Shown here piece after piece: positions 1-64,000 of a stretch of 64,000 nucleotides of DNA. Below the pieces are notes generated by a model. It did not search any database. It saw only the letters and a program-made list of their open reading frames with translations, and was not told the origin of the DNA. Source of the DNA: Eukaryota sp. GEM-RC1 (lineage: Eukaryota). The stretch lies in the NCBI GenBank assembly GCA_040285855.1, contig JAUFOQ010000013.1, forward strand, positions 124,001 through 188,000, written 5' to 3'. How positions within the stretch are numbered: position 1 is the first letter of the stretch; the number at the start of each line of letters is the position of its first letter. The translations under genes and the position numbers were made by a program.

Positions 1-648
1 ACTCATTAGCAGGGCGAGAGTATGAGTTACATGTATTAGGACAACGGCAACCAGCATAAGCCAACGCAATAAGCAAAGTGATTACGAAAACGATTTTCAT
101 GATGAGATGTGGGAAAATGGGAAACTGAATCGAGTGTTTTACTTCAACCAAGTCTGTGTCATTTTTGTAATCTAGTTTGTGTACGTTCATTGAAAGTTTC
201 CGATAACGTATATGAACATTAGTTGATGCAGCAACCGCAAAGCGAAAGTATAACATTATTTTGTCAGCTCAGGCTTTACTTTTGACTCAAAAGTAAAGCC
301 TTCAAAAGTTTTGAGAGAACCATAGTAACAGGTATTCGCTGAAGAAGTGGCATCACTTCTACCTCATTAAACGGAACTATTTCTTATTTGTCTTCTACGT
401 TCTTGATGTTATTACTGCTTAAAACAACACAATAAAATGATACATTAATCAATTGTTTGCTGACCATAAGTTGTTGTTGCAAACCTACTTCAACTGATGA
501 CTCCATTTAACATGAAAATCGACTTCCATCTTGAAAGTATATTCTTTGATACGTTGGAAGTTTATAAACAGAAATTATAAAGATAGTGTAATGTTGTTGA
601 ATTAATGGAGATAAAAGAGATATACAAATTTGGGTTTATAGACAACAG

Positions 649-1637
649 TTACAAGATTCCAGCGGCTGTCTGATGGACTTTTCGCATTTCTTCAGTGATT
701 TGGAGCTTGCCAGTCTCAGCAGAAAGTAAATTTTGTGATCGAGCAAACGCTGGAAAGTTTTGAAGATTATTGAAATTCTCATTAATGAACTCCAAGTCAG
801 GTCGAACCTCTTCTAACTGCAAGAAAGCGAACAGCATTTGCTCCATCTTATCCTCAAAAAGAGTTGGAGCACATTGTTCATATGATACTTGAAGGAATGA
901 AGCGATCTCATTAGGACTAGTCTGCTGTTAGAGTAATTAGAATAGAAACATACTACATCTCCTACCAATTCACAAACATTGTCATGGAACTTTAAGAGGT
1001 TTCTGTTCATGAGACATTGTGAGAGAGCAAAACCAGTATCTTCTATGGACACACCAGGGATCTTGGTTTCAGGATGGAGAGGCATTGTCAACTTTCCTTG
1101 AGCCAAGGATGTCACCAATGTTTTGTTCACAATAAGGTTGTCAAAGAACCAAGCAGGTCTTACGATGGAAACAGAGTTGAACTTTGATTGTTTTGCTTTA
1201 AGACACTGTTCCAAGTCATGTTTGCTTTTGAAGGTGGGAATACTTTGGGCAGTTCCACACGCAGCATAGGATGAATACACAAAGTCTACATGATGTTCGG
1301 AGGCAAAGTTGATGATGTTCTGTCCGATTTCATGTTCCAAACGCGATCCCTCAATACTGTTTCTTGATGGAGAGAGAGAAACAGGATTGAGAATGAGACA
1401 AACCTTGTTCATGTCTTTCATTGCTTCTCTGATACTGTTTGGACCATTGAGATCTCCTTTGAAACATTCAAGTTTTCCACCACCTCTCAAGTTCTGTAAA
1501 TCTCTGAAGGATTGTGATTCACGAAGGCAGAATCCTCGGATCTTGGTGATGCTGTCAGCATGAGGATGTCTCAAGAGAGCCTTGATGGTGGCAGAACCTT
1601 GGTGTCCACAAGCTGAGAATACTAGAATGTTGAGCAT
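649..1637 (-). CDS. NmrA-like / atypical short-chain dehydrogenase (NAD(P)-binding Rossmann fold), two exons
   Basis: N-terminal ILVFSACGHQGS (degenerate GxxGxxG), GDL, FVYSS, FKSK and SIVRPAWFFDN motifs typical of NmrA/HSCARG. ORFs 813..1637 and 649..846 join in frame when a GT-AG intron at 922/925..953 is removed. Confidence 0.8.
922..953 (-). other. Spliceosomal intron, 32 nt (29 nt if the proximal AG is used)
   Basis: Minus strand GTATGTTTCTATTCTAATTACTCTAACAG(CAG): GTATGT donor, CTAAC branch-like motif next to a NAGNAG acceptor. Removal restores the frame (GDV[Q]TSPNEIA...MEQML). Confidence 0.8.
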
Positions 1638-2884
1638 TGAAATAAGTGAAGCTGGATATCAGTGGTGATTACTTAAAGCTCTGCCTTCGGATATCTGTTT
1701 GGTCTACAGAGTTGTCTTGAGTAGACAAGTTACATGAGTGAGTTGAGACAATGTCTACAGTTGTTTTTGAAAAACAGATTTGTTCATCACTTCTTCCTAG
1801 AAAAACTAAGATTGAGATTTCAATACTCAGGTAAAGTTTCGTAGGAAGGAACGTCCAACAACGGCCACAGACAAAGAACTTTTTATAAAGTACAGTCGTG
1901 ATCCTAAGAGAGCACTCTTCTTCTCAGCATTTGAGGATTATCTTTGATATCTAGCCAATCCAGTTTGTGAGTTCCACCACTTCGTCGAAAACCTTCCTAC
2001 ATCACTACTGGACCTTCTCGATGAATTCTTCTATTAACCCCACATAAAAAATATTAAGGAAATAATTTGGCTGTAAATATAGGTTTAACATTTATTCCAC
2101 ATCATGCGGTATGTCCAAAAATCTGAGAACCTGTGATATCATGTTACCGACCATTGAACAGCACTTCCAATTATACTTGACGGACCTTCATCTAACATTA
2201 ACTGCTTTCTCTATCATACATGTATATATTTTGTTGCAGTTATAATATACAAAAATGACAAAAGTACTATTGAAGGTGGAGACATTTAGTCTCAGTAAGA
2301 CGTTTTGTCCTGGAATTTCAAAATACAACACTATTTTATCGATGCAAACTGTTGTTTAAAGTTCATAGAATTTTCGAGTACTTAAAAGTTCGACGTTAGA
2401 ACAAACATGTGGAATGTATTATCCTCGATCGGTTTTAAGTTATAACTCTGGCTCTAGATCTCGTCTTCTATCTGTAACCAGAAACACCCGTTTTCAGCAA
2501 TGAATTTCAGTACAACCTAAAGCATTTAAAAATTGAAAACAAAACCATGCGTCATCTGTTGACCGTCAAGAAAAAAGCTTGCCTATCATAAGTTGGGGAT
2601 CACTGATTGATTAGAGCCTGACATGTTCGTGAAAAACTCTAAGTGTTGAAGTCTATTTCATGACTTCAACACTTGTGCAAACTTAGTCTCAGAGATTTAG
2701 TCTCACTGAGATTATATGAGACCAATTTTGGGTTGACTACAATTATTTGTGAGTACATAATTAGTCTCAGCGAGACTAAATGTTTCTTGCATTGTATATG
2801 GATATGTATGAAAGCGGAAATTAATGTCGGAATCGGGCTGTGAAATTAAATACGAATAAAGGAGAAACAAAGTTCCTCCTCCGA

Positions 2885-5096
2885 ATGCTCTCCATCTCTA
2901 CCTATTCCAAGGAAGCCATCCAACAGCTACAATATCTCCGATCCAACAATCTTCTCACTGACTGTGTTATTGAGTTCGAGGACTTAGAGTTCCACTGTCA
3001 CTTCTACATTGTCGTCCTCTTTTCCAAATACCTTGAGAAACTAGATCGCCATGATCACGTTGAAATCAACTCTTCGGGAATGGTTGAAGATCCCTCGATC
3101 TTTGAAGCCATTATGTTGTCCATGTACGGCGCTCCATTAAACATCAACGAAACCAATCTCTTTGACATTCTTCTCATAGCAAAACTCTTAAAGTACACTC
3201 CTTTGATCTCCCACTGCACCGACCTTCAACGACAAGGAGTACAGTCTAGCACCAACGTCTTCTCTCTCCAAGGATCAACTATTCTAGAAAAGCTGAACAG
3301 GGAAACTCCTCCTAAAGTTTTACTGAAGTATAAAGACTATATTGCTAGAACATATAGGCTTCACTTATGTTGTTTCTCTAAGTACTTTGCTAACCTTTGG
3401 ACTAGTCAATGGGCTGATTCAAATGAACAAGAACTTAGCTTTGATGATATGCTGAACGTGTCAAGAGAAAGTTTTCAAGCGTTTTTGAGTTCTTGAGTGG
3501 AAGTGAAATCAAATTGACTGCTGAAAATGCTTATGAATTGACCTATTTAGGATCCTATTTTCAAGTAAAGTCAGTAGTTACTACTGGAAATGACTTTATA
3601 GAAGTGAATTTTGATGTAGGATTTATTGAACAAGCAAGTGCTTTAAATGATCTCATGTTTGTTAAAAAACATGGACAACGTCTCAAATCAATCAAATCTA
3701 CTGATAATGGAATCAAAGTAACTCCAGAAGTCTTTGAAATTCTTTCTTCTTTTAATGTTCATTCTGTTTTTCTTGCTAAATGTTTACACAATTCTTGGAA
3801 AAATTTGAAGTATGATTGGACAATTTCACAATTCAATAGTTGTTTGAAATCCATCACGTGTACTTCAGAGACTGCAAACGTCATTTCTGAGACTTTGTCT
3901 GATTTACTTGATGACGAGGATATTGAACTTTTACTTAACAGATTCTTACTTCGATTGGTCCCTTTTCAAATCCAATCATCGACTGCCACACTCACTGCTG
4001 ACGTGGTAAAGTTGAGAACTGAACTGGTGGAAGCAAAGAAGAACTTCTCCGATAAGGTCTCGAACTTTCAACATGAAAATTCTAAGCTTTTGCAACAAGT
4101 GGAAAGTATTTGTACTCAAAGCAACCAGCTTCAGGTTAAGCAAAAGTCATATAACGTTCCAATTTTAAATTTGAAAATTGACAACCGTTCCTTAAGAAAA
4201 GAACTTGAACGTTTTAATTCTTGGAATAAGTTAAAACCTAGCGTGAGGACGATTTTGAAAAAATGTGGAATGGGTCTGTTACTCGGATTAATCTCGAGTT
4301 TAACTCTATTGGTAATGAAGGTGCCATTGCATTGGCAGAAGCTTTGAAGGTCAATTCCACTGTTACTCGGATTAATCTCGAGTTTAACTCTATTGGTAAT
4401 GAAGGTGCCATTGCATTGGCAGAAGCTTTGAAGGTCAATTCCACTGTTACTCGGATTAATCTCGAGTATAACTCTATTGGTAAAGAAGGTGCCATTGCAT
4501 TGGCTGAAGCTTTGAAGGTCAATTCCACTGTTACTAAGTTTGATCTTTGGCGTAACTCTATTGGTGATGAAGGTGCCGTTGCATTGGCTGATGCTTTGAA
4601 GGTGAATTCCACTGTTACTGAGATTAATTTGCCGGATAACTCTATTGGTGATGAAGGTGCCGTTGCATTGGCTGATGCTTTGAAGGTGAATTCCACTGTT
4701 ACTGAGATTAATTTGCCGGATAACTCTATTGGTGATGAAGGTGCCATTGCATTGGCTGATGCTTTGAAGGTGAATTCCACTGTGACTAAGATTAATCTGT
4801 GGTGTAACTCTATTCGTAATGAAGGTTCAATTGAATGCATCAGCAGAGTTTCAAATAAGCGGATTAAAATGAACAAATTTATAGACCTGAGACACGCACG
4901 GCCTTTCAAACCGAGAAAGGATTGTATTAAAGTACACGATGAAATACAGACCCCCCATGTCACAAAGACTCATGGGGAATCCATTGGAGTAACTGTCCCA
5001 GTTCCCAGAGTGGATCAAATTTACGTTATGGAATGTCCTACGCCGCCATTGAGTGAAGATCTAATGATTGACAAAAGGTCCGATGAAATGATGTAA
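2885..5096 (+). CDS. BTB/POZ x2 - coiled coil - LRR protein, copy 1 (two 1-nt frameshifts in homopolymers)
   Basis: TDCVIEFEDLEFHCH..VVLFSKY and LCCFSKYFANLW BTB motifs. ORFs 2840..3496, 3493..4347 and 4263..5096 join by adding one T at about 3482-3486 (T5 vs T6 in copy 2) and one A at about 4258-4263. Seven 28-aa RI-like LRRs follow. Confidence 0.8.
4281..4860 (+). repeat. Tandem 84-nt LRR-coding array (7 units)
   Basis: Units start at 4281, 4365, 4449, 4533, 4617, 4701 and 4785; consensus TxIxLxxNSIGxEGAxALAxALKVNSTV. Confidence 0.95.
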
Positions 5097-6229
5097 GTTG
5101 AGTCAGTTGGCGGGTGTAGGAAGATTGCAAATACTTGGTAATTGAATAGAGATGTACTGCACTGTGAAAAATGATAAAGATTGAAACACGTCCCGTGCAA
5201 CATTATTTCGTACTCGCTGTTTCTTAAGAAATTAACATTCTAGAAGAAACTAAATGTGCGATCAATATCTACAATCAAACATTTTGAGTTAGTGACTTGA
5301 AAAGTTTTATGTTATCAATTAACGGAATACAAACTACTAGTCTTAAAAGACATTAAAAAACGGGGTTTATGATCAATCAGTGAAATAAACGCATTTGCAG
5401 AAGTTAATAACTAACAGACACTAACTAAAGTATCTAAACTATGATCCTTCTGTCCATCACCGAACAACTTACCTAAAATTGAATTAAAATATCTGCATTG
5501 AACGAAACAACACAAACGTTAACATACTCAACCAAAAAATTTCATATTGTTTCACTTTATAGTCATCCAGCCTACGTCATTGACGTTCTGTAATCGAACG
5601 GTTAAAGAATTCAGCACAAAATTGTATTTCTGCAAGTTGTTTTTAAACAAGACATGGCCAAATTGTACCACACAATAGTATAATTGATCACAACTGTTCA
5701 CTGTTAAGTGTTGTTCTCATACATTTGTTTTCATCAATTAAAGGGAATTTAGGGCTGATAAATACAATTAATACTAATACAAATACACTATTCCAGAAAA
5801 AATACAATACATACTACAGAATAAATATAGAATACAAAAAATACTGTATATTGCATTTTACTACTATGCAGTACAGTACTTGAAATTTCAGTTTGTTTAG
5901 TTTAACACTTCATAAGTAAATCTTAGTAAATCTTCCATGTTTGACAGTTTCAACTGTATTGCAATATTGACCAATATATTGGTCGTTATCCAATTTTGAT
6001 TGGAAGGACAAAAACCGATACCAATATAATGCAACAAATATAACAGAGCCCTGGTTACCGATCGTACTCAAGTCCATCTAAAACAGGATCAACGTCAGAC
6101 TCTGATTCAGATACAAGAGATTCGTCTGCTTCATTTCTTTCTTCATCTTCTTTTTCTTCCCCTTTCTGCAAAACTAATTCCACAAATAAACTCTTCATCT
6201 CAATAATGAGGCTTGAAAACTTAACATAC

Positions 6230-6500
6230 ATCTTCGCTTAGATCTAGTTCCATCTGGATTGTTAGATAGTACTATGTGTTGCTGTGATAAAAGAACGAAA
6301 GCTCCCTTCAAAGACATTGTTATTTGCAAACAACTTCTTCAGTTTAGATCGATTTTACACAATGCTGTTCGTGACGTAACGTATGAAATGTTTAAATGTC
6401 ATGGTTTTAATGGGAAAATGGAACCTCTTTTTAAGCACTAGCATTATAGTGACGATAATATTACCAATTCATATCAAGGTGATCTGACTGTTCCAAATCT
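6230..6500 (+). mobile_element. Relic of a CRE/RLE-type non-LTR retrotransposon C-terminus
   Basis: Cys cluster, RSILHNAVRD, GFNGKMEPL and GDLTVP resemble the Zn-knuckle/RHD/PD endonuclease region and match the relic at about 33.6-33.9 kb. Confidence 0.5.
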
Positions 6501-7487
6501 TGATTCTGAAGAGTCACAGCAAGAATTGATTCATTTGTGTCTCAATATCTGGAAAAACTGTGTAATGAACATGAAGTTTCTTTCCTAATAGTGCCAAAAG
6601 ACGTGCCTACCTATTTAATGATCCACTCAAAAGGGACAAATGAAGAAAAGTAAGGAGTTGTCGAGTTGTTGTTGGAAGGTGATCACGTAGTAATTGGTTA
6701 CGCAACAAAATGGTATATCAATGTTTTTTCGATGGAGAACTGCAACCTCTCTTAGTTCAAAGCTATCACCTCAACAAGTGCTGAATGGGGTTTTCGAGAA
6801 GCCTAACACGTGATGGATATATCATTCTTCTATGTCGTTTCACTGAATTTGTGTTCATTTCTACTGTTTATGATAAAACTATATCGAATAAAGGTCGTAA
6901 ATTCAAGTTTATTCCAGAGTTTACTTAAATGTATGGAATATTGATGAGTTTTTCATGTTATCAGTTCTGGAATCATTGAAAATCAGTGCCAATTTATCAA
7001 CTTGGATCGGCTGTAATATGAGTGAAAACAGATGTGTTTTTCTGTTGGTTGATCTTACAGTGAGTTATTCTGATCTCCAGCTTTGAATTTATCCAACACT
7101 TGTTGGCGCCAACACGCAACACGTGTTGAATACTTTCCAACACCGTGTTGAACCGAACATAGGTTTAAAGTCATTTGGGCCTAAAGATAGATAATTTAGT
7201 CTAATTCAGTTATTGACTACAAAATGATACGATGTAGGATTGATTCTGCAGAGTTCTCGTGCCTTAGATTTTTGAGTTGAGAGGGGCAAGCTCGTGTACA
7301 ATGCTTTAAAAACATGACTTAAAAGAGAGAGAATGAAAATGAATCATACATACCATATAGACGGTAGTAAAGAGGCAAAATGTGGGGTAAATTTTTGGCA
7401 CATAAACAGACTTTTTAAATTTTATACGATGCTCTGACTAGACTACATACTGAAACAGATAATGGAAGAACAAATACAGGTAGTCAG

Positions 7488-9061
7488 TTAGCACCTGATC
7501 CGATAATTTGAGATTCTTTTGATGACTTGTTCAGTCTGAGAGTCAGTATGGTTAGCAACTAGATTAATCTTAGTCACAGTGGAATTCACTTTCAAAGCTT
7601 CAGCCAATGCAATGGCACCTTCATTACCAATAGAGTCACTCTCAAGAGTAACCCGACTAACTGATCCGCTCCTCATTTTTTCCAAAACCGTCATCACTCA
7701 AAACTGTCATCACTCCAAGAATTGAGACGTTCAATTTCTTTTCTTAAGGAACCGTTGTCAATTTCCAAATTTAAAATTTGCTGGTTATGAGACTTTTGAA
7801 TGGCCTGAAGCTCATTGTTCAGAGTAGAAATACTTTCCACTTGTTGCAAAAGCTTAGAATTTTCATGTTGAAAGTTCGAGACCTTATAGGAGAAGTCCTT
7901 CTTTGCTTCCACCAGTTCAGTTCTCAACTTTACCACGTCAGCAGTGAGTGTGGCAGTCGATGATTGGATTTGAAGAGGGACCAATCGAAGTAAGAATCTG
8001 TTAAGTAAAGGCTCAATATCTATGTCATCAAGTAAATCAGATAAAGTCTCAGAAATGACGTTTACAGTCTCTGAAGTACACGTGAGGGATTTCAAACAAC
8101 TATTGAACTGTGAAATTGTCCAATCAGACTTCAAATTTTTCCAAGAATTGTATAAACATTTAGCAAGAAAAACAGAATCAACATTAAAAGAAGAAAGAAT
8201 TTCAAATACTTCTGGAGTTACTTTGATTCCATTATCAGTAGATTTGATTGATTTGAGACGTTGTCCATGTTTTTTAACAAACATGAGATCATTTAAAGCA
8301 CTTGCTTGTTCAATAAATCCTACATCAAAATTCACTTCTATAAAGTCATTTCCAGTAGTAACTACTGACTTTACTTGAAAATAGGATCCTAAATAGGTCA
8401 ATTCATAAGCATTTTCAGCAGTCAATTTGATTTCACTTCCACTCAAGAACTCAAAAAACGCTTGAAAACTTTCTCTTGACACGTTCAGCATATCATCAAA
8501 GCTAAGTTCTTGTTCATTTGAATCAGCCCATTGACTAGTCCAAAGGTTAGCAAAGTACTTAGAAAAACAACATAAGTGAAGCCTATTTGTTCTAGCAATA
8601 TAGTCTTTATACTTCAGTAAAACTTCATGAGGAGTTTCCCTCTTCAACTTTTCTAGAATAGTTGATCCTTGGAGAGAGAAGACGTTGGTGCTAGACTGTA
8701 CTCCTTGTCGTTGAAGGTCGGTGCAGTGGGAGATCAAAGGAGTGTACTTTAAGAGTTTTGCTATGAGAAGAATGTCAAAGAGATTGGTTTCGTTGATGTT
8801 TAATGGAGCGCCGTACATGGACAACATAATGGCTTCAAAGATCGAGGGATCTTCAACCATTCCCGAAGAGTTGATTTCAACGTGATCATGGCGATCTAGT
8901 TTCTCAAGGTATTTGGAAAAGAGGACGACAATGGAGAAGTGACAGTGGAACTCGAAGTCCTCGAACTGAATAACACAGTCAGTGAGAAGATTGTTGGATC
9001 GGAGATATTGTAGCTGTTGGATGGCTTCTTTGGAATAGGTAGGGACCGAGAGGTTTGTCAT
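7488..9061 (-). CDS. BTB/POZ x2 - coiled coil - short LRR protein, copy 2
   Basis: Near-identical paralogue of 2888..4225 starting MTNLS at 9061. The frame breaks at a 16-nt tandem duplication (7683-7714) before about 2 LRRs (ORF 7488..7697). Confidence 0.8.
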
Positions 9062-9223
9062 TTGAAGAGATTTAATTCTCAAAGTTGCACAATGCAATTC
9101 CCCCTTGAATAGCACTTTTGTCATTTTGAGAAATCACAGCTGCAACATAATGTATATGATAGAAGGAAGCTCTGTTCACAGTTTAAACAAGTTTAAACAA
9201 GTTTAAACTGTAAAACATCATGG

Positions 9224-9990
9224 TACAGTCAAACCACTATAATTTCTCTCTCCATTCCCCAAAACATCTTGAACTTTGGGATCACTTGTGAACACGGTTA
9301 CCTTGATATTGTTTATACATATACATCATAGCGGCACAGTGAAGGTTTAGATTGATCACTTTTTGTTAAACTAAACACCGCGTACAACTGTTGATTCAGC
9401 TTCCACATATTGTGTCCCATGTTCCCTTTGATGGTTGCTGAGTTGTATTTGAACCTTTGTTAGATCACTTCCCCCCAAAATAAACACCATGTTCATCTGT
9501 TGCATCAGCTTCCACATATGACATCCTCTTCATATGTGTAGGTTTTGTTTGTGTCACAAACAACCCATAACATCGGTTCTTTAGCCAACCTTAGACATCT
9601 TTGTCTTCTATATCCTTCATGAGATCCTTGTGTAATGCTCAAGTAGTGTTTTGCTTTGTTATACTTCACCTTTATTAATTTTGTTCACATTGATTTTGCC
9701 TGCATTCTTGATCTCTGTCATATGACCAAAAACAGCTCATTAACTGGTCAACAGAAGCGATCACTATGCTTGTATGGTGCTCAAAAAGCAAACACTACTA
9801 CTAATCAACTGATTCAATGGGTACTTGACATCAAGAAGCATCGAATACAGTGTTTTGGATGGAACAGAAGTAGGGTAAAGTAGATTCATAAATAGATTTA
9901 TTATATATAAACGATCTGTGTTGGTCATGTAGGAAAAGCTATTGCTGATAAAGAAGAAACACAGTGACTGACGGAAGAGTGAAAGCACGT
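9224..9990 (+). mobile_element. Possible degenerate pogo/Tigger relic
   Basis: TA-CAGTCAAACC Tigger-like terminus near 9224 and an HTH_psq-like fragment MTKNSSLTGQQKRSLC...QLIQWV at about 9722-9830. Confidence 0.3.
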
Positions 9991-10819
9991 CCATTAAGCG
10001 TGTTTTTCCTCAATTTCTCGGTCCCAAAGGTGAGAAATTATAGAGGCTTGATTGTACACTACAACTTCATGCCTCTGTATTAATACAAATACAAATACAA
10101 CGCATACAAGTACACTATTTCCATCATGGGAGTGTATTTCAATTGTATTTCAGGTGGAAACATGTGTGTTACTGTCATAACACCATTTAATATAATCAAA
10201 TATACTACGAAGTGACATTGCCAAATACTTTTTACGTTTCATTGTTTTCACACCGAAAGTAGTTGAACTTTGGTTTTACATTATGAAAACATCTATGGTT
10301 TTTGATGTGATTTCAGTTGATGTTTGTAAAAAGTGCATTTAATCAAGCCAAAAATGAAGTTTAGTCCCTGATTTTTCAGTAAAATTGAAGAGAAATCAAT
10401 ACCATGCTCCATGACTCTCCATTTCAACGAGCACCAATTCCATAGGAGGTTGTTGTTGTGCTGATATCCCGCAGTTGAGATGTAAACAGTATAGTGGGAG
10501 AGGATGCAAGTGTTTTTGAATCAGTAGAAGTCATTACATAATTGATGAATTGAAATTTGCTGGACACACACAACTTCATACTACCATTTTACATACTGTT
10601 ACAGAAGAAACATTGTATTTGGTACAGACGTAGTATTTATGTCACATTAATCTACATTGACAAAAATACTAGTAAATACATATTGATACTAAAAATACCA
10701 AACAAATATACAAATAGGGACTTTGTATTAATACAAATACAAACACAAAATACAAATATAAACTTGGTGGTCATGATAGGCGTAACTGCCCCACTAGGAA
10801 GTCTGCTTCAGATGATGCC

Positions 10820-12981
10820 ATGATTGCCGAAGTTGTTTTGTCCGTGGAGTCTAAACAGTCTGTTCTTGATTTCCAAGAGACTGTTTGTGAGCCTAAAATT
10901 AATTCATCAATTTCATTGACCTGTCTTTTTTGTGCTAAATCTGTTTCTGGGAGAAATAAATCCAATCGTCCACTTCTTGTGTGTTTTGATTGTTCACCTA
11001 CTGATGTATGTCGTTCACAATTTAGAATTCCTATCATGATATCTCCAATGGCGGCTGTTAATGTCGGGACTGCTCTTAGAAGTGTCACTCAAATTTTACG
11101 CGGTGGAATTTGGAAACCTGCACCTTTTGGCGATACATGTTATCAAATTGTTAAGAAATCCAGTAGAAAAATTAAACCTGTTCTTAAGTCTCAAGTTAGT
11201 GATAAGTTTCTTACCAAAAGATTTCAAAATCTTGTTTTACGAGGTCAGTTTTCTTCTGCTTTGTCCTCCCTTAATCACGCACTTCCAGCTGAAGTTTCTG
11301 TTGAAACTGTTGAAAAACTAAAAAAATTACACCCTTTTGAATAATTTTCAGGTAATCCGGTTGTTGGTGAGCTTTCTATGTCGTGCTGAACTAACAAACC
11401 TGTTTTAGTTGATGAAATTCTAAAATTAAAGTCGTCATCCCCTTCTGGTCGTGCTGCTGGTCCTTCTGGTATGAGTTTTGATCATTTTAAAATTGCCGTT
11501 AATGCTGTTCCTGAAATTTGTGAAGATCTTGCTGTTTTCTGTAATGAAGTTTTGCTAGGCACAAAGAAATAACCTCATGCTCTTTGCTCTTCTAGATTAG
11601 TGGCTTTAAACCAACCAAATGGTGGTGTGAGACCAATTGCAGTGGGTGAAACAATTTCTCGTATTTTTTCAACTTTGTGTTTTAGGAGAGTCAGAGATTC
11701 CTCTGTTGAATTCTTTAGACCGTTTCAATTTGCATTTGGAGTTCCTGATGGCACTACATGTGCTGCTTTAACCTCTGATTTTCTTCTTCATTCAAATGAG
11801 GAAAATGCCATTTTGAACATTGATTTTAAAAATGCATTTAATTGTGTTTTAAGGTCAACTATATCTGACGAACTTTCTGAATTTTTTCCTCAGTTGATTC
11901 CTTATTTTAATCTTTTTTTATGGTAAAGCGTCTAATTTAATTTTTTACAAGTTTGATATTAAATCAACTAGAGGCGTTAAGCAAGGTGATCCTTTGGGTC
12001 CTCTTTTGTGTTGTCTCGCTCTGCAAAAATTATTTAAAATCTTACAATTAGAATTTCCAACTGTTAAAATTAGTGCTTATGCTGATGATTCTTCGCTGAT
12101 CGCTCCAGTTGACGTTCTCAAAAAGTGTTTTTCACGTTTCATTGAACTTTCTTTGAGTATTAGTTTAACAATTAATTTTGATAAGTGTTTTCTTGTTGTT
12201 AAGTCTTCGAATGTGTCTAATCTTGGTTTTTGTAATATTCAAATCATCGATTATTCTACTCAATGTTTTCGTTTCCTTGACACATTTTTGGGAAATTATG
12301 AGAAAATTCATTCAGAATTGGAGTGTTCATTAACGACCATTGAAGAAAAACTAAATCAAATATTATCTTTAGATGTGAGTAAACATGTTTCCTTTGCTAT
12401 GCTTCAGGTCTGTTTTTCCGGGAAAATTAATCATTTTTTACGTTCATTAGACTATTTCCTTGCTGAAACATTTGCCAAAAAAATTCAATTTTATTAGAAC
12501 AAATTTTGTCTCTAACTTGGCGGAAATTGATGAGTCTATTTTTCCATTTCATGCTTTTTATTTTTCTGAATTCGCAGGAGTAGGTTTCACCCATGCAAAA
12601 ATCATTAGAAAATCTGCTCTTTTAGGAGGTGTTAAGAATTTTATGTTTGAATTTTTGAAACGGTTTCCCTTGGATGGAATCAATCTGTTGAATTCCAGTA
12701 ATTGCCGTTGGGTTCAATCTGCTAAAAATTTGGTATCATCCTTGTCTCCTGAAATGTGGGAAGATCTGTTCCCTGCTCATTTGAAGGAGACTCCTTTAAA
12801 AATATTTCTTCTCTGCCGTCTGCTGAGAAATTGTACAAGTTTGGTGTGAAGGTTAATGTTGATAAACGTAATCTTTTACCGGGTGGTGATGAAGTCGTTT
12901 GGATTTAATCTTAGTATTATTTGTTTGTTTTTACAATTTCATAGTTTTGTAGGAAGGTTACCTTATTGGGTGCCGAATAAA
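10820..12981 (+). mobile_element. CRE-like non-LTR retrotransposon (RT pseudogene, endonuclease domain deleted)
   Basis: RT motifs AAGPSG, GGVRPIAVGE, IDFKNAFN, GVKQGDPLGPLL and AYADD with stops and frameshifts. The last ~157 nt (12824-12981) are near-identical to the 3' end of the copy at 48719-48875 and end in AATAAA. Confidence 0.85.
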
Positions 12982-13387
12982 GTAGTATCAAATACAAAAT
13001 ACATGTATTCTGTATTTCTTATTATGTAGTTAACTGGAAGTAGTTACTAGAAATGTCAAATGTAAATCTTCTCTTCTACTCTATGAAAATGAACGGTTAT
13101 CGTTTTTGACTTTAAGAAAAGAAATATGTACAGTACTTTAACAGCAAAGTTGCTACTAAGATAGATTTACTAAACCTATAACATAACACAGTGTATGTAG
13201 AAAGGCCCGGTTTACTCACACTACCAATTCCTTTGAAATAAGTCAACAATTGATGGAAATTGAACTGACATTTATTTACTAAACAATTACAGAACAATCA
13301 AAACAACTAAAAATAAAGAAGAAAAACCAAAAAATAAACATATTATTTACTACAAATAAAAGTAAAACACACTAATAAAAATACAAA

Positions 13388-15646
13388 TCAAGACATATCC
13401 ATAAACCAATCATATTGCTGCTTCTTTTTGGCTGATTCAGCTAACTTCTTCTTATAACCTTCATCTAAATTCAAATTTGAAAATATCTCTGAACTACTAG
13501 TAACTACCCTCGAAGGAGATCCTGACCTCCCACTTTCCCTCAACTGTTTTCTCTTAGTTCTAGGCTTACTACACCTCCCCACATCGAAAGCAGACACGCT
13601 GGGGGGAAGGAACAGGTTTAGAAGGAGGGTGGGGAGGGGTGGGAAGGGTAACGTGATCATTTGATTGGTAATCATCTAGGGAGTGATTGTGATTGATTCT
13701 GGCCATTGAGTGAAGCAATCGATCACGTTCCATTTCTGACCGGGCAGCACTTGCCTTGAACTGATCGACTTGAATCTTGAGAGCTAATATTTCCTTTCTC
13801 GATTCTGTTTGAGCTGTATTTAAGGCATCTTGACTGTCATTTTCCAGTTGATTGAGAGCCTTTTTGAGCCTCACCACTTCATCACGTAGTTCTTGTAGTT
13901 CTTCTGAAGCCGCTTCTTTTTGTTTAATCACAGAAACCAATCTATCGTCATACTTATTACTGATTGAGGCGGTTAAGTGATCAATTGATTGACTCTGATC
14001 ACTCTTTAATTGATTGATTTCGGCCTTGTACTCGTCATGAATCATTGAAAGCTCTTCAGATAACTTGTTGTTATTTTGCTTGAGTTCTTCGAATTGATGG
14101 AGAGAATTCAAAAGACTATCACGTTGATGAGTGAGCTCTGAATTTTCAGTTCGAATCTCGGCAGCTTCATTTTCTAAAAGAGAAACTTTCTCACGTAAAA
14201 AAGTCAATTCATTGGTGAAACTGTTTAATTTCGACATCATATCCCCTTCTTTTCAAAATTCTGTGAAATTCCATTAACTTCTGATTGCATCTTATCAATT
14301 ATATTACGTTGCTCATTGATCTTCACTTTTAAACTTTCATTTTCATCTTCTTTTATCCTCATCTTCTTCCTCAATTCTTCAAAATTCTTAATGTACTTTT
14401 GTTCAACTTCTTGACGAACAGATTCCCTTTCATAATCTACAGTTTCTCTTAGCTCAACCAAATGTCGATTTTTTAAATCTGACACAACTCTAGTAATATC
14501 AGAAGACTTTTCTCTTGATAATGATTCAGAGATTTTGACCTTATCGTCTTCAAGTTTCCTTATTCGTGAGCCTAACTCATCAATGATTGATTGGAACTCA
14601 TCACGTTGCCTTTCCAGAGCCTCACCGCGTTGTCGTTGAAGCATTTCAATATCATCTGATAGCTGATGATTGCGATCTCTTTCCTTTTCATACAGAGTTT
14701 TGAACTGATTACAATCAATTTTGATTGATTGTAACTGATGGAGTAGTCGATCGTGATCAGCTTTGTTATCGTCAGTTGGAGGAGGAAAGTTTGGGGTCAG
14801 TGAAACTCCAGAAAGATTCATACGATCACGTAAAAGTCTTTCAATTTCTTTTTCGTATTTCTCTTGAAGTGAAGCGTATTCAGAAGACCATTCGTCTAAT
14901 TGTAGTTGTAACTCATTGTTTAAATTAGTCTGACATTTTAAATTTTCTTCTAAATTTTCAATTTTTGTCTCAAGAGGGTGAATGTCGATGGTGGTTGGAG
15001 CTTCTTGAAGTTGTTTTTGAAGGTCAAAAGTCAACCTTTTTTGAGCTACAAGGTCAGATTCCAATGACTCGATTTTAGACTCAAATGACGAAGTATCAAC
15101 AACTTCCATTGAATGTTGTTGAACTTTCTTCTCCAAATTAGCATTAGATATTTTAAAAGCAGACAGTTGAGATTCAAGTCGTTGGATTTGAGTTTCGTAA
15201 GATCTAGAGAGTTCCTGTTTTTCTTGCTTAGAAAGAGTCTGGGGACGAGCGTTCCTTTGTTTATCTTCAAGTTCATCATTTAGTTTCATTTGGAAAGAAA
15301 GCTTTGACTCGAGTTGTTGAAGTTTGGTCTCATAGCTATTCACAAGTTCATCTTTTTCTTTTTTAGACAAGTCACTCAGTTCAATCAGTCTGTTTTCAAG
15401 AGAAGAGAGTTGTGTTGTGACGTCTAGAGAGAGATCATCGTAGTCTGAAGAGTCTGGACTTTCATAATAGGATATCGAGGGAGAACCGGAAGCAGATAGG
15501 GTTGTACTAGGATGGTTCGTGGGAAGAGGTGATGAAGGAGATGGAAGATGTTCGCTATCTGAATACAGACCAGACGTGTTCAATTCCTGGTATTGTGGAG
15601 CAGCCCTTCTGGGAGAAAGTACTTTGACATCAATGCGAGATGCCAT
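13388..15646 (-). CDS. Long coiled-coil protein (about 750 aa), split by two homopolymer frameshifts
   Basis: Ser/Pro-rich N-terminus then heptad-rich sequence. ORFs 14237..15646, 13569..14240 and 13388..13675 join at a G/A run (about 14245) and a C run (about 13600). Confidence 0.7.
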
Positions 15647-15693
15647 TTAGCAAGTTTGCAAGAGTAAATGTCGAAGAAAACTTTTCATCCCCA

Positions 15694-17187
15694 ATGTCTG
15701 ATAATCGCCACAGACGTTCCTCTCATTACTCACATCCTTCACGTGACCGCTATGACTCTTATGATTCACGTTCTTCTAGAGACTCCCGAGATTCTCGGGA
15801 TTTTAGAAGCAGAGATAGAGACAGAGGTGGCTACAGAGACCCTCGTGACAGAGACAGGCCTAGACCTGGACCTTCTTACTCTTCCCACCAAAGTCGCCCT
15901 CCTAGAGACCGCCGAGACTCTTTCGACCATAGGGATAATAGAAACAGAGACTATCAACGAGACCCTCGTGACAGGGATAGAAGAGACAGATATCCCAACA
16001 GAAGACGTGAGAGAGAACCTGAACCTCAACGCTTCATCCCACCTCGTCCTCCTGTTCTAATAGACGCCCCTCCCTACAACATCCTCCCCAATGGTGACAT
16101 TGAACGTCGCTACTGTAAGCAAAGTCTATGGGACACTGAACCTGAAATGTACCCCACCATGTCCGTTGCTGAAGTTGCCGCCGCTGATCCCGAGTTCATC
16201 CTTGACTCTATCAACTCCAACGCTCCCATCTCCAACAGACATTCTCGTCGTCTCTACGTGGGTAATGTACCCCTGGGTATAACTGACTCAGACCTGGGTA
16301 CCTTCTTTAACTCAGCTCTTAAGAGTTCAGGAGCTTGTAAATTTGCTAATGTTGATCCAGTGCTGTCGTGTCAAATTAACCAGGATAAGGGATTTGCCTT
16401 TATTGAGTTCCATTATATTGAGGATGCTACAAGTGCGTTGGCTTTTGATGGAATTAATCTGCATGGAAATGCCTTGAAGGTGAGGAGACCTAAGGATTTT
16501 GGAACGGATCAAGATATGCTACCAGAAACACGTTTACAAATCGATCAAATACCAGGAATTATCAGGAAAAAGTGTCCTCCATCAGAAAAACGATTGATTC
16601 TAGGAAATATTCCTTCCTTTTTAAATGAAGATCAACTGAAACGTATCCTCCGGCCCTTTGGAATGCTAATGTCTTTCCAACTAATTGTTGATGAGCTTAC
16701 CCATGAATCTAAAGGATACGCATACTGCCAGTTTTGTAGAGAATGTGACACGCAGAATGTACTCCAATATTTACCATTGATTGACTTTTGCGGTTCATGT
16801 CTTAAAGTAGGTTTTGCTGACAGAAGTCCTCCTCCTCCAGTAAGTTGGTATTATCCAGCTGATGACGTGCCTTTAGACCTTCTTAGAGCTCGACAAAATA
16901 GTCACGTGATTCAAGTGATTGGTCTTCTGAAGTCAGACGACTTTGCTGGTTCTTTTGAGGATTTGATTGAGGATATTCAGTTTGAGTGTGAGAACTATGG
17001 TGTTGTTTTGTCACTATATGTACCTAAACCTGGTGACGTGGCTTTTGGAAAGGCCTTTGTACAGTATGAGCTGGATACTGATGCTCAGAAGGCTTTAAAG
17101 GAGTTACCAAAGAGAGCTTTTAATAACAGGAAGTTTCTGGTTTCACTGTATCCTCATGATTTGTATACCACTCAGAAGTTCTATTAG
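15694..17187 (+). CDS. U2AF2: Splicing factor U2AF large subunit (U2AF65)
   Basis: RS/RD-rich N-terminus, ULM tryptophan (SLWD), RRM1 RRLYVGNVP...KGFAFIEF...LKVRRPKDF, RRM2 and a C-terminal UHM. Likely start MSDNR at 15694. Confidence 0.92.
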   Translation: MSDNRHRRSSHYSHPSRDRYDSYDSRSSRDSRDSRDFRSRDRDRGGYRDPRDRDRPRPGPSYSSHQSRPPRDRRDSFDHRDNRNRDYQRDPRDRDRRDRYPNRRREREPEPQRFIPPRPPVLIDAPPYNILPNGDIERRYCKQSLWDTEPEMYPTMSVAEVAAADPEFILDSINSNAPISNRHSRRLYVGNVPLGITDSDLGTFFNSALKSSGACKFANVDPVLSCQINQDKGFAFIEFHYIEDATSALAFDGINLHGNALKVRRPKDFGTDQDMLPETRLQIDQIPGIIRKKCPPSEKRLILGNIPSFLNEDQLKRILRPFGMLMSFQLIVDELTHESKGYAYCQFCRECDTQNVLQYLPLIDFCGSCLKVGFADRSPPPPVSWYYPADDVPLDLLRARQNSHVIQVIGLLKSDDFAGSFEDLIEDIQFECENYGVVLSLYVPKPGDVAFGKAFVQYELDTDAQKALKELPKRAFNNRKFLVSLYPHDLYTTQKFY

Positions 17188-17464
17188 AGTTTGATTGGGT
17201 TGTGTTGGGGTGGAAGTTTCCTTTGAGCTCTTTTGATATCTGATCAGGTGATACTTTGAGTGATTGTAGTTTGACTTTATGGTTATTTTGTGTTTTGCGG
17301 AGTTTTTAATTATTTATAAATGTCCTGTTTACTGTATCTGAATCAAAGTCTATCTTAATTAAGGATATTAAATTAGGACTAATGATAATGTGGGAATATC
17401 ATAGAGAAATGATTCGAAATACAATGGAAAAGTATAAACTTAATACTACCAGTAGTACAAAGGA

Positions 17465-18100
17465 TCATCCCTTACATTCAGCTATAAAACTACAAATATC
17501 CTGATCATGAACATATTCATCTAATCTTTTAAGGTAAACAGGCAACAAGTTCAAAGAAATGTCTTGGCAAATAGTAGAAAGTACTGGAGAAGTAGATTTC
17601 AGTACAGAACAATGATCAAAAGCCATCCTGACAACATCGTACTGGAACTGCTTACTACCTATTAATTCTTTAATAGTAGAACTAATATCCTGACAAACGG
17701 CACATTGATCTTGGCTCATGTTTGTCTCTTCAAACATTGGTTCTAGGTATTTAGTTGGGTCTGGACAGAGGTTCAACATTGCACAAGCCTCATCTGAAGG
17801 AGTTGCAGCTACAACAAAAGAGATTGTGGGAAGAATGTAATTATTAGCGGTATCAACACAGCTTTTGGAGTATTGACCAAAGTGTTGGCAAAGGTCATTT
17901 ACATAGTCAACTACTCCCTTCATAATGACTGGATCCATGGCTAGCATTCTGACGTACTGCCAGGAAGCTCTACAAAGCATGCACTTTTGGTACTCCTTCT
18001 CGGAGGTTTTAGACTCAGCAGGATAGAACTCAAGCTTCGGAAATCCAACTGAGAGAAGGAGAGCAAGAAGTAGGGATGTTTGAATCAACTTAGATCGCAT
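17465..18100 (-). CDS. Secreted saposin-like protein with two SapB domains
   Basis: Hydrophobic signal peptide and two CxxC...C...C...C....C six-cysteine saposin patterns. Confidence 0.85.
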   Translation of the reverse strand: MRSKLIQTSLLLALLLSVGFPKLEFYPAESKTSEKEYQKCMLCRASWQYVRMLAMDPVIMKGVVDYVNDLCQHFGQYSKSCVDTANNYILPTISFVVAATPSDEACAMLNLCPDPTKYLEPMFEETNMSQDQCAVCQDISSTIKELIGSKQFQYDVVRMAFDHCSVLKSTSPVLSTICQDISLNLLPVYLKRLDEYVHDQDICSFIAECKG

Positions 18101-19427
18101 TGATGAGAGATAGATATTGAGAGATTATTATTGGTGAGGAGACTATTGAAAGTTAGTACAAAAGTTCGCATCATTAGTAATCATCGTGAGCAACAGATCT
18201 TGAAGAAGAAGGAAAGGAGAAGACGCCCTGCTGAGAAGGAATCGTGATGAGATATTGTCTGAAGAAGAAAGATTTCGTAGATAGTGTGTAAATCTAGAAG
18301 TTGAACTCGAGAAAAGCTAAGGAAGTCTAAGATAAAGGTCCACACAAGAGATTCAAAAAGATCATATTTCAGCAATTGATGAGAGCCTCTGTTGATGATA
18401 TGGTCGGTATCATGCCTGAAAAATACAACCACTTTGATCTGATACAATACAAAAATACAATACATCAATAAATACAGAAACAATGACGTGCCTACTACGA
18501 ACCACAATGACGACAATTCTACTGACAAGTAGAGCAGAGTTCGCACAGCATTCATTTTCTTTGACACAACTCTTCCCGCGTCGTGACAACGCAAAACTCC
18601 GCACTCGTAAAGACGAAACTGCTAAAAAGTCATACATTCTAAAAGTAAGACATTCAGGGTTGATATGGAGTCTCCATATGATAGTAGAGAAACTTGAAAG
18701 TAAAGATTCTTTTGTAATTTAGGATTTGAGATTAATTTGCTAAATACTGTATTTACAACACTTGATTAAGTTTGTTTATTCTTTTAATGTTTCCATCAGT
18801 GTTCGAAAATTTTCCACCCGGACGCCACCCGGGTGGTTTTCAAACACTGGTTTCCATCATTGTTATTGAGAAAACAAATAGATGTAGCATGTTGTAAGCT
18901 GAAACAATCAGCAACAGTGGTACAACAAGATAGTAGTCTTTCAGTTCCAGTAACAAAGGTGTACAACTTATAAAAAGTACAATACATGAAACGATTTGAT
19001 ACAATACAGAAAACACGATAAGAGTGTATTTTTCAGGTATGATCGGTATATTTTTTTTGATAAAAAATTGAGTTTCAGAGTGAGAACATTGATAGATTCC
19101 TTGATTACGTCAGCAACAGTATATATTGATTAGCCAACTTCCATCTTGGATTTCTAAATGTGTTAAATTACTTTTCAATTCGTCTCACATTATTTTAGTG
19201 AAAGCTAGTTTCGAGTGGATACAAGGAGAAGAAGGTTTAGTGACGGGTTGGGAAACGCCTGCCGTAACAAAGTGACATTAACACTTTCTTTAACTTAGTT
19301 TTAAAGACAGCTGTTTAATGGAATATTGCGTCACTGTGTTGTCATTTATTCACATATATACACAAGATATCTTTAACTTCAACAATCATTCATGTTAAGA
19401 AAAAAAAAGAAGAGAAAGTAAAGTAAA

Positions 19428-20060
19428 GTGTCTAAAGAACTTTTTCTCCCTCTTCTGTTGTTTCTCAGCACCATTTCTTTGTTTTGGACAAATATTTTCC
19501 CTCTTCATGATTTTCATTGCTATGCTTCTTATTCACCACCATCTTCAACTCCCCTGAACGGAACTGCTATACCACCTCTCTTCTCCCTCACCAACCGTCA
19601 ACACTCACATAATCAATTCGTTTCACAATCCCAGATAATCTCTCCTTCTTGGTATATCTTTGGCGACGTTCCCACTGACAACTTCCTTTCTTTCAAGCGC
19701 TTTGGAATCAATCCTCACGTTCTAGACCCTACATTTGGATCCATTTCTCCTACTCCCACAACTTTCCTTGTTGTTGCTTCTTCCCGTACAATTCTGATCA
19801 GACCAGATTATCACGTGTGGTTTCAGAAAACTCTTGACCAAATTGGTCCTACATCCAGTGCTATTTTTAAAATAGGCTCTAATGATTGGGTCATTATTAG
19901 TACTAAATCATTGACTTTAACAGACTTTTATCAGCATTCTGTTCATCAGAAATTTGTTAAGTGTTATTGGAACGTTTGCAAAGTTGATCTACAGGTCTCG
20001 GACTTGCCGTTTTCTACTCTAAAAGCTGGCATTCAGGTGAAAAGTGTCCTTCATGAAGCT
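19428..20060 (+). pseudogene. Host-like N-terminally anchored protein, apparently truncated by AT-rich viral-like DNA
   Basis: Hydrophobic N-terminus and C/T-rich host-style codons up to about 20060, then an abrupt switch to ATA/TTA-rich codons. No ATG start. Confidence 0.35.
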
Positions 20061-20063
20061 GGA

Positions 20064-20925
20064 ATGGATGATCGTATAATACATAAGAATTGGGGTAAAT
20101 TTATAAGTGTATCCGCAGTAGGATATTTATCTAAACTCGGATACCAAAAAACCAAGATATGTTATATCGAAAAAGGTTGATGAACATACTGATGGTTTTA
20201 TGGGAGATGATCATGCAACACATCAACATAAATTATATGAGGACGTTCGGAGAGACCATCCAGACCATTCAGATTTTCCACCTGCAAATGTGAACACACT
20301 TAAGGATATTGTAAATAAAACAGGAAAGTTTATAAAAAGAGTCGTAAGTGCAAAAGCATTTGATGATCTGCCTGTAACAACTCAAATAACGCTGTTGTAT
20401 GGTTTTGTATATAAAATACTGGAATCTATGGGTAAAGCTCCACGTGGTGGTCTAACTATTGAAACTTTATTACTTACTGAAATAGTTGGTCGACATTTAG
20501 TTAGAAGTTATAATCAAGGACCTATTACTGGTACAACAAATCAAGATTATACACCATCTAATCGAATTTATACAAGGAACCCTGAAAATGAAACGATTAA
20601 TATTAGAGAAATAGATAGGGCTTCACAAAGTGAAGAGGATAATATTAACTTGTTACATCGTTTATTGAACATAGTTAATATTTGGGATGATTATAATCCA
20701 ACTGATCCAAGTTTGATTGTGTGGCAGGATTATAATCGTAGTATGGATGCGTTCTTAGGGGTATTTGATAGGTTTTCTGCTATCATAGGAAATGATCGCT
20801 TATCAAGAGAGGATGTTCCACTTTATAATCTACTTAGAGGTGAAATAAATGGCACAAATGTTAACTTAACTCCTGGGAGAATTAGGGAGGCTAAAGAGAA
20901 ATTATATAAAAAAACTAGAATGTAG
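20064..20925 (+). CDS. Hypothetical viral-like protein (about 285 aa after one frameshift at A run near 20172)
   Basis: ORF 20200..20925 extends upstream to ATG 20064 if one A is removed. No recognisable domain. Confidence 0.45.
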
Positions 20926-20956
20926 ACTCCTAGGCAGAAAAAAATATATTTTTATT

Positions 20957-21620
20957 TTATTGAGTTTTTACTCTACTCCATCCACATTTGGGATTAATAC
21001 AGGTTTCTATAATGGTCTCAGCTTCATCACCAGCTCGAGTAGTTCTGTATTTCGTCAATAATGATTCTAGTTTACATCTTGGACATTTAACATATACCAT
21101 ATCTTCTCCTGTAATAAATTGTGATTCCTTAAATCTTGCATATAATTCATTTAAATGAATTAACATGTTTGAATAATGCAAATCAATTTCTTCAATGAAA
21201 TTAGATTCGAATTCAGTGGTTTTAATACCATTTAATTCATTGTAAAATTTTTCATATCCCTTCATTTCTATTTCCATTATGTGCATTTTCTCATTATATT
21301 TTTCAATGGTCTTAAACAATCCTTGTAATAATTTGAAATATAAAATTTGATTCTTTGGTTCACAAAAATAGACAACGTGATTATTTTTTTTAGCTTCTTT
21401 TACATTGATTACATTTTTTTACATATGTTTGATCAACATCCCGCATTTCTTTTTCAATTGTATATTCTGCCATTGATACATGTTCTTCATATGTTTCATT
21501 AAAAGATAATGTTAATTCATATTCATCACGTAAGGTAATTTTTCCCAAAAACTTTAGTCGATTTTCATAATCTTTAATTTTCTTTATCAATGAATCATGA
21601 TCTTTTCTAATTTCAATCAT
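20957..21620 (-). CDS. TFIIS/RPB9/RPA12-type C-terminal zinc-ribbon protein (transcript cleavage factor-like)
   Basis: CPRC...TTRAGDEAETIIETCINPKC matches CxxC..QTRSADE..T.F..CxxC. ORFs 21390..21620 and 20957..21319 join across an A7 run at about 21414-21420. Confidence 0.75.
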
Positions 21621-21671
21621 TTTTTAATAAATAAAATCATTTTTTTATATAATAGATTTTTTATTGATAAA

Positions 21672-22017
21672 ATGTCAAAAAAACAACAATTGGCAATATA
21701 CGGAAAGTTTTATACTGATGTTAATAATATTGTCAATTCAGACTTAGATTATTCAAGTAAAGTGATTAGAATCAAGAATGAATGTTATTGGAGTTAATTA
21801 TTCACTGACTTGTATTGATAGACCATCTGTAGATTTAAAAGTAATGACTTATGAATTATTTTACAAATATATATCAAATATAATTGATGCTACTAGTAGT
21901 ATTGACGATGAGACTAAAATTAATGAATGTTTAAAAGTTATTTGTGGTATTCCATTTACAATCGAATTACTAGATCAAGTGGCAATTAGAAGAAAAAGAA
22001 CAAAGGAAATGAATTAA
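21672..22017 (+). pseudogene. Small hypothetical viral-like gene, frameshifted
   Basis: MSKKQQLAIYGKFY... followed by overlapping ORF 21778..22017. Confidence 0.4.
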
Positions 22018-22884
22018 ATATTTAATTCTTGTTGTTCAAGGTGAATGTCAAAAAGTTCAAATAAATCATTTCTGTTTGTTTGTTTAATTGTTCGAAGTAA
22101 TTTATCTAAATCTATATCATCCATTGTCCATAAATCAACTTCTTCTAAATCATAAATATCCTTATATACTGGTGGAACATAATCAGGAACTTCGGGTATT
22201 ATTATTATTTTTACCTTTATTTTTGATTTTGATACAATTTTATAAAAATGTTCTTTATCTATACCAACTTTTTCAAGTTCTTTTTCAAATCATCCCATAT
22301 ACGTTCCATATAATATGGATCATATTTATACAAAAATATAGCAATAGCTGTCAATGCATAAGATTTTGCATATTCTGGTTTTGGATTTAATTGATTATAA
22401 ATTTCATATAGTTCAGGATAAAATCCCATTAATTCAAAACCATATTCTCTACTAATATTTGATGCATAGGTCAGGATTGTTTGATTCATTTCAATATTTG
22501 GATTAGGAATATCAATATCCAATGCTCGTTGTTGAATTGTTTCATTACACCATTCACAACATAAATCACCACCAACATCATATGTTGGGAAATCTTCAAC
22601 CAAATTATGTTAACAATATATTTTATATCTTAAATGGTATTGGAAGGTCCCTCAGTTTTAATGGTTGATCCACAAAAAGAAAGCAATGCTTTTCTATCAT
22701 ATCTCCTATTTGGTATATCAATATTATTATTCATTATTGCAATTGTCATGATGGTTAGATCTAACCAAAATTCTAATCCTCCATCTACTAAGTATTGGTA
22801 AAATATTGTCGAAAAAACAAGACCTTCCGAAAAGAAAGCACACATGGGGTCGAAGAGATTGAAGATACTGAAGAAATTGTTCAT
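22014..22884 (-). pseudogene. Hypothetical viral-like gene with CCEWC motif, frameshift and stop
   Basis: ORF 22259..22603 continues to a stop at 22014 after adding one A at about 22281-22285. Upstream fragment 22630..22884. Confidence 0.4.
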
Positions 22885-23204
22885 GAAGCCTCTTCAATTT
22901 TAACAGACCATCTATAAATGATGATGCTGAAGATGCAATTGCCGATATTTACAAAAAATTAACAATATTTTTTATAGCAATTCAAACAATTTAGATAATA
23001 CTCTGCAATTAAATTTAAATTTATTCTTACTCATTAGATAATAAAATTTCTTTGTAATTATTCCAACCATACATGAGAATTGTAGATTTATCAAATCTTG
23101 CAAAAAGCCGTGACAATATGTTTGCAGGTAAAATATATACAATATCACAGTCACAACATAAAACGCAACATAAAGACACAATCTAGATACACTATAACTA
23201 ACTA

Positions 23205-26095
23205 CTATCTTCTCTTATAAATCAAAACATAAGCCATTCTACTACAAACTCTGTCAGGACTCAGTGGAGTAGCTTTTGAATCGTCCATCTCATACCAACC
23301 TTTAGCTTCAGGATTGTACACGTATGCAGTGGAGTGACCCCCATCCATGTTTCCCTCGTGATTGGTAACTGCAATCAAATCATAAATTAATTGATTGGAC
23401 CCTTTCTGTTGAGGGTCAAGAACATATTTACTGATATCAAGTCCTTTCAAAGGAAACTCTACCAAATCTTCAATCTTACTATTATCCTTAAATCTTTTCA
23501 AATGAACAATTAAGTACTCAGAAGCACGATAGATGTCGAACTTCTTTTCAGCTTTCTTGTGTTCTTTACATTTAGGACAGAACCATTCATTCGTTTCATC
23601 AAGAGTTTCGGGTTGACAGAACAAATCCAAACACTCGGAAAGTTGTGAATTAGAATGAAGGCCAGTTTCAGATTTAAGAACTTCCGTTGAAAACTGAATC
23701 TCAATGTATTCAGAAACTGCCTTCTTGGTCTTCCATTGATACTTAACATTGATTGGAGAACTGTTTGAAGAGTAATAGTATTGAGGCCGTTTTGACTTGA
23801 GATAAGCATCGGATAATTCTTCAATTGGTGTTAAATGGAAAGCAGTGTGACCAACAGCCACTTTGATTTCACAATGATTTTCCCAACCATTAACCAAAAA
23901 TGTTTGATTGTAGACATTAATCGCACATTTGATCTCTTCAGCAGTGTTATTTTCTTCAGAGACAGCAAGTAAGAAGTTATGAGTGGTTTCAAACTGAGGA
24001 AAAGCATACTGAAAAATAGAAGGTTTTGGACCCTGATGAGAAACAATCACCAATCTTTTTTGATTGAAATCGATAATGGGAGCTAAAACTGTTCCCTGAA
24101 GTTCATAACAAATCAAAACATCAAAATGCGACTCCCATTGAATGTTGATGTGATCTTCATCAGATTTAGGGGAAAAATTTCCCAGCATTGTTGCTCTTGA
24201 CAGAAAAATAGAGCTCGTAGAGAGATTGAAATGTTTAGAAATTTTCATCTTCATTGAAGTAACATCAGGAATTACAGGACAAGGTAGTTTAAACTCAATT
24301 GTTCGGACGAATTTTTCATAAACATTTAAAAGTTGTAATGAGAATTCAATATTATGGATATTTCCAGCAGGAATTGGAACAGAAATTTGATTGGTTGTAG
24401 TAAAAGTGACACTAGTCTTTTTACAAGTAGGACACTTCAATTTTGACCTATACAAACTCGTAAAGAGCTCACCCACACGTGATTGATTATGTGCATTGAA
24501 TCTCTGAATAGATTCCTCAGCAATTCTAAACTCTTCTTGATCTGAATCAATAACAATATCAAAATTTGGCATTTGTCTAACTCTATTCAAGTCTTTCTGG
24601 AGATTGTCTAACAAAAATGAAAGGAACTCTTGGGAATCATGTTGTTTCAATAACTGACTAGCCATCATTTCCACTTCATGTTTAAGTTTGGTAGGAGTGT
24701 AAACAGAAGCCTTGCCATTCCAAAGATTCTGAACAGTTTCTCTCCATGCTAGAGCTATCTTTCCTTTACTTCCATTTGAATTGTTCTTGTTCAGATCTCT
24801 CTTGAATTCGTCTGAAAGAACAAACTCAGTGAGATCAACACAATGACTGATTGATTGAATGATTGAGTTCATAAAGCACGTGTTTTCGATGTTGGACAAC
24901 CCAGTGATACCCCGGGGGTTCACACCCACTTCTTTCTTAAGTTCCACCAGTTCAGCCCTCAAATTTGCCACGTCAGCATTGAGTGTGGCAGTCGATGATT
25001 GGATTTGAAGAGGGACCATTCGGACTAAGAATCTGTTAAGTAAAGGTTCAATATCCACGTCATCAAGTAAATCAGATAAAGTCTCAGAAATCACGTTTAC
25101 AGTCTCTAAAGTACACGTGATGGATTTCAAACAACTATCGAACTGTGACCTTGTCCAATCAGATTTTAAATTTTGCCAGGAATTACACAAACATTTAGCA
25201 AGAAAAACAGAATCAACATTAAAAGAAGAAAGAATTTCAAAGACTTCTGGAGTCACTTTGATACCATTATCAGTAGATTTGATTGATCTGAGACGTTGTC
25301 CATGTTTTTTAACAAACATGAGATCATTTAAAGCACTTGCTTGTTCAATAAATCCTACATCAAAGTTAACTTCTATAAAGTCATTTCCAGTAGTAACTAC
25401 TGAATTTACTTGAAAATAGGATCCTAAATAGGTCAATTCATAAGCATTTTCAGAAGTCAATTTGATTATACTTCCACTCAAGAACTCAAAAACCTTTGAA
25501 AACTTTCTCTTGACACCTTCAGCATATCATCAAAGCTAAGTTCTTGTTCATTTGAATCAGCCCATTGACTAGTCCAAAGGTTAGCAAAGTACTTAGAATA
25601 ACAACATAAGTGAAGCCTATTTGTTCTAGCAATATAGTCTTTATACTTCAGTAAAACTTCAGGAGGAGTTTCCCTGTTCAGCTTTTCTAGAATAGTTGAT
25701 CCTTGGAGAGAGAAGACTTTGTTACTAGACTGAAGTCCTTGTCGCTGAAGGTTGGTGCAGTGGGAGATCAAAGGAGTGTACTTTAAGAGTTTTGCGATCA
25801 CATGAATGTCAAAGAGATTGGTTTCGTTGATGTTTAAAGGAGCGCCGTACATGGACAACATAATGGCTTCAAAGATTGAGGGATCTTCAACCATTCCAAA
25901 AGAGCTGATTTCTACGTGATCATGGCGATCTAGTTTCTCAAGGTATTTGGAAAAGAGAACGACAATGGAGAAGTGACAGTGGAACTCGAAGTCCTCGAAC
26001 TGAATAACACAGTCAGTGAGAAGATTGTTGGATCGGAGATATTGTAGCTGTTGGATGGCTTCTTTGACAAAGGTAGAGATGGAGAGGTTTGTCAT
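23205..26095 (-). CDS. BTB/POZ x2 fused to a USP (UCH family, USP4/11/15-like) deubiquitinase, copy 3
   Basis: N-terminus paralogous to copies 1 and 2 (same T5 frameshift near 25490). USP Cys box GLSNIENTCFMNS, QHDSQEFL, two CxxC Zn pairs, YLIVHLKRF, His box HEGNMDGGHSTAY and WYEMDDS. Confidence 0.88.
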
Positions 26096-26544
26096 TTGAA
26101 GAGATTTTATACAATTTAAACTTCAATTCATAACCAACATATGAAGTTAGAACTTCTCTAGTTGATGCATAGTTGGTAATCACAAACTATTGGGGTCTGT
26201 CAAGAAATGAGTTTATGTGTAAATACAACCAAACAACACATAACTAAGTTACAGAAAACTACCTTCAAAATGATTGTGACTTGTTTAATGACTCATGGTT
26301 AATGGGTATTTCTAAGTCTGACGTAATGATATCGAAACGTTTTGAATCGAGAGATGTCAGTCGCTTTTGATTGTTGATTTAACACCAGAAGTAGTGATGC
26401 GGTGTCGTTTACTTCAAAGACTAGACTTGAACACTATGACTGGCAAATATTGTCACTATTAACGTTCTATTTGTTGTAAGGATTTGAGATTTGTGTACGT
26501 TATGATATTTTATCCAGAATAATTATTGAAGAAACAGATTTATA

Positions 26545-26560
26545 AGTGTTGAAAAACACC
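26545..26560 (-). terminator. Histone 3' stem-loop (H4)
   Basis: GGTGTT-TTTC-AACACT, 21 nt after the stop codon. Confidence 0.85.
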
Positions 26561-26581
26561 ATTTAATTGAAGGGAAACAAC

Positions 26582-26893
26582 CTAAACACCAAAACCGTAC
26601 AAGACACGTCCATGACGTTTCAAAGCATAAACAACATCCATAGCAGTGACAGTCTTCCTTCTAGCATGCTCACAATAAGTAACTGAATCACGGATGACGT
26701 TTTCCAAGAAAGTACGGAGAACGGTACGAGTTTCATCATAGATAAGAGCAGAGATACGTTTAACACCACCACGGCGAGCTAGACGACGGATAGCGGGCTT
26801 TGTGATACCCTGAATGTTTTCACGAAGAACTTTGCGATGACGTTTAGCTCCACCTTTACCAAGACCTTTACCACCTTTACCACGACCAGCCAT
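26582..26893 (-). CDS. H4: Histone H4
   Basis: [24 protein letters not shown]... near-canonical H4. Confidence 0.99.
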
Positions 26894-26970
26894 TAGAACA
26901 GATAATATGGAGAAGATTCAACATTTTGGAAGTTGAACTGAGATTGTCAAATTGTTGTGCATGAAAGAAT

Positions 26971-26980
26971 TTCTCGTGTT
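26971..26980 (-). promoter_or_regulatory. Histone upstream box (AA)CACGAGAA of H4
   Basis: About 80 nt upstream of the ATG. The same core occurs upstream of H3, H2B and H2A. Confidence 0.55.
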
Positions 26981-27197
26981 GAAGTCTTTGTTCATTGCTC
27001 AACACTTCTAAGCGATTTGTTACATACCATGAAACAGTTTATGATCTGGTGTGACACGAACTACAAGTGAAACATTTAGGAGTTTATCGGACAGTGTTGA
27101 AATAAACCAGTTCGAGTATTAACCACAATGGACAATTCAGTCAATGTTATGTAACAAAACAGAAAGAAACTAACAGGTTTTTTTATAGAATAGAAAC

Positions 27198-27213
27198 AGT
27201 GTTGATAAACACC
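27198..27213 (-). terminator. Histone 3' stem-loop (H3)
   Basis: GGTGTT-TATC-AACACT, 13 nt after the stop codon. Confidence 0.85.
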
Positions 27214-27226
27214 ATCGATTAAATAC

Positions 27227-27634
27227 TTAGAAATCCGAACGAATTCTCTTGGCTAAAGCCATATCCTTGGGCATAATGGTAACCCTTTTAGCATGAATGG
27301 CACACAAGTTAGTGTCTTCAAAAAGACCAACTAGATAAGCTTCAGCAGCTTCTTGAAGAGCTGAAATACCAGTGGCTTGGAAACGGAGTTCTCCCTTGAA
27401 TTCCTGAGCGATTTCACGAACTAAACGTTGGAAAGGCAGTTTACGGATAAGCAATTCAGTAGATTTTTGGTACTTTCTGATTTCACGAAGAGCAACTGTT
27501 CCAGGACGATAACGATGGGGTTTCTTGATTCCACCAGTAGCAGGAGCTGCTTTACGGGCAGCTTTATGAGCCAAATGCTTTCTGGGGGTCTTGGCAGAAG
27601 TGGTTTTACGAGAAGTTTGCTTAGTACGAGCCAT
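27227..27634 (-). CDS. H3: Histone H3
   Basis: MARTKQ...[39 protein letters not shown]. Confidence 0.99.
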
Positions 27635-27690
27635 GATAAGATGAAGTCATGGCAATTGTAAGGTTTTCGAACATTTCAAGGTACTCAGGA

Positions 27691-27730
27691 ATTCTCGTGC
27701 AGAGAATTTTGTAGTGCTTATTGTCGTGTT
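27691..27730 (-). promoter_or_regulatory. Histone upstream boxes of H3 (CACGAGAAT and AACACGACAA)
   Basis: ATTCTCGTG at 27691-27699 and TTGTCGTGTT at 27721-27730 on the + strand. Confidence 0.55.
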
Positions 27731-27935
27731 GGATTCATCTTCATTGAAGTGTGGTGTTTTCCCATGGTATAGGTTGTTTCAGTGGTAGTTGCCCAGCAGA
27801 CTTATATTGTAACAGTAATGATGCTCAGAATCTTTACCGATCGATGTGAGTTATTTTGATGATATTGAATCACATGTTGTGATGTGTTAAACAGAAAACA
27901 TGAGGAATACAAAGTAGAAGAAATTAGTTTATAAA

Positions 27936-27951
27936 AGTGTTGATAAACACC
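27936..27951 (-). terminator. Histone 3' stem-loop (H2B)
   Basis: GGTGTT-TATC-AACACT, 15 nt after the stop codon. Confidence 0.85.
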
Positions 27952-27966
27952 GATAATTGAAAGAAC

Positions 27967-28395
27967 CTATTCAGCTTCTCCAGAAGAACTAAACTTGGTA
28001 ACAGCCTTGGTTCCTTCAGAAACAGCATGCTTGGAAAGTTCACCAGGTAGAAGAAGTCTAACAGCAGTTTGAATCTCGCGAGAGGACAGAGTGTTTCTCT
28101 TGTTAATACGGGCAAGACGAGAAGCTTCAGTAGCAATACGTTCGAAGATGTCATTGACAAAAGAGTTCATGATACCCATGGCTTTGGTTGAAATACCAGT
28201 ATCGGGATGAACTTGACGCAAAACACGGTAGATATAGGTAGCCCAGGTCTCCTTACGGGCCTTCTTACGCTTAACTACAACAGGGGCACCACCTTCGGCA
28301 ACGGCTTTAGCGGGAGCCTTTGAAGGAGCTTTGGCTGGTACACCTTTGATAGACTTGGTGGATTTGGTAGACTTTACAGATTTCTTTCCGGGCAT
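27967..28395 (-). CDS. H2B: Histone H2B
   Basis: MPGKKS...[35 protein letters not shown]...[29 protein letters not shown]. The true ATG is at 28395. Confidence 0.98.
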
Positions 28396-28465
28396 TGTGA
28401 GTTGAATATTGAGTTTGAGGATTTCTTGGAAGAAGAACAGTTTGAATTCCAATGGGTCGCCACAC

Positions 28466-28500
28466 CACGAGAATCTCGGCCTCACCTGGATTGTCGTGTT
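28466..28500. promoter_or_regulatory. Divergent H2B/H2A promoter boxes
   Basis: CACGAGAAT (+, 28466) and AACACGACAA (-, 28491-28500) within the 146-nt intergenic gap. Confidence 0.55.
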
Positions 28501-28541
28501 CTTTTCTTATGAGAATTCATTTCCACCATAATTCTCTCTCA

Positions 28542-28922
28542 ATGTCTGAAGAAACTGGTGCTCGTACTCTCTCCTACAAAGCTGGACTTCAATTCCCCGT
28601 TGGTCGTATCCGTAGATATCTACGTGAAGGCAAGTATTCCGAACGTGTTGGTGCTGGAGCTCCTGTTTACATGGCTGCTGTCCTTGAGTATCTAACTGCT
28701 GAAGTTTTGGAATTGTCTGGTAACGCTGCAAGAGACAACAAGAAGTCTCGTATTGTTCCTCGTCATATTCTCTTGGCTATCCGTAATGATGAAGAACTTA
28801 GCAAGCTCTTGTCTCATATTATGATTCCTTCAGGTGGTGTTTTGCCTCATATTCACTCTGATTTGTTACCTAAAGGTTCCAGATCTCGCGATACCGCTGA
28901 GTCTGGCTCTCAAGAGATTTAA
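28542..28922 (+). CDS. H2A: Histone H2A with C-terminal SQEI (H2A.X-type) motif
   Basis: [11 protein letters not shown]...[41 protein letters not shown]. Likely ATG at 28542. Confidence 0.98.
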
Positions 28923-28935
28923 GTTGTTGACGTTT

Positions 28936-28951
28936 GGTGTTTTTCAACACT
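28936..28951 (+). terminator. Histone 3' stem-loop (H2A)
   Basis: GGTGTT-TTTC-AACACT, 13 nt after the stop codon. Confidence 0.85.
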
Positions 28952-29084
28952 TTTTAAATATAATATAAATCTGTTTTCCATTCATATGGTTACTTTTCGA
29001 ATTTAACGAACCTCCATTAGTGAAGTACGAAACCGATTCTGAAACACTTTGTTTTCTTCTTCCTTCATGTTACACTGACTAAGG

Positions 29085-30040
29085 AGTTTTAACCATACCT
29101 AGGAAATACAGATACACTGTATCCAATATTTGTATCTGTATCATAACATTGATTTGTATCGTGTATTCTGTATTTTGTGTGTTTGGTGTATTTTCTTCAA
29201 ACCCTTCAATTGAAACAGACAAAGAAGGTCCCACCAGTCTACTGCAGTAAAAAACAGTGTCCACAAATTTGCTTCCAAGGTTGAAAAGACATCAGATGTG
29301 GATTGAACTCAAAATTGTTAGATGAGCACACACAATAGCATTTGTTTTTTCCTTATTCCTCAATGTATGTTTGTTCTTTCCAATCATCTCTCTGATGTTA
29401 AAGCAACATCTCCTTTCAGTGTACTGAATAATATCTTAAAGAAGGAGGGAAACCTTATTATAAAGGGAAAAGAAGTTTTTCGAACAACAGTCACACTGAT
29501 GATAACTGAGTTTTGAAGTAATTTACATCCTTAGAATTTAACTGACGTAAAAATAGTTATTTATGTGATACATTAGGGTAGAACGGGAACAAAATGATTT
29601 TTATAAATACAATATATGGACTTCAGGGATGTACCAACATACTAGTATGTTCAACTTATCGAGAGAAATAGAAATGCATTCCCATATAAATGGAAAACAC
29701 AATCCGCTTTTTCCAATCAGACTTTCGAAACTTAGACTTCTTTTCTTTACAAAGTTCTTCAAGATCCTTGTAAAATTGTTCACCAGCAAGACTAATCGAT
29801 CAGGTTGGAAAAAGCGAAAGGTTGGAACAGAAATTTGGAATACATGTGATCCAATATATGTTGAACTGTGTTAAATACAAACTTGTCTAACAACAATGAG
29901 CAGTACAATGCCACGTCAACAGTGGAATCTTATGACCAAGGATGTCCTTGTATCTGTATCTGTATTTTTTATATGTATTCTGTATTTGTATCTGTATTTT
30001 GAAATGTTTTCGTGTATTTCCTAGGTATGGTTTTAACACT
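29085..30040. mobile_element. Non-autonomous TIR element with (TGTATY)n subterminal repeats
   Basis: AACCATACCTAGGAAATAC near 29091 inverted as GTATTTCCTAGGTATGGTT near 30014. A related end lies at about 35700-35790. No clear TSD. Confidence 0.6.
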
Positions 30041-30074
30041 TGAACTTTAATCTTCATATTAGCTAAGTTAAAAC

Positions 30075-30936
30075 TAGAGGTGGGAAATTAATCTCCTCGA
30101 GTAATACTTCAGAAGGAAGTTATGGTGATAGAGCTGATTTTGACTCATTGTGCTTTAAGTTACATCTGTTTTCGTACTGGAGAGTCTGTATATAGCTACT
30201 TTCTAAAGAGCGAAGACATACATATTACTAGAGGTGGGAAACTACATGTACTATACTTGATCTTAGAACCGAAAAGAGCAGTAGATTCTGAAATCTGGAA
30301 GGAGAGATTCACGGGTTTCACGATCATCCAATTCTTAGAATAGTAAGACCCCAATTGTTTCTGGAAAGGTGAGTCAGATCGTTTTCCTGTACTTGTTAGA
30401 GCTACCCATAATTTTTCGAGTGTGCAGCTTTCTTCTCTAGCTACGGAATCCCTTTTCTCAAGTGCAGGCAACGTAGTTAATCTTAGACGTGTTAGTTGGA
30501 ACATTCTATTTTGAGCTTACATTCTTGGAGTTGTTAAAGTTTGAATGATACATCAATACTATTTATCTCGAAATAATCATTGTTGAGTTACACTCAAGTA
30601 TTATTTTAGTTATATTTTAGCACTACTCAAGACTTTTACTCAAGTACTCAAGCACGGGAGGACTCCACGGCATCAGCAGGGGTAGAGCGGCCTCGGAGGA
30701 ACGAGGAGTTTTTCGTTTTAGTGAGCCTGTATTAATAGTTGTCAGATAACACACGAGTAGTAGTGACTTGGGTTAGCGTAAATGCCAATACGTATTGATG
30801 CTAGTAAAGCGAACAAAGTGTTTATGTATCTAGTAAAAGCAAAGAAGGAAGGCTATAATTCTACTTTACATTACCAATGCACATTCATGTACTCACCTTT
30901 TCAAAACAGAGAGTACTCGAGCAATTCCCACCTCTA
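30075..30936. mobile_element. hAT-like MITE
   Basis: TIR TAGAGGTGGGAA ... TTCCCACCTCTA with a degenerate 8-bp TSD (GTTAAAAC / GTCAAGAC). Internal TACTCAAG repeats and an extra left TIR at 30229. Confidence 0.7.
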
Positions 30937-31779
30937 GTCAAGACTTCACTTTGTTCAACAATCACTTTGTACTGACTAGGCAATTTGTCTCTGCCACCCT
31001 AATTTTGAACTTCATATATGATCAAACAAAATTTTATTGGTTATCAAGGGTCATGTGCATCGAATTATGCACATTTATGTAATCAAAATAACTAATCAGT
31101 AACACTAAGCAGGAGATCTACTTACCAAACACAACAGGCATAGTCATCTTCGGTGAACACAATAAACTCATGTATTACCTTTGATTTGGTCATCAAACAG
31201 TTGGGCTAATTAATTGGGATTGTTTTGTGTCGAAATGTGCAATCACATACACAAATTTGAGATGATTAGAGTTTCCAATATTCTTTGCAAATGGTAAACA
31301 CTCATTGTTAGTGCGAAATCGGAAAGTAGAATTTAATAATGTCTTCGGCTTTAGAGCTGAATATAACTGACAATTATTGGAGAAATTAAGCGGTATTTCT
31401 GCCCAAGTACAACCGCAAAATATATTGATGTAAGAAACTTGTATTATTGTTGATTTTAGTGTATATCAACTCCCAACAATGCTGTAAAGTGTATCTAGAA
31501 AACTAATAAGAATCTTTATACATCATCTTCAGAAGGAACGTGTGCGAAGAGAAGGAATGTCATTACCCTAAATCATTTGAGATAATTTACATTTTCAAAA
31601 GAAGTTACTTCCATTCCAGAGTCATTGAGATAAGGGTGGCATTCTTGCATTCAAATTGTGTATTCTGTTTTAAAAAATACAATGTATTTAATAATTAGCT
31701 ATAATAACGACTGCAGTTGTTTGCGTGGTAAAACAGCTTGAAGTTCAAAATGCTAGGAGTTCTACAAAAAGACAACACA

Positions 31780-32030
31780 CTTAATTATAGATAGACCAAA
31801 AAAGAGAGAGATTAGAACAATAACAAGAACTCCAAATCATTACACAAATGAGATTAAAACATAATAATAAAGGTAAATTAAGCGAAGTTCTGAATGGTGA
31901 AAAATTCCTTCCTCCATCGAATAGAACTACACATTGATCAAGTCCTGATATTGAATTACATAAGAGAATTTGGTTACTAAAAATAGCACTGGTTTTTAAA
32001 GGAAAACTTTGGATTAAACGCATCAAATTG
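31780..32030 (-). mobile_element. 3' end relic of an RLE-type non-LTR element
   Basis: Carries TTCTATTCGATGGAGGAAGGAATTTT..CATTCAGAA, related to the 3' motif at about 44445-44485 and 54611-54650. Confidence 0.45.
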
Positions 32031-33059
32031 TGAAATAGTTCACTAAATAACCTCTAATTACAACAACAAATACTCGTATACTCAACAATTAGAGCCAAGT
32101 AAAACAGTGATATCTTGTACAATGAGTTTGTAGAGTTTAATGGGAATTGAAGCAAAAACCAAGTATAATATAGTGTATAGAACTTCGTTTACTTCCCTGA
32201 AAGTAAAGTTCAAGAAAAAAAGCAGATAGCAGTAGATTACGTCACCAAGTAGAGATCATGACGAGAACAACGTGAAGATCAATGGGAGAGGTGACGGACA
32301 GACGACGAAAAGCTACGGCAGTGTGGGGAGAATAGTATGGAGGAGGAGATGAAGTTGACGTTAAGAGACACAAGGAGAGGTAGTAAAAGAATATCGGTAG
32401 ATAGAACCATTAAGACGTTACTACAGAACCAAAGAAAGACCGTCGTTCTAGACTGAAACGATGGTGCGGCAACCACAATGCTTTCAAAACAGCATTCTCT
32501 ATTGAGAGAAGTGCTTCATAATGGTGAGAGAGTCAAATTCTGATTTGTCAATGACGTCATCAACAAGTCTCGTTGGAGGACAGAGGCTTCCCTCGAGACA
32601 TGTGAGAAAGGATAATGGTCTGATATAGATGGATTGTTCCTTTTATAGTCGTTTTGACAAGTGACATGATTGACAATTGAGTGATGATGACATTCTTCAA
32701 TGGAAATTTGTTACTTGTCTGTAACACGCCACTTACAAGTCAATGACTTACTCTTGATTTTTCATTTTATGTCACTTTCCGTTGTTAGCCTTATTGGAAA
32801 CAGACTTATGTGGAAACATTGAATCCTATGAAATTACTTCACAAAGTAAAACATTCCTAGATAGAATAACAGTTTGAATCGAGTTACGCGAATATTTGTG
32901 TCTGCTGAGTCAGTACTCAAGGCGAGTCAAGAAGTTCAGACTCCAGTTGACTCAAATTGCCACCCTGTTCATGAACCATGAATGTAGAAAAATCTATTTA
33001 TTCACATTGAACGGTACTGAAGTAATGATTTTCGTTAAGAAGAAGGACTAGAGCATGAA

Positions 33060-33990
33060 ATAAATAATCTATTCCAATTTTAGATACAATTTCCGAACCA
33101 AGTTTTTGAGTGTTTGATAGACTGTGGAGAACACTACGTTGCCAGGTCATTGCTTCACATCTACTTGTTTTAGGGGCGTAGGTTTCCCAAAGGCAATGTT
33201 TCTTCGTGACGGAGGTTTCTTAGGATGTTTAAAGAATTTCTTGTTTGAGTTTCGTATCTGTTATCCTGATCTTTGGCTTGATCATCGTTTTCTCTTATCT
33301 TTCCCGTGTTCATGGTTGATTAGTCTGCAAAATTAGATTGAGAACCTTGATATTGATTTAGGGGCGTCTATTTTCCCATATCTGTTACTGAGATCCATCA
33401 AAGAAGTTAGTTCTCCTTACCACTATGTGTTCAGAAGTCGCAAAAGCAATTTACCAACTATTATGAAAGCTTGGACTTTTAAAATCGTATTAGCTTTGCT
33501 AAAATCGAGAGTCCCGTTTTTTGTGCTTTTTTGAAAGACATTGCTAGTGATGAGGCTTCTACTTTGATTACTCGATATCTTCAAAGATATAGTTACAACT
33601 CAAAAGATCATGAATGGCTTATCAACATTCGTTTGAGGTTATGTTTATGGCCTGTTGGTCTCCTGCAAAAGTCTACTTGTGTGTGTGTGGTTCTTCTTTA
33701 GCCTCTTTCCATCATGTGGTCAACTGTCATAAATTTATTCATTTAAGAACAATTATTCACAACAGTTTACGTGATCAATGATTAGAACTGTTTAAGAACA
33801 ATGGTTTTCATGGGAAAATCGAACCAGTTTTAAAAAGTTTGTCTGACTCATTTATGAGAGACAAGAGCTGAGGTGATTTGATTGGTCCTTGGTAGTCCTC
33901 GCAGGATATTATCGTGGACTTCACTACGGTTGATCTTTGTAACTCAACTTCTGTTAACAAAATTTTAGACGAGAACTATTCAGTTCTTGA
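33060..33990 (+). mobile_element. Degenerate CRE-like retrotransposon, post-RT and endonuclease region
   Basis: GVGFPKA...GGFLGCLKNFLFEF parallels 12570-12660. Also EWLINIRLRL, HVVNCHKFIHLRTIIHNSLRD, GDL and VDFTTVD. Confidence 0.65.
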
Positions 33991-34939
33991 TAGGAAAAAA
34001 TTAGATCCTAATGGTGAATTAATGTCCAATAAGAATTCTCGCCGACACTTACTTTATGCTTTTCAAAGCATTGTTTAGGTATTTTGATTCGATTTTGAAC
34101 CGTCTCTTTGCATTGAGACATGAATTTGAGATGATGTACAGGTATTGGCGTCTCATTTGTGAATATTGATGATAGTTTATATTTGTATGAGTATACAAAA
34201 GGCATTTTTTATTTTAGATATATAATGTAATGTAATTTTGCGCAGATCGTGGTGTGAAACCTTCATGATGTTGATTATTTAGCTCAAGTCTGTACATAAT
34301 TTCACTTATCTACATTATAAACGCAATATCTAACAGGTAATCTTATATTAGTTATTCTATTGATGGAACAGTCAATAGATGGACTTTAGTGCAATAATTG
34401 TTGAACCGTTATAAACATAAAATCAATTAAATATAGAGCTGTGGCTTTTGATGTAGTTAAGCATATTTAAAACAAAATCAATGGTCAAAGCAGAGCACCT
34501 TCATTACATCCTTGGCAAGTACTTATTCAACAATATCATACAAAGTTGTGTTGACTTCTACTTCTAAGCCTGCTTGGGTGTTCTTTAAGGATGTATTTTT
34601 TCAAGCAAAATGTCAATTAAGTTATGTTCATTCTCTTTAAGTTTCTAACACTATTTGATTCGCTGTACACTAACTATAATAAATGAATACAATCATTGAT
34701 TCTGGAGTGTTGGGTTTCAACTATACAGTAAAACAACCAATGCAGTAACAACCATTTTAACAGCTGAATAAGTGTTAACAGCACAAACAGAGGAGATTAT
34801 ATAATGTTGTTTTCATCAAAATTCTTAATTTGGGAGTCAAGTAATATTTTTGAGACTTTGATAGAAATATAAATCTACCATAACGACGTTGTAGAGCTTT
34901 CCGTTCTTAGTGATATCAAAGTGTCCGTTACCCATTCAA

Positions 34940-35440
34940 GTATTAGAATGGTAACTAAGTTAAAACAATTATTCAAAATCGAGTTTTCTCGTTTTGTTGA
35001 ATTGTCTTCAAGTATTGGTTTGTCAAATAATTTAAAAAATGTCTTGTCATTGAAAGTTCTTCAGTTGATTTCAATTTTGGGGAATATTCCATTCCGTTTG
35101 TCAATTATTCAGATGAATGTGTTAAGTTTTTGGGCAATTATAGTGGTTATGATGACAAAATTACGTAGACTTTACTTCATAATAAAGATATCTTTCAGGC
35201 GCTTAACCAAATTGTTGATCTAGATGTAGGCAAACAATTTTCTTTTGGTGTGCTGCAAGTTTGTTTTGGTGGTAAAATTAATCATTTTTACAACCCGAAC
35301 TAACTCTCGAATTATCTCGTCGTTTTAGTTCTTTGCGCACAAATTTTGTTAGTTATCTAGTTGGTAACAAATGCTCTTCACTTCCGTCTCATTGTTCTAT
35401 TTCTACTTCTTCTGGTGGAATTGGTTTCCGGAAAGCTAAA
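34940..35440 (+). mobile_element. Degenerate CRE-like RT fragment
   Basis: FSRFVELSSSIGL, LQVCFGGKINHF and SGGIGF parallel 12130-12590. Confidence 0.6.
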
Positions 35441-36395
35441 CACATGCAGTGAACGCCAACACGTAACACGGCCTGACACGTCACACACATGTTAACAAAA
35501 AAAGCAAAATTGAGTCTGATGAGGAGTGAGCGACAATTGATAGGTCTCTATTAACTGGAAGGAATTATGAGTAGGAAGAAAGTATATAGGAAACACTTAT
35601 AGACACGAATCTAAATGCATGTACATGTAGGCGATCATCTAACATCATTGTTGTCTATGTACACTATTAAAAATCAGATAATACAACATCATTTAATTGT
35701 TATTTTTGTATTTTAATATATATCTGTATTTTTGTATTTTGTATTTGTATTTTGGTCAAACCCTTGTATTTTCCAGGTACGTTATATAACACAAGAGGTG
35801 AGACCTAATACATTATGTCTGAATCTAACATAGTTGATAATTCATTAACTTTTTTAGGAGATTTGGAGCACTAAATATACATTTGCAAATGGCTGATAAG
35901 CCAAAAATAGAATTGCATTTCAATGAAGTTGCTAACCTCAATCGTGTGATTCGGAAAGAGTCAGCTTCCTAATTTGGTAGAAACGTTTGATTATCTCAAT
36001 GTTTCGATTGTTATCACAATTTGATAGTCATACGCACTTCTGAATAGGAACAACGACTACAGTCTTAGGGCCAGTTTTCGATTATCAAGTAGAAGGGCTA
36101 TTATTTAATGGCTAGTATTTAAGCAAGGTAGGTAGTAAATATCTGAGTTGATAGACGGAAGTTAGTTTTTGTCAGGAGAACTAACATCAAGAGCACAATA
36201 TCAGCAGTCACGTGACAGTAATTGAGTTGATTCAAAAGCGTTATGAGCACGAAAAATAGCTTTGACAAGGATCTTACTGTTCACTACATTGTACATTTTT
36301 AACTTTACATTGTTTTAACTGTTAGTATTTGACGATGTATTTTATAAGTGAAAAAAGTAATTAGATGAAGAATCTGAGGGACTGAAGTCTGCTAA

Positions 36396-38970
36396 TTACA
36401 TGAGTAAAATATACACATACAAGACAAAAATAAGAACAACGAACCAAGGACGTCGAAAAAAGCTTAACAAATAAATAAATCTGGATTTCAACTTTGATAT
36501 TTCTAATCCTCTAATTATCACGTGATTATTGACTTTCAAAGCCTTTGATAACGCCTTAACACCTTTATCATCAATAGAGTTTGAACCAAGGAAAATTGAT
36601 ACAACTCCAGTACTAACTTTCAGCGAATCAGCCAATGCACAAGCACCTTCAGCTCCAATAGAGTTTCCATACAAATCCATACTGGTCAATGTTTTATTCA
36701 ATTTCAGTGCATCTGCAAATGCACTAGCACCTTCAGCTCCAATAGAGTTTCCATATAGGTCGAGGCTAGTCAGTGTGGTATTGACTTTTAAAACTGCTGC
36801 CAATGCTAGAGCACCGTCAGCTCTTATGTAATTTGCACCGAGAAAAAGACATGACACTGTAGCATTGAGTTTTAAAGCTTCTCCTAAGACTCCTGCTGCC
36901 TCACATCCAATAGAGTTTGTACCGAGAAAAAGAGTTTTGACTGAACTATTCACCTTTAATGCTTCTGCCAGTGCCTTAGTTCCTTCAGCTCCAATAGAGT
37001 TACACCTTAGGTTAATACGTGTAACTGTGGTATTCACCTTTAATGCTTCTGCAAGTGCCTTAGTTCCTTCAGCTCCAATAGAGTTACACCTTAGGTTAAT
37101 ACGTGTAACTGTGGTATTCACCTTTAATGCTTCTGCAAGTGCCTTAGTTCCTTCAGCTCCAATAGAGTTACACCTTAGGTTAATACGTGTAACTGTGGTA
37201 TTCACCTTTAATGCTTCTGCCAGTGCCTTAGTTCCTTCAGCTCCAATAGAGTTACACCTTAGGTTAATACGTGTAACTGTGGTATTCACCTTTAATGCTT
37301 CTGCAAGTGCCTTAGTTCCTTCAGCTCCAATAGAGTTACACCTTAGGTAAATACGTGTAATTGTGGTATTCACCTTTAATGCTTCTGCCAGTGCCTTAGT
37401 TCCTTCAACTCAAATAGAAATGTTCCACAAATTTAGACTTGTAACTGAAGAATTAACTTTTAACGTATCAGCTAATTCTCTAACTTTTTCAATACCAATA
37501 GAGTTGTTTGCCAGGACAATAATTGTAGTATTGTTACCTTTAAGCCCTTCCAGTACTTCCTTTAAGGTATTACTTACTTCAGAACTACTACAGTTCAAGG
37601 AATTCTGATTCCTTGTTGCTTTCATAAAAGCACTCTGATACTGGTACACATAATTGAGAACCTTCAATGGATTTTCCACTAGCTGAAGCTACTCTAGGGA
37701 CACTTTCTCCTAATTTAATAGGGTTTTTGGTCTCGTTAAGACTGTGGATTTCATTCTGCAAATTACTAATTGTCTGATTCAACAAAAGTATCTGATGTTC
37801 AAATTGAGTTCGCATACTTAGAAAATCATTACAATGTTGTTTCGAAACATGAATATTGTTTGCCTCTAACTGAGAAATTTTACTATTCAACTGCTTTTTT
37901 CCAGCGCGTAGAAGATGAATTTGATCAACTTGAGATTGGTTTTTCTCTTGCAAAAAGTCAATTTTTTCCAGTAATAGTGAATTATCAATCTGTTGAAGTA
38001 CAGGCTCATAAACAGTTAAATTTTCCAAAACATCAATTAATTCAAAAATTCTAGGTCGTTGGACTGGATCTACTCTTAAACACCTATTAATTACATCAAC
38101 CAGGACTGTTGGTATACATTCATCAAACTGAAGTGATATTCCTCTTTGTTTAGCTCCAACAAGACCATACATGGACATCCCTTCAAATGCTTCCTTGTTT
38201 TCGAACAACTCATACAACACTATCCCAAGTGAGTATATATCACTGTGTGGAGTGAAAGTGTTCTCGAATTGCTCTGGAGCAGCATAGCGGACAGTCATTG
38301 CTCCAGTTCTAGGAACTGTTGAAGTTGAGGCAATGTTCCGAGATGTTCCAAAATCAGCTATTCTTATTCTTCCATCCACAACTACCACGTTTCCAGGCTT
38401 GAGATCGCCATGAACAACCGACTTACTGTGGAGATAGCTGATTCCTTGACAGAGTTGTTTGGCATACTCGACAGTGAGAGCAGAGAAAGAGTTGGGGGAG
38501 GGGGAGGGAAGAAGAAGCTCTTTCCATAACGATTCCAATGCTATCCTCCCAATAGCAGCGACCATAGACACGAAGTACAGCAGGATGATTCAGTTGGACA
38601 AGGAGGTTCATCTCTTTCTGTAGTTTGATTCTTCCCTTTTCAGAAAGGGATACCATTTTACAGCTACTGGAAGTTTAAACCATTCACATGCATAAACAAC
38701 AGCACATCCTCCTTCAGCGATCTTATCGAGGACTTCAATTTGTTCTGATGCGATTTTTACACACAACGCTCCTTCATGAGCTGCTTGTACTAAATCTCTG
38801 AGTGCATAGTTTGGATTCTTTTCTATGGGACAATCTTGGCGACAGATTGGACACCGTTTTAAGAACGACGCGCATTGAGCACAGACAGTATGTCCTAGAT
38901 CACAGAGGAGAAGTGGGAGATGTTGGGAGAGATCAAAGGAGTCACAGCAGACAAAACATTGAATTGACAA
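36396..38970 (-). pseudogene. RING finger - TKL-like protein kinase - coiled coil - LRR - C-terminal TM protein (disrupted)
   Basis: RING CFVC...LCDLGHTVCAQC...CPICR; kinase IAEGGCAVVY, VAVK, HGDLKPGN, DFG and APE; RI-like LRRs; hydrophobic tail. Three frameshifts, a GGA>TGA stop at 37410-37412, and no ATG. Confidence 0.8.
36945..37410 (-). repeat. Tandem 84-nt LRR-coding array (about 5.5 almost identical units)
   Basis: CACCTTTAATGCTTCTGC recurs at 36951, 37035, 37119, 37203, 37287 and 37371. Confidence 0.95.
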
Positions 38971-40946
38971 AGGTTCTTATTGAGAAATCTAATGTTATGA
39001 GAAACAACATAACAACATTCTAGTTTGTCTGGGAAAAAGGTTTCCACGTTTTCAAAACGCATTTTTATGTGTTCAATTCTCATATCTGGCCAATCCAATT
39101 TCTCTCTTCCAAAATTTCTGACATGTCAACACAGTCTAGTAAGTCGTGACGACAATGATGAAGGTGAAGTCGTTTCGATTGTAGACAAGGACGACTATTC
39201 GTCACTTTTCTCTCCCAGTGGCCGAAAAACCGACTCTAAAGTCGCTTGATTACATTGTGACAACGTTCTCTTTAAGATGGATGTCTCCTTGTATTAGATG
39301 GATAGACTGAACCTTTTGGTTGTTCACTTATGATCTTTAACATTGTTACACCTGATGGGGCAGTGTTATACGGATGTATTACCACTTTTGCAAATTTTAA
39401 AGATGACCATGCTATTTTTTTTAGAAATTAATAATGTTATTGAGTCAAATAAACCAACATACACCACCAATGGTGAAACAGAGATGATCAAAGTCGGTAA
39501 ACAAATTTAAAAGAAATTTCTAGGATTTATCAGTAGTCATATAAGTTGAAGGCACGGAGAAGTTTAGAATGATTTAGTCCAAGAACAAGATGAAATTGCC
39601 AATATACTTTTTGGTGGTTTGAAATTGAGTTTTAGGGAATTATCTCACTCAAGCAGTATCAATCTGTAGTATTTGCATAGTTTCTGTTGTACAAATACAA
39701 TTTAAAACCAGACCCGAAATTTACGTTTCCAAAACGTAATTAACGTTTCCATGCCGTTTCCATACTGATATGTTTATTGGAAACGTTTCTCGTAACACTA
39801 CTAAAAATACCAAAATTTTTACAAAGATTTTTACCCTTTCAACGACACTGATTTCCATTTCCACATCAGATCAAATATTCACATAACCTTACATGTACTG
39901 ATGCGTCCGCTCTTACGTTTGTATTCCACAAACTTCCACACTTGTTTTGAAATCCGCTCATGTTAATTGTTATCTTAACAGTTAAATTTGCTAATTTTCC
40001 AGTGGTCAGATACATGTGTAGATATTAAAACGATAGACAAGGGACATGTGTCAACAAATCGGAAGACTTCTTAACGAGATCTATTTTTGCTTGCTAGTTA
40101 ACAACCTTTGATGGTACACTTATAAATGAAAGCTTAAGAACCACTGTAATACCAAAGGAGATAGACTCCGTTTTAATGAGGACAAACTCGCTGCTAAGCC
40201 GTTTTAAGTCGATGTTTTAAGTAGTGATGAAAGAAAAATGGGGACACATGTCTAGGTGGATTTTGTAACGTGTCAGAAACAATGTTGAGTTTATTGTTCA
40301 ATCAAAGCCAGTACTAAATTACTTCAATGCAAAAAGCAATCCAATCATGTAAAAGTGATTCTGTTCCGAACATCGACTGAGAGGGGAATCATATGGTTAA
40401 GTAGGGTTTTAAGTTGATCCTATCAGTATGAAAGTTCTTCTAACTGTAAAAGCTCATTCAATCGAATGTATGTATGTTGCGTTTTTCCCGTTTAAAACAA
40501 AAAAAAGTATTCTTTTGGATGTCAAAAATGAAACTCTCATATCGGAATAAGTCTCACTGAAACTATTTGTAGTGAGACTAATTGAAACAATGGGTGTAGT
40601 TTATTGTGGTATAACATGTAGAAAAACATTCCAGTCAAACATTATAGAAGACAATACAAGGGTACCTACCAGGTTTTCTAGGCTTGATGCAAAGGCACCG
40701 TGTGCACACGTGTGTGAAAACCGACACGTGGGAAATTTCGAACACAAATTTCAATAGCAGTTGCAAAAATTGGACAATATAGTAATCATATATAACGTAA
40801 TTTTATAAGACTTATCACTGTACATTACACAAACTAGTTGTGGTTATAAATAAACGATATTAATGCCAACTATGTTTATAAAGTTCCAGAAATGCTGATA
40901 ATAAACGATACAAATTCATTCGAAGAATTGCAAACATTTGTTATTA

Positions 40947-41822
40947 GGGTAAAATTCATTTATACTCATTCCACAAATCAATATTTCACACCTACTCAAA
41001 ATGAAATTAAAAATTCAAATCATACTCAATCCATACTCAGTCAATATCCACATAAATCTCTGCCTTTTCAACCTCACTGTTTTTCTTATTACCACTGTTG
41101 TATCGTCTATAACTTGTACTGACATGACATAGTAAGTCCCTTCTTCTTACAGACACAACATCCATATCATCCTCGACTCTTTTTGACTTATGGCTCTCTG
41201 TAACTTGTGATCCTTCTTCTGCTTTTCTAATGGGGTTTCTACTTGTTGCTCGAACTCACTACAGTTCCAGAAACAAGACTTCAATTGAGTTTATCCATGG
41301 AATTCTTCATCAATAAACTCTTCTCACTTTCAGAGCAGTAGCAACAACAACGGAGTGAATGTACGGCACTTTGTTCTCTTGTCAATCTCCACAGGAACAA
41401 CTGCTGTTTGCACAAATTAACGGAGCAACAACCTGCAAAGCATTGTAGTAGCAATGCTCACACATCTTTGCAACTTTGTTTAACTACAGTGGGCATTTTC
41501 AAATGATGATCAAATAAAGTGATCATCTTTGTGTTTTTATAGATTTATGAACCTAGGTCTGCCTTAATTCAGGAGCATAAGCGGAGATGCATGTACACAC
41601 ATCGTCCTGACACCTTACACTGTAGCGCTTTGTCGTAGTTTCAAAACTTCGTTCTAGATTCCATAAGGTCCTTGAGTAGAGTTTCTTCTGAAAGATCTTT
41701 GAATGCTAAGCTAGCTTCTTGTAAGAAAGTCATTATAGTGAAAAACAGTCATGAATTTTTGATTTCAATTTGAGTATGTGTGAATTATTGATTTGGGAAA
41801 TGAGTATAATTGACATTTATCC
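40947..41822 (-). mobile_element. Internally deleted Mutator-like element (MULE)
   Basis: About 75-bp imperfect TIRs (40947-41020 vs 41750-41822) and a 9-bp TSD TTGTTATTA/TTGTTTTTA. Internal SWIM-like CSCGD*QENKVPYIHSV and a C-terminal CCVCKKKG knuckle. Confidence 0.8.
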
Positions 41823-42257
41823 TTGTTTTTATAACAAATAGTTGTAAATTATGACTGCCAAATCATCCAGATAGTCCAGCGAATCCGTATATTACACACT
41901 TTGCACCAATGCCATTATCGTTTCCTAAAGCACAAATTGATATTAATTGTAAGGTCTATTACTAACATATGGTGTTATTATTAATGATACTGGTAAATTC
42001 CACTTTAATAGGACAAAATCAGAACGATTAATTGTACAGTCTACCCTGACATTATGTCCAATTGTCATTAAGAATTAATTCTCATTAATGTGAAATTTCA
42101 GCTACCCGACTTTTTCTCAGATCAAAATACGCCTGATGTGTTGGTATTGCCAAAAGTAGTAGATGAATAAACTAGAAAAACTTTCTTTCGATGTTGTTTA
42201 GTTCAAAAACGTAAATTGTGAAGTGAAGTGTCAGTGTCAAACAGCTTTTTAATACCA

Positions 42258-44517
42258 GTGTAGATCAACTTCACACATTCAAGAACACAGACTTTTGTGA
42301 AAAGAAGAAAGAAAGAGTTAGAAGCCACGGAGTTCCATTATGGCTTAATCATCTTGTAGAAGGTGTTGACATGAACAAGGATTCCTTGAGAGAATCAAGA
42401 AGAAGACATGGTTGTTGACGTATTGATGAGTCACTAGGAGAGTCTGGACGAGTCTGTCAAAGTCCACAAGAATGTCCTTAAATTTTGACCTATCTCCATA
42501 ACAAGGACATTACCTTGTTGTTGACCGCTCTGTATAGTTCTACTTAGGACACAACAAAAACAAGAATGTCGTATTCAAGCAAAATGTATTGATGACCATG
42601 CGTGTTCTCTCAATATCAAACATCTCACAGTTCCCTTGATATAGTCCTCTTCTCTTTCTCTTACATATAACGTACCGTGTATTCTCCGTGATTAACGTGT
42701 TGAAAGCATTGTCTCCTTTGTGGTCTCCAGTTTCATGAGGAGATGAGATGACACTCTTCCCTGCGTGAGTTGGTCGGAGCATTTCGCACATATTCCCAGA
42801 ACATCAAAGTTCCCTTCGATCATATCTTTCTCCAAGCCACTATTGTAGAAGGTGGATTTGATGATGTAAACGCTTCTAAATGATATACTCTCTCTGCCGT
42901 TGTCGTCACTACGTCTACTCTGACAAGGAATGAACACCTCCATCTTCTCCCTATTTAATCTTCCTCTTCCTTCTGAACCTCCCCTCCATTCTGCTTGATA
43001 TTTGCACCACTATCATTGACAATCTTGATTTTGCTTTGGGAAGAAATCTTCTCTCCTACCCCTTTCAAAAATTCTGACAACAAACACCATCTTAGACTCG
43101 CTCCAACAATACACCGCGTATAGAAGTGTCTCCATTTAAACCTTCTTCTTCCTGGCCACTTCAATCCATTCAATTTCCTTCTAGTTATTGACAATGTCAC
43201 AGTTGCTGATTGTGATTATTATAAGAACTTTCCCTATTTAATTCTTTGATCCCTTTCAATGAGTTTTGTTTGTCTTGTAGTGTGGTTACATTCCTGGTCC
43301 ACATAATGATCTTTATACTCATTGCGCAGTTGAATATCAGCAACTAACTGAAAGAAATGCTTCTGCTGTTCAATGATTGGTGAACCAAAATGTCTAAAAA
43401 TTCCTTCACTTTTGACGAGTCAATAACTGAATCTTTCCAAAACACAATTATAATTTGTCCAACATCAATGGTTTTATTAAAACTGTAAATTGGTGAACTT
43501 TTAAAATTGTCATTAGTTTAGCATCTTACCAATTTGTTCAAAATCATTACTCACTATTATTCCAGAAATCGATTATTTCTGGCCAAAAATCAGGACTTGT
43601 ATGATCATATTTTACGATAACTAATATTTAACTAAGATTTGCAATTTGAACTTTCTAATTCTTAATATTTTGAAATTCAACTAGTGTGCTTCTTAATTCC
43701 ACGTCTTGCTACCACTTTCATCTGCAGTTCTGACGGTGTCACTTCTAAGTTAAGTTACAAATCACAATCAAAACTATTTGTAAGAATGTAACTTAACCAT
43801 TGGATTAAGCTGTGTCATTTTGAACTTAGATCCTGACTTTTAATGAATCACGAACTTATGAAGGTCAATCTGAGGGAAATTTGGACTAAGTTTCACAACG
43901 ACAATGATTCAACTTTTATGTCTATTTTGACACCAATTTAACTGTCACTACAATCAATCTTGGCTTCAATTTCTTTGTGTTTGTATCAAGATATTTTACC
44001 ACATGAAGTTTATTTAGTCGTGTTTTACTCTCGTTCTGTCTGTGCCAATTTGACACGTGTCAATTGTTGACGTGATCAATCTCTTGTAGATGCTCAATTA
44101 TGCTTGTATTCTGAACACAGACTTACAATGCACAATTAGCACATCACTATTCTTAGCTTGTTAATTAATTGCAACAGTTTTGAAAACTCATATAAGGAGT
44201 TCTTTAACATTAGAAATGTTAAAGAATATAGTGGTAAGTAAAAATATTCTTCAATCAGGTACTTGTGCTTCTTGGTGAAGGGTACTGTGTAATTGTTCCA
44301 AAATGACTTAAAATTGCAATGCTTTTCAAAAACAGCATGGTTGTTTCTATTTTCATTATTGTTGATGTTTTTTGCTATGTTAGTGTTGGATTTGAACGTG
44401 TGTTTTTTATGCGTTGTATATTTGATTCAGTGTGTTTTTGTAATTCTATTCAGTGGAGGAAGGAATTTTCGCTACTCAGAATTTCAATACTTCTTCAATT
44501 TGTTTGTTTGCTACAAA
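42258..44517 (+). repeat. 2.26-kb direct repeat, copy 1 (Gypsy integrase-like remnant plus R2/NeSL-like 3' end)
   Basis: Colinear with 52425..54684, roughly 90% identical by eye. Contains TSHSSLDI (integrase-like), KLCHFE..NHEL, IWTKFHND and GTCASW (RLE-like). Confidence 0.85.
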
Positions 44518-44961
44518 CTTTTTAATTCAGGATATTTTTGTACTATTTCTTCATTCATCTTTTGCACATATAATTCACTACCCAAGAGCAAATTAAATCC
44601 CCAAAACTTGGATTATTGTCAAAATTGTTGCCGTAAAAAATAGGATCAGAATGGGTTGTTGCTAATGGATATTTTATTGGAAATGATTTCTTCCAATTGT
44701 AAGAAAGTATAGTAACGGAACCTTCTTTGTTTGTTTGAGGAGAGAACAGAAAAATCTCAATGCACCAAACATCAACACTACATATTTGAGTATCACCTTT
44801 TTGCCGATGAATAAGATTGAGCGTTCGTACGTTGAATTGAAAATCTCTATTTTGCTTTATCAAAATCTAAACCATAATCGTTTAACACTGTTTATTTAAA
44901 AAAATCATTTTTTTACCTCATTGAAAATAAAAAAAACTTTTTTATATTTTTTCTTTTTTCC

Positions 44962-45816
44962 TTAAAATAGAATCCAATCGAAATCTTTCCCATTACTTTC
45001 AAGTCTGTTTAATCGGAACATTATAGTTCGATAATGTCTCTCTACGTCATAATTATTAAAATTAGAATTAATTAATGTGTTTGCAAGCAAAAACATTGTT
45101 CTGCAATAAATAAATGAGACAAATAACGAAGTGACACAATAATTATCAGGATTGAATACACGCGTTTGATTGAGGAACGGTTGACAAAATGAATGACAAG
45201 TGTTGAACTCTCCGAATACATGAGTCATATAAGGAAATTCACTCAAAAACAAATCAGAGATTTGTCTTAGGTCGTTGATTAACTTGGGCCTGTTCATTCT
45301 TCTTAAAAACTTAAAGAATTCTTCGACATAAAGACAGATCTTCAATTTGTATTGTTCTTCTATCTCTTTGTCTGATCTGTTTAATCCACAAACCAGGTCT
45401 TTGCAAAACGTTGCAAAGAAATTAGTCCATTTAACAAAATATCTAATGAATTCCAATTCTGAATCAACGAAGGACTAAGGTTCTGTTGATTTGTGTACAC
45501 CCAATCCCTTGAAACCATTATATACATTAACTGTCTTGAATTCAGCACTGATTGATAGATTGAGTGGTAGATTGAATGTAAAATCTCTTGCCTTGATTCT
45601 GAGTTTCGAAAATTTGTTGGGCAATTTGTTTGTAGAAATCTTGTCATCAGTTTGGTCATCAAATTCTTTGATGTGCCTTTCACGAAGTTCTGGAGGTTGA
45701 CACATAATAATGCACTCATCGATATTTGCATCAAGAGTAGAGGATACAAGAACAACAGAAGAGTCAAGAGTAGCAGTCGTAATAGTAGGAGTTTGCATTA
45801 GAGCAGAAGTTTCCAT
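44962..45816 (-). pseudogene. Hypothetical viral-like gene (about 284 aa) with in-frame TAG
   Basis: ORFs 45475..45870 and 44962..45456 share a frame and are separated only by TAG at 45475-45477. Likely ATG at 45816. Confidence 0.55.
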
Positions 45817-46157
45817 AAGTACAGAGAGTTTATATATTAATATAATTTTCAATTTTTGAATGGTAATCATTTTTTCCCTGCTCCATTTTACTATTGTACG
45901 TATTTCTTTTATTGCTTCTTTTTTCCTTCTAATATTTATACAAAAAACATAACTAACAAAAGCATCAAATTTAGAGTCATTTTTATATAATCAAATATTT
46001 AATGTTAGAAACATTATTTTATTCAAATTTGGTTTTGATGTTTCTCTTAAATATTTCCATAATTTACTTATAGATTCTTCCATTTATGAGAAATTTAATC
46101 ATTTTTTCTACAAAAAATAAAAGATTTTTAGATTATTTTAATAAAATAAAACAACTA

Positions 46158-48263
46158 CAGTCTTCCCCCGGTTTATGTCCACCTCTTGGACTGGACATAA
46201 ACCGAATTTGGACATAAACCGGGGGTTGCTTCGGTGCAGAGTGAACAGATATCTATGGGTCTTTATTGTTATGTGAAATAAAAGCTAAAGTGAGGGCCAT
46301 TCTACTGATGATGGTGTTGTATCAAGGGGTTCTACCATATCGGAGAGAAAGGTCTCCAATTCTAAGACGGTGATATCGTGAGAAATTTCATTTGAATCCT
46401 GGAAATGCAGCCATTGGCAGAGTTGTAGGACACTTTCGTTCATAACAGGAAGCAGTTGTAACAAGTTTGAGGGAGCGTTTAAAGACATAGACGGATCTTG
46501 AAGAAAGGATGTTATGTCAATACGAGAAGGATTGCAAAGTAGAAACCGACGATTGACAGCAAATAAAAAGTTTTGAAGGGAGTATAGAGCATTCAAGGCA
46601 TCGTATTCTGATAGCAATGAAGAGGATGATGTCTTCTCACATTGAAAGTTCTCAGACTCTAGCAAGATGTCCAAGACTGAATCCACAACATAGTCTCTTT
46701 CCATGCTTCTTCCTTCTTCTTCATCGCCTGTTACATCTTGATCATATTCGTTAAAGACGGTTCCCATGCTATCATCCATTCTTAACTTTTTCGATCAATG
46801 TTGTCTTTCGCCAACAGTTGATGATTGACACAGCTCCTACCTGATCCCATGCAAATTTACATAGCTCCACTGCTTCATATAGGGTAAAGTCACGCATTGC
46901 TCCTTTTTGCTTGAATATATAATTTACTATACCTCTCTTATAGTAGTTTTTAAACGCTTTGATAACACCTAAATCCAGAGGCTGTAACTTACTCGAGGTG
47001 TTTGGCGGAAGGAACTCTAGACGCACATTACTGAACTCATCTTCAATCTTGTGAGAAGGAACGTTATCTACTAAAAGAAGGATCCTTCTTCCTTGGGATC
47101 TCATCTCCTTGTTGAGGGTGTACATATAGTTGTAGAATATCTCCTTTGTCATCCAACCTTTAGCATTGTTGGTATAAACTAAGTAATCTCGAATGTTTTT
47201 TCCTTTAAAATGATGTGGATTCTTTGCTTGTCCAATCATCCAAGAATCCAGTTTCTCACCAATAGCACTAACAGTGAGGACAAGTGTCACTCTATTCTTG
47301 AAATTCTTTTTACCATGTAATTTTGTGAGAGCAGATATTGTCTTGGTTGGAAGTGCTTTCCAAAATAACGCGGTTTCATCCATGTTAAAGACATTATGGA
47401 TTGGGAAGTTATTGATGATCATGCGAATATCAATTATACGAGTAGCATGTAAAGCAAGGTCAACACTGGCCTCTTCTCCGTGAATAGTCTTTAGAGAGAG
47501 ATTATGGCGCTTCTTGAATCGCGTTAACCATCCATTAGATGCGGTAAATTGTGAGTCCAATCCTATTCTATCTGCTATCCTAAGCCCTATCGATTGTAGA
47601 AGCCACTCTGTTATAATAATACGGCCATCTAGTTCTTCAACAAGTTTGGCCAGAATTTGTTCGAGGATTGGATAGTCGGATGACTTAGATGACTTATATG
47701 GTCCAGAATCAGGTCTTGCTGCTGTGCGAATCCTACGTACAGTTCGCGGAGAAACAGAGATATTGTACATAGAATTCAGATGGGATACCATCGCTGTTTC
47801 TGAAAGACCACTATCATGGGCAAACTGCCATACATATAGTTTTTCATCCCCAGTTAAGCGGATACGAGTCTTTACATCTGCACGTCGTCGTCTTTTGGGT
47901 GGTTGTAATGCGATTTGGTTGCAGTTGCTGGAGGAGGGAGTCAGTGGTTGTTGTGTTGAGGTATTAGAGGTTTGAGTTGAGGGAGACAGTTGTACTTGTT
48001 CGTCAAGAGCTGTAGGAAACACTGAAGTCAATTCAGATGGAAAGTGGACAGCGACTAGGCTATCAATAGTATCATTGATACCATCAAGCATTATGTAATG
48101 AAAACGGTAAGTAACAATGTTTATTGAAGAAATAAGAAGGAGATCGGTCGATGAACGATCAACGGAGAGAAGAAGATCGATCGACAAAAGTCGGACAGGA
48201 AAATTTTGGACATAAACCGAGTTTGAACATAAACCGAATTGGACATAAACCGGGGGAAGACTG
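46158..48263 (-). mobile_element. Full-length pogo/Tigger DNA transposon
   Basis: Perfect 24-bp TIRs CAGTCTTCCCCCGGTTTATGTCCA, TA target duplication at 46156-57 and 48264-65, and subterminal GGACATAAACCG repeats. Confidence 0.95.
46285..48091 (-). CDS. pogo/Tigger transposase (HTH, CENP-B HTH, DD30D, acidic tail)
   Basis: FTASNGWLTRFKKRH, FNMDETALFW, LLLVDNVPSH and LPPNTSSKLQPLDLGVI, with 30 residues between D2 and D3. One frameshift at an A5 run near 46787 joins the acidic tail ORF. Confidence 0.92.
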
Positions 48264-48409
48264 TACAAAAGATTAAATTTTTTCAATTTCATAATAATAT
48301 TTTAAGATCTAAAATCTATAGGACTTTTGCGTTCTTTTTAAGTGGATATAGTTCATCTATATAAAATACAACTTTTTAAATCTATTTTTTAACACAAGAT
48401 AATTTTGAA

Positions 48410-49277
48410 TCAAAATTTTTGATAATCTAATAATTCACTATATTCTTTTATTATTGTATTATTATATATTAAAAATAAACGAGAATGAGAATAAAATATA
48501 TTATCATCTTTTCTCAAATGTATAAATGATATTTCTCTATTCAAAAAATTAGAAAATAGATGCTTTACATTAGAATCATAAAAACCTTTTTTATTATTTA
48601 TTAATATAATAGAATTATCTCTTTCATTTATATTTAACATTTCTAATATTTCATTAAAAATATTTTCATTCACATTATAATATTCTTTCATGTAAGGATT
48701 GTATAATTGAGAGAGAAATTTATTCGACACCCAATAAGGTAACCTTCCTACAAACTATGAAATTGTAAAAACAAACAAATAATACTAAGATTAAATCCAA
48801 ACGACTTCATCACCACCCGGTAAAAAATTACGTTTATCAACATTAACCTTCACACCAAACTTGTACAATTTCTCAATTAATCTAGAGAAAAAGAAAGGAA
48901 TATTCCGATCTATGGAAAACACTATACGGATTTTCCATTCAGCCATTCTAAACTTACGCTTCTTTTCTTTACCCAATTCTTCGAAATCCTTGAAAAATTG
49001 ATCACCAGCAGGACTAATAGATCCAAAAAGAGAAACAGCAAAAGGTTGAAACACAAATTTGGAATATGAGTTTCTATTTAATTCTTCTACTTGAGAGTCA
49101 TACTTAGCTTTTCAGCTGCTGTTAATGGATTAAAAGAAGAATCTAATATCCTACTAACACAAGATTTGTTACATACATCTACTGTAGTAAAATCCATTAA
49201 TGATTGCCTCGATTTAAGCCACGGAGTATGCAAATCCAAAGTTAGTTAATGATATTTTCATCTAATTGTAATAACAT
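48410..49277 (-). pseudogene. Very AT-rich viral-like gene split by a CRE insertion
   Basis: MLLQLDENIIN (49277-49245) upstream of the insertion and FLSQLYNPYMKEYY... (48718-48410) downstream. Confidence 0.4.
48719..49237 (-). mobile_element. 5'-truncated CRE-like retrotransposon (RLE endonuclease end plus 3' UTR)
   Basis: DLHTPW..MDFTTVD..AEK..KYD..FQPFAVSLFG. The 3' end is near-identical to 12824-12981. Confidence 0.85.
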
Positions 49278-50037
49278 TTATTAATGAATAAAATCATTTT
49301 TTTTAAAAATAAAATTATTTTTAATTCTAAATATTCTAAATTCTATTTTAAATCTTTCCTTTATATATCAAGCAGGGCTCCTCATAAATAAATATAAATT
49401 CTATTTATTTCTATTTATTTCTATTTCTATTTATTTTTGACCCTTTTTGGCGGTCATGCAAATAAACAAAAATGCAACAAAATGAAAATATATATAATAA
49501 AATGTCGGAAAGAAAACTTCATTGATCTCCATAGTGCATGAGTTAAGTTAGTTCTCAATGTTGTTGATTGACTCAAACTTTGCCATTTCAATGTCGAACC
49601 TAACCAACGCAGATGAGCATTTACCTCTGTTCTAAGCCGATCCAACGACTATATCCGAACATATGATCAGTGAACGACTCTCATGGTCGTCCACGATGTT
49701 GACCATTGAACTAATTATGAGGATCCACATATCTCTATGGCATGGCGACGCAGTTAGAGCAATTATACGAAGCAGAAAATCAACTACCCTTTTCCACAAG
49801 AAAGGGATGATCCAATGGATTGTGTATTCATCGGTAGTGACTGAGAGAAAATGTACTGATAAAATATTTTGTTTTTTTTGGGTTTTATTTTGTTTTAATT
49901 ATATTTATTTAACATTTATTTTTGGCACTTTTTTTATTACCTATTCATTTTTCTATCAAAAAATAATTATATTTAGTTAAAACTCTAAATTTAAATTTCA
50001 TATTTTTCAAAAAATTGTCTTTTTTGAATACAATCTT

Positions 50038-50373
50038 TTAATTCCCCCTTAAGACGCCCTTCCACTCAGAAACCTCACCTTTAGCGACCTCCAACCGCTT
50101 CTTCTCCCCCACCGTTAGAGGAATTGGGACGACGTCAGTATGCATCAAATCCCTGAAGTTGTACCGAACCCATGTCGGCCGCCTTGGGGGAGCCCTAACT
50201 CCAAGACCCCCTAGAACCCTCTCCTGTATAACTTCTACACCATGGAGAACGAGCGCCCTCACTACATTAAATTTAGAAACCTCAGTCGGCGTCAACGTCC
50301 CAATTCCAGTTTCAATCCTTTTGAAGGAGATTACCCGATCTTGGAAGTCGGACAACGACATCAAAAGTTGCAT
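50038..50373 (-). CDS. Hypothetical protein (111 aa)
   Basis: Clean ATG-to-stop ORF, GC-richer than its AT-rich flanks, with AATGATT about 15 nt upstream. Confidence 0.45.
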   Translation of the reverse strand: MQLLMSLSDFQDRVISFKRIETGIGTLTPTEVSKFNVVRALVLHGVEVIQERVLGGLGVRAPPRRPTWVRYNFRDLMHTDVVPIPLTVGEKKRLEVAKGEVSEWKGVLRGN

Positions 50374-50849
50374 CAGATACGTTAATCATTAGTTGGAATG
50401 TTCTTCCGTACAAAAGATAAAAATCGAGCATAGTAATAGTAAAAGATTTTGTCTATTACATTTAGAATAAATAATTCGTAGTTAAACAAAAATTTTTAAC
50501 TCATGATATTTTGATATTATTTCTTCATTCATCTTTTGAATATATAATTCAATAGGATATACTTTTTTTTCATAGTCTTTAAACTTTTTATGATGATTTT
50601 TATATAAGAATTTATTTGCAACAATAAATTAATACATACTAATTCAGAAAATGAAAGAAGTTACATTCAGGAATTATTCCTCGAGTTGAAAGAGAGGATG
50701 GAGCTTTAAGATTAATTGGGTAATTATATTTTTCTTCGTTGGTTGGATCAAGAAAATGAATCAAGGTTAAAAAAATGTTTTCATATTCCGATTAGTTTAT
50801 TGCTTATATCATGTCAGACAAAAAGCAACTCCTCGCAAAACTTTCACAA

Positions 50850-51190
50850 GTAATTTTCGACGATTTCCCTGAGCCCATCACTGATTATATTATCTTCTAG
50901 TGACCAAAATAGACAACTTTTTGAAAATTGACTTAAAAAACTTAGGCACCGAACGAAATAACGACAATTAATTAAATGACGAAGAACACCATTAGCTTCA
51001 CAAGAGCAAGTTGAATAGTTTAATAAATTTGCAGGCCAAATAGCCAAACGAAGACGCATATTGATCATCCAAGCTTCATCAGGTAGATGTAATCCAAACA
51101 CCTTTGGAACTTGAGAAATAAATCCAGAAGGTCCACTATTACAAAGATCGATTATAAAAGCAGCTCTCATTTTGGTACGCACTATTTCCA
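50850..51190 (-). mobile_element. CRE-like relic (pre-endonuclease region)
   Basis: DEAWMINMRLRL..CSC....HLINC parallels the relic at 33.6 kb. Confidence 0.6.
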
Positions 51191-51249
51191 GATGCGCACT
51201 ATATAGAGTAAAATGCTTGTGTACGATAATCATTGTAACCATGGTCTTT

Positions 51250-52424
51250 ATTGGTTATAATCCAGTTTTTCAGTACGTTTGTTCAGAAGATGAGCAAAGT
51301 CACGGTTCTGGAACAGCTAAAGACCGGGAGTAGTGTACAATGGGAGAATTATTTCACATGTCCCCTCCAATCTTTGTTTCTAGAAAACATACAACCAATT
51401 GGATGTGGTTTATTCAAAAGCTGAAAGAGTGTGTTTCGTTTGATCTCCATATCTTATGTTCGAATAAAGTAATTGTTCTTTTAGAAGCAATATTCATTGT
51501 GTATCATGAAGCCAAACCAGCATTTTATGTTCGACATTTAGCTATGAATATTGTGCATATGCTCAGTTGTATTACTCTGAAATTCTTTTAGAACCCAAAA
51601 AGAATCATATGCATTAGTCTCTACAAGCATACCAAAAGGTAATCAATGTTGGATTGGAAAACTGGACTCGTGTACGTTCTAGATGACAACGATATGGTTA
51701 CAAAACCTAGAACGTCATAGAATCACTTATTGTACGTTAGAGGTTTACCAATTGTTAACTTGAGCGGTGCCCGATGAAGTTCCATTCAACATTGCTCAAA
51801 AAGGTTTCCCAAATGAAAGCTATTTCTGCGGAGTGTCATACATATCTTTAAAAAACATCAGATCCCAAGATGTAGTGTGATGGCTTATTTCTAGGACATC
51901 GATATGGTCATTATTCCTCCAAAAAATCAGAGTCTTTTATAATGATGGGCTAGTATCTGAATCAAACTGCTTATGGGCATCATACTTTGGCCTATCTCAG
52001 AGTTGATGACGTGATACATGATGTGGAGGGAAGAATAAGCTTTTTCCATTACGATACTAACGGAGTCTTCGAAGAAGAAGATTTCAAAGACACGAAGTGT
52101 AGAAGAATGGTGGAGGTTGACCAGGCGATTCAGTTCTTGTTGAAGTTTGAGCTTTCCTTAGTTAAAGACATCACATTGATGACAACATGGAGATCGAACC
52201 ATATAGCAGCGTATACAACAGCAAAACCTCCTTCCCCAATCCTCTCTCCCAAAACGATCTGTTGGGAAGAAATAAGGGATCATAGATCGCCAATAGGGGA
52301 AGCTTGGACAACATCCTGCAAGGCAAAGTTCACTTGTCTAATTCTGAGACAATCGCTAGTACAAAGAATGTATTTAGAGTACTAACCCGACTTGGGATTA
52401 GGTACTCTCTCTCGGAATTAACCT
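51250..52424 (+). mobile_element. Highly degenerate Ty3/Gypsy pol remnant
   Basis: Fragments VYVLDD (about 51670), FLGH (about 51888) and H-rich integrase-like region, continuing into the repeat copy 2. Confidence 0.35.
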
Positions 52425-54684
52425 GTGTAGATCAACTTCACACATTCAAGAACACAGACTTTTGTGAAAAGAAGAAAGAAAGAGTTAGAAGCCACGGCGT
52501 TTTAGTATGGCTTAATCATCTTGTAGAAGGGGTTGACATGTGCTAATGATTCCTTGAGGAAAGAGTCAAGAAGAAGATCTGTTTGTTGACGTATTGATGA
52601 GTCAATATGAGAGTCTGGACGAGTCTGTCATAATCCACAAGAATCTCCTTAAATTTTGACCTAACTCCTTACGAAGGTTTACCTTGTTTTTGACCGCTCT
52701 GCATAGTTCGACATTAAACACAACAAAAACAAGAATGTCGTATTCAAGTAAAATGTATTGATGACCATACATGTTCTCTCAATATCAAACATCTCACAGT
52801 TCCCTTGATATAGCCCTCTTCTCTTTCTCTTACATACAACGTACCGTGTATTCTCTGTTCTTAACGTGTTGAAAGCATCGTATCCTTTGCAGGTTTCCGA
52901 GGAGATGAGATGACACTCTTTCCTGCGTGAGTTGGTCGGAGCATTTCGCACATATTCCCAGGAAATCAAAGTTCCCTTCGATCATATCTTTCTCCAAGAC
53001 CCGATTATAGAAGGTGGATTCGATGATGTAAACGCTTCTAAATGATATACTCTCTCTGCCGTTGTCGTCACTACGTCTACTCTGACAAGGAATGAACACC
53101 TCCATCTTCTCCCTATTTAATCTTCCTCTTCCTTCTGAACCTCCCCTCCATTCTGCTTGATATTTGCACCACTATCTTTGACAGTCTTGATTTTGCTTTG
53201 GGAAGAAAGCTTCTCTCCTCCCCCCTTCCAAAAAATTCTGACAACAAACACCATCTTAGACTCGCTCCAATAATACACCGCGTATAGAAGTGTCTTTATC
53301 TAAACCTTCTTCTTCATGGTCACTTCAATCCGTTCACTTTCCTTCTAGTTAATTACCACGTCACAGCTGCTGATTGTGATTATTCTAAGAACTTTCCCGC
53401 TCTAATTCTTTGAACTCTTTCAACGAGTTTCGTTTGTCTTGTAGTGTGGTTACATTCATGGTCCACATACTGAACTTTAGTCTCATTGCGCAGTTGAATA
53501 TCAGCAACTTACTAAAAGATAATGCTTCTGCCCTTCAATAATTGGTGAACCAAAAGGTTTAAGTAAACCTTCACCTTTTGACGAGTCAAGTGCTGAATCT
53601 TTCCAAAACACAATTATGATTTGTCCAACATCAATGGTTTTATTAAAACTGTAAATTGGTGAACTTTTAAAATTCTCATTAGTTTATCATCATACCAATT
53701 TGTTCAAAATCATTACTCACTATAATTATTCCAGAAATCGATTATTTCTGTGCAAAAATATGCAGAAAATATAGTTTGTATGATCTTATTTTACGATAAC
53801 TATTTAACTATGATTTGCAATTTGAACTTTCTAATTCTCAATATTTTGAAATTCAACTAGTGTGCTTCTAAATTAGACGTCTTGCCACCACTTTTATTTG
53901 TAGTTCTGACGGTGTCACTTCTAAGTTAAGTTACAAATCACAATCAAAATTATTTGTAAGAATGTAACTTAACCATTGGATTAAGCTGAGTCATTTTGAA
54001 CTTAGATCCAGACTTTTAATGAATCACGAACTTATGAAGATCAATCTGAGGGAAATTTGGACTAAGTTTCACAGTCATGATTCAACTTTTATGTCTATTT
54101 TAAAACCAATTTAACTGTCACTAGAATCAATCTTGGCTTCCAATTTCTTTGTATTTATACCGAACTGTTTTACTACATGAAGTTTAATTAGGCGTGTTTT
54201 ACTCTAATTCTTTCTGTGCCAACTTGACACGTGTCTATTGTTAACGTTATCAACCTTTTCAGTATGCTTGTATTCTGAACACACAGTTGCATTGTACAAT
54301 TATCGCATCACCATTTGTAGCTTGTTAATTAATTGCAACAGTTTTGAAAACTCATATAAGGAGTTCTTCAACATTAGAAGTGTTAAAAAATGTAATGGCA
54401 AGGGAAAATATTCTTCAATCAGGTACTTGTGCTTCTTGGTGAAGGCTACTGTGTAATTGTTCCAAAATGACTTAAAATTCCAATGCTTTTCAAAAACAGC
54501 ATGGTTGCTTCTATTATCATTATTGAATTTGATGTTTTTTGTTCTGTTAGTGTTGGATTTGAACGTGTGTTTTTTATACGTTGTATATTTGCTTCAGTGT
54601 GTTTTTGTAATTCTATTCAGTGGAGGAAGGAATTTTCGCTACTCAGAATTTCATTATTTTTTCAATTTGTTTGTTTGCTACAAA
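52425..54684 (+). repeat. 2.26-kb direct repeat, copy 2
   Basis: Colinear with 42258..44517, with the same 3' end point (...GTTTGCTACAAA). Confidence 0.85.
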
Positions 54685-54937
54685 GTAATCAATGCAATTT
54701 ATCATTTTGATGTCGATGTGATTCATTTTCTCCTAAAAGTATTTTATAATTATTTAATAAATCTTTTAAAGCTTTTTCTCTGATAGCAATATCCATATTT
54801 TTTATATATTTTAAAAAATACATCATTTTGTTATAAAATTATTTAAAAATTGTTATAAAAAAACTTTTTTTATTTTAAGAATTTACTATAATTGATTTAA
54901 TGTTCAATATGGTAAATTTTAAATATGGGAGAAAATC

Positions 54938-55965
54938 TTATAGACTTAGAAGGCTATGGGAATTGCCCTTTATAATTTTAGTGATAATGAATTTATTGAT
55001 TTCTTGGACAAGCTTTCTATTCCAATCGAAACCACCGATGAATTTACCAGGTCTAAGTAATTTAACGTTGGGAACGTTAATCCTGTGTTGGCTACCATTC
55101 TTAACTTCATCCAAAGTTTTTGCGAACTCTAAATAACTTGATGAAGATTTCTCTATTACCGGCACGTATGCTAACATGAATACCGCTAAGAATTGTTGAG
55201 CATCTTTCGAAAATTCTACTCCAAAGTGTTTTTCGAAGAATTCACTAATGTGTCCTTTCTCAACTAATGCTTTCGCATATCTTTTGACGTACTTCGATTG
55301 AGATGACACTTCGTAAATGTCGTTGTAGAGGTTGAATAATCCCCTACATCGTTCGTCAGTTAACCCATATTCAATACATGATTCTTTTCTAGTATTGGTG
55401 AGGAGTTTAAGGAATTTATCAGCGCGAACCATATCGGCTGATCGAACTCTTGGTGTATTCTTAAGCCTTTTGAGTCTTAGGATGACTGATCGGATGACTT
55501 TGGAATAATCCTCACTGATGGGGGCTTTTGACAGAATTCCATAATTGTTCACGAGAGCCAAAGAGTATGCAACAATCGGGTTCCTGTATCCCGATTCTCC
55601 ATGAATTCTGCGGAAATCCATACATTCTTGATAATCGTAGAAATTATCTTCTAGCGCATAAATACCATAATTAACCCTGTCGAGGAAATCGGGTTGTTCG
55701 AGGGAAGAGTGGACAGGGAAATCTCCTCGTTTAATCAATGAATATTCGTCAGCGATGATGTCCCAATGGAGAAAATGCTCGCAACAATCTTTGGTAGTGA
55801 AGTCTTCGGGGATTGGAAAATTGTATTTTCACAACGAGCTCTGAATTTATTGGCTGTTTCGTCGGAGGCAGGATTTCTTTCAGAAAGATAAGTGGTGGTG
55901 GTGCCTTCTGGGGCGATATCGTTCAAACATTGGAATACGCGTTGTAATTCACGTAAAAGTTCCAT
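54938..55965 (-). CDS. Hypothetical viral-like protein (about 340 aa, one frameshift)
   Basis: ORFs 55735..55965 and 54938..55738 join with one extra base, plausibly in the A4 run near 55827. Confidence 0.5.
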
Positions 55966-56263
55966 AAGTAGAAAGATAGATGGAGGTATTTGTAAAAAAA
56001 ATCATTTTAATTCTTTTAATCATTTTTCTTCTTTGGTTTGGTGAAAAATATTGGGGTTGTTGGTTGGATTATTGAGGGAGTAGGGTTCCGTCGATATCAA
56101 TTCCTAAAGTTCTGATTCCTTTTTTACTCAAGGCTATCAATAGATGCGCCTTCCCACAAAACGGGTCTAATAAAAATTGTACTTCATTCTTCACTAAGAA
56201 CCCGACAATATCTTGAATGAATCCTTGATGGTTAAAAAAATATAAAGTAATGAACGAAGATTT

Positions 56264-59200
56264 CTAATTATCTTCTCCTTCATCATTAACATTGTTCACC
56301 ATATTTCTGATTCGTCTGAATTCAGAAACATCATAAGCGTGGATATAGGTTTCGTTATCATTCAATCCAAAGATTTGATTAACGTGCTTGAGAGTTGCTT
56401 TTTTCAAAATTGATGGAACAATCTCACAGCCCTCAGAATTTGGAATGTGGTAAAAGACTGGAAAAGTCTTAATACAATCATAAACAGAAACATTGTTAAT
56501 TTTCAATTTAGTGATAGTCTTTTTCAATTTATCTTTTACGTCAGTGAGTGGATAATAATTCTTTTCTAATTGCTTCAAAATCTCTACTTTTGTGGACTTA
56601 GGCAAGCTCATAAAATCGGGATGTTTATCAAGATTCACGATATAGCGTTTACGAACTACATCATTGGTCATCGAACCATTTCCCAATATTGATTCGTTGA
56701 TCCTAAGATGCGATAAAGGTGGTTCGTATTTGTTGAAGTCAGTTCCATTCTTTAATGGGATTTCAAGTTCTTTAGATCCAACGATATTGTCTGAGAAATT
56801 ATGAACCATGACGAATAAAAGTATACAGAGTGCTTCAGCCATTATTGGACGACATAAAGTATTTTGAAGCGTAAAATCCGCCAGATGAATATTTTTTAAA
56901 CAGCTCTCGTCGAAATTTGTGGACTTTTTTAATTCCACAACTCTATCTCGATGTGTAGTGGCGTCATAGAATTGATTACAAAATTGTTTTACTTGAGTTC
57001 TTCTTATGATGCCTCGATCTGCCGAATTGATTCTGACTTCATCATTTTGTGAGAGTATAAAACAACATTCAATGATATAGTTATTCGGAGATTGATGAAT
57101 TAATCTTAGACTCCTCTCTCCTCCGTTTTCGGTTAATTCTTTCACGGCGGCTGGATTAATTGGGGCTCTAGGTTCAGATACAGACGCAAAATCTATCCCA
57201 CCAACTAATGCCTCCAATCTTCCATCGTGTGAAGAGTGACTGAAGAGTGACTGAACGACAAAAACCTCTAGCAGCAATATAGGTGAGATAATACACAGCA
57301 TTAGAATCGAAATAATAACCTCCAACCCACATTCCGCCTTTTTCGTTCTCGGGATTGATTGTGTGATCCGTTAAGATTTCTGAAAAGACTTTACAAACGA
57401 ATTGAATATTCTTTAATTCTTCGTCTTCTTCTCCAGGAGAGAAATTTGGATTCGTTAAAGTTCTCCAAATATGTTCTTGACCATTGGCCATTAAATATTT
57501 TGGAAAGTTAATGTTGGTGGACTTAGTGATAATGTATTTTCGGATTAAATCAGGATTCGTCTCAAACTTAATTCTATCCTCCATCGAATGAGCGAGTGGA
57601 TTCACGATTACATATCCATTAATGAAAGAATGGATCCAACAATTTTCGATCCCCTTAAATTCGATAGTCTTTGGATTCACATCTTCGACTCTGACATATC
57701 TTTTTCGATCTAAGGCTAGATGGTCAATCAAAGCTTTCATAAATCTAGTCTGATTAATGTCCGACTTAAACTTCACAAGAAACTCTATAATCTTTTTTAA
57801 GATGGAACGATTCAAGGAATTCTCGTTAATCTCACAATCCTTTTCCAATCGTTCTCTCAACTTATCAACCATAGTTATAAATTCTCCACCGTCATCAAAA
57901 AACTTAACGAGAAGTCTATTTAATTCGAGAGGAACATTCTTGGTTTCCATTGAGATGGATTGAGTGCAGCCCCATTTATGAGTGTAAACAGTGGGATTGT
58001 AGATGTAGAGAATGCAACCTTCTTTGTTGTTGGGATTCGTCTTAACTCTAATGTTTTGAAATCTTTCAGCATAATTCGTCAAAATGAATTTAACGAGACT
58101 ACACATATTCTGACTCCATGGAGTGATGAAATTTCCGAACATATTCAAGAAAGCTTTAGCCTTTTCTTCGAGTAATTCTCTTGGTCGATATTCAGGATCA
58201 AGTTGTTGTTGAATCAATCGATTTCAACTTTTAGATCGAGTCAAGTCGAAGGACATGATGTTCTCGAATAGAGCAGCTGCATCTTTATTTTTACTCTCAC
58301 CGAATAAAAAGTTATTGATTTCGACAATGAGCTTTGTGTCAGGATCAAACTCTTGATAGAATTTCTTTAAGGCAGATCTAACGGCAATTTTGTAAATACG
58401 GTCCGATCTAATCTGTTCTAGATGTCTCGATAAAACCACAATTTGTGTTGCGAGTTCTGGATCATATAAAGAGACTTCATCATAAAGTTCTTTAGCATCT
58501 CCCATAGAAATATTCCCTGAAGATTCTGCAATACCTTGAAACGGCGACAAAGAATGAATAAAGCCTCCACATTTGAGTGTAAAGTCTGAGTGTGCTTTAT
58601 TAACTTTTATCGAATTTTCATGATCGTAATCGTAGATAGTTTCATAAACCAATTCATTGTGATTCGATTCGAAATATCTGAAATCGGAGATACGATAAAT
58701 CTTTGCAGGGATATACATATGTCTCGATCCAACACCCGGTACGAATAACCAATTGAATGCAGAAGTTAGGGGACCCTTATCAATAACTTTCTTCAAATCT
58801 TGTCCTTCGAAAACGTCCATCAAGTATTTATTTTTACTGACGACTTCCAATAAAGTATCATAGATTTTGATTCTTGTTGCTTTATCGAACAATCGATTAG
58901 AAAGATGGATGTGAAGGCCCGCTTTAATCTTCGTGTCATTGGATGCTTCGATCTCTTCAACAACTTCATTATTTTCAATGAATCTTTGTTTCGAGGGAAT
59001 TGCTATCGTGAGATAAGAAGCTTCAGAGGCCCCAAGGACAAAACTATCATTGAGGGTTTGATTGATTGCTATTATTAAATCTTCAGAAATTCGTTCACCA
59101 ATGGTTTCTAAAAAGGTCCTAGAGACCGGAGAATTCCAAAAGAGATCGAGATCTAAATTGATTGAGCTGATCGGACCAGAATTAAAAACATGAGGCTTTT

Positions 59201-59287
59201 TTAAGGATTTAGATATAATACTATTAAACACTCTCGAACATTCTTTTCATCAGCGGTTGAGATGTTCACGATTTCTGGAACCGACAT
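56264..59287 (-). pseudogene. D5-like primase-helicase (AEP primase + D5_N + SF3 helicase), about 1000 aa, disrupted
   Basis: AEP motifs INLDLDL, KAGLHIH and VIDKG...NWLFVPG. D5_N-like FINGYV and YIITKSTNINF. SF3 Walker B/motif C region FASVSEP..VKELT...RLIHQ...FILSQN...DRGIIRR...F. In-frame TGA at 58224-58226, two frameshifts, and no Walker A found. Confidence 0.75.
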
Positions 59288-59525
59288 TTATAAGAGATTT
59301 ATTAATTGATTCGCGTTAATCATTTTTATGAGAAAAATAAAGGAATTTGAATATCATTCATTTTTCCGACGAAAAATATAAATTGTAAAATCACAATGAT
59401 GGCAATCGAGTTTAATAATCAACTCAATCACCATCATCACAATTTTACATTTCGATCAATGGAAACATTTTTCTGACCAATCTTCATTTTTCTTTTACGT
59501 TAAAAAATAATAATGATTTGATTGA

Positions 59526-61085
59526 TTAAGTTCTTTCGGTGGAATGATATTTCAGGATATAGTTCCCAAGCTTCTCACATTCTTCCGGAATATAAAAATC
59601 ATAAATTAACTTTGGGGCTTCAATTCTTTCGACGATGTCAGTTCCTTCGATTTTACGGGAGATAATCATATTTGAGTTTCCAATATTATCCATAGCATCC
59701 CAGATAGAGTTTGGATTCGTCACAACAATCCTAATTACTTCTGTAACGTGAGAGCTCATTGAAGCAATTTCTTGTTTTGGCTTGTTGCGATATCTTGAGT
59801 CATCCGTTATGAACGTCTGGACCCAATTACCATAAACGCGAGCCGCCAGAATAAGAATGGTTCCATTGAATCGTTCAATTTAACTACAAGAAGGAGTTAA
59901 CAATCTTTCACTATCTGCTTTAATTCCATTGAAGAATGTTCGATGCCTAATATAATCCTCATTAGAGAAGGGTCCAGAAACACTATTATTAATTCGTGAA
60001 TCAACAAAATCTGTAAGCTTTACATAGAAACATTCGAACCTGTTACGGATCGCATTTTTCTTCATTTCTGCATTTAACGTAGTCATCACCGAATTGAATG
60101 CTTGACCAAAAGTAATGGAGTCAAAATTGTCTCTGTAAAATGCTTTAAATGAATTGAGATCAACACACTTATGATACTTTGATACACCCTTGATTGATTG
60201 TTTTAAAGAAATCAAATCTCGTTCAATCCTTTGATAGTCAAAACTATCATGGGCGATTTATTTTTTGAATAAGTTAGAAGTTTCGTCTAAATACTTTTTG
60301 AGGTCCATTCCTCCCATTAGTTCTTTTTCGTGTTGGGTTTTCATCCCAATCGATCTTTTCCCATTTCAAATTGATGCCTAAATGTCTTAAGTAGAATTCG
60401 GTTTGTTCATTCTTGAATCCGATGAATCTTGAATTCATTCCACTAAAACTGAACGTGACACGGATAGCGTTATGATGTGCTTGGTCCATGTTCCCAAAGA
60501 ATAGGGCTCTAGCCAATATTCTGAATTTTGAGGCCATTATTACGGAAGACCTCATTAGATTGCTGAACTTTGGAAACCATTGCCGTTGGCCAGTATCTTG
60601 AGATCATTAATTCTTTTAGATTGTTGGCGTAGGTGTTGAATGACGAATATATCTTATGAAGATGATTGAAAGAGACCATAGCTGTGTCATTCGTCATATT
60701 TGGATTTCGCATATTCATGACATCTTGTGGAAAGCATGGTAATAAGAGCGAAATGTTGCGTAACATAGGTTGAAGATTATCAAAAACCACATTGAATCCG
60801 TTGATTTGAAAGAAAGCCAAAACCTCGTTGGTTAATTCTGTTGCATTAGTGTACAGTTCAAGTACATGGTTGATATAAACAATGTCGAGGGGTGCGTTGC
60901 CGAGAGTGAGATAGTAAGGAGAGTCTCTATACATTTGTCGAGCGTGAAAGGTTCTTTAAAAATATATTCAATTTTATTCTCAATTTCATTTTTTCTGGAC
61001 CACTCTTTATAGCGTAGGTACATATAGTCCCGCTATAAACAGTGTTGACTGTATCTGTATGAATATATTTTATAATTGATTCCAT
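59526..61085 (-). pseudogene. Large hypothetical viral-like gene (about 500 aa) in fragments
   Basis: Consecutive fragments 60832..61023, 60509..60934, 60274..60555, 59880..60215 and 59526..59759. The last two share a frame across a single TAA. Confidence 0.5.
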
Positions 61086-61306
61086 TTTATAGATATACAT
61101 TCACTTCTTTACAAAAAAAATATTAGGGCAAGCCCGATTCCATATATAAGAAATCTATATTTATATACATACTAAATAGATATTTGCATGTTTTATTCAT
61201 TATTCATTATAACAATAAACAAACAAATACAAATTTAATAAACACAAACAATAAGATTTGCTCAAACACCCATCCGGGTCGATGAAACCAGATCCTGTTT
61301 GTTCAA

Positions 61307-61370
61307 ATCCACTTCGATCCCGCTCCACTTCGATCCACTTCCATCCGATCCACTTCGATCCACTTCATTC
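61307..61370. repeat. Short tandem ATCCACTTCG repeats
   Basis: About five copies of (AT)CCACTTC(G) in an otherwise AT-rich spacer. Confidence 0.75.
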
Positions 61371-61934
61371 CAAATCTAATTCGATTCGGTACACCCAAAA
61401 GTTTTAATCAATTTTTAATCAAGTATTCACTTTTCTACAAATTTAGGTTGGTAAATATAGTCAATCAGTAACGCTGGCAACTCCATCACATCCTAATTAT
61501 ACATTTACAAGACCGTAAGTTGTACACCCTTTCGAAATGGACAACATCAATCTTGCAAAAGACCAAAAAATATTTTGTATAAAACCATTAAACTTCAACA
61601 TCGAAATGTTTTAGAGTAGTGGGTTCAGGTTCTATTATTTGAAAAATTCAATTTTTCAAAATTGATTCACTTTTCTACATAAAAAAATTAGGATGATCTA
61701 AATATGTTGTGTGCATATTTAGCAAGTGCTTTGCTACAGCTCCTGTTTTATCACCCCCAAGGAATACATCCATCAAAGCTGCGAACAACTTAACAAGACT
61801 ATCCTTGAAAAAAGGGTTTTTATAACAAAGCTACAAAATACTACTGTAAAATAGTTATCTAGACAATGTCCGGTTCCGTTATTCGAAAAATTCAATTTTT
61901 TAATCTCTGATCATTTTTCTAAAAAAAATATTTA

Positions 61935-63557
61935 TTAATAAGATTTCTTCAATACTAATTATTTTTATATAATCAAGGATCTCACATTTTATTTTTATTT
62001 CAGAATCTATATCAAAAGATTCAATATTTATTTTTTAATCAAATCAAATTCTTCAACATAGATTTTATTCTTATCAACAACATATGCATTGAAAGTATTT
62101 ATATTAACTGCTTTCAAATATTTAGTAATCAAGAATTCATTATATTCTCTTTCAACATATTTATTAGCATTCGATTGTTCATTAATCTCATGACATAATA
62201 ATTCAAGATTATCAATCTCTTCATCAAATAATAAATGATGAGTTAAGATATCAGCATATCTTCTTATGGGTGAAGTGAAATGATTATATAGATCAGCTCC
62301 AACTCCTACATGCTTTGCAGATGTTCCACATTTTATTATTTCAAATTTAGCAGCATCTAATCCAATACGTTTTACAATATTAGATCATTTCTGTTCATCC
62401 CAACCACTATGACTTCTAACAATCATGGTAGAGTTTAGCTTCTCATAAATTTTAGTGGCAATTACAGTATTAGCTAAGATCATCAATTCTTCAATTAAAC
62501 TTCCAGACTTTGATCTAGGTTCCATTATGAATTTACTATTTCTAGGATTTTCATAATCAAACTCAAATACAAACTCTTCACCATTATTTATGACTAAAGC
62601 TCCATTCTTGAATCTTTTCTCTTTTGTATATAGACATATATTTTATAATTGCAAAAACATATCATATGCTTCAATTATTTTATCAACTTCATTATAAGTA
62701 TATCTATAGTCAGATTTAACTATAGTTCTTTTAATGTCAGTATTAACAATTTCATTATTACTATCAAAAGTTATATAAATTGAGATAGCTCTTTTTCTTT
62801 CACCTATATTTAATGAACAAATAGATTCAGTTAAATTTCTATCTAACATTGTATAGACAAATTTAGTTAAATAAATACTGCTTCTTAAATATCCTAATGA
62901 ATGATTAGAAAAATAAGAAGTAACATCTGCAATGTGTATTCCTATTTTAGTGAATCCTCCACTAAGTCTTTCAAACGAAGTTGCATCATCAAAATCTTTT
63001 GTTGTTTCAGCATCAAAAGTGAAAGTGTGTGATCTATTTATGTATCTTATGTGTTTATATCTATTCATTTCAAGAGGCATTTGTGGATAACATAATTTAT
63101 ATTTTCCTAAAAGGAAGAATATCTTTTTTCATTTTCATCAGTTATTTGTCTTACAATTTCATATGATTGACAATCATTTAATTTCAATAAAAACACATTA
63201 TCTTTTCACAGTATCTAGTTTTGATTAAAGGAAATCCTTTCATTAAGTTAATAAAAGATTTGTTATGTTTACCTCTATTTTCAATTACTCTAGCACCAAC
63301 TATATAAGAAGGTTTATGGACTATATCAATTATGTTAGGAGTCTCATCTTTATTCTTAGTTGCTAATATCCAAGTACCAGGGAATAAGTTATCATTGATT
63401 ATATTTTTCTTTCTATAATTTTGAAAGCTCATATTGTTTAATCTATAGAATTTTCCAACTTTTTAAATCAACAGGAACAAACCTGACATAACAATTTTGT
63501 TCACCTTCAACTTGAAAAATAAAGGATAACATTATATACACCTACAAAAAAAATCAT
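61935..63557 (-). pseudogene. RNase II/R (RNB) family exoribonuclease, disrupted
   Basis: FTFDAETTKDFDDA, GIHIADV, SSIYL, ICSL, LIEELMILAN and [13 protein letters not shown]. In-frame TAA (62643) and TGA (62385) plus frameshifts; very AT-rich. Confidence 0.88.
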
Positions 63558-63563
63558 TTTCCT

Positions 63564-64000
63564 TTAAGGGCAAGAAGTTATGAATTTATGAAATATATCT
63601 TGAATTTGTCTGTAATTGTGGAATTTACATATCTTATATAAATCAGTACATGATGTTGAAAGATCGCGTTTCATGAAGATTCCTAAAACAGTATATCCAT
63701 ATACATTATAGTTTATTGGTGGTGATACAGTATCACCTATTTTTTTAACAGTTTTCAAAACAATTAATATTTGTCGGTTATATATTCCCTCCGTGTTTAT
63801 ACTTTAAAAAAATAATCTTTTTTTTCAAACACCAAGTTTATTATGTTCTACTTGTTCAAATGCTTCAGGTGTATATAACTCAGCAAATTTTGAATTAAGA
63901 TTCAACATAAAGGTTTGATTGTAATTTTTGTTTCTGCTCCTGCTAAGAAGTCAGCATTAGGTTTTGTTACCCCGGGTTTATAATAAAATAAACCCAGTAG
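63564..64000 (-). pseudogene. 3' part of another disrupted viral-like gene
   Basis: ORF 63564..63758 plus broken upstream frames, ending 7 nt from the next gene's motif/ATG. Confidence 0.35.

Follow-up and report, generated by a model that had tools for sequence, protein, structure and literature searches.

Lamprey VLRs are assembled somatically from an incomplete germline gene and donor cassettes, while diversity-generating retroelements introduce adenine-specific changes with the help of a template repeat and a dedicated reverse transcriptase. The variable concave LRR face of the lamprey VLRs is mentioned in passages of a study of Ectocarpus (PMC3341825), which give the concave face as the usual ligand-binding side and report that the ROCO and LRR-kinase genes of this alga, proposed to encode receptors, have selected sites on that face and high rates of gene birth and death; each Ectocarpus LRR is a 72-nt exon and spare copies occur in introns. 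The repeats of fungal NLR proteins (WD40 in the HNWD family of Podospora, ANK and TPR elsewhere) are near-identical, vary in number and differ at a few positively selected surface codons (PMC1805685, PMC4986451), high internal conservation being defined in the latter by an identity between repeats of more than 85% over 100 residues or more. The F-box and MATH-BTB families of nematodes and plants, which are expansions of ubiquitin-ligase adaptors, combine an adaptor-type domain with a variable substrate-binding domain, for which foreign-protein targets have been proposed (PMC4063957). Tetrahymena LRR genes with 90-bp exons form young, clonally expanded arrays for which unequal crossing-over is proposed (PMC6564038), and newly formed repeats have been described as universally prone to accelerated divergence, driven by relaxed together with positive selection (PMC5120217).

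Innate recognition is almost unstudied in free-living anaerobic protists. The organisms named similarly to Eukaryota sp. GEM-RC1 in a preprint (10.1101/2023.05.03.539051) are Skoliomonas, free-living anaerobic metamonads, and we infer that the GEM-RC1 label denotes Skoliomonas. The terms 'leucine', 'LRR' and 'BTB' do not occur in the main text of that preprint, the supplements of which might mention them, and a literature search with a coverage outside which most subscription journals lie found no description of a BTB-BTB-coil-LRR family. Such a family is examined here in a stretch of 64,000 nucleotides of the GEM-RC1 assembly (hereafter the window). A tandem array found there is probably the C-terminal ribonuclease-inhibitor-type LRR domain of a young, expanded BTB-BTB-coil family, in which repeats multiply by local duplication and likely diversifying selection would make the binding surface differ from gene to gene, likely for foreign or fast-changing proteins. 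Being small and intron-free, with a fixed scaffold and four variable codons per repeat, the family offers a testable case.

The LRR array and the gene that carries it

The N-terminal chassis of the gene, referred to as A1, extends over 2885..4277 on the forward strand and consists of two BTB stretches (PF00651, E=3e-18), a helical region, a coiled coil and an N-cap. The array closes this BTB-BTB-coil gene, which starts at 2885, and the coupling of LRRs to BTB domains proposed in the preliminary description is supported. Tandem Repeats Finder places the array at 4276-4833, with a period of 84 nt, 6.6 copies and 91% matches; when translated in register, the sequence from 4278 onwards yields six full units of 28 residues (4278..4781, 84 nt each), followed by a seventh strand (4788-4805) and a C-cap in the form of a capping helix, together at 4782..4872. 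The units are contiguous at an exact spacing of 84 nt and in one reading frame, with no introns in between, and belong to the ribonuclease-inhibitor-like LRRs (PF13516, E=6e-38), beta-alpha units with the pattern LxxLxLxxN. Their variable 18-nt strands lie at 4284-4301, 4368-4385, 4452-4469, 4536-4553, 4620-4637 and 4704-4721 on the forward strand. Seven 84-nt units had been counted earlier, of which six are complete and the last is represented by its strand and capping helix; the seven strands themselves (TRINLEF, TRINLEF, TRINLEY, TKFDLWR, TEINLPD, TEINLPD, TKINLWC) read identically on re-translation.

An alignment of the six complete units has 16 variable columns out of 84, and 10 of these fall within a single 18-nt segment, codons 3-8 (scan p=0.0025, 100,000 permutations). 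The variation is thus concentrated, as had been suggested, on the strand and the loop that follows it, but the framework described as frozen is not fully so, as the other six variable columns lie outside codons 3-8, although at a lower density. Only five of the seven A1 strands are distinct because the first and second, and the fifth and sixth, are identical through recent duplications of units 1-2 and 5-6, the latter in shifted register. For this reason the variation was recounted on the distinct haplotypes of A1 and its inverted paralogue A2, namely seven distinct strands out of nine and five distinct frameworks out of seven. With the duplicates removed, the minimum number of changes is 23 in the 18-nt strand and 9 in the 66-nt framework, a roughly nine-fold difference in density, and the mean pairwise distances are 0.38 and 0.067, respectively; the nominal p=1e-9 for this comparison ignores relatedness and the unequal haplotype number. 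The 23 strand changes introduce no stops and keep the hydrophobic pattern. A contrast between units 4 and 5 (nine strand differences, no framework differences) was discounted, as it partly reflects a shifted-register duplication.

The paralogue A2 (7488..9061, reverse strand; 94.5% nucleotide identity over 1493 bp) has a BTB-BTB-coil region that is intact, a single break of the frame ahead of the LRR, and a full unit at 7661-7578 with a capping strand. The strands SRVTLES and TKINLVA ascribed to it are present, but the 'about two units' amount to this one full unit and the capping strand. In A1 itself the frame is interrupted twice, in a run of five T (3482-3486) and in a run of six A (4258-4263), and its open reading frame extends to 5096 because the TGA at 4870-4872, where the paralogues end, is out of frame after a run of four A. 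The T-run break, located between the two BTB domains, recurs in A1, in a third chassis copy, A4 (near 25490), and in the database paralogues P0003 and P0250, which terminate at the site, with differing flanking codons; A2, P0001, P0002 and P0249 read through it. It represents a systematic error, a slippage hotspot or a regulated frameshift.

Frame breaks occur in all four family genes of the window (A1 to A4), while four long open reading frames elsewhere in it hold frame across 25 runs of at least five A or T. Homopolymer breaks restricted to multi-copy genes are a pattern of uncorrected sequencing indels, and the observed breaks fit either such indels or a slippage hotspot; A1 may be either an intact gene with assembly indels or a recent pseudogene, and intact paralogues (P0001, P0249) exist in the database. 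The recurrence of one-nucleotide breaks points to a multi-copy family that is imperfectly resolved or unstable, and could suggest that the array is itself a product of assembly or polishing, by which paralogous repeat reads were collapsed, the framework flattened and units duplicated. Such an origin is improbable, as the strand differences are in frame and stop-free, the same design is found in the intact paralogues and the same pattern appears in independent assemblies of other organisms.

A predicted model of the A1 array (pLDDT 94.8) has beta strands at codons 3-5 and places codons 7-8 in the next loop; strand and loop codons face the concave, usually ligand-binding, side of an LRR. In the model of P0001 (pLDDT 89.4) the LRR superimposes on that of NOD2 with Z 26.9 and an rmsd of 1.6 A over 213 aligned residues; since axonemal and cytoskeletal LRR proteins match the P0001 fold equally well, the fold gives no indication of function. 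The BTB pair of P0001 aligns with the tethered Miz1-BCL6 POZ pair 4u2m (Z 20.9, rmsd 3.4 A, 221 residues aligned). The BTB/POZ domain characteristic of Cullin-3 adaptors is present, as two BTB stretches. The PDB sequence matches of the region are almost all of the ZBTB type, with one Kelch-like, and ZBTB-type POZ domains mainly dimerise. Because the best solved matches are ZBTB-type, it is a possibility rather than a finding that the pair binds Cullin-3. The model has a helical region after the second BTB, where Cullin-3 adaptors have their 3-box/BACK helices; the fold search barely covered it, and P0001 has no Pfam match to BACK. No Pfam match to NACHT or NB-ARC was found in the open reading frames of the window, in P0001 or in 26 paralogues.

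Candidate explanations for the strand codons: selection, relaxation and rewriting

By the counting method, pN/pS is 0.379/0.032 at the five exposed codons, 0.373/0.231 at codons 3-8 and 0.044/0.072 in the framework; between A1 and A2, the BTB-coil region has a pN of 0.033 and a pS of 0.048 over 440 codons. A two-class codon model of our own was fitted to eight units (unit 2, identical to unit 1, being dropped) on a tree shared by strand and framework, and gave an omega of 6.5 at codons 3, 5, 7 and 8 and of 0.44 at the remaining ones (p=2e-5 for omega>1), so that the excess of amino-acid change claimed for the exposed codons is supported under a shared-history model. The strand codons alone gave an omega of 1.8, not significantly above 1 (p=0.31). 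Support for diversifying selection on the strands therefore depends on a common history of strand and framework, failing which it is not proven, and part of the signal may be homogenisation of the framework, given this strand-only value and the higher pS of codons 3-8 (0.23 against 0.07).

The strand-only estimate, the synonymous change that is raised in the strand too, the broken state of A1 to A4 and the universal fast divergence ascribed to new repeats (PMC5120217) could all be accommodated without any special selection, if the exposed LRR positions were relaxed, the framework constrained and recently homogenised, and the genes perhaps decaying duplicates. However, at codons 3, 5, 7 and 8 the third positions carry one minimum change and positions 1-2 carry 16 (p=0.01 if changes were evenly spread). 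CGG and CCG, which make up only 0.05 and 0.02 of their codon boxes in five open reading frames of the window, also persist in spite of their rarity. Both observations argue for strands that are young and not saturated; moreover, P0001 and P0249 are intact. We regard relaxation as unlikely, though it keeps some weight.

The favoured reading, local duplication with likely diversifying selection, would operate through known processes. Unequal crossing-over and gene conversion would keep the LRR framework young, ordinary point mutation and positive selection would diversify codons 3, 5, 7 and 8, and coil-LRR modules would recombine whole between loci, the proteins likely serving as intracellular sensors or adaptors that feed the ubiquitin system. 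Further observations stand against it: only seven distinct strands are available at the DNA level, a related array in the window (A3, below) expanded recently with no diversification of its strands, and it does not predict that the Leu at codon 6 should be encoded by five synonymous codons.

This structural Leu lies beside the two most variable codons, and its five different codons across A1 and A2 show that the changes, earlier characterised as non-synonymous, are not all so. It has three third-position changes, as many as the 12 four-fold sites of the framework have together (p=0.008, without correction and with the site chosen after the fact), an excess absent from the arrays L030 and L035 used as controls, in which the Leu is fixed. 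The simplest guess is hitchhiking on multi-nucleotide changes at codon 7. The same excess, together with the multi-nucleotide differences in the strands, the bimodal strand differences among near-identical frameworks in the protein controls and, at columns 3 and 7, a strong memory of the third-base class, might otherwise be attributed to a dedicated mechanism that rewrites the 18-nt strand in the manner of VLRs or retroelements, by short-patch conversion templated on donor fragments or by local error-prone synthesis. We consider such a mechanism to have a low probability. In simulations, point mutation with selection is compatible with the third-position deficit (p 0.05-0.29), and the deficit recurs in L035; the class memory is seen in a control group too; and en-bloc replacement of strands, for which the bimodality was considered, was rejected as weakly supported once both flanks were required.

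Exchange of strands between loci, a central claim of the preliminary description, did not emerge from the family. The comparison was made with paralogous proteins in place of genome-wide DNA, on a partial family sample of 123 distinct strands from 28 loci, omitting the near-duplicates P0249 and P0137 and also P0004, which carries the A1 array itself. Between non-sister loci identical 6-mers recur once against 0.96 expected under a shuffled null, and 5-mers recur between loci eight times against 7.4 expected; no A1 or A2 strand was found at the other loci of this sample. Nor were identical cassettes seen in different orders; sister genes keep their strand order. The likeness drawn to the cassette architecture of VLRs and brown algae is not supported either, there being no introns between units and no donor fragments in the 64-kb window, within which no template or donor match longer than 13 nt was found and a search for template-like patterns matched only the array units themselves. 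Adenine-directed mutagenesis was rejected as a candidate, as the synonymous framework adenines of GAA14 and GCA18 are invariant in all five distinct frameworks and no template was found in the window; two strand changes fall at non-A sites of the best-fit template. The nearby reverse transcriptase is broken, matches RVT_1 only, lies far below the group II cut-off and has no match to a diversity-generating-element family. In its most far-reaching form, targeted short-patch rewriting of the 18-nt LRR segment, with binders mounted on swappable BTB, kinase-RING and deubiquitinase chassis, would give a free-living single-celled eukaryote a repertoire of ubiquitin-linked immunity that anticipates giant viruses or the microbes it ingests, a speculation to which we attach little credence.

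Probable module exchange, genomic neighbourhood and arrays in other organisms

A search with the BTB chassis gave nine matches, eight of them named, seven from Eukaryota sp. GEM-RC1 and one from TZLM1-RC, and a short-protein LRR search gave at least 24 GEM-RC1 matches among the 120 matches listed, none of which carries the two sister labels. These 24 are spread over contigs of 9 different lengths, which speaks for an expanded family. The BTB-BTB chassis has 113 relatives at E<=0.001, and all 10 of those checked for organism carry the three related labels. Since no LRR match at E<=1e-5 was found in the 75 of the 113 that were scanned, a set without the close LRR-bearing paralogues and most short matches, the fusion of BTB-BTB with LRR looks lineage-restricted. 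Partner domains among the chassis relatives include Sel1, ALK glycine-rich, kinase plus ubiquitin, MIF4G, MATH and TLDc, the ubiquitin-related partners in the family being USP, RING, ubiquitin-like and MATH. In one relative, P0257, the BTB pair is preceded by FG-nucleoporin repeats and followed by Sel1 repeats, an arrangement that may reflect a gene-model fusion.

The proposal that repeats are gained and lost is supported, as copy number differs between sister loci through local duplication: 8 and 9 strands, 7 and 6, and 7 and 2 were counted. P0001 (8 strands) and P0249 (9 strands) conserve the strand order. Over their first 446 positions they have 32 differences, none of them beyond position 330, and they are identical through the coil. 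A kinase protein (P0136) and a BTB protein (P0006) have the coil, caps and LRR in common (142/216 identical); the coil-LRR is thus also found behind a kinase, and in other genes the BTB pair is joined to a deubiquitinase, to Sel1 or to further domains. Judged from these sequences, the whole C-terminal module appears to move between genes, and the chassis to have had it swapped among LRR, deubiquitinase and other domains.

A clear instance is A4 (23205..26110, reverse strand), the chassis of which has 94% nucleotide identity to the LRR-bearing copies and is fused to a USP/UCH deubiquitinase (PF00443, E=7e-55) in place of LRRs; this BTB-USP fusion is a very recent domain swap that joins an adaptor-type domain to a ubiquitin eraser. 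A 94-bp remnant of a USP deubiquitinase (5201..5294, forward strand), 80% identical to 23888-23981, begins 330 bp beyond the A1 cap in the same orientation as A1. A3 (36396..38976, reverse strand) is a RING-kinase-coil gene with 12 C-terminal LRR units (37529-36522) of the A1 type, five of which, units 3-7, are near-identical with strands that are not diversified; it has one premature TGA and further breaks.

Several other features were noted in the window. Directly upstream of A4, four genes resembling core histones (H4, H3, H2B and H2A by inspection) form a compact cluster at 26582-28922. The broken reverse-transcriptase element at 10718-12849 (forward strand) has RVT_1 in two frames, at a distance of roughly 1.7-2.5 kb from where A2 starts. 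A segment of 158 bp at 48719-48875 recurs in inverted orientation, with 98% identity, at 12824-12981, and an intact-looking Tc5/DDE_1 transposase open reading frame of 509 codons is located at 46772-48301 (reverse strand). A direct duplication of 2.26 kb, 90% identical and with degraded kinase-like similarity, occupies 42254-44517 and 52421-54684, and a further kinase remnant lies at 52020-52366. The low-GC stretches 20122-22609 and 54938-63128 have open reading frames with no clear family and are putatively virus-like; they include a strong RNB match and weak matches to a C962R-type primase (E=0.002) and a TFIIS ribbon (E=2e-4). The virus-like open reading frames, identified from weak family matches, are about 15 kb and 50 kb from the A1 array. 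Searches for relatives of the open reading frame at 58227-59246 confirmed none, and an atlas search gave no usable match for that at 20122-20922.

Strand-focused variation is not unique to GEM-RC1. Mean differences at five exposed sites were calculated for within-protein repeat pairs with frameworks at most one residue apart, in control groups hand-picked from sequence-search matches. The GEM-RC1 family has 2.27 such differences (63 pairs, 11 of 29 proteins), Mortierellaceae 2.19 (121 pairs, 15/25 proteins), Acropora 1.77 (40 pairs, 4/4) and a NACHT-LRR protein group 2.15 (534 pairs, 36/39), while no pairs of this kind were present in 20 vertebrate NLRC3 proteins and one in 26 JGI proteins. 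At the DNA level, a search of metagenome contigs with the A1 array gave five loci, of which only L030 is an array, and viral contigs gave none with a single-protein query and eight (L035-L042) with an alignment query. Strand and framework distances are 0.31 and 0.079 in L030 (10 of 11 exons, the capping exon being dropped), 0.33 and 0.17 in L035, and 0.23 and 0.15 in L038, the last two from the viral collection; among the four DNA-level arrays the contrast is sharpest in A1/A2 and of the same kind in all. The exact framework pattern had no match in the metagenome contigs; a looser one had 29 single matches in viral contigs, none with two or more LRR motifs, and these were set aside as chance.

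L030 (592-2095) is eukaryotic but unrelated; each of its exons encodes a single LRR of 84 nt, the spacing is 142 nt and codons 7-8 are hypervariable. The loci L035-L042, four of them GVMAG-labelled, have the 28-residue LRR type of A1, with up to 62-63% identity and variable codons 7-8, and one contig of 18.8 kb carries three such genes. Host-virus exchange or a parallel arms race is possible for these LRRs, and the occurrence of the same repeat type on giant-virus-labelled contigs raises the question of exchange between host and virus.

Comparison with known systems

Diversification of the arms-race type has been described before in sensor genes of fungi and algae and is widespread, and the process seen here is of a known kind. 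Lamprey VLRs share the variable concave LRR face with the GEM-RC1 array, but the latter gives no signal of an incomplete germline gene or of donor cassettes and its LRR class is cytosolic-type. Tetrahymena likewise has young, clonally expanded protist LRR arrays, but differs in having one exon per repeat and in LRR class. The Ectocarpus genes differ in unit, those of GEM-RC1 being of 84 nt and contiguous in one frame, and in the ROC-COR domain, which the GEM-RC1 genes lack.

The fungal high-internal-conservation repeats are closer in behaviour. The GEM-RC1 array has a comparable internal conservation, with 91% DNA matches over 6.6 units, and shares with the HNWD type the change in repeat number, here between sister loci; it differs from them in having LRR instead of WD, ANK or TPR repeats, BTB or kinase N-termini and no NACHT or NB-ARC, and sharing of single repeats between loci, as in HNWD, was not detected in the sample of 28 loci. 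The NLRC3/NOD2-type LRR_6 expansions of Mortierellaceae, Acropora, other eukaryotes and giant-virus-labelled contigs are built, as in GEM-RC1, from a 28-residue unit in which columns 7-8 vary most, and their repeats with identical frameworks differ at about two exposed sites; the BTB-BTB chassis sets the GEM-RC1 genes apart, its fusion with LRR appearing to be lineage-restricted. The logic of an adaptor joined to a variable domain is that of the nematode and plant F-box and MATH-BTB families, with a tandem BTB and a C-terminal LRR in GEM-RC1 and a putative role for Cullin. The BTB-LRR proteins of GEM-RC1 are thus an undescribed, NOD-less variant in an unstudied lineage, with a function that we infer; if they are indeed ubiquitin-linked sensors, the F-box/BTB arms-race hypothesis would extend from nematodes and plants to metamonads that deploy such sensors with no NOD domain.

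Follow-up and report, generated by a model that had tools for sequence, protein, structure and literature searches.

Closest described systems

Divergent histone stem-loops of non-metazoan genes were reportedly described by Davila Lopez and Samuelsson in 2008. The metazoan element (GGCTCT-TTTC-AGAGCC, Rfam RF00032) has a 6-pair stem and a 4-base loop, is found 25-60 nt after the stop codon of intronless clustered core histone genes, and has a fold energy of -7 to -10 kcal/mol. Its G7 is the sole base-specific contact of SLBP, and full affinity of the human protein needs flanking adenines, two 5' and one 3' of the stem (PMC10388802). A 2026 preprint (10.64898/2026.10.14.759114) counts 214 protists with such hairpins among 310 and reports an SLBP for the metamonad Monocercomonoides; its main text contains no mention of Skoliomonas, Barthelona or GEM-RC. 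A hairpin combined with a poly(A) signal is known in Physarum (PMC8600027) and has also been described in early fungi.

The C. elegans system, as presented in PMC1924863, comprises a hairpin, an AATCC element, AATAAA and CDL-1, and its histone mRNAs end 3-6 nt past the hairpin in spite of the AATAAA. In protists sequenced by direct RNA, trichomonads included, histone mRNAs are mostly polyadenylated (PMC11529991). In Giardia intestinalis (Fornicata), the closest studied relative of the organism considered here, each core histone gene is present in 2-3 dispersed copies with a poly(A) signal and no stem-loop, and an upstream histone-specific motif (him) is found on all four genes (PMC1872034). 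Giardia has neither the hairpin nor SLBP.

The histone cluster and its shared motifs

The window, i.e. the whole stretch of DNA analysed, is 64 kb long. Judging from its predicted proteins, the source is a free-living anaerobic protist related to Giardia, with the closest named proteins coming from Skoliomonas, a metamonad of the BaSk clade, which is sister to Fornicata. The four core histone genes form a compact cluster and have intact ORFs:

26582..26893, minus strand: histone H4 gene, 103 aa, intronless ORF
27227..27634, minus strand: histone H3 gene, 135 aa, intronless ORF, PF00125
27967..28395, minus strand: histone H2B gene, 142 aa
28542..28922, plus strand: histone H2A gene, 126 aa from the inferred start at 28542

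The H2B protein shares 99% identity with GEMRC1_004266 of Eukaryota sp. GEM-RC1. H2A and H2B are divergently oriented around a bidirectional spacer. For H2A, the start at 28542 was preferred because the H2As of sister species have 127-128 aa, and the in-frame upstream ATG at 28452 (156 aa) was rejected on the same ground. The named proteome contains many histone paralogues, and apparent frameshifts in P0031, P0122, P0124 and P0129 indicate that the named assembly holds errors or decayed copies. Frameshifted paralogues reading through the hairpin were sought among them and none was found; P0129 stops before it.

A 16-mer of the form GGTGTT-TWTC-AACACT, in which the only variable base is a loop position, is found 3' of the stop codon of all four genes, always on the sense strand:

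26545..26560, minus strand: predicted stem-loop after H4, loop UUUC, 21 nt from the stop
27198..27213, minus strand: predicted stem-loop after H3, loop UAUC, 13 nt from the stop
27936..27951, minus strand: predicted stem-loop after H2B, loop UAUC, 15 nt from the stop
28936..28951, plus strand: predicted stem-loop after H2A, loop UUUC, 13 nt from the stop

These distances bear out the initial annotation, which had placed the same stem-loop 13-21 nt after each stop. The pattern GGTGTTTWTCAACACT has exactly four matches in the 64 kb, all of them 3' of histone genes, and none of the 14 other ORF flanks in the window carries a copy (0/14), so that within the window the 16-mer is limited to histone genes. 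When up to 3 mismatches were allowed, 7 matches were obtained against 2.0 expected, a number reached in 0 of 100 shuffles. The longest word common to the four 60-nt flanks (one free column allowed) is 16 nt, and the maximum in 3000 Markov simulations was 10. The surrounding UTRs had been described as otherwise unrelated, which holds only in part: all four begin with the stop codon followed by GT, TTCAATTA precedes the stem in both H4 and H2B, and 13 nt from TATAAA onward are common to H4 and H2A.

Upstream of the genes, a second motif, CACGA[GC]AA, is present before all four ATGs in five copies:

26971..26978, minus strand: promoter motif CACGAGAA, 85 nt before the H4 ATG
27692..27699, minus strand: promoter motif CACGAGAA, 65 nt before the H3 ATG
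27721..27728, minus strand: promoter motif CACGACAA, 94 nt before the H3 ATG
28466..28473, plus strand: promoter motif CACGAGAA, 76 nt before the H2A ATG, within the bidirectional spacer between H2A and H2B
28491..28498, minus strand: promoter motif CACGACAA, 103 nt before the H2B ATG

Its significance depends on the null used: a loose one accepts any 8-mer that the flanks share when one column is free, 71% of 1000 simulations yield such a word, and the motif is not significant; under a stricter one it is (1/300). As in Giardia, each of the four genes has an upstream motif specific to histone genes; the locus differs from that of Giardia by its compact cluster, its many paralogues, its hairpin and the sequence of the promoter motif.

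Predicted fold and mRNA 3' ends

In a 36-nt context, a 6+4+6 fold with a basal G-U pair was predicted for all four copies, in agreement with the 6-bp stem and 4-nt loop initially proposed; the H3 stem may lengthen by 3 pairs. In a 26-nt context, too, RNAfold keeps the four hairpins, all of which lie less than 300 nt from a histone stop; this is the setting used in the preprint (10.64898/2026.10.14.759114). The basal pair is G-U on the sense RNA only, the antisense giving A-C. The predicted hairpin is weak (-3.5 kcal/mol alone; z of -0.65 to -3.56 in 36 nt), a different fold is preferred by the 85-nt H4 flank, and once 60 nt of preceding sequence are included the probabilities of the stem pairs drop to 0.30-0.42 for H2A and 0.46-0.66 for H4 and H2B.

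The initial annotation called the stem covaried. Among the four copies there is no covariation, since the stem is invariant (0 of 6 pairs vary); with respect to the metazoan element, all 7 stem differences preserve pairing (by eye), and the term applies to this comparison only, homology being assumed. The geometry claimed to be metazoan-like is recovered (6+4+6, G1-G2 start, U-A closing pair), as are the G2-C pair and loop U1, U3 and C4, in a hairpin that lies shortly after the stop codons of core histone genes which are clustered and intronless. In contrast, stem pairs 3-5 are changed, a G-U pair forms the base of the stem, A may occupy loop position 2, the distance to the stop is 13-21 nt instead of 25-60 nt, the fold energy is -4 to -6.5 instead of -7 to -10 kcal/mol, and only 8-9 of the 16 bases match (by eye). 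The flanking adenines on which full affinity of human SLBP depends are absent as well, the 5' flanks ending in AT, AT, TC and TT and the 3' flanks starting with T, G, T and T.

The comparison with Rfam Histone3 (RF00032), proposed with the initial annotation, covered 26300-29200 and, in separate 61-nt scans, the ends of H4 and H2B, and gave no match at an E-value cutoff of 10; near-matches to other families (CRISPR repeats, snoRNAs, mir-2010, UPD-PKc) were rejected as far below gathering scores. The bases considered diagnostic for SLBP are rare among background hairpins of the window: G-C at stem position 2 with U at loop position 3 is found in 4 of 4 histone hairpins, and among the 487 other 6+4+6 hairpins 42 have G2-C15 and 18 also have loop U3; addition of loop U1 leaves 5, of U6-A11 leaves 2, and of G1 leaves 0. 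No SLBP RNA-binding domain (PF15247) was detected in the 71 window ORFs scanned, out of 84 listed. A degenerate pattern built from an SLBP motif gave 4 matches in bacterial genomes, all judged to be chance on translation, and 0 in viral contigs.

Each hairpin is followed by TATAAA, as had been noted initially:

26539..26544, minus strand: TATAAA after the H4 hairpin, 0 nt gap, then TCTGTTT; candidate poly(A) signal variant
27182..27187, minus strand: TATAAA after the H3 hairpin, 10 nt gap
27928..27933, minus strand: TATAAA after the H2B hairpin, 2 nt gap
28964..28969, plus strand: TATAAA after the H2A hairpin, 12 nt gap, then TCTGTTT as in H4

The hexamer lies 33-41 nt from the stop in all four genes, and a common word of at least 6 nt in the region 3' of the hairpins arose in 262 of 20000 simulations. 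Within 110 nt of the stop it is found in 1 of 14 other ORFs of the window; within 300 nt its enrichment after these ORFs is weak (8/14 sense, 6/14 antisense, shuffle mean 4.2). AATAAA is absent within 110 nt of any histone stop. A purine-rich HDE was not found in nt 6-25 downstream (purine fraction 0.30-0.50, 0-1 G), AAGA and AAAG are absent from the 40 nt 3' of the hairpins, and the loose AAA test given in the preprint (10.64898/2026.10.14.759114) is passable only through the AAA of TATAAA. As in C. elegans (PMC1924863), a lineage-specific hairpin variant has a hexamer of the poly(A) type and a run rich in U a short way downstream, whereas the conserved block of 32-36 nt and an AATCC-like element at fixed distance have no counterpart here. 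In a list of the top-100 genes of poly(A)-selected RNA from Skoliomonas sp. GEMRC (PMC11316075 supplement), one H4-family gene, which may not be the H4 of this locus, is present with an FPKM of 1168, and no H3, H2A or H2B is named.

Interpretation of the 3' element

Taken together, the 16-mer is probably a histone stem-loop of the SLBP type that has diverged, with a UAUAAA variant of the poly(A) signal downstream of it. This would imply that the hairpin is homologous to the SLBP-bound element and that an SLBP is present, that UAUAAA is used as a poly(A) signal, and that coupling to S phase could be ensured by the promoter motif for transcription and by the hairpin for translation and decay. 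It is somewhat unlikely that the same hairpin and SLBP instead produce mRNAs that lack poly(A) and end a few bases past the hairpin, with TATAAA(N)CTGTTT serving as a terminator, as a fail-safe poly(A) site or as a downstream element specific to the lineage. C. elegans offers a precedent (PMC1924863), and the single histone entry across the top-100 poly(A)-selected lists of four species and the 13 nt shared by H4 and H2A from TATAAA on are consistent with such ends; per-gene FPKM values would, however, be diluted by multi-copy genes, and the variable hairpin-TATAAA spacing (0-12 nt), a downstream 20 nt unlike a U7-paired HDE (30-50% purine, 0-1 G, no AAGA/AAAG) and the mostly polyadenylated histone mRNAs of other protists (PMC11529991) argue against such ends.

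If the RNA were read by some non-SLBP protein, such as a 3' UTR binder with sequence specificity or a component of the lineage's cleavage signal, the likeness to the metazoan hairpin would be convergent. This is decidedly unlikely given the exact 6+4+6 geometry, G1-G2, the U-A closure, loop U1/U3/C4 and the retention of SLBP in another metamonad, although the limited match to the metazoan bases, the missing Rfam match, the state of Giardia in the sister clade and a fully invariant stem, which suggests sequence readout, all point towards it. The 5+4+5 core is also a perfect DNA inverted repeat (GTGTT-N4-AACAC), found at these four places only in the 64-kb window, and could be the site of a dimeric factor acting as transcription terminator or histone-gene insulator; AACAC begins 3 of the 5 promoter motifs, and covariation that would prove an RNA structure is lacking. 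Such a DNA element appears very improbable when confronted with the sense orientation of 4 of 4 copies, their narrow distance from the stop, the single polarity of the outer G/T asymmetry and of the T-W-T-C loop, and the rarity of the SLBP-diagnostic positions among background hairpins. As for chance or an assembly artefact, for which the frameshifted paralogues of the named proteome could be invoked, its probability is practically nil: the four genes differ from one another and their ORFs are intact, and the bases shared number 16 where the null reaches 10 at most.

The proposed diverged SLBP-type stem-loop adds a new sequence, from a lineage that the main text of the preprint does not name, to the divergent protist histone stem-loops that are already known. 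The novelty attached to it initially was overrated, as stem-loops of this kind, with or without a poly(A) signal, are widely described in protists and early fungi, and the current picture stands. It resembles the 'SLBP-SL-PAS' state, as defined in the preprint (10.64898/2026.10.14.759114), by a diverged 16-mer that retains G2-C and loop U3, by an energy within 0 to -8 kcal/mol and by the variant poly(A) signal next to it; it differs from that state in being unusually uniform and near the stop. If the interpretation is true, a uniform hairpin on four Skoliomonas core histone genes would date the loss to within Fornicata, because BaSk is sister to Fornicata and Giardia has neither hairpin nor SLBP, and would add a metamonad to the cases that speak for the SLBP/stem-loop module being ancient. 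The 16-mer also provides an exact query for the binding protein and allows the coexistence of hairpin and poly(A) on one mRNA to be asked. An unlikely extension would be a complete histone regulon proper to Skoliomonas. It would combine the promoter motif CACGA[GC]AA, private to this lineage, with a re-coded stem-loop and with a UAUAAA-CUGUUU signal biased towards histone genes, and would be read in a U7-free manner by an SLBP too diverged for standard searches or by a protein that has taken its place. Skoliomonas would then represent a living intermediate at the branch on which the ancestors of Giardia gave up the pathway and came to use a different poly(A) signal.

Relatives of the element were also searched for elsewhere. 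A metagenome scan with a lineage-specific H2B stretch gave at least 13 unrelated eukaryote H2B loci (70-82% over a short segment), with no shared hairpin in their 3' flanks among the matches listed (2 of 13 end before the stop), and the 3 giant-virus histone loci of a viral scan are all without the element. The exact 16-mer at 56 places in viral contigs was read as chance, none being within 400 nt of a histone match. At the locus itself all four hairpin copies come from one cluster, and its H3-H4 spacer holds one further, imperfect copy, which is either a relic or a chance occurrence:

27093..27108, minus strand: degenerate fifth copy of the 16-mer, 2 mismatches, hairpin not predicted

A histone quartet with a common 3' element

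Four intronless core histone ORFs were found to form a compact quartet within the window, quartets of histone genes being defined in PMC13525598:

26582-26893 (-): H4 ORF, intronless
27227-27634 (-): H3 ORF, intronless
27967-28395 (-): H2B ORF, intronless
28542-28922 (+): H2A ORF, intronless

The nearest named proteins were those of Eukaryota sp. GEM-RC1 (H2B 99%, H2A 97%), followed by those of TZLM1-RC and TZLM3-RCL. The three names correspond to Skoliomonas isolates, TZLM1-RC being presumably S. litria. Skoliomonas are free-living metamonads, and the BaSk clade (Barthelona and Skoliomonas) is sister to Fornicata (10.1101/2023.05.03.539051). H2B paralogues are numerous in all three species. 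Shifted C-termini or internal deletions were noted in the GEM-RC1 histone paralogues P0031, P0122, P0124, P0129, P0039, P0055 and P0125, which are either assembly errors or decayed copies; none of the frameshifted paralogues showed read-through of the 16-mer element described below. In the H3 tail (27227-27634), the RKTTSAK segment carries T at the S10 position, H sits four residues before K27 and A replaces S28, deviations that we take to be unusual against canonical H3.

The 16-mer GGTGTTTWTCAACACT had four exact matches in the 64 kb, one 3' of each core histone gene and all in sense orientation, at 21 (H4), 13 (H3), 15 (H2B) and 13 nt (H2A) from the stop. At up to 3 mismatches, 7 matches were counted in the window versus 2.0 expected, a number attained by 0/100 shuffles. 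When the four 60-nt flanks were compared with one free column, the longest common word was 16, versus a maximum of 10 in 3000 Markov simulations, and the inverted repeat GTGTT-N4-AACAC, its inner part, occurred in the window only at these four sites. The element that the initial annotation had observed is real and clean (4/4 exact, sense), and its exact matches are histone-restricted within the 64-kb window. The same annotation had called the UTRs otherwise unrelated, which has to be corrected: stop+GT opens all four 3' flanks, TTCAATTA precedes the stem in both the H4 and H2B flanks, and 13 nt starting at TATAAA are common to those of H4 and H2A. The element is documented at one locus only, because the relatives were reached as proteins, without flanking DNA. 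A degenerate fifth copy lies at 27093-27108, 105 nt beyond the H3 copy, with TCAACACTGT common to both; no hairpin fold was predicted for it.

Predicted fold and probable kinship to SLBP-type hairpins

The proposed 6+4+6 hairpin was recovered by prediction in each 36-nt context, with energies of -4.0 to -6.5 kcal/mol, z-scores of -2.19, -2.61, -3.56 and -0.65, and 7/200, 5/200, 2/200 and 52/200 shuffles folding as well. Stem pair probabilities were 0.55-1.0 in 48-nt contexts and were lowered by adding 60 nt upstream (0.30-0.42 for H2A, 0.46-0.66 for H4 and H2B); in the 85-nt H4 flank, an alternative fold was predicted to be favoured over the hairpin. The predicted fold is marginal. The stem had also been described as covaried; 0/6 pairs vary among the four copies, and the data therefore contain no covariation. 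Compared by eye with the metazoan element (16-mer identity 8-9/16), pairs 3-5 are altered on both sides and pair 1 changes from G-C to G-U, and to read this as covariation presupposes the homology under test.

A G-C pair in position 2 of the stem and a U in position 3 of the loop are named as diagnostic across eukaryotes (10.64898/2026.10.14.759114), and the position-2 G is the sole base-specific SLBP contact (PMC10388802). Both G2-C and loop U3 are present in 4/4 histone copies. Among 487 other 6+4+6 hairpins of the window, taken as background, 42 had G2-C15; of these, 18 shared loop U3, 5 of the 18 had loop U1 as well, and 2 of the 5 had the U-A closing pair. With G1 added, the count was 0. 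Owing to this set of conserved positions, the hairpin is probably of SLBP type. A reader other than SLBP appears unlikely, considering these positions. The SLBP family search gave 0 matches among 71 window ORFs scanned (84 listed). Action as a DNA site instead of an RNA hairpin is less probable still: all four copies are in sense, and an antisense RNA would lose the basal pair of the stem.

The Rfam Histone3 scan gave no match at E<=10 over 26300-29200 or in 61-nt scans of 2/4 ends. Whereas the metazoan system has flanking adenines, 25-60 nt between stop and hairpin as well as an HDE (histone downstream element) rich in purines, the Skoliomonas hairpins are without flanking adenines, stand closer to the stop and have no HDE downstream (purine fraction 0.30-0.50, 0-1 G). 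By the tests run, the hairpin does not belong to RF00032 or to the canonical U7 system, and it is best placed, as a new case, among the divergent histone stem-loops found outside metazoans. Such hairpins are described in 214/310 protist species, and SLBP in Monocercomonoides (10.64898/2026.10.14.759114); the main text of that work has 0 mentions of Skoliomonas, Barthelona, GEM-RC, Giardia or Trichomonas, and its supplementary tables may include them. Giardia is described without the hairpin (PMC1872034) and, as cited in PMC11529991, without SLBP. Our literature search (the 2008 survey being outside it) found no report of a Skoliomonas or barthelonid histone stem-loop. The value of the element would be phylogenetic, as one kept in the sister group of Fornicata, beside the loss in Giardia. 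No relatives were found in the viral scan or among the metagenome matches listed; three giant-virus contigs from the viral scan (L001-L003) carry fused histone doublets, H2B-H2A and H4-H3, without a common 3' hairpin.

The mRNA 3' end and the promoter motif

TATAAA follows all four genes, as annotated, 0, 10, 2 and 12 nt past the hairpin (H4, H3, H2B, H2A) and 33-41 nt past the stops; a common word of at least 6 downstream of the hairpin arose in 262/20000 simulations. AATAAA was absent within 110 nt of every histone stop. Of 14 non-histone ORFs chosen by hand, several being of uncertain status, 1 had TATAAA within 110 nt and 8 had it within 300 nt (antisense 6; shuffle mean 4.2). The hexamer may be the general poly(A) signal of the organism, the known signals being AAUAAA in trichomonads and WGURAA in Giardia (PMC11529991). 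At 17313-17320, a palindromic TTTATAAA lies mid-spacer between a convergent RRM gene (15640-17187) and ORF (17465-18100), and could be a poly(A) signal for both.

Histone transcripts are mostly polyadenylated in the protists studied, including trichomonads and Giardia (PMC11529991), and a hairpin is combined with a poly(A) signal in early fungi (10.64898/2026.10.14.759114) and in Physarum, which has two SLBPs (PMC8600027). In C. elegans both are present, yet the mRNAs end at the hairpin (PMC1924863). For Skoliomonas sp. GEMRC, the top-100 list from poly(A)-selected RNA includes an H4-family gene, g1719, with an FPKM of 1168, as the sole entry named histone in the four-species file (PMC11316075 supplement); it says little either way, because it is not attributable to this locus and multi-copy genes would split reads. 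A polyadenylated 3' end is somewhat favoured over one at the hairpin.

Of the 6 window matches to the motif CACGA[GC]AA, 5 lie inside the three histone promoter spacers:

26971-26978, 27692-27699, 27721-27728, 28466-28473, 28491-28498: histone promoter copies, spacer motif
7254-7261 (-): sixth copy, outside the histone spacers

Each histone ATG has a sense copy 65-103 nt upstream. Under a loose null the motif was not significant, some 8-mer with one free column being shared in 71% of 1000 simulations; a stricter null (at least 5 matches across all three spacers, at most 6 elsewhere) was satisfied by 1/300 random spacer triples. The motif supports co-regulation of the four genes and is a candidate cell-cycle element, with what we take to be a resemblance to the yeast SCB cell-cycle box. 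A parallel is the him motif found on histone genes in Giardia (PMC1872034).

What the analysis shows is the set of sequence features, how they are restricted inside the window, and the predicted fold. In the mechanism that we infer, the four genes would likely be co-transcribed through CACGA[GC]AA, a co-adapted SLBP would bind the hairpin in the short 3' UTR of each mRNA and control its translation or decay, cleavage would be directed more likely by UAUAAA and a U-rich tract than by U7, and expression would be coupled to S phase.

Other features of the window

Directly after H2A, a MITE-like non-coding segment of ~950 nt (29086-30037) ends in 25-nt inverted repeats (92% complementary), the repeat being unique within the window. 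A repeated modular family (2885-5096, 7694-9124, 23205-26095, 36399-38976) combines a BTB domain and a common spacer region with varied C-terminal parts (LRR repeats, ubiquitin hydrolase); several members appear split into adjacent ORFs, and the same intervals include a RING-kinase-LRR run. Fragments of reverse transcriptase, a DDE transposase of the Tc5/pogo type and a split gene with an RNB domain were noted at 11573-12494, 46775-48301 and 62031-63128, the last gene being set in an A+T-rich stretch.

Follow-up and report, generated by a model that had tools for sequence, protein, structure and literature searches.

A dead, divergent viral-type replication module integrated in a contig of Eukaryota sp. 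GEM-RC1

Towards the right-hand end of the 64-kb window (the whole stretch of DNA that was analysed), an island of foreign composition is well supported as an integrated, dead and very divergent viral-type replication module. The identification follows from its composition, a giant-virus-type AEP, diverged copies on megabase contigs and the lack of any significant match in the plasmid and phage collections. We lean towards an undescribed Nucleocytoviricota-type large DNA virus as its source, and favour this over a satellite or Polinton-like element. A sequence-only reading of the window had proposed an integrated fragment of a divergent virus; the decayed, integrated viral-type element stands, and the assignment to Nucleocytoviricota or another large DNA virus is likely rather than settled. 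The features are collected in Table 1.

Endogenous virus pieces are common in protists, and as a class of object the island is ordinary; a survey of 7,103 assemblies describes such viral regions as common and often degraded (10.1101/2025.04.19.649669). What stands out is its remoteness and its host. The source label names an anaerobic metamonad, and Skoliomonas sp. GEMRC is described as such an organism from a soda lake, with an assembly built from Nanopore and Illumina reads (10.1101/2023.05.03.539051), and the main text of that paper contains neither 'virus' nor 'viral'. A literature search, with most subscription papers outside its reach, turned up nothing on skoliomonad viruses; the genome may be included in the supplements of 10.1101/2025.04.19.649669 and 10.1101/2024.03.23.586382.

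Table 1. Features of the island and its flanks (positions are those of the window; a dot marks a feature given without strand)
Feature	Position	Strand	Remarks
Host-like 2,257-nt repeat, left border of the island	52426..54682	.	Second copy at 42259-44515, 90% identical
Foreign-composition island with D5 pseudogene and two ORFans	54685..61000	-	Lacks the CpG depletion of the host
ORFan A, ~340 codons	54938..55965	-	One frameshift at ~55830-55850; P0128 61% identical
Paired promoter-like motif	56002..56027	-	Elements begin 62 and 44 nt upstream of the ORFan A start codon
Start-less remnant, weakly like SAM-binding methyltransferase motif I	56072..56263	-	Pfam, TIGR
D5-type AEP-SF3 primase-helicase pseudogene, ~1,008 codons	56264..59287	-	ATG at 59287, stop at 56264
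C-terminal ~200-aa region of the primase-helicase	56264..56915	-	Relatives found only under the same source label
SF3 helicase Walker B (VSEP), B', C and arginine finger	56900..57200	-	Profiles and Atlas neighbours
Perfect 11-nt-period tandem duplication at the second frameshift	57230..57255	.	Also picked up by TRF
AEP catalytic core, motifs I (DxD), II (KxGxH) and III (D), intact	58780..59155	-	Alignment and profile
Two AAAAATGA copies	59320..59365	-	Upstream of the inferred primase-helicase start by 78 and 40 nt
ORFan B, either a single broken gene of ~470 codons or several short genes	59526..60934	-	Two stops, two frame changes
Paired promoter-like motif	60968..60993	-	Elements begin 59 and 41 nt upstream of the ORFan B start codon
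Three paired motifs, ~240 nt apart	61408-61434, 61648-61674, 61892-61918	-	No long ORF behind
RNase II (RNB) pseudogene	62028..63560	-	Two in-frame stops, frameshifted 5' part; Pfam RNB E=9.8e-61

Setting, composition and gene content

The window lies on a 2.14-Mb contig and holds four histone-fold genes, an RRM protein, BTB, kinase and LRR genes, and transposons. From 54685 to 64000 all genes lie on the minus strand, all are broken and the spacers between them are short and AT-rich, as the sequence-only reading had described. The island proper has a CpG observed/expected ratio of 1.09 (208 observed, 191 expected), where host regions have 0.61-0.63; its GC content is 35% and its GC3 0.33-0.38. 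Its dinucleotide distance to the host is 164-188 in three 2-kb windows; the mean over 19 host windows is 66, with a maximum of 170. The repeat at the left border is host-like, and its second copy likewise adjoins a virus-like ORFan. A chromosome-scale host contig around the island, foreign composition and decay are together the marks of an endogenous viral element. A reassigned genetic code is rejected as the source of the broken frames, because all three stop codons (TAA, TAG and TGA) occur within broken genes, yet host ORFs 470-774 aa long can be read as usual.

Capsid, polB, A32, integrase, the large RNA-polymerase subunit and VLTF3 are absent from all 101 window ORFs of at least 85 aa (Pfam, E<=0.001), which for capsid and polB agrees with the first reading, and terminal inverted repeats are absent from the 64-kb window. 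Capsids of Polinton-like viruses often escape Pfam, however, and the element in the island is a truncated fragment.

The first reading treated 54685-64000 as one virus insert that included the RNase II gene. Composition divides this interval: at 62000-64000 the GC content is 26%, the CpG ratio 0.24 and GC3 0.15, and the dinucleotide distance of the RNase II stretch to the D5 island is 177, as far as the island lies from the host. There are therefore probably two inserts, and the RNase II gene, its identity secure, probably belongs to a separate, differently composed insertion. The origin of that insertion is uncertain and possibly viral. The RNase II core has 247 residues and is short in the manner of giant-virus RNBs: it falls inside the span of 199-273 seen for 10 MAG proteins from giant viruses and under the 259-320 of 40 proteins of bacterial type. 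By BLAST the best matches are nevertheless bacterial RNase R at 30-36% identity, with giant-virus MAG proteins ranked 161-198 of 198, and a quick tree placed the window gene on a long branch with no resolved position. An IMG/VR scan with the RNase II piece returned no relatives, and its N-terminal piece fitted no N-terminal profile, whether giant-virus or bacterial.

Two ORFans and a small remnant accompany the large pseudogene. ORFan A has a relative, P0128, which reads through its frameshift and fixes its start at 55965; ORFan A is a real protein family of unassigned function. Its predicted model is all-helical and of low confidence (pLDDT 49), with no Foldseek match and a low Atlas recognition score. 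A JGI metagenome scan with ORFan A returned no relatives, and one IMG/VR match (L241, 36% over 84 aa) was dismissed as chance as the alignment crosses a stop. The first, 141-aa piece of ORFan B is an annotated gene model and the sole member of its cluster, and ORFan B is without a homolog. Of the ORFans of 340-500 aa first proposed, the shorter is borne out by its 61% paralog; the longer needs two frameshifts and two stops, with no homolog to support it. The start-less remnant that follows the helicase reaches E=0.009 with Pfam TPMT, E=0.085 with N6_N4_Mtase and E=0.003 with TIGR01177, all below cut-offs. No shared 3' A7-G-T7 hairpin could be confirmed; allowing one mismatch, the pattern matched at the ORFan A site alone.

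The primase-helicase pseudogene

The gene first read as a single ORF of ~1000 aa is in fact split into four: a short 5' part that lies in a different frame, then 59246-58224, 58223-57174 and 57370-56264. The breaks are a frameshift at ~59230-59270, a TGA at 58224-58226 and a second frameshift at ~57230-57290. The start codon was inferred from its spacing to the upstream motif. The resulting length fits that of the reference D5 proteins, 65 of which fall at 840-1,030 aa (the length filter applied to them) and two asfarvirus-like ones at 1,018 and 1,124 aa.

Reference D5-type proteins were drawn from IMG/VR with two Walker A patterns and made into three profiles, of 65 giant-virus-type D5, 17 hand-picked phage P4-type and 3 asfarvirus-like proteins, the labels being our own. 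Against the 337 window ORFs the giant-virus profile found the AEP piece (E=3.1e-6) and the SF3 piece (E=3.6e-6) in the correct order, with the next best ORF at only E=0.48. The P4-type profile found the helicase piece at E=3e-7 and missed the AEP piece; on the helicase piece it scores 23.6 bits against 19.5 bits for the giant-virus profile. The asfarvirus-like profile fits worst (14.9 bits, AEP missed). Control sequences, 300 shuffles and one reversal of the read-through, gave at most 2.8 bits, against 16.6 and 17.0.

The AEP motifs I-III noted in the first reading are present and align with columns invariant throughout: in an alignment with 15 giant-virus-type D5 proteins, D32, D34, K108, G110, H112 and D156 are the same in all 16 rows. 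The only Pfam match of the large gene is AEP_C962R, at E=0.002-0.004 and below the gathering score. The Atlas feature neighbours of the helicase piece are DUF5906 / Pox_D5 clusters; among the matches listed, one of four Atlas rows is a cluster in which Preplasmiviricota is the commonest phylum, counted from 2 members of known phylum. A D5_N-like segment, also proposed at first, is not proven: the primase-helicase pieces have no Pfam match to D5_N or PriCT, and the middle piece reaches E=2.3 with the giant-virus profile, its F-x-N-G stretch being suggestive at most. A word-based search with the AEP-plus-middle read-through scored none of 7,994 as relatives, and no relatives came from IMG/VR scans with the AEP piece and with the AEP motif pattern, from a PDB sequence search or from a PHROGs search with the D5 pieces and the ORFans.

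The SF3 motifs held up in part, Walker B, B', C and the arginine finger being present and the Walker A P-loop absent. Neither GK[ST] nor NGK occurs in any of the three minus frames across 59330-56260, and the alignment has a gap there; in 45 of the 65 references, those where it was measurable, Walker A stands 58-59 residues before the Walker B glutamate. Two alignments are possible at the site, and both leave the P-loop out. The tandem duplication is the only perfect one of period 11-15 in 54685-64000, and since it coincides with the second frameshift it is likely the scar of one deletion, which would have removed Walker A and shifted the frame. With Walker A lost and the frame shifted, the window copy cannot be a working helicase.

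Some single-base frameshifts fall in homopolymers and could be assembly errors. It is nevertheless very improbable that a chimeric assembly or co-cultured virus DNA produced the island and that its breaks are sequencing errors, an explanation to which those frameshifts lend some colour, as do the frameshifts in two of three host BTB gene copies. The missing P-loop and the five in-frame stops, which are spread over three genes of 54685-64000, are not of the homopolymer-error kind, nor does the 11-nt duplication resemble such errors. Two other megabase contigs also carry diverged copies, and patches sharing the motif described in the next section interleave with host genes and transposons across 40 kb.

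A paired upstream motif

The pattern AAAADTGA-N9-13-AAAWTGA occurs seven times in 64 kb, always on the minus strand and always in virus-like patches; the expectation is 0.10 copies and none of 100 shuffles reached seven, for a pattern defined after inspection and with some start codons picked with the motif in view. Five copies lie in 54685-64000; of the other two, one is upstream of an ORFan at 45816 and the second is at a TFIIS-like gene near 21620. Besides the two ORFans in Table 1, a third start codon has the pair, with elements beginning 58 and 40 nt before it. The single motif lies ahead of 5 of the 9 virus-like candidate starts, against 0 of 12 starts of host type.

The doubled motif resembles an early promoter, and as a putative element of that kind it is newly described here for the island. 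In vaccinia a tandem early promoter has reportedly been seen for one gene. The motif is also a practical handle, as it marks genes of the element where protein similarity fails. Its core matches the poxvirus AAAANTGAAAA and mimivirus AAAATTGA early promoters (PMC5294985) and the pacmanvirus early motif (PMC11788076), and points to an RNA polymerase of Nucleocytoviricota type. Since satellites use the same early promoter, that polymerase may have been the element's own or borrowed: the Polinton-like virus PgVV-14T carries AAAATTGA (10.1101/2022.07.28.501842), as does the pacmanvirus transpoviron (PMC11788076).

Virus-derived transcription signals would also be found in a capsid-less cytoplasmic linear plasmid or similar replicon that later became integrated. 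Yeast linear plasmids use a poxvirus-like upstream signal, and the window has no capsid gene. Such an origin is improbable all the same, for neither a protein-primed polymerase (among the 101 window ORFs) nor an RNA polymerase is present in the window, and the 72,556 bacterial plasmid records hold no match.

Relatives, origin and comparison with known systems

When the helicase piece was run by HMMER against all 1.84 billion representatives, two proteins came back, the gene model of the window itself and P0003 (23% identity, E=2.9e-15), which lies on a 3.98-Mb contig. The cluster of the window's gene model also holds P0004, ~98% identical over 290 aa and encoded on a 2.10-Mb contig. For ORFan A, 2 of 417 candidates were relatives, its own model and P0128, the latter on the same 2.10-Mb contig as P0004 and 33 locus tags away from it. 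All named relatives bear the source label Eukaryota sp. GEM-RC1, and thus the helicase fragment's only relatives among the 1.84 billion representatives are copies under the same label. Best matches to plasmid or phage proteins had been named as the outcome that would speak against a virus. In the plasmid collection the best E value is 7 and in the phage collection 3, both non-significant; the higher score of the P4-type profile on the helicase piece points the other way.

A helicase phylogeny, proposed as a further check, gave an unstable placement. A helicase-core tree of 46 rows put the window gene outside the giant-virus clade (support 99) and beside another long branch; with five rows removed (L055, L011, L141, L160 and L080) it moved to the giant-virus side with a support of 90 (unstarred), on a long branch both times. 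The reference sets consisted of proteins other than Polinton-like AEP-SF3 proteins and egovirus sequences.

The AEP-D5_N-SF3 architecture had been taken as the hallmark of Nucleocytoviricota. A D5-like primase-helicase is indeed named as a core gene of the phylum (10.64898/2026.08.29.747986), but AEP-SF3 fusions are reported to be common in Polinton-like viruses as well, and to exchange with giant-virus D5 (10.64898/2026.10.13.758929, 10.64898/2026.06.19.733378). The island could accordingly be what a satellite of 15-40 kb or less, whether Polinton-like, virophage-like or transpoviron-like, used as its replication module. Such a satellite would have integrated repeatedly and decayed, and would have borrowed the RNA polymerase of a giant virus and hence carried early promoters. 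We regard this as possible but the weaker reading. The fusions can move alone (10.64898/2026.10.13.758929), DNA methyltransferases belong to the usual cargo of these viruses (10.64898/2026.06.19.733378) and the helicase is followed by a remnant that is methyltransferase-like; the AAAATTGA motif of PgVV-14T and the pacmanvirus transpoviron, the one Preplasmiviricota-majority Atlas row and the tree that places the gene outside giant-virus D5 lie on the same side. Capsid, A32 ATPase, integrase and terminal inverted repeat are, however, all missing from the window, and the 33 locus tags between P0004 and P0128 exceed the span of a typical element of 15-40 kb if both relatives belong to one insert. 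The same paired motif stands also at the TFIIS-like gene, 33 kb away. TFIIS is a gene type expected in large viruses.

The large-virus reading has its own difficulties. No hallmark gene occurs among the 101 window ORFs, the SF3 piece favours the P4-type profile, the trees disagree and AEP_C962R stays below its cut-off; the early promoter, to judge by its motif, would be shared with Polinton-like viruses and transpovirons. On this large-virus reading, the protein of the living virus would, as in its family, have acted both as a ring helicase that opens DNA with ATP and as a primase that makes RNA primers, and a virus-type RNA polymerase would have transcribed the genes early from AAAA(A/T)TGA promoters. 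Copies at ~98%, 61% and 23% identity suggest that related viruses entered the host genome more than once, and the inserted pieces would then have been cut by host repeats and decayed.

If a large virus was the source, it would bring in anaerobic hosts that are free-living, and form a deep branch next to the egoviruses, which are gut-associated and have been proposed as relatives of poxviruses. More tentatively, the relic may represent an undescribed, deep-branching, order-level Nucleocytoviricota lineage that infects free-living anaerobic metamonads and is marked by a doubled early promoter and a D5 C-terminal domain of its own, which entered the host several times and whose core genes could be recovered by following the paired motif.

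Among known systems, the AEP-SF3 replicases of Polinton-like viruses and Polisuviricotina share the domain order, frequent methyltransferases and integration in protist genomes, and some of these viruses use the AAAATTGA promoter of a helper virus, which the core of the island motif matches; compared by description, the window differs in having no capsid, ATPase, integrase or terminal repeats. The Egovirales, a proposed order of Pokkesviricetes tied to Parabasalia and ciliates (10.1101/2024.03.23.586382, whose main text mentions neither Skoliomonas nor barthelonids), are large DNA viruses of anaerobic protists, metamonads included, with core-gene homologs in host genomes; compared by description, they differ in being gut-associated. 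The D5 protein of Nucleocytoviricota (vaccinia D5, ASFV C962R; AEP_C962R PF23162, Pox_D5 PF03288) has the same N-terminal AEP with DxD, KxGxH and D, the same SF3 Walker B, B', C and arginine finger and the same size of ~1,000 residues. The window gene, in contrast, is a pseudogene with a helicase core at most 26% identical to any reference, without detected D5_N/PriCT and without Walker A, and its ~200-aa C-terminal region has relatives only under the same source label. The Nucleocytoviricota early promoter (poxvirus AAAANTGAAAA, mimivirus and pacmanvirus AAAATTGA) has the same core as the island motif and the same position within ~100 nt upstream of start codons, whereas in the island the core is doubled at a spacing of 18-20 nt.

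Repeats and virus-like patches

The two copies of a 2,257-nt repeat share LTR-like TGTAG...CTACA ends, and a virus-like patch adjoins the end of each; no coding function was found for the copies in the window. The ORFan lying near the first copy has elements of the paired promoter-like motif (AAAADTGA-N9-13-AAAWTGA) 58 and 40 nt upstream of its ATG at 45816, and it probably belongs to the element family of the D5 island, the foreign-composition stretch that holds a broken D5-type primase-helicase gene. Within the CpG-undepleted patch, 50489-50554 is 86% identical to 44515-44580. The short tandem array sits between the promoter-like repeats.

Features in the window and their coordinates
Feature	Coordinates	Remarks
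2,257-nt repeat, two copies	42259-44515; 52426-54682	90% identical
Tandem array, short, degenerate	61307-61372	unit resembles ATCCACTTCG; period roughly 10 or 25
ORFan	44962-45874	one internal TAG; paired motif upstream
AT-rich, CpG-undepleted patch	48300-50700	CpG o/e 0.97; ORF fragments
AT-rich patch	20930-22650	GC 25%
Tigger/pogo-type DDE transposase ORF	46156-48265	intact; has perfect 26-nt terminal inverted repeats
Histone cluster, compact	26585-28922	ORFs for H3, H2B, H2A and a fourth histone-fold protein
BTB-domain genes (three)	2825-5096; 7694-9133; 23205-26122	~95% identical

Host genes

The fourth histone-fold ORF is probably H4. The BTB-domain genes differ in their C-terminal fusions (LRR, ubiquitin hydrolase), and two of the three are frameshifted, at an identical site.

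Transcription-related likenesses

The patch of 25% GC is possibly a further virus-derived insert. It carries a TFIIS-like zinc-ribbon gene (Pfam E=2e-4) that is frameshifted and lies at a copy of the paired motif, and a broken ORF (22609-22017) whose CxxC and helical region, judged by eye only, liken it to TFIIB; a Pfam search with this ORF gave no match. T6-T8 runs lie within about 110 nt 3' of the stops of all six virus-like genes (54938, 56264, 59526, 62028, 44962 and 20957), and may recall the T-rich terminators of poxviruses and asfarviruses, a weak likeness in AT-rich DNA.
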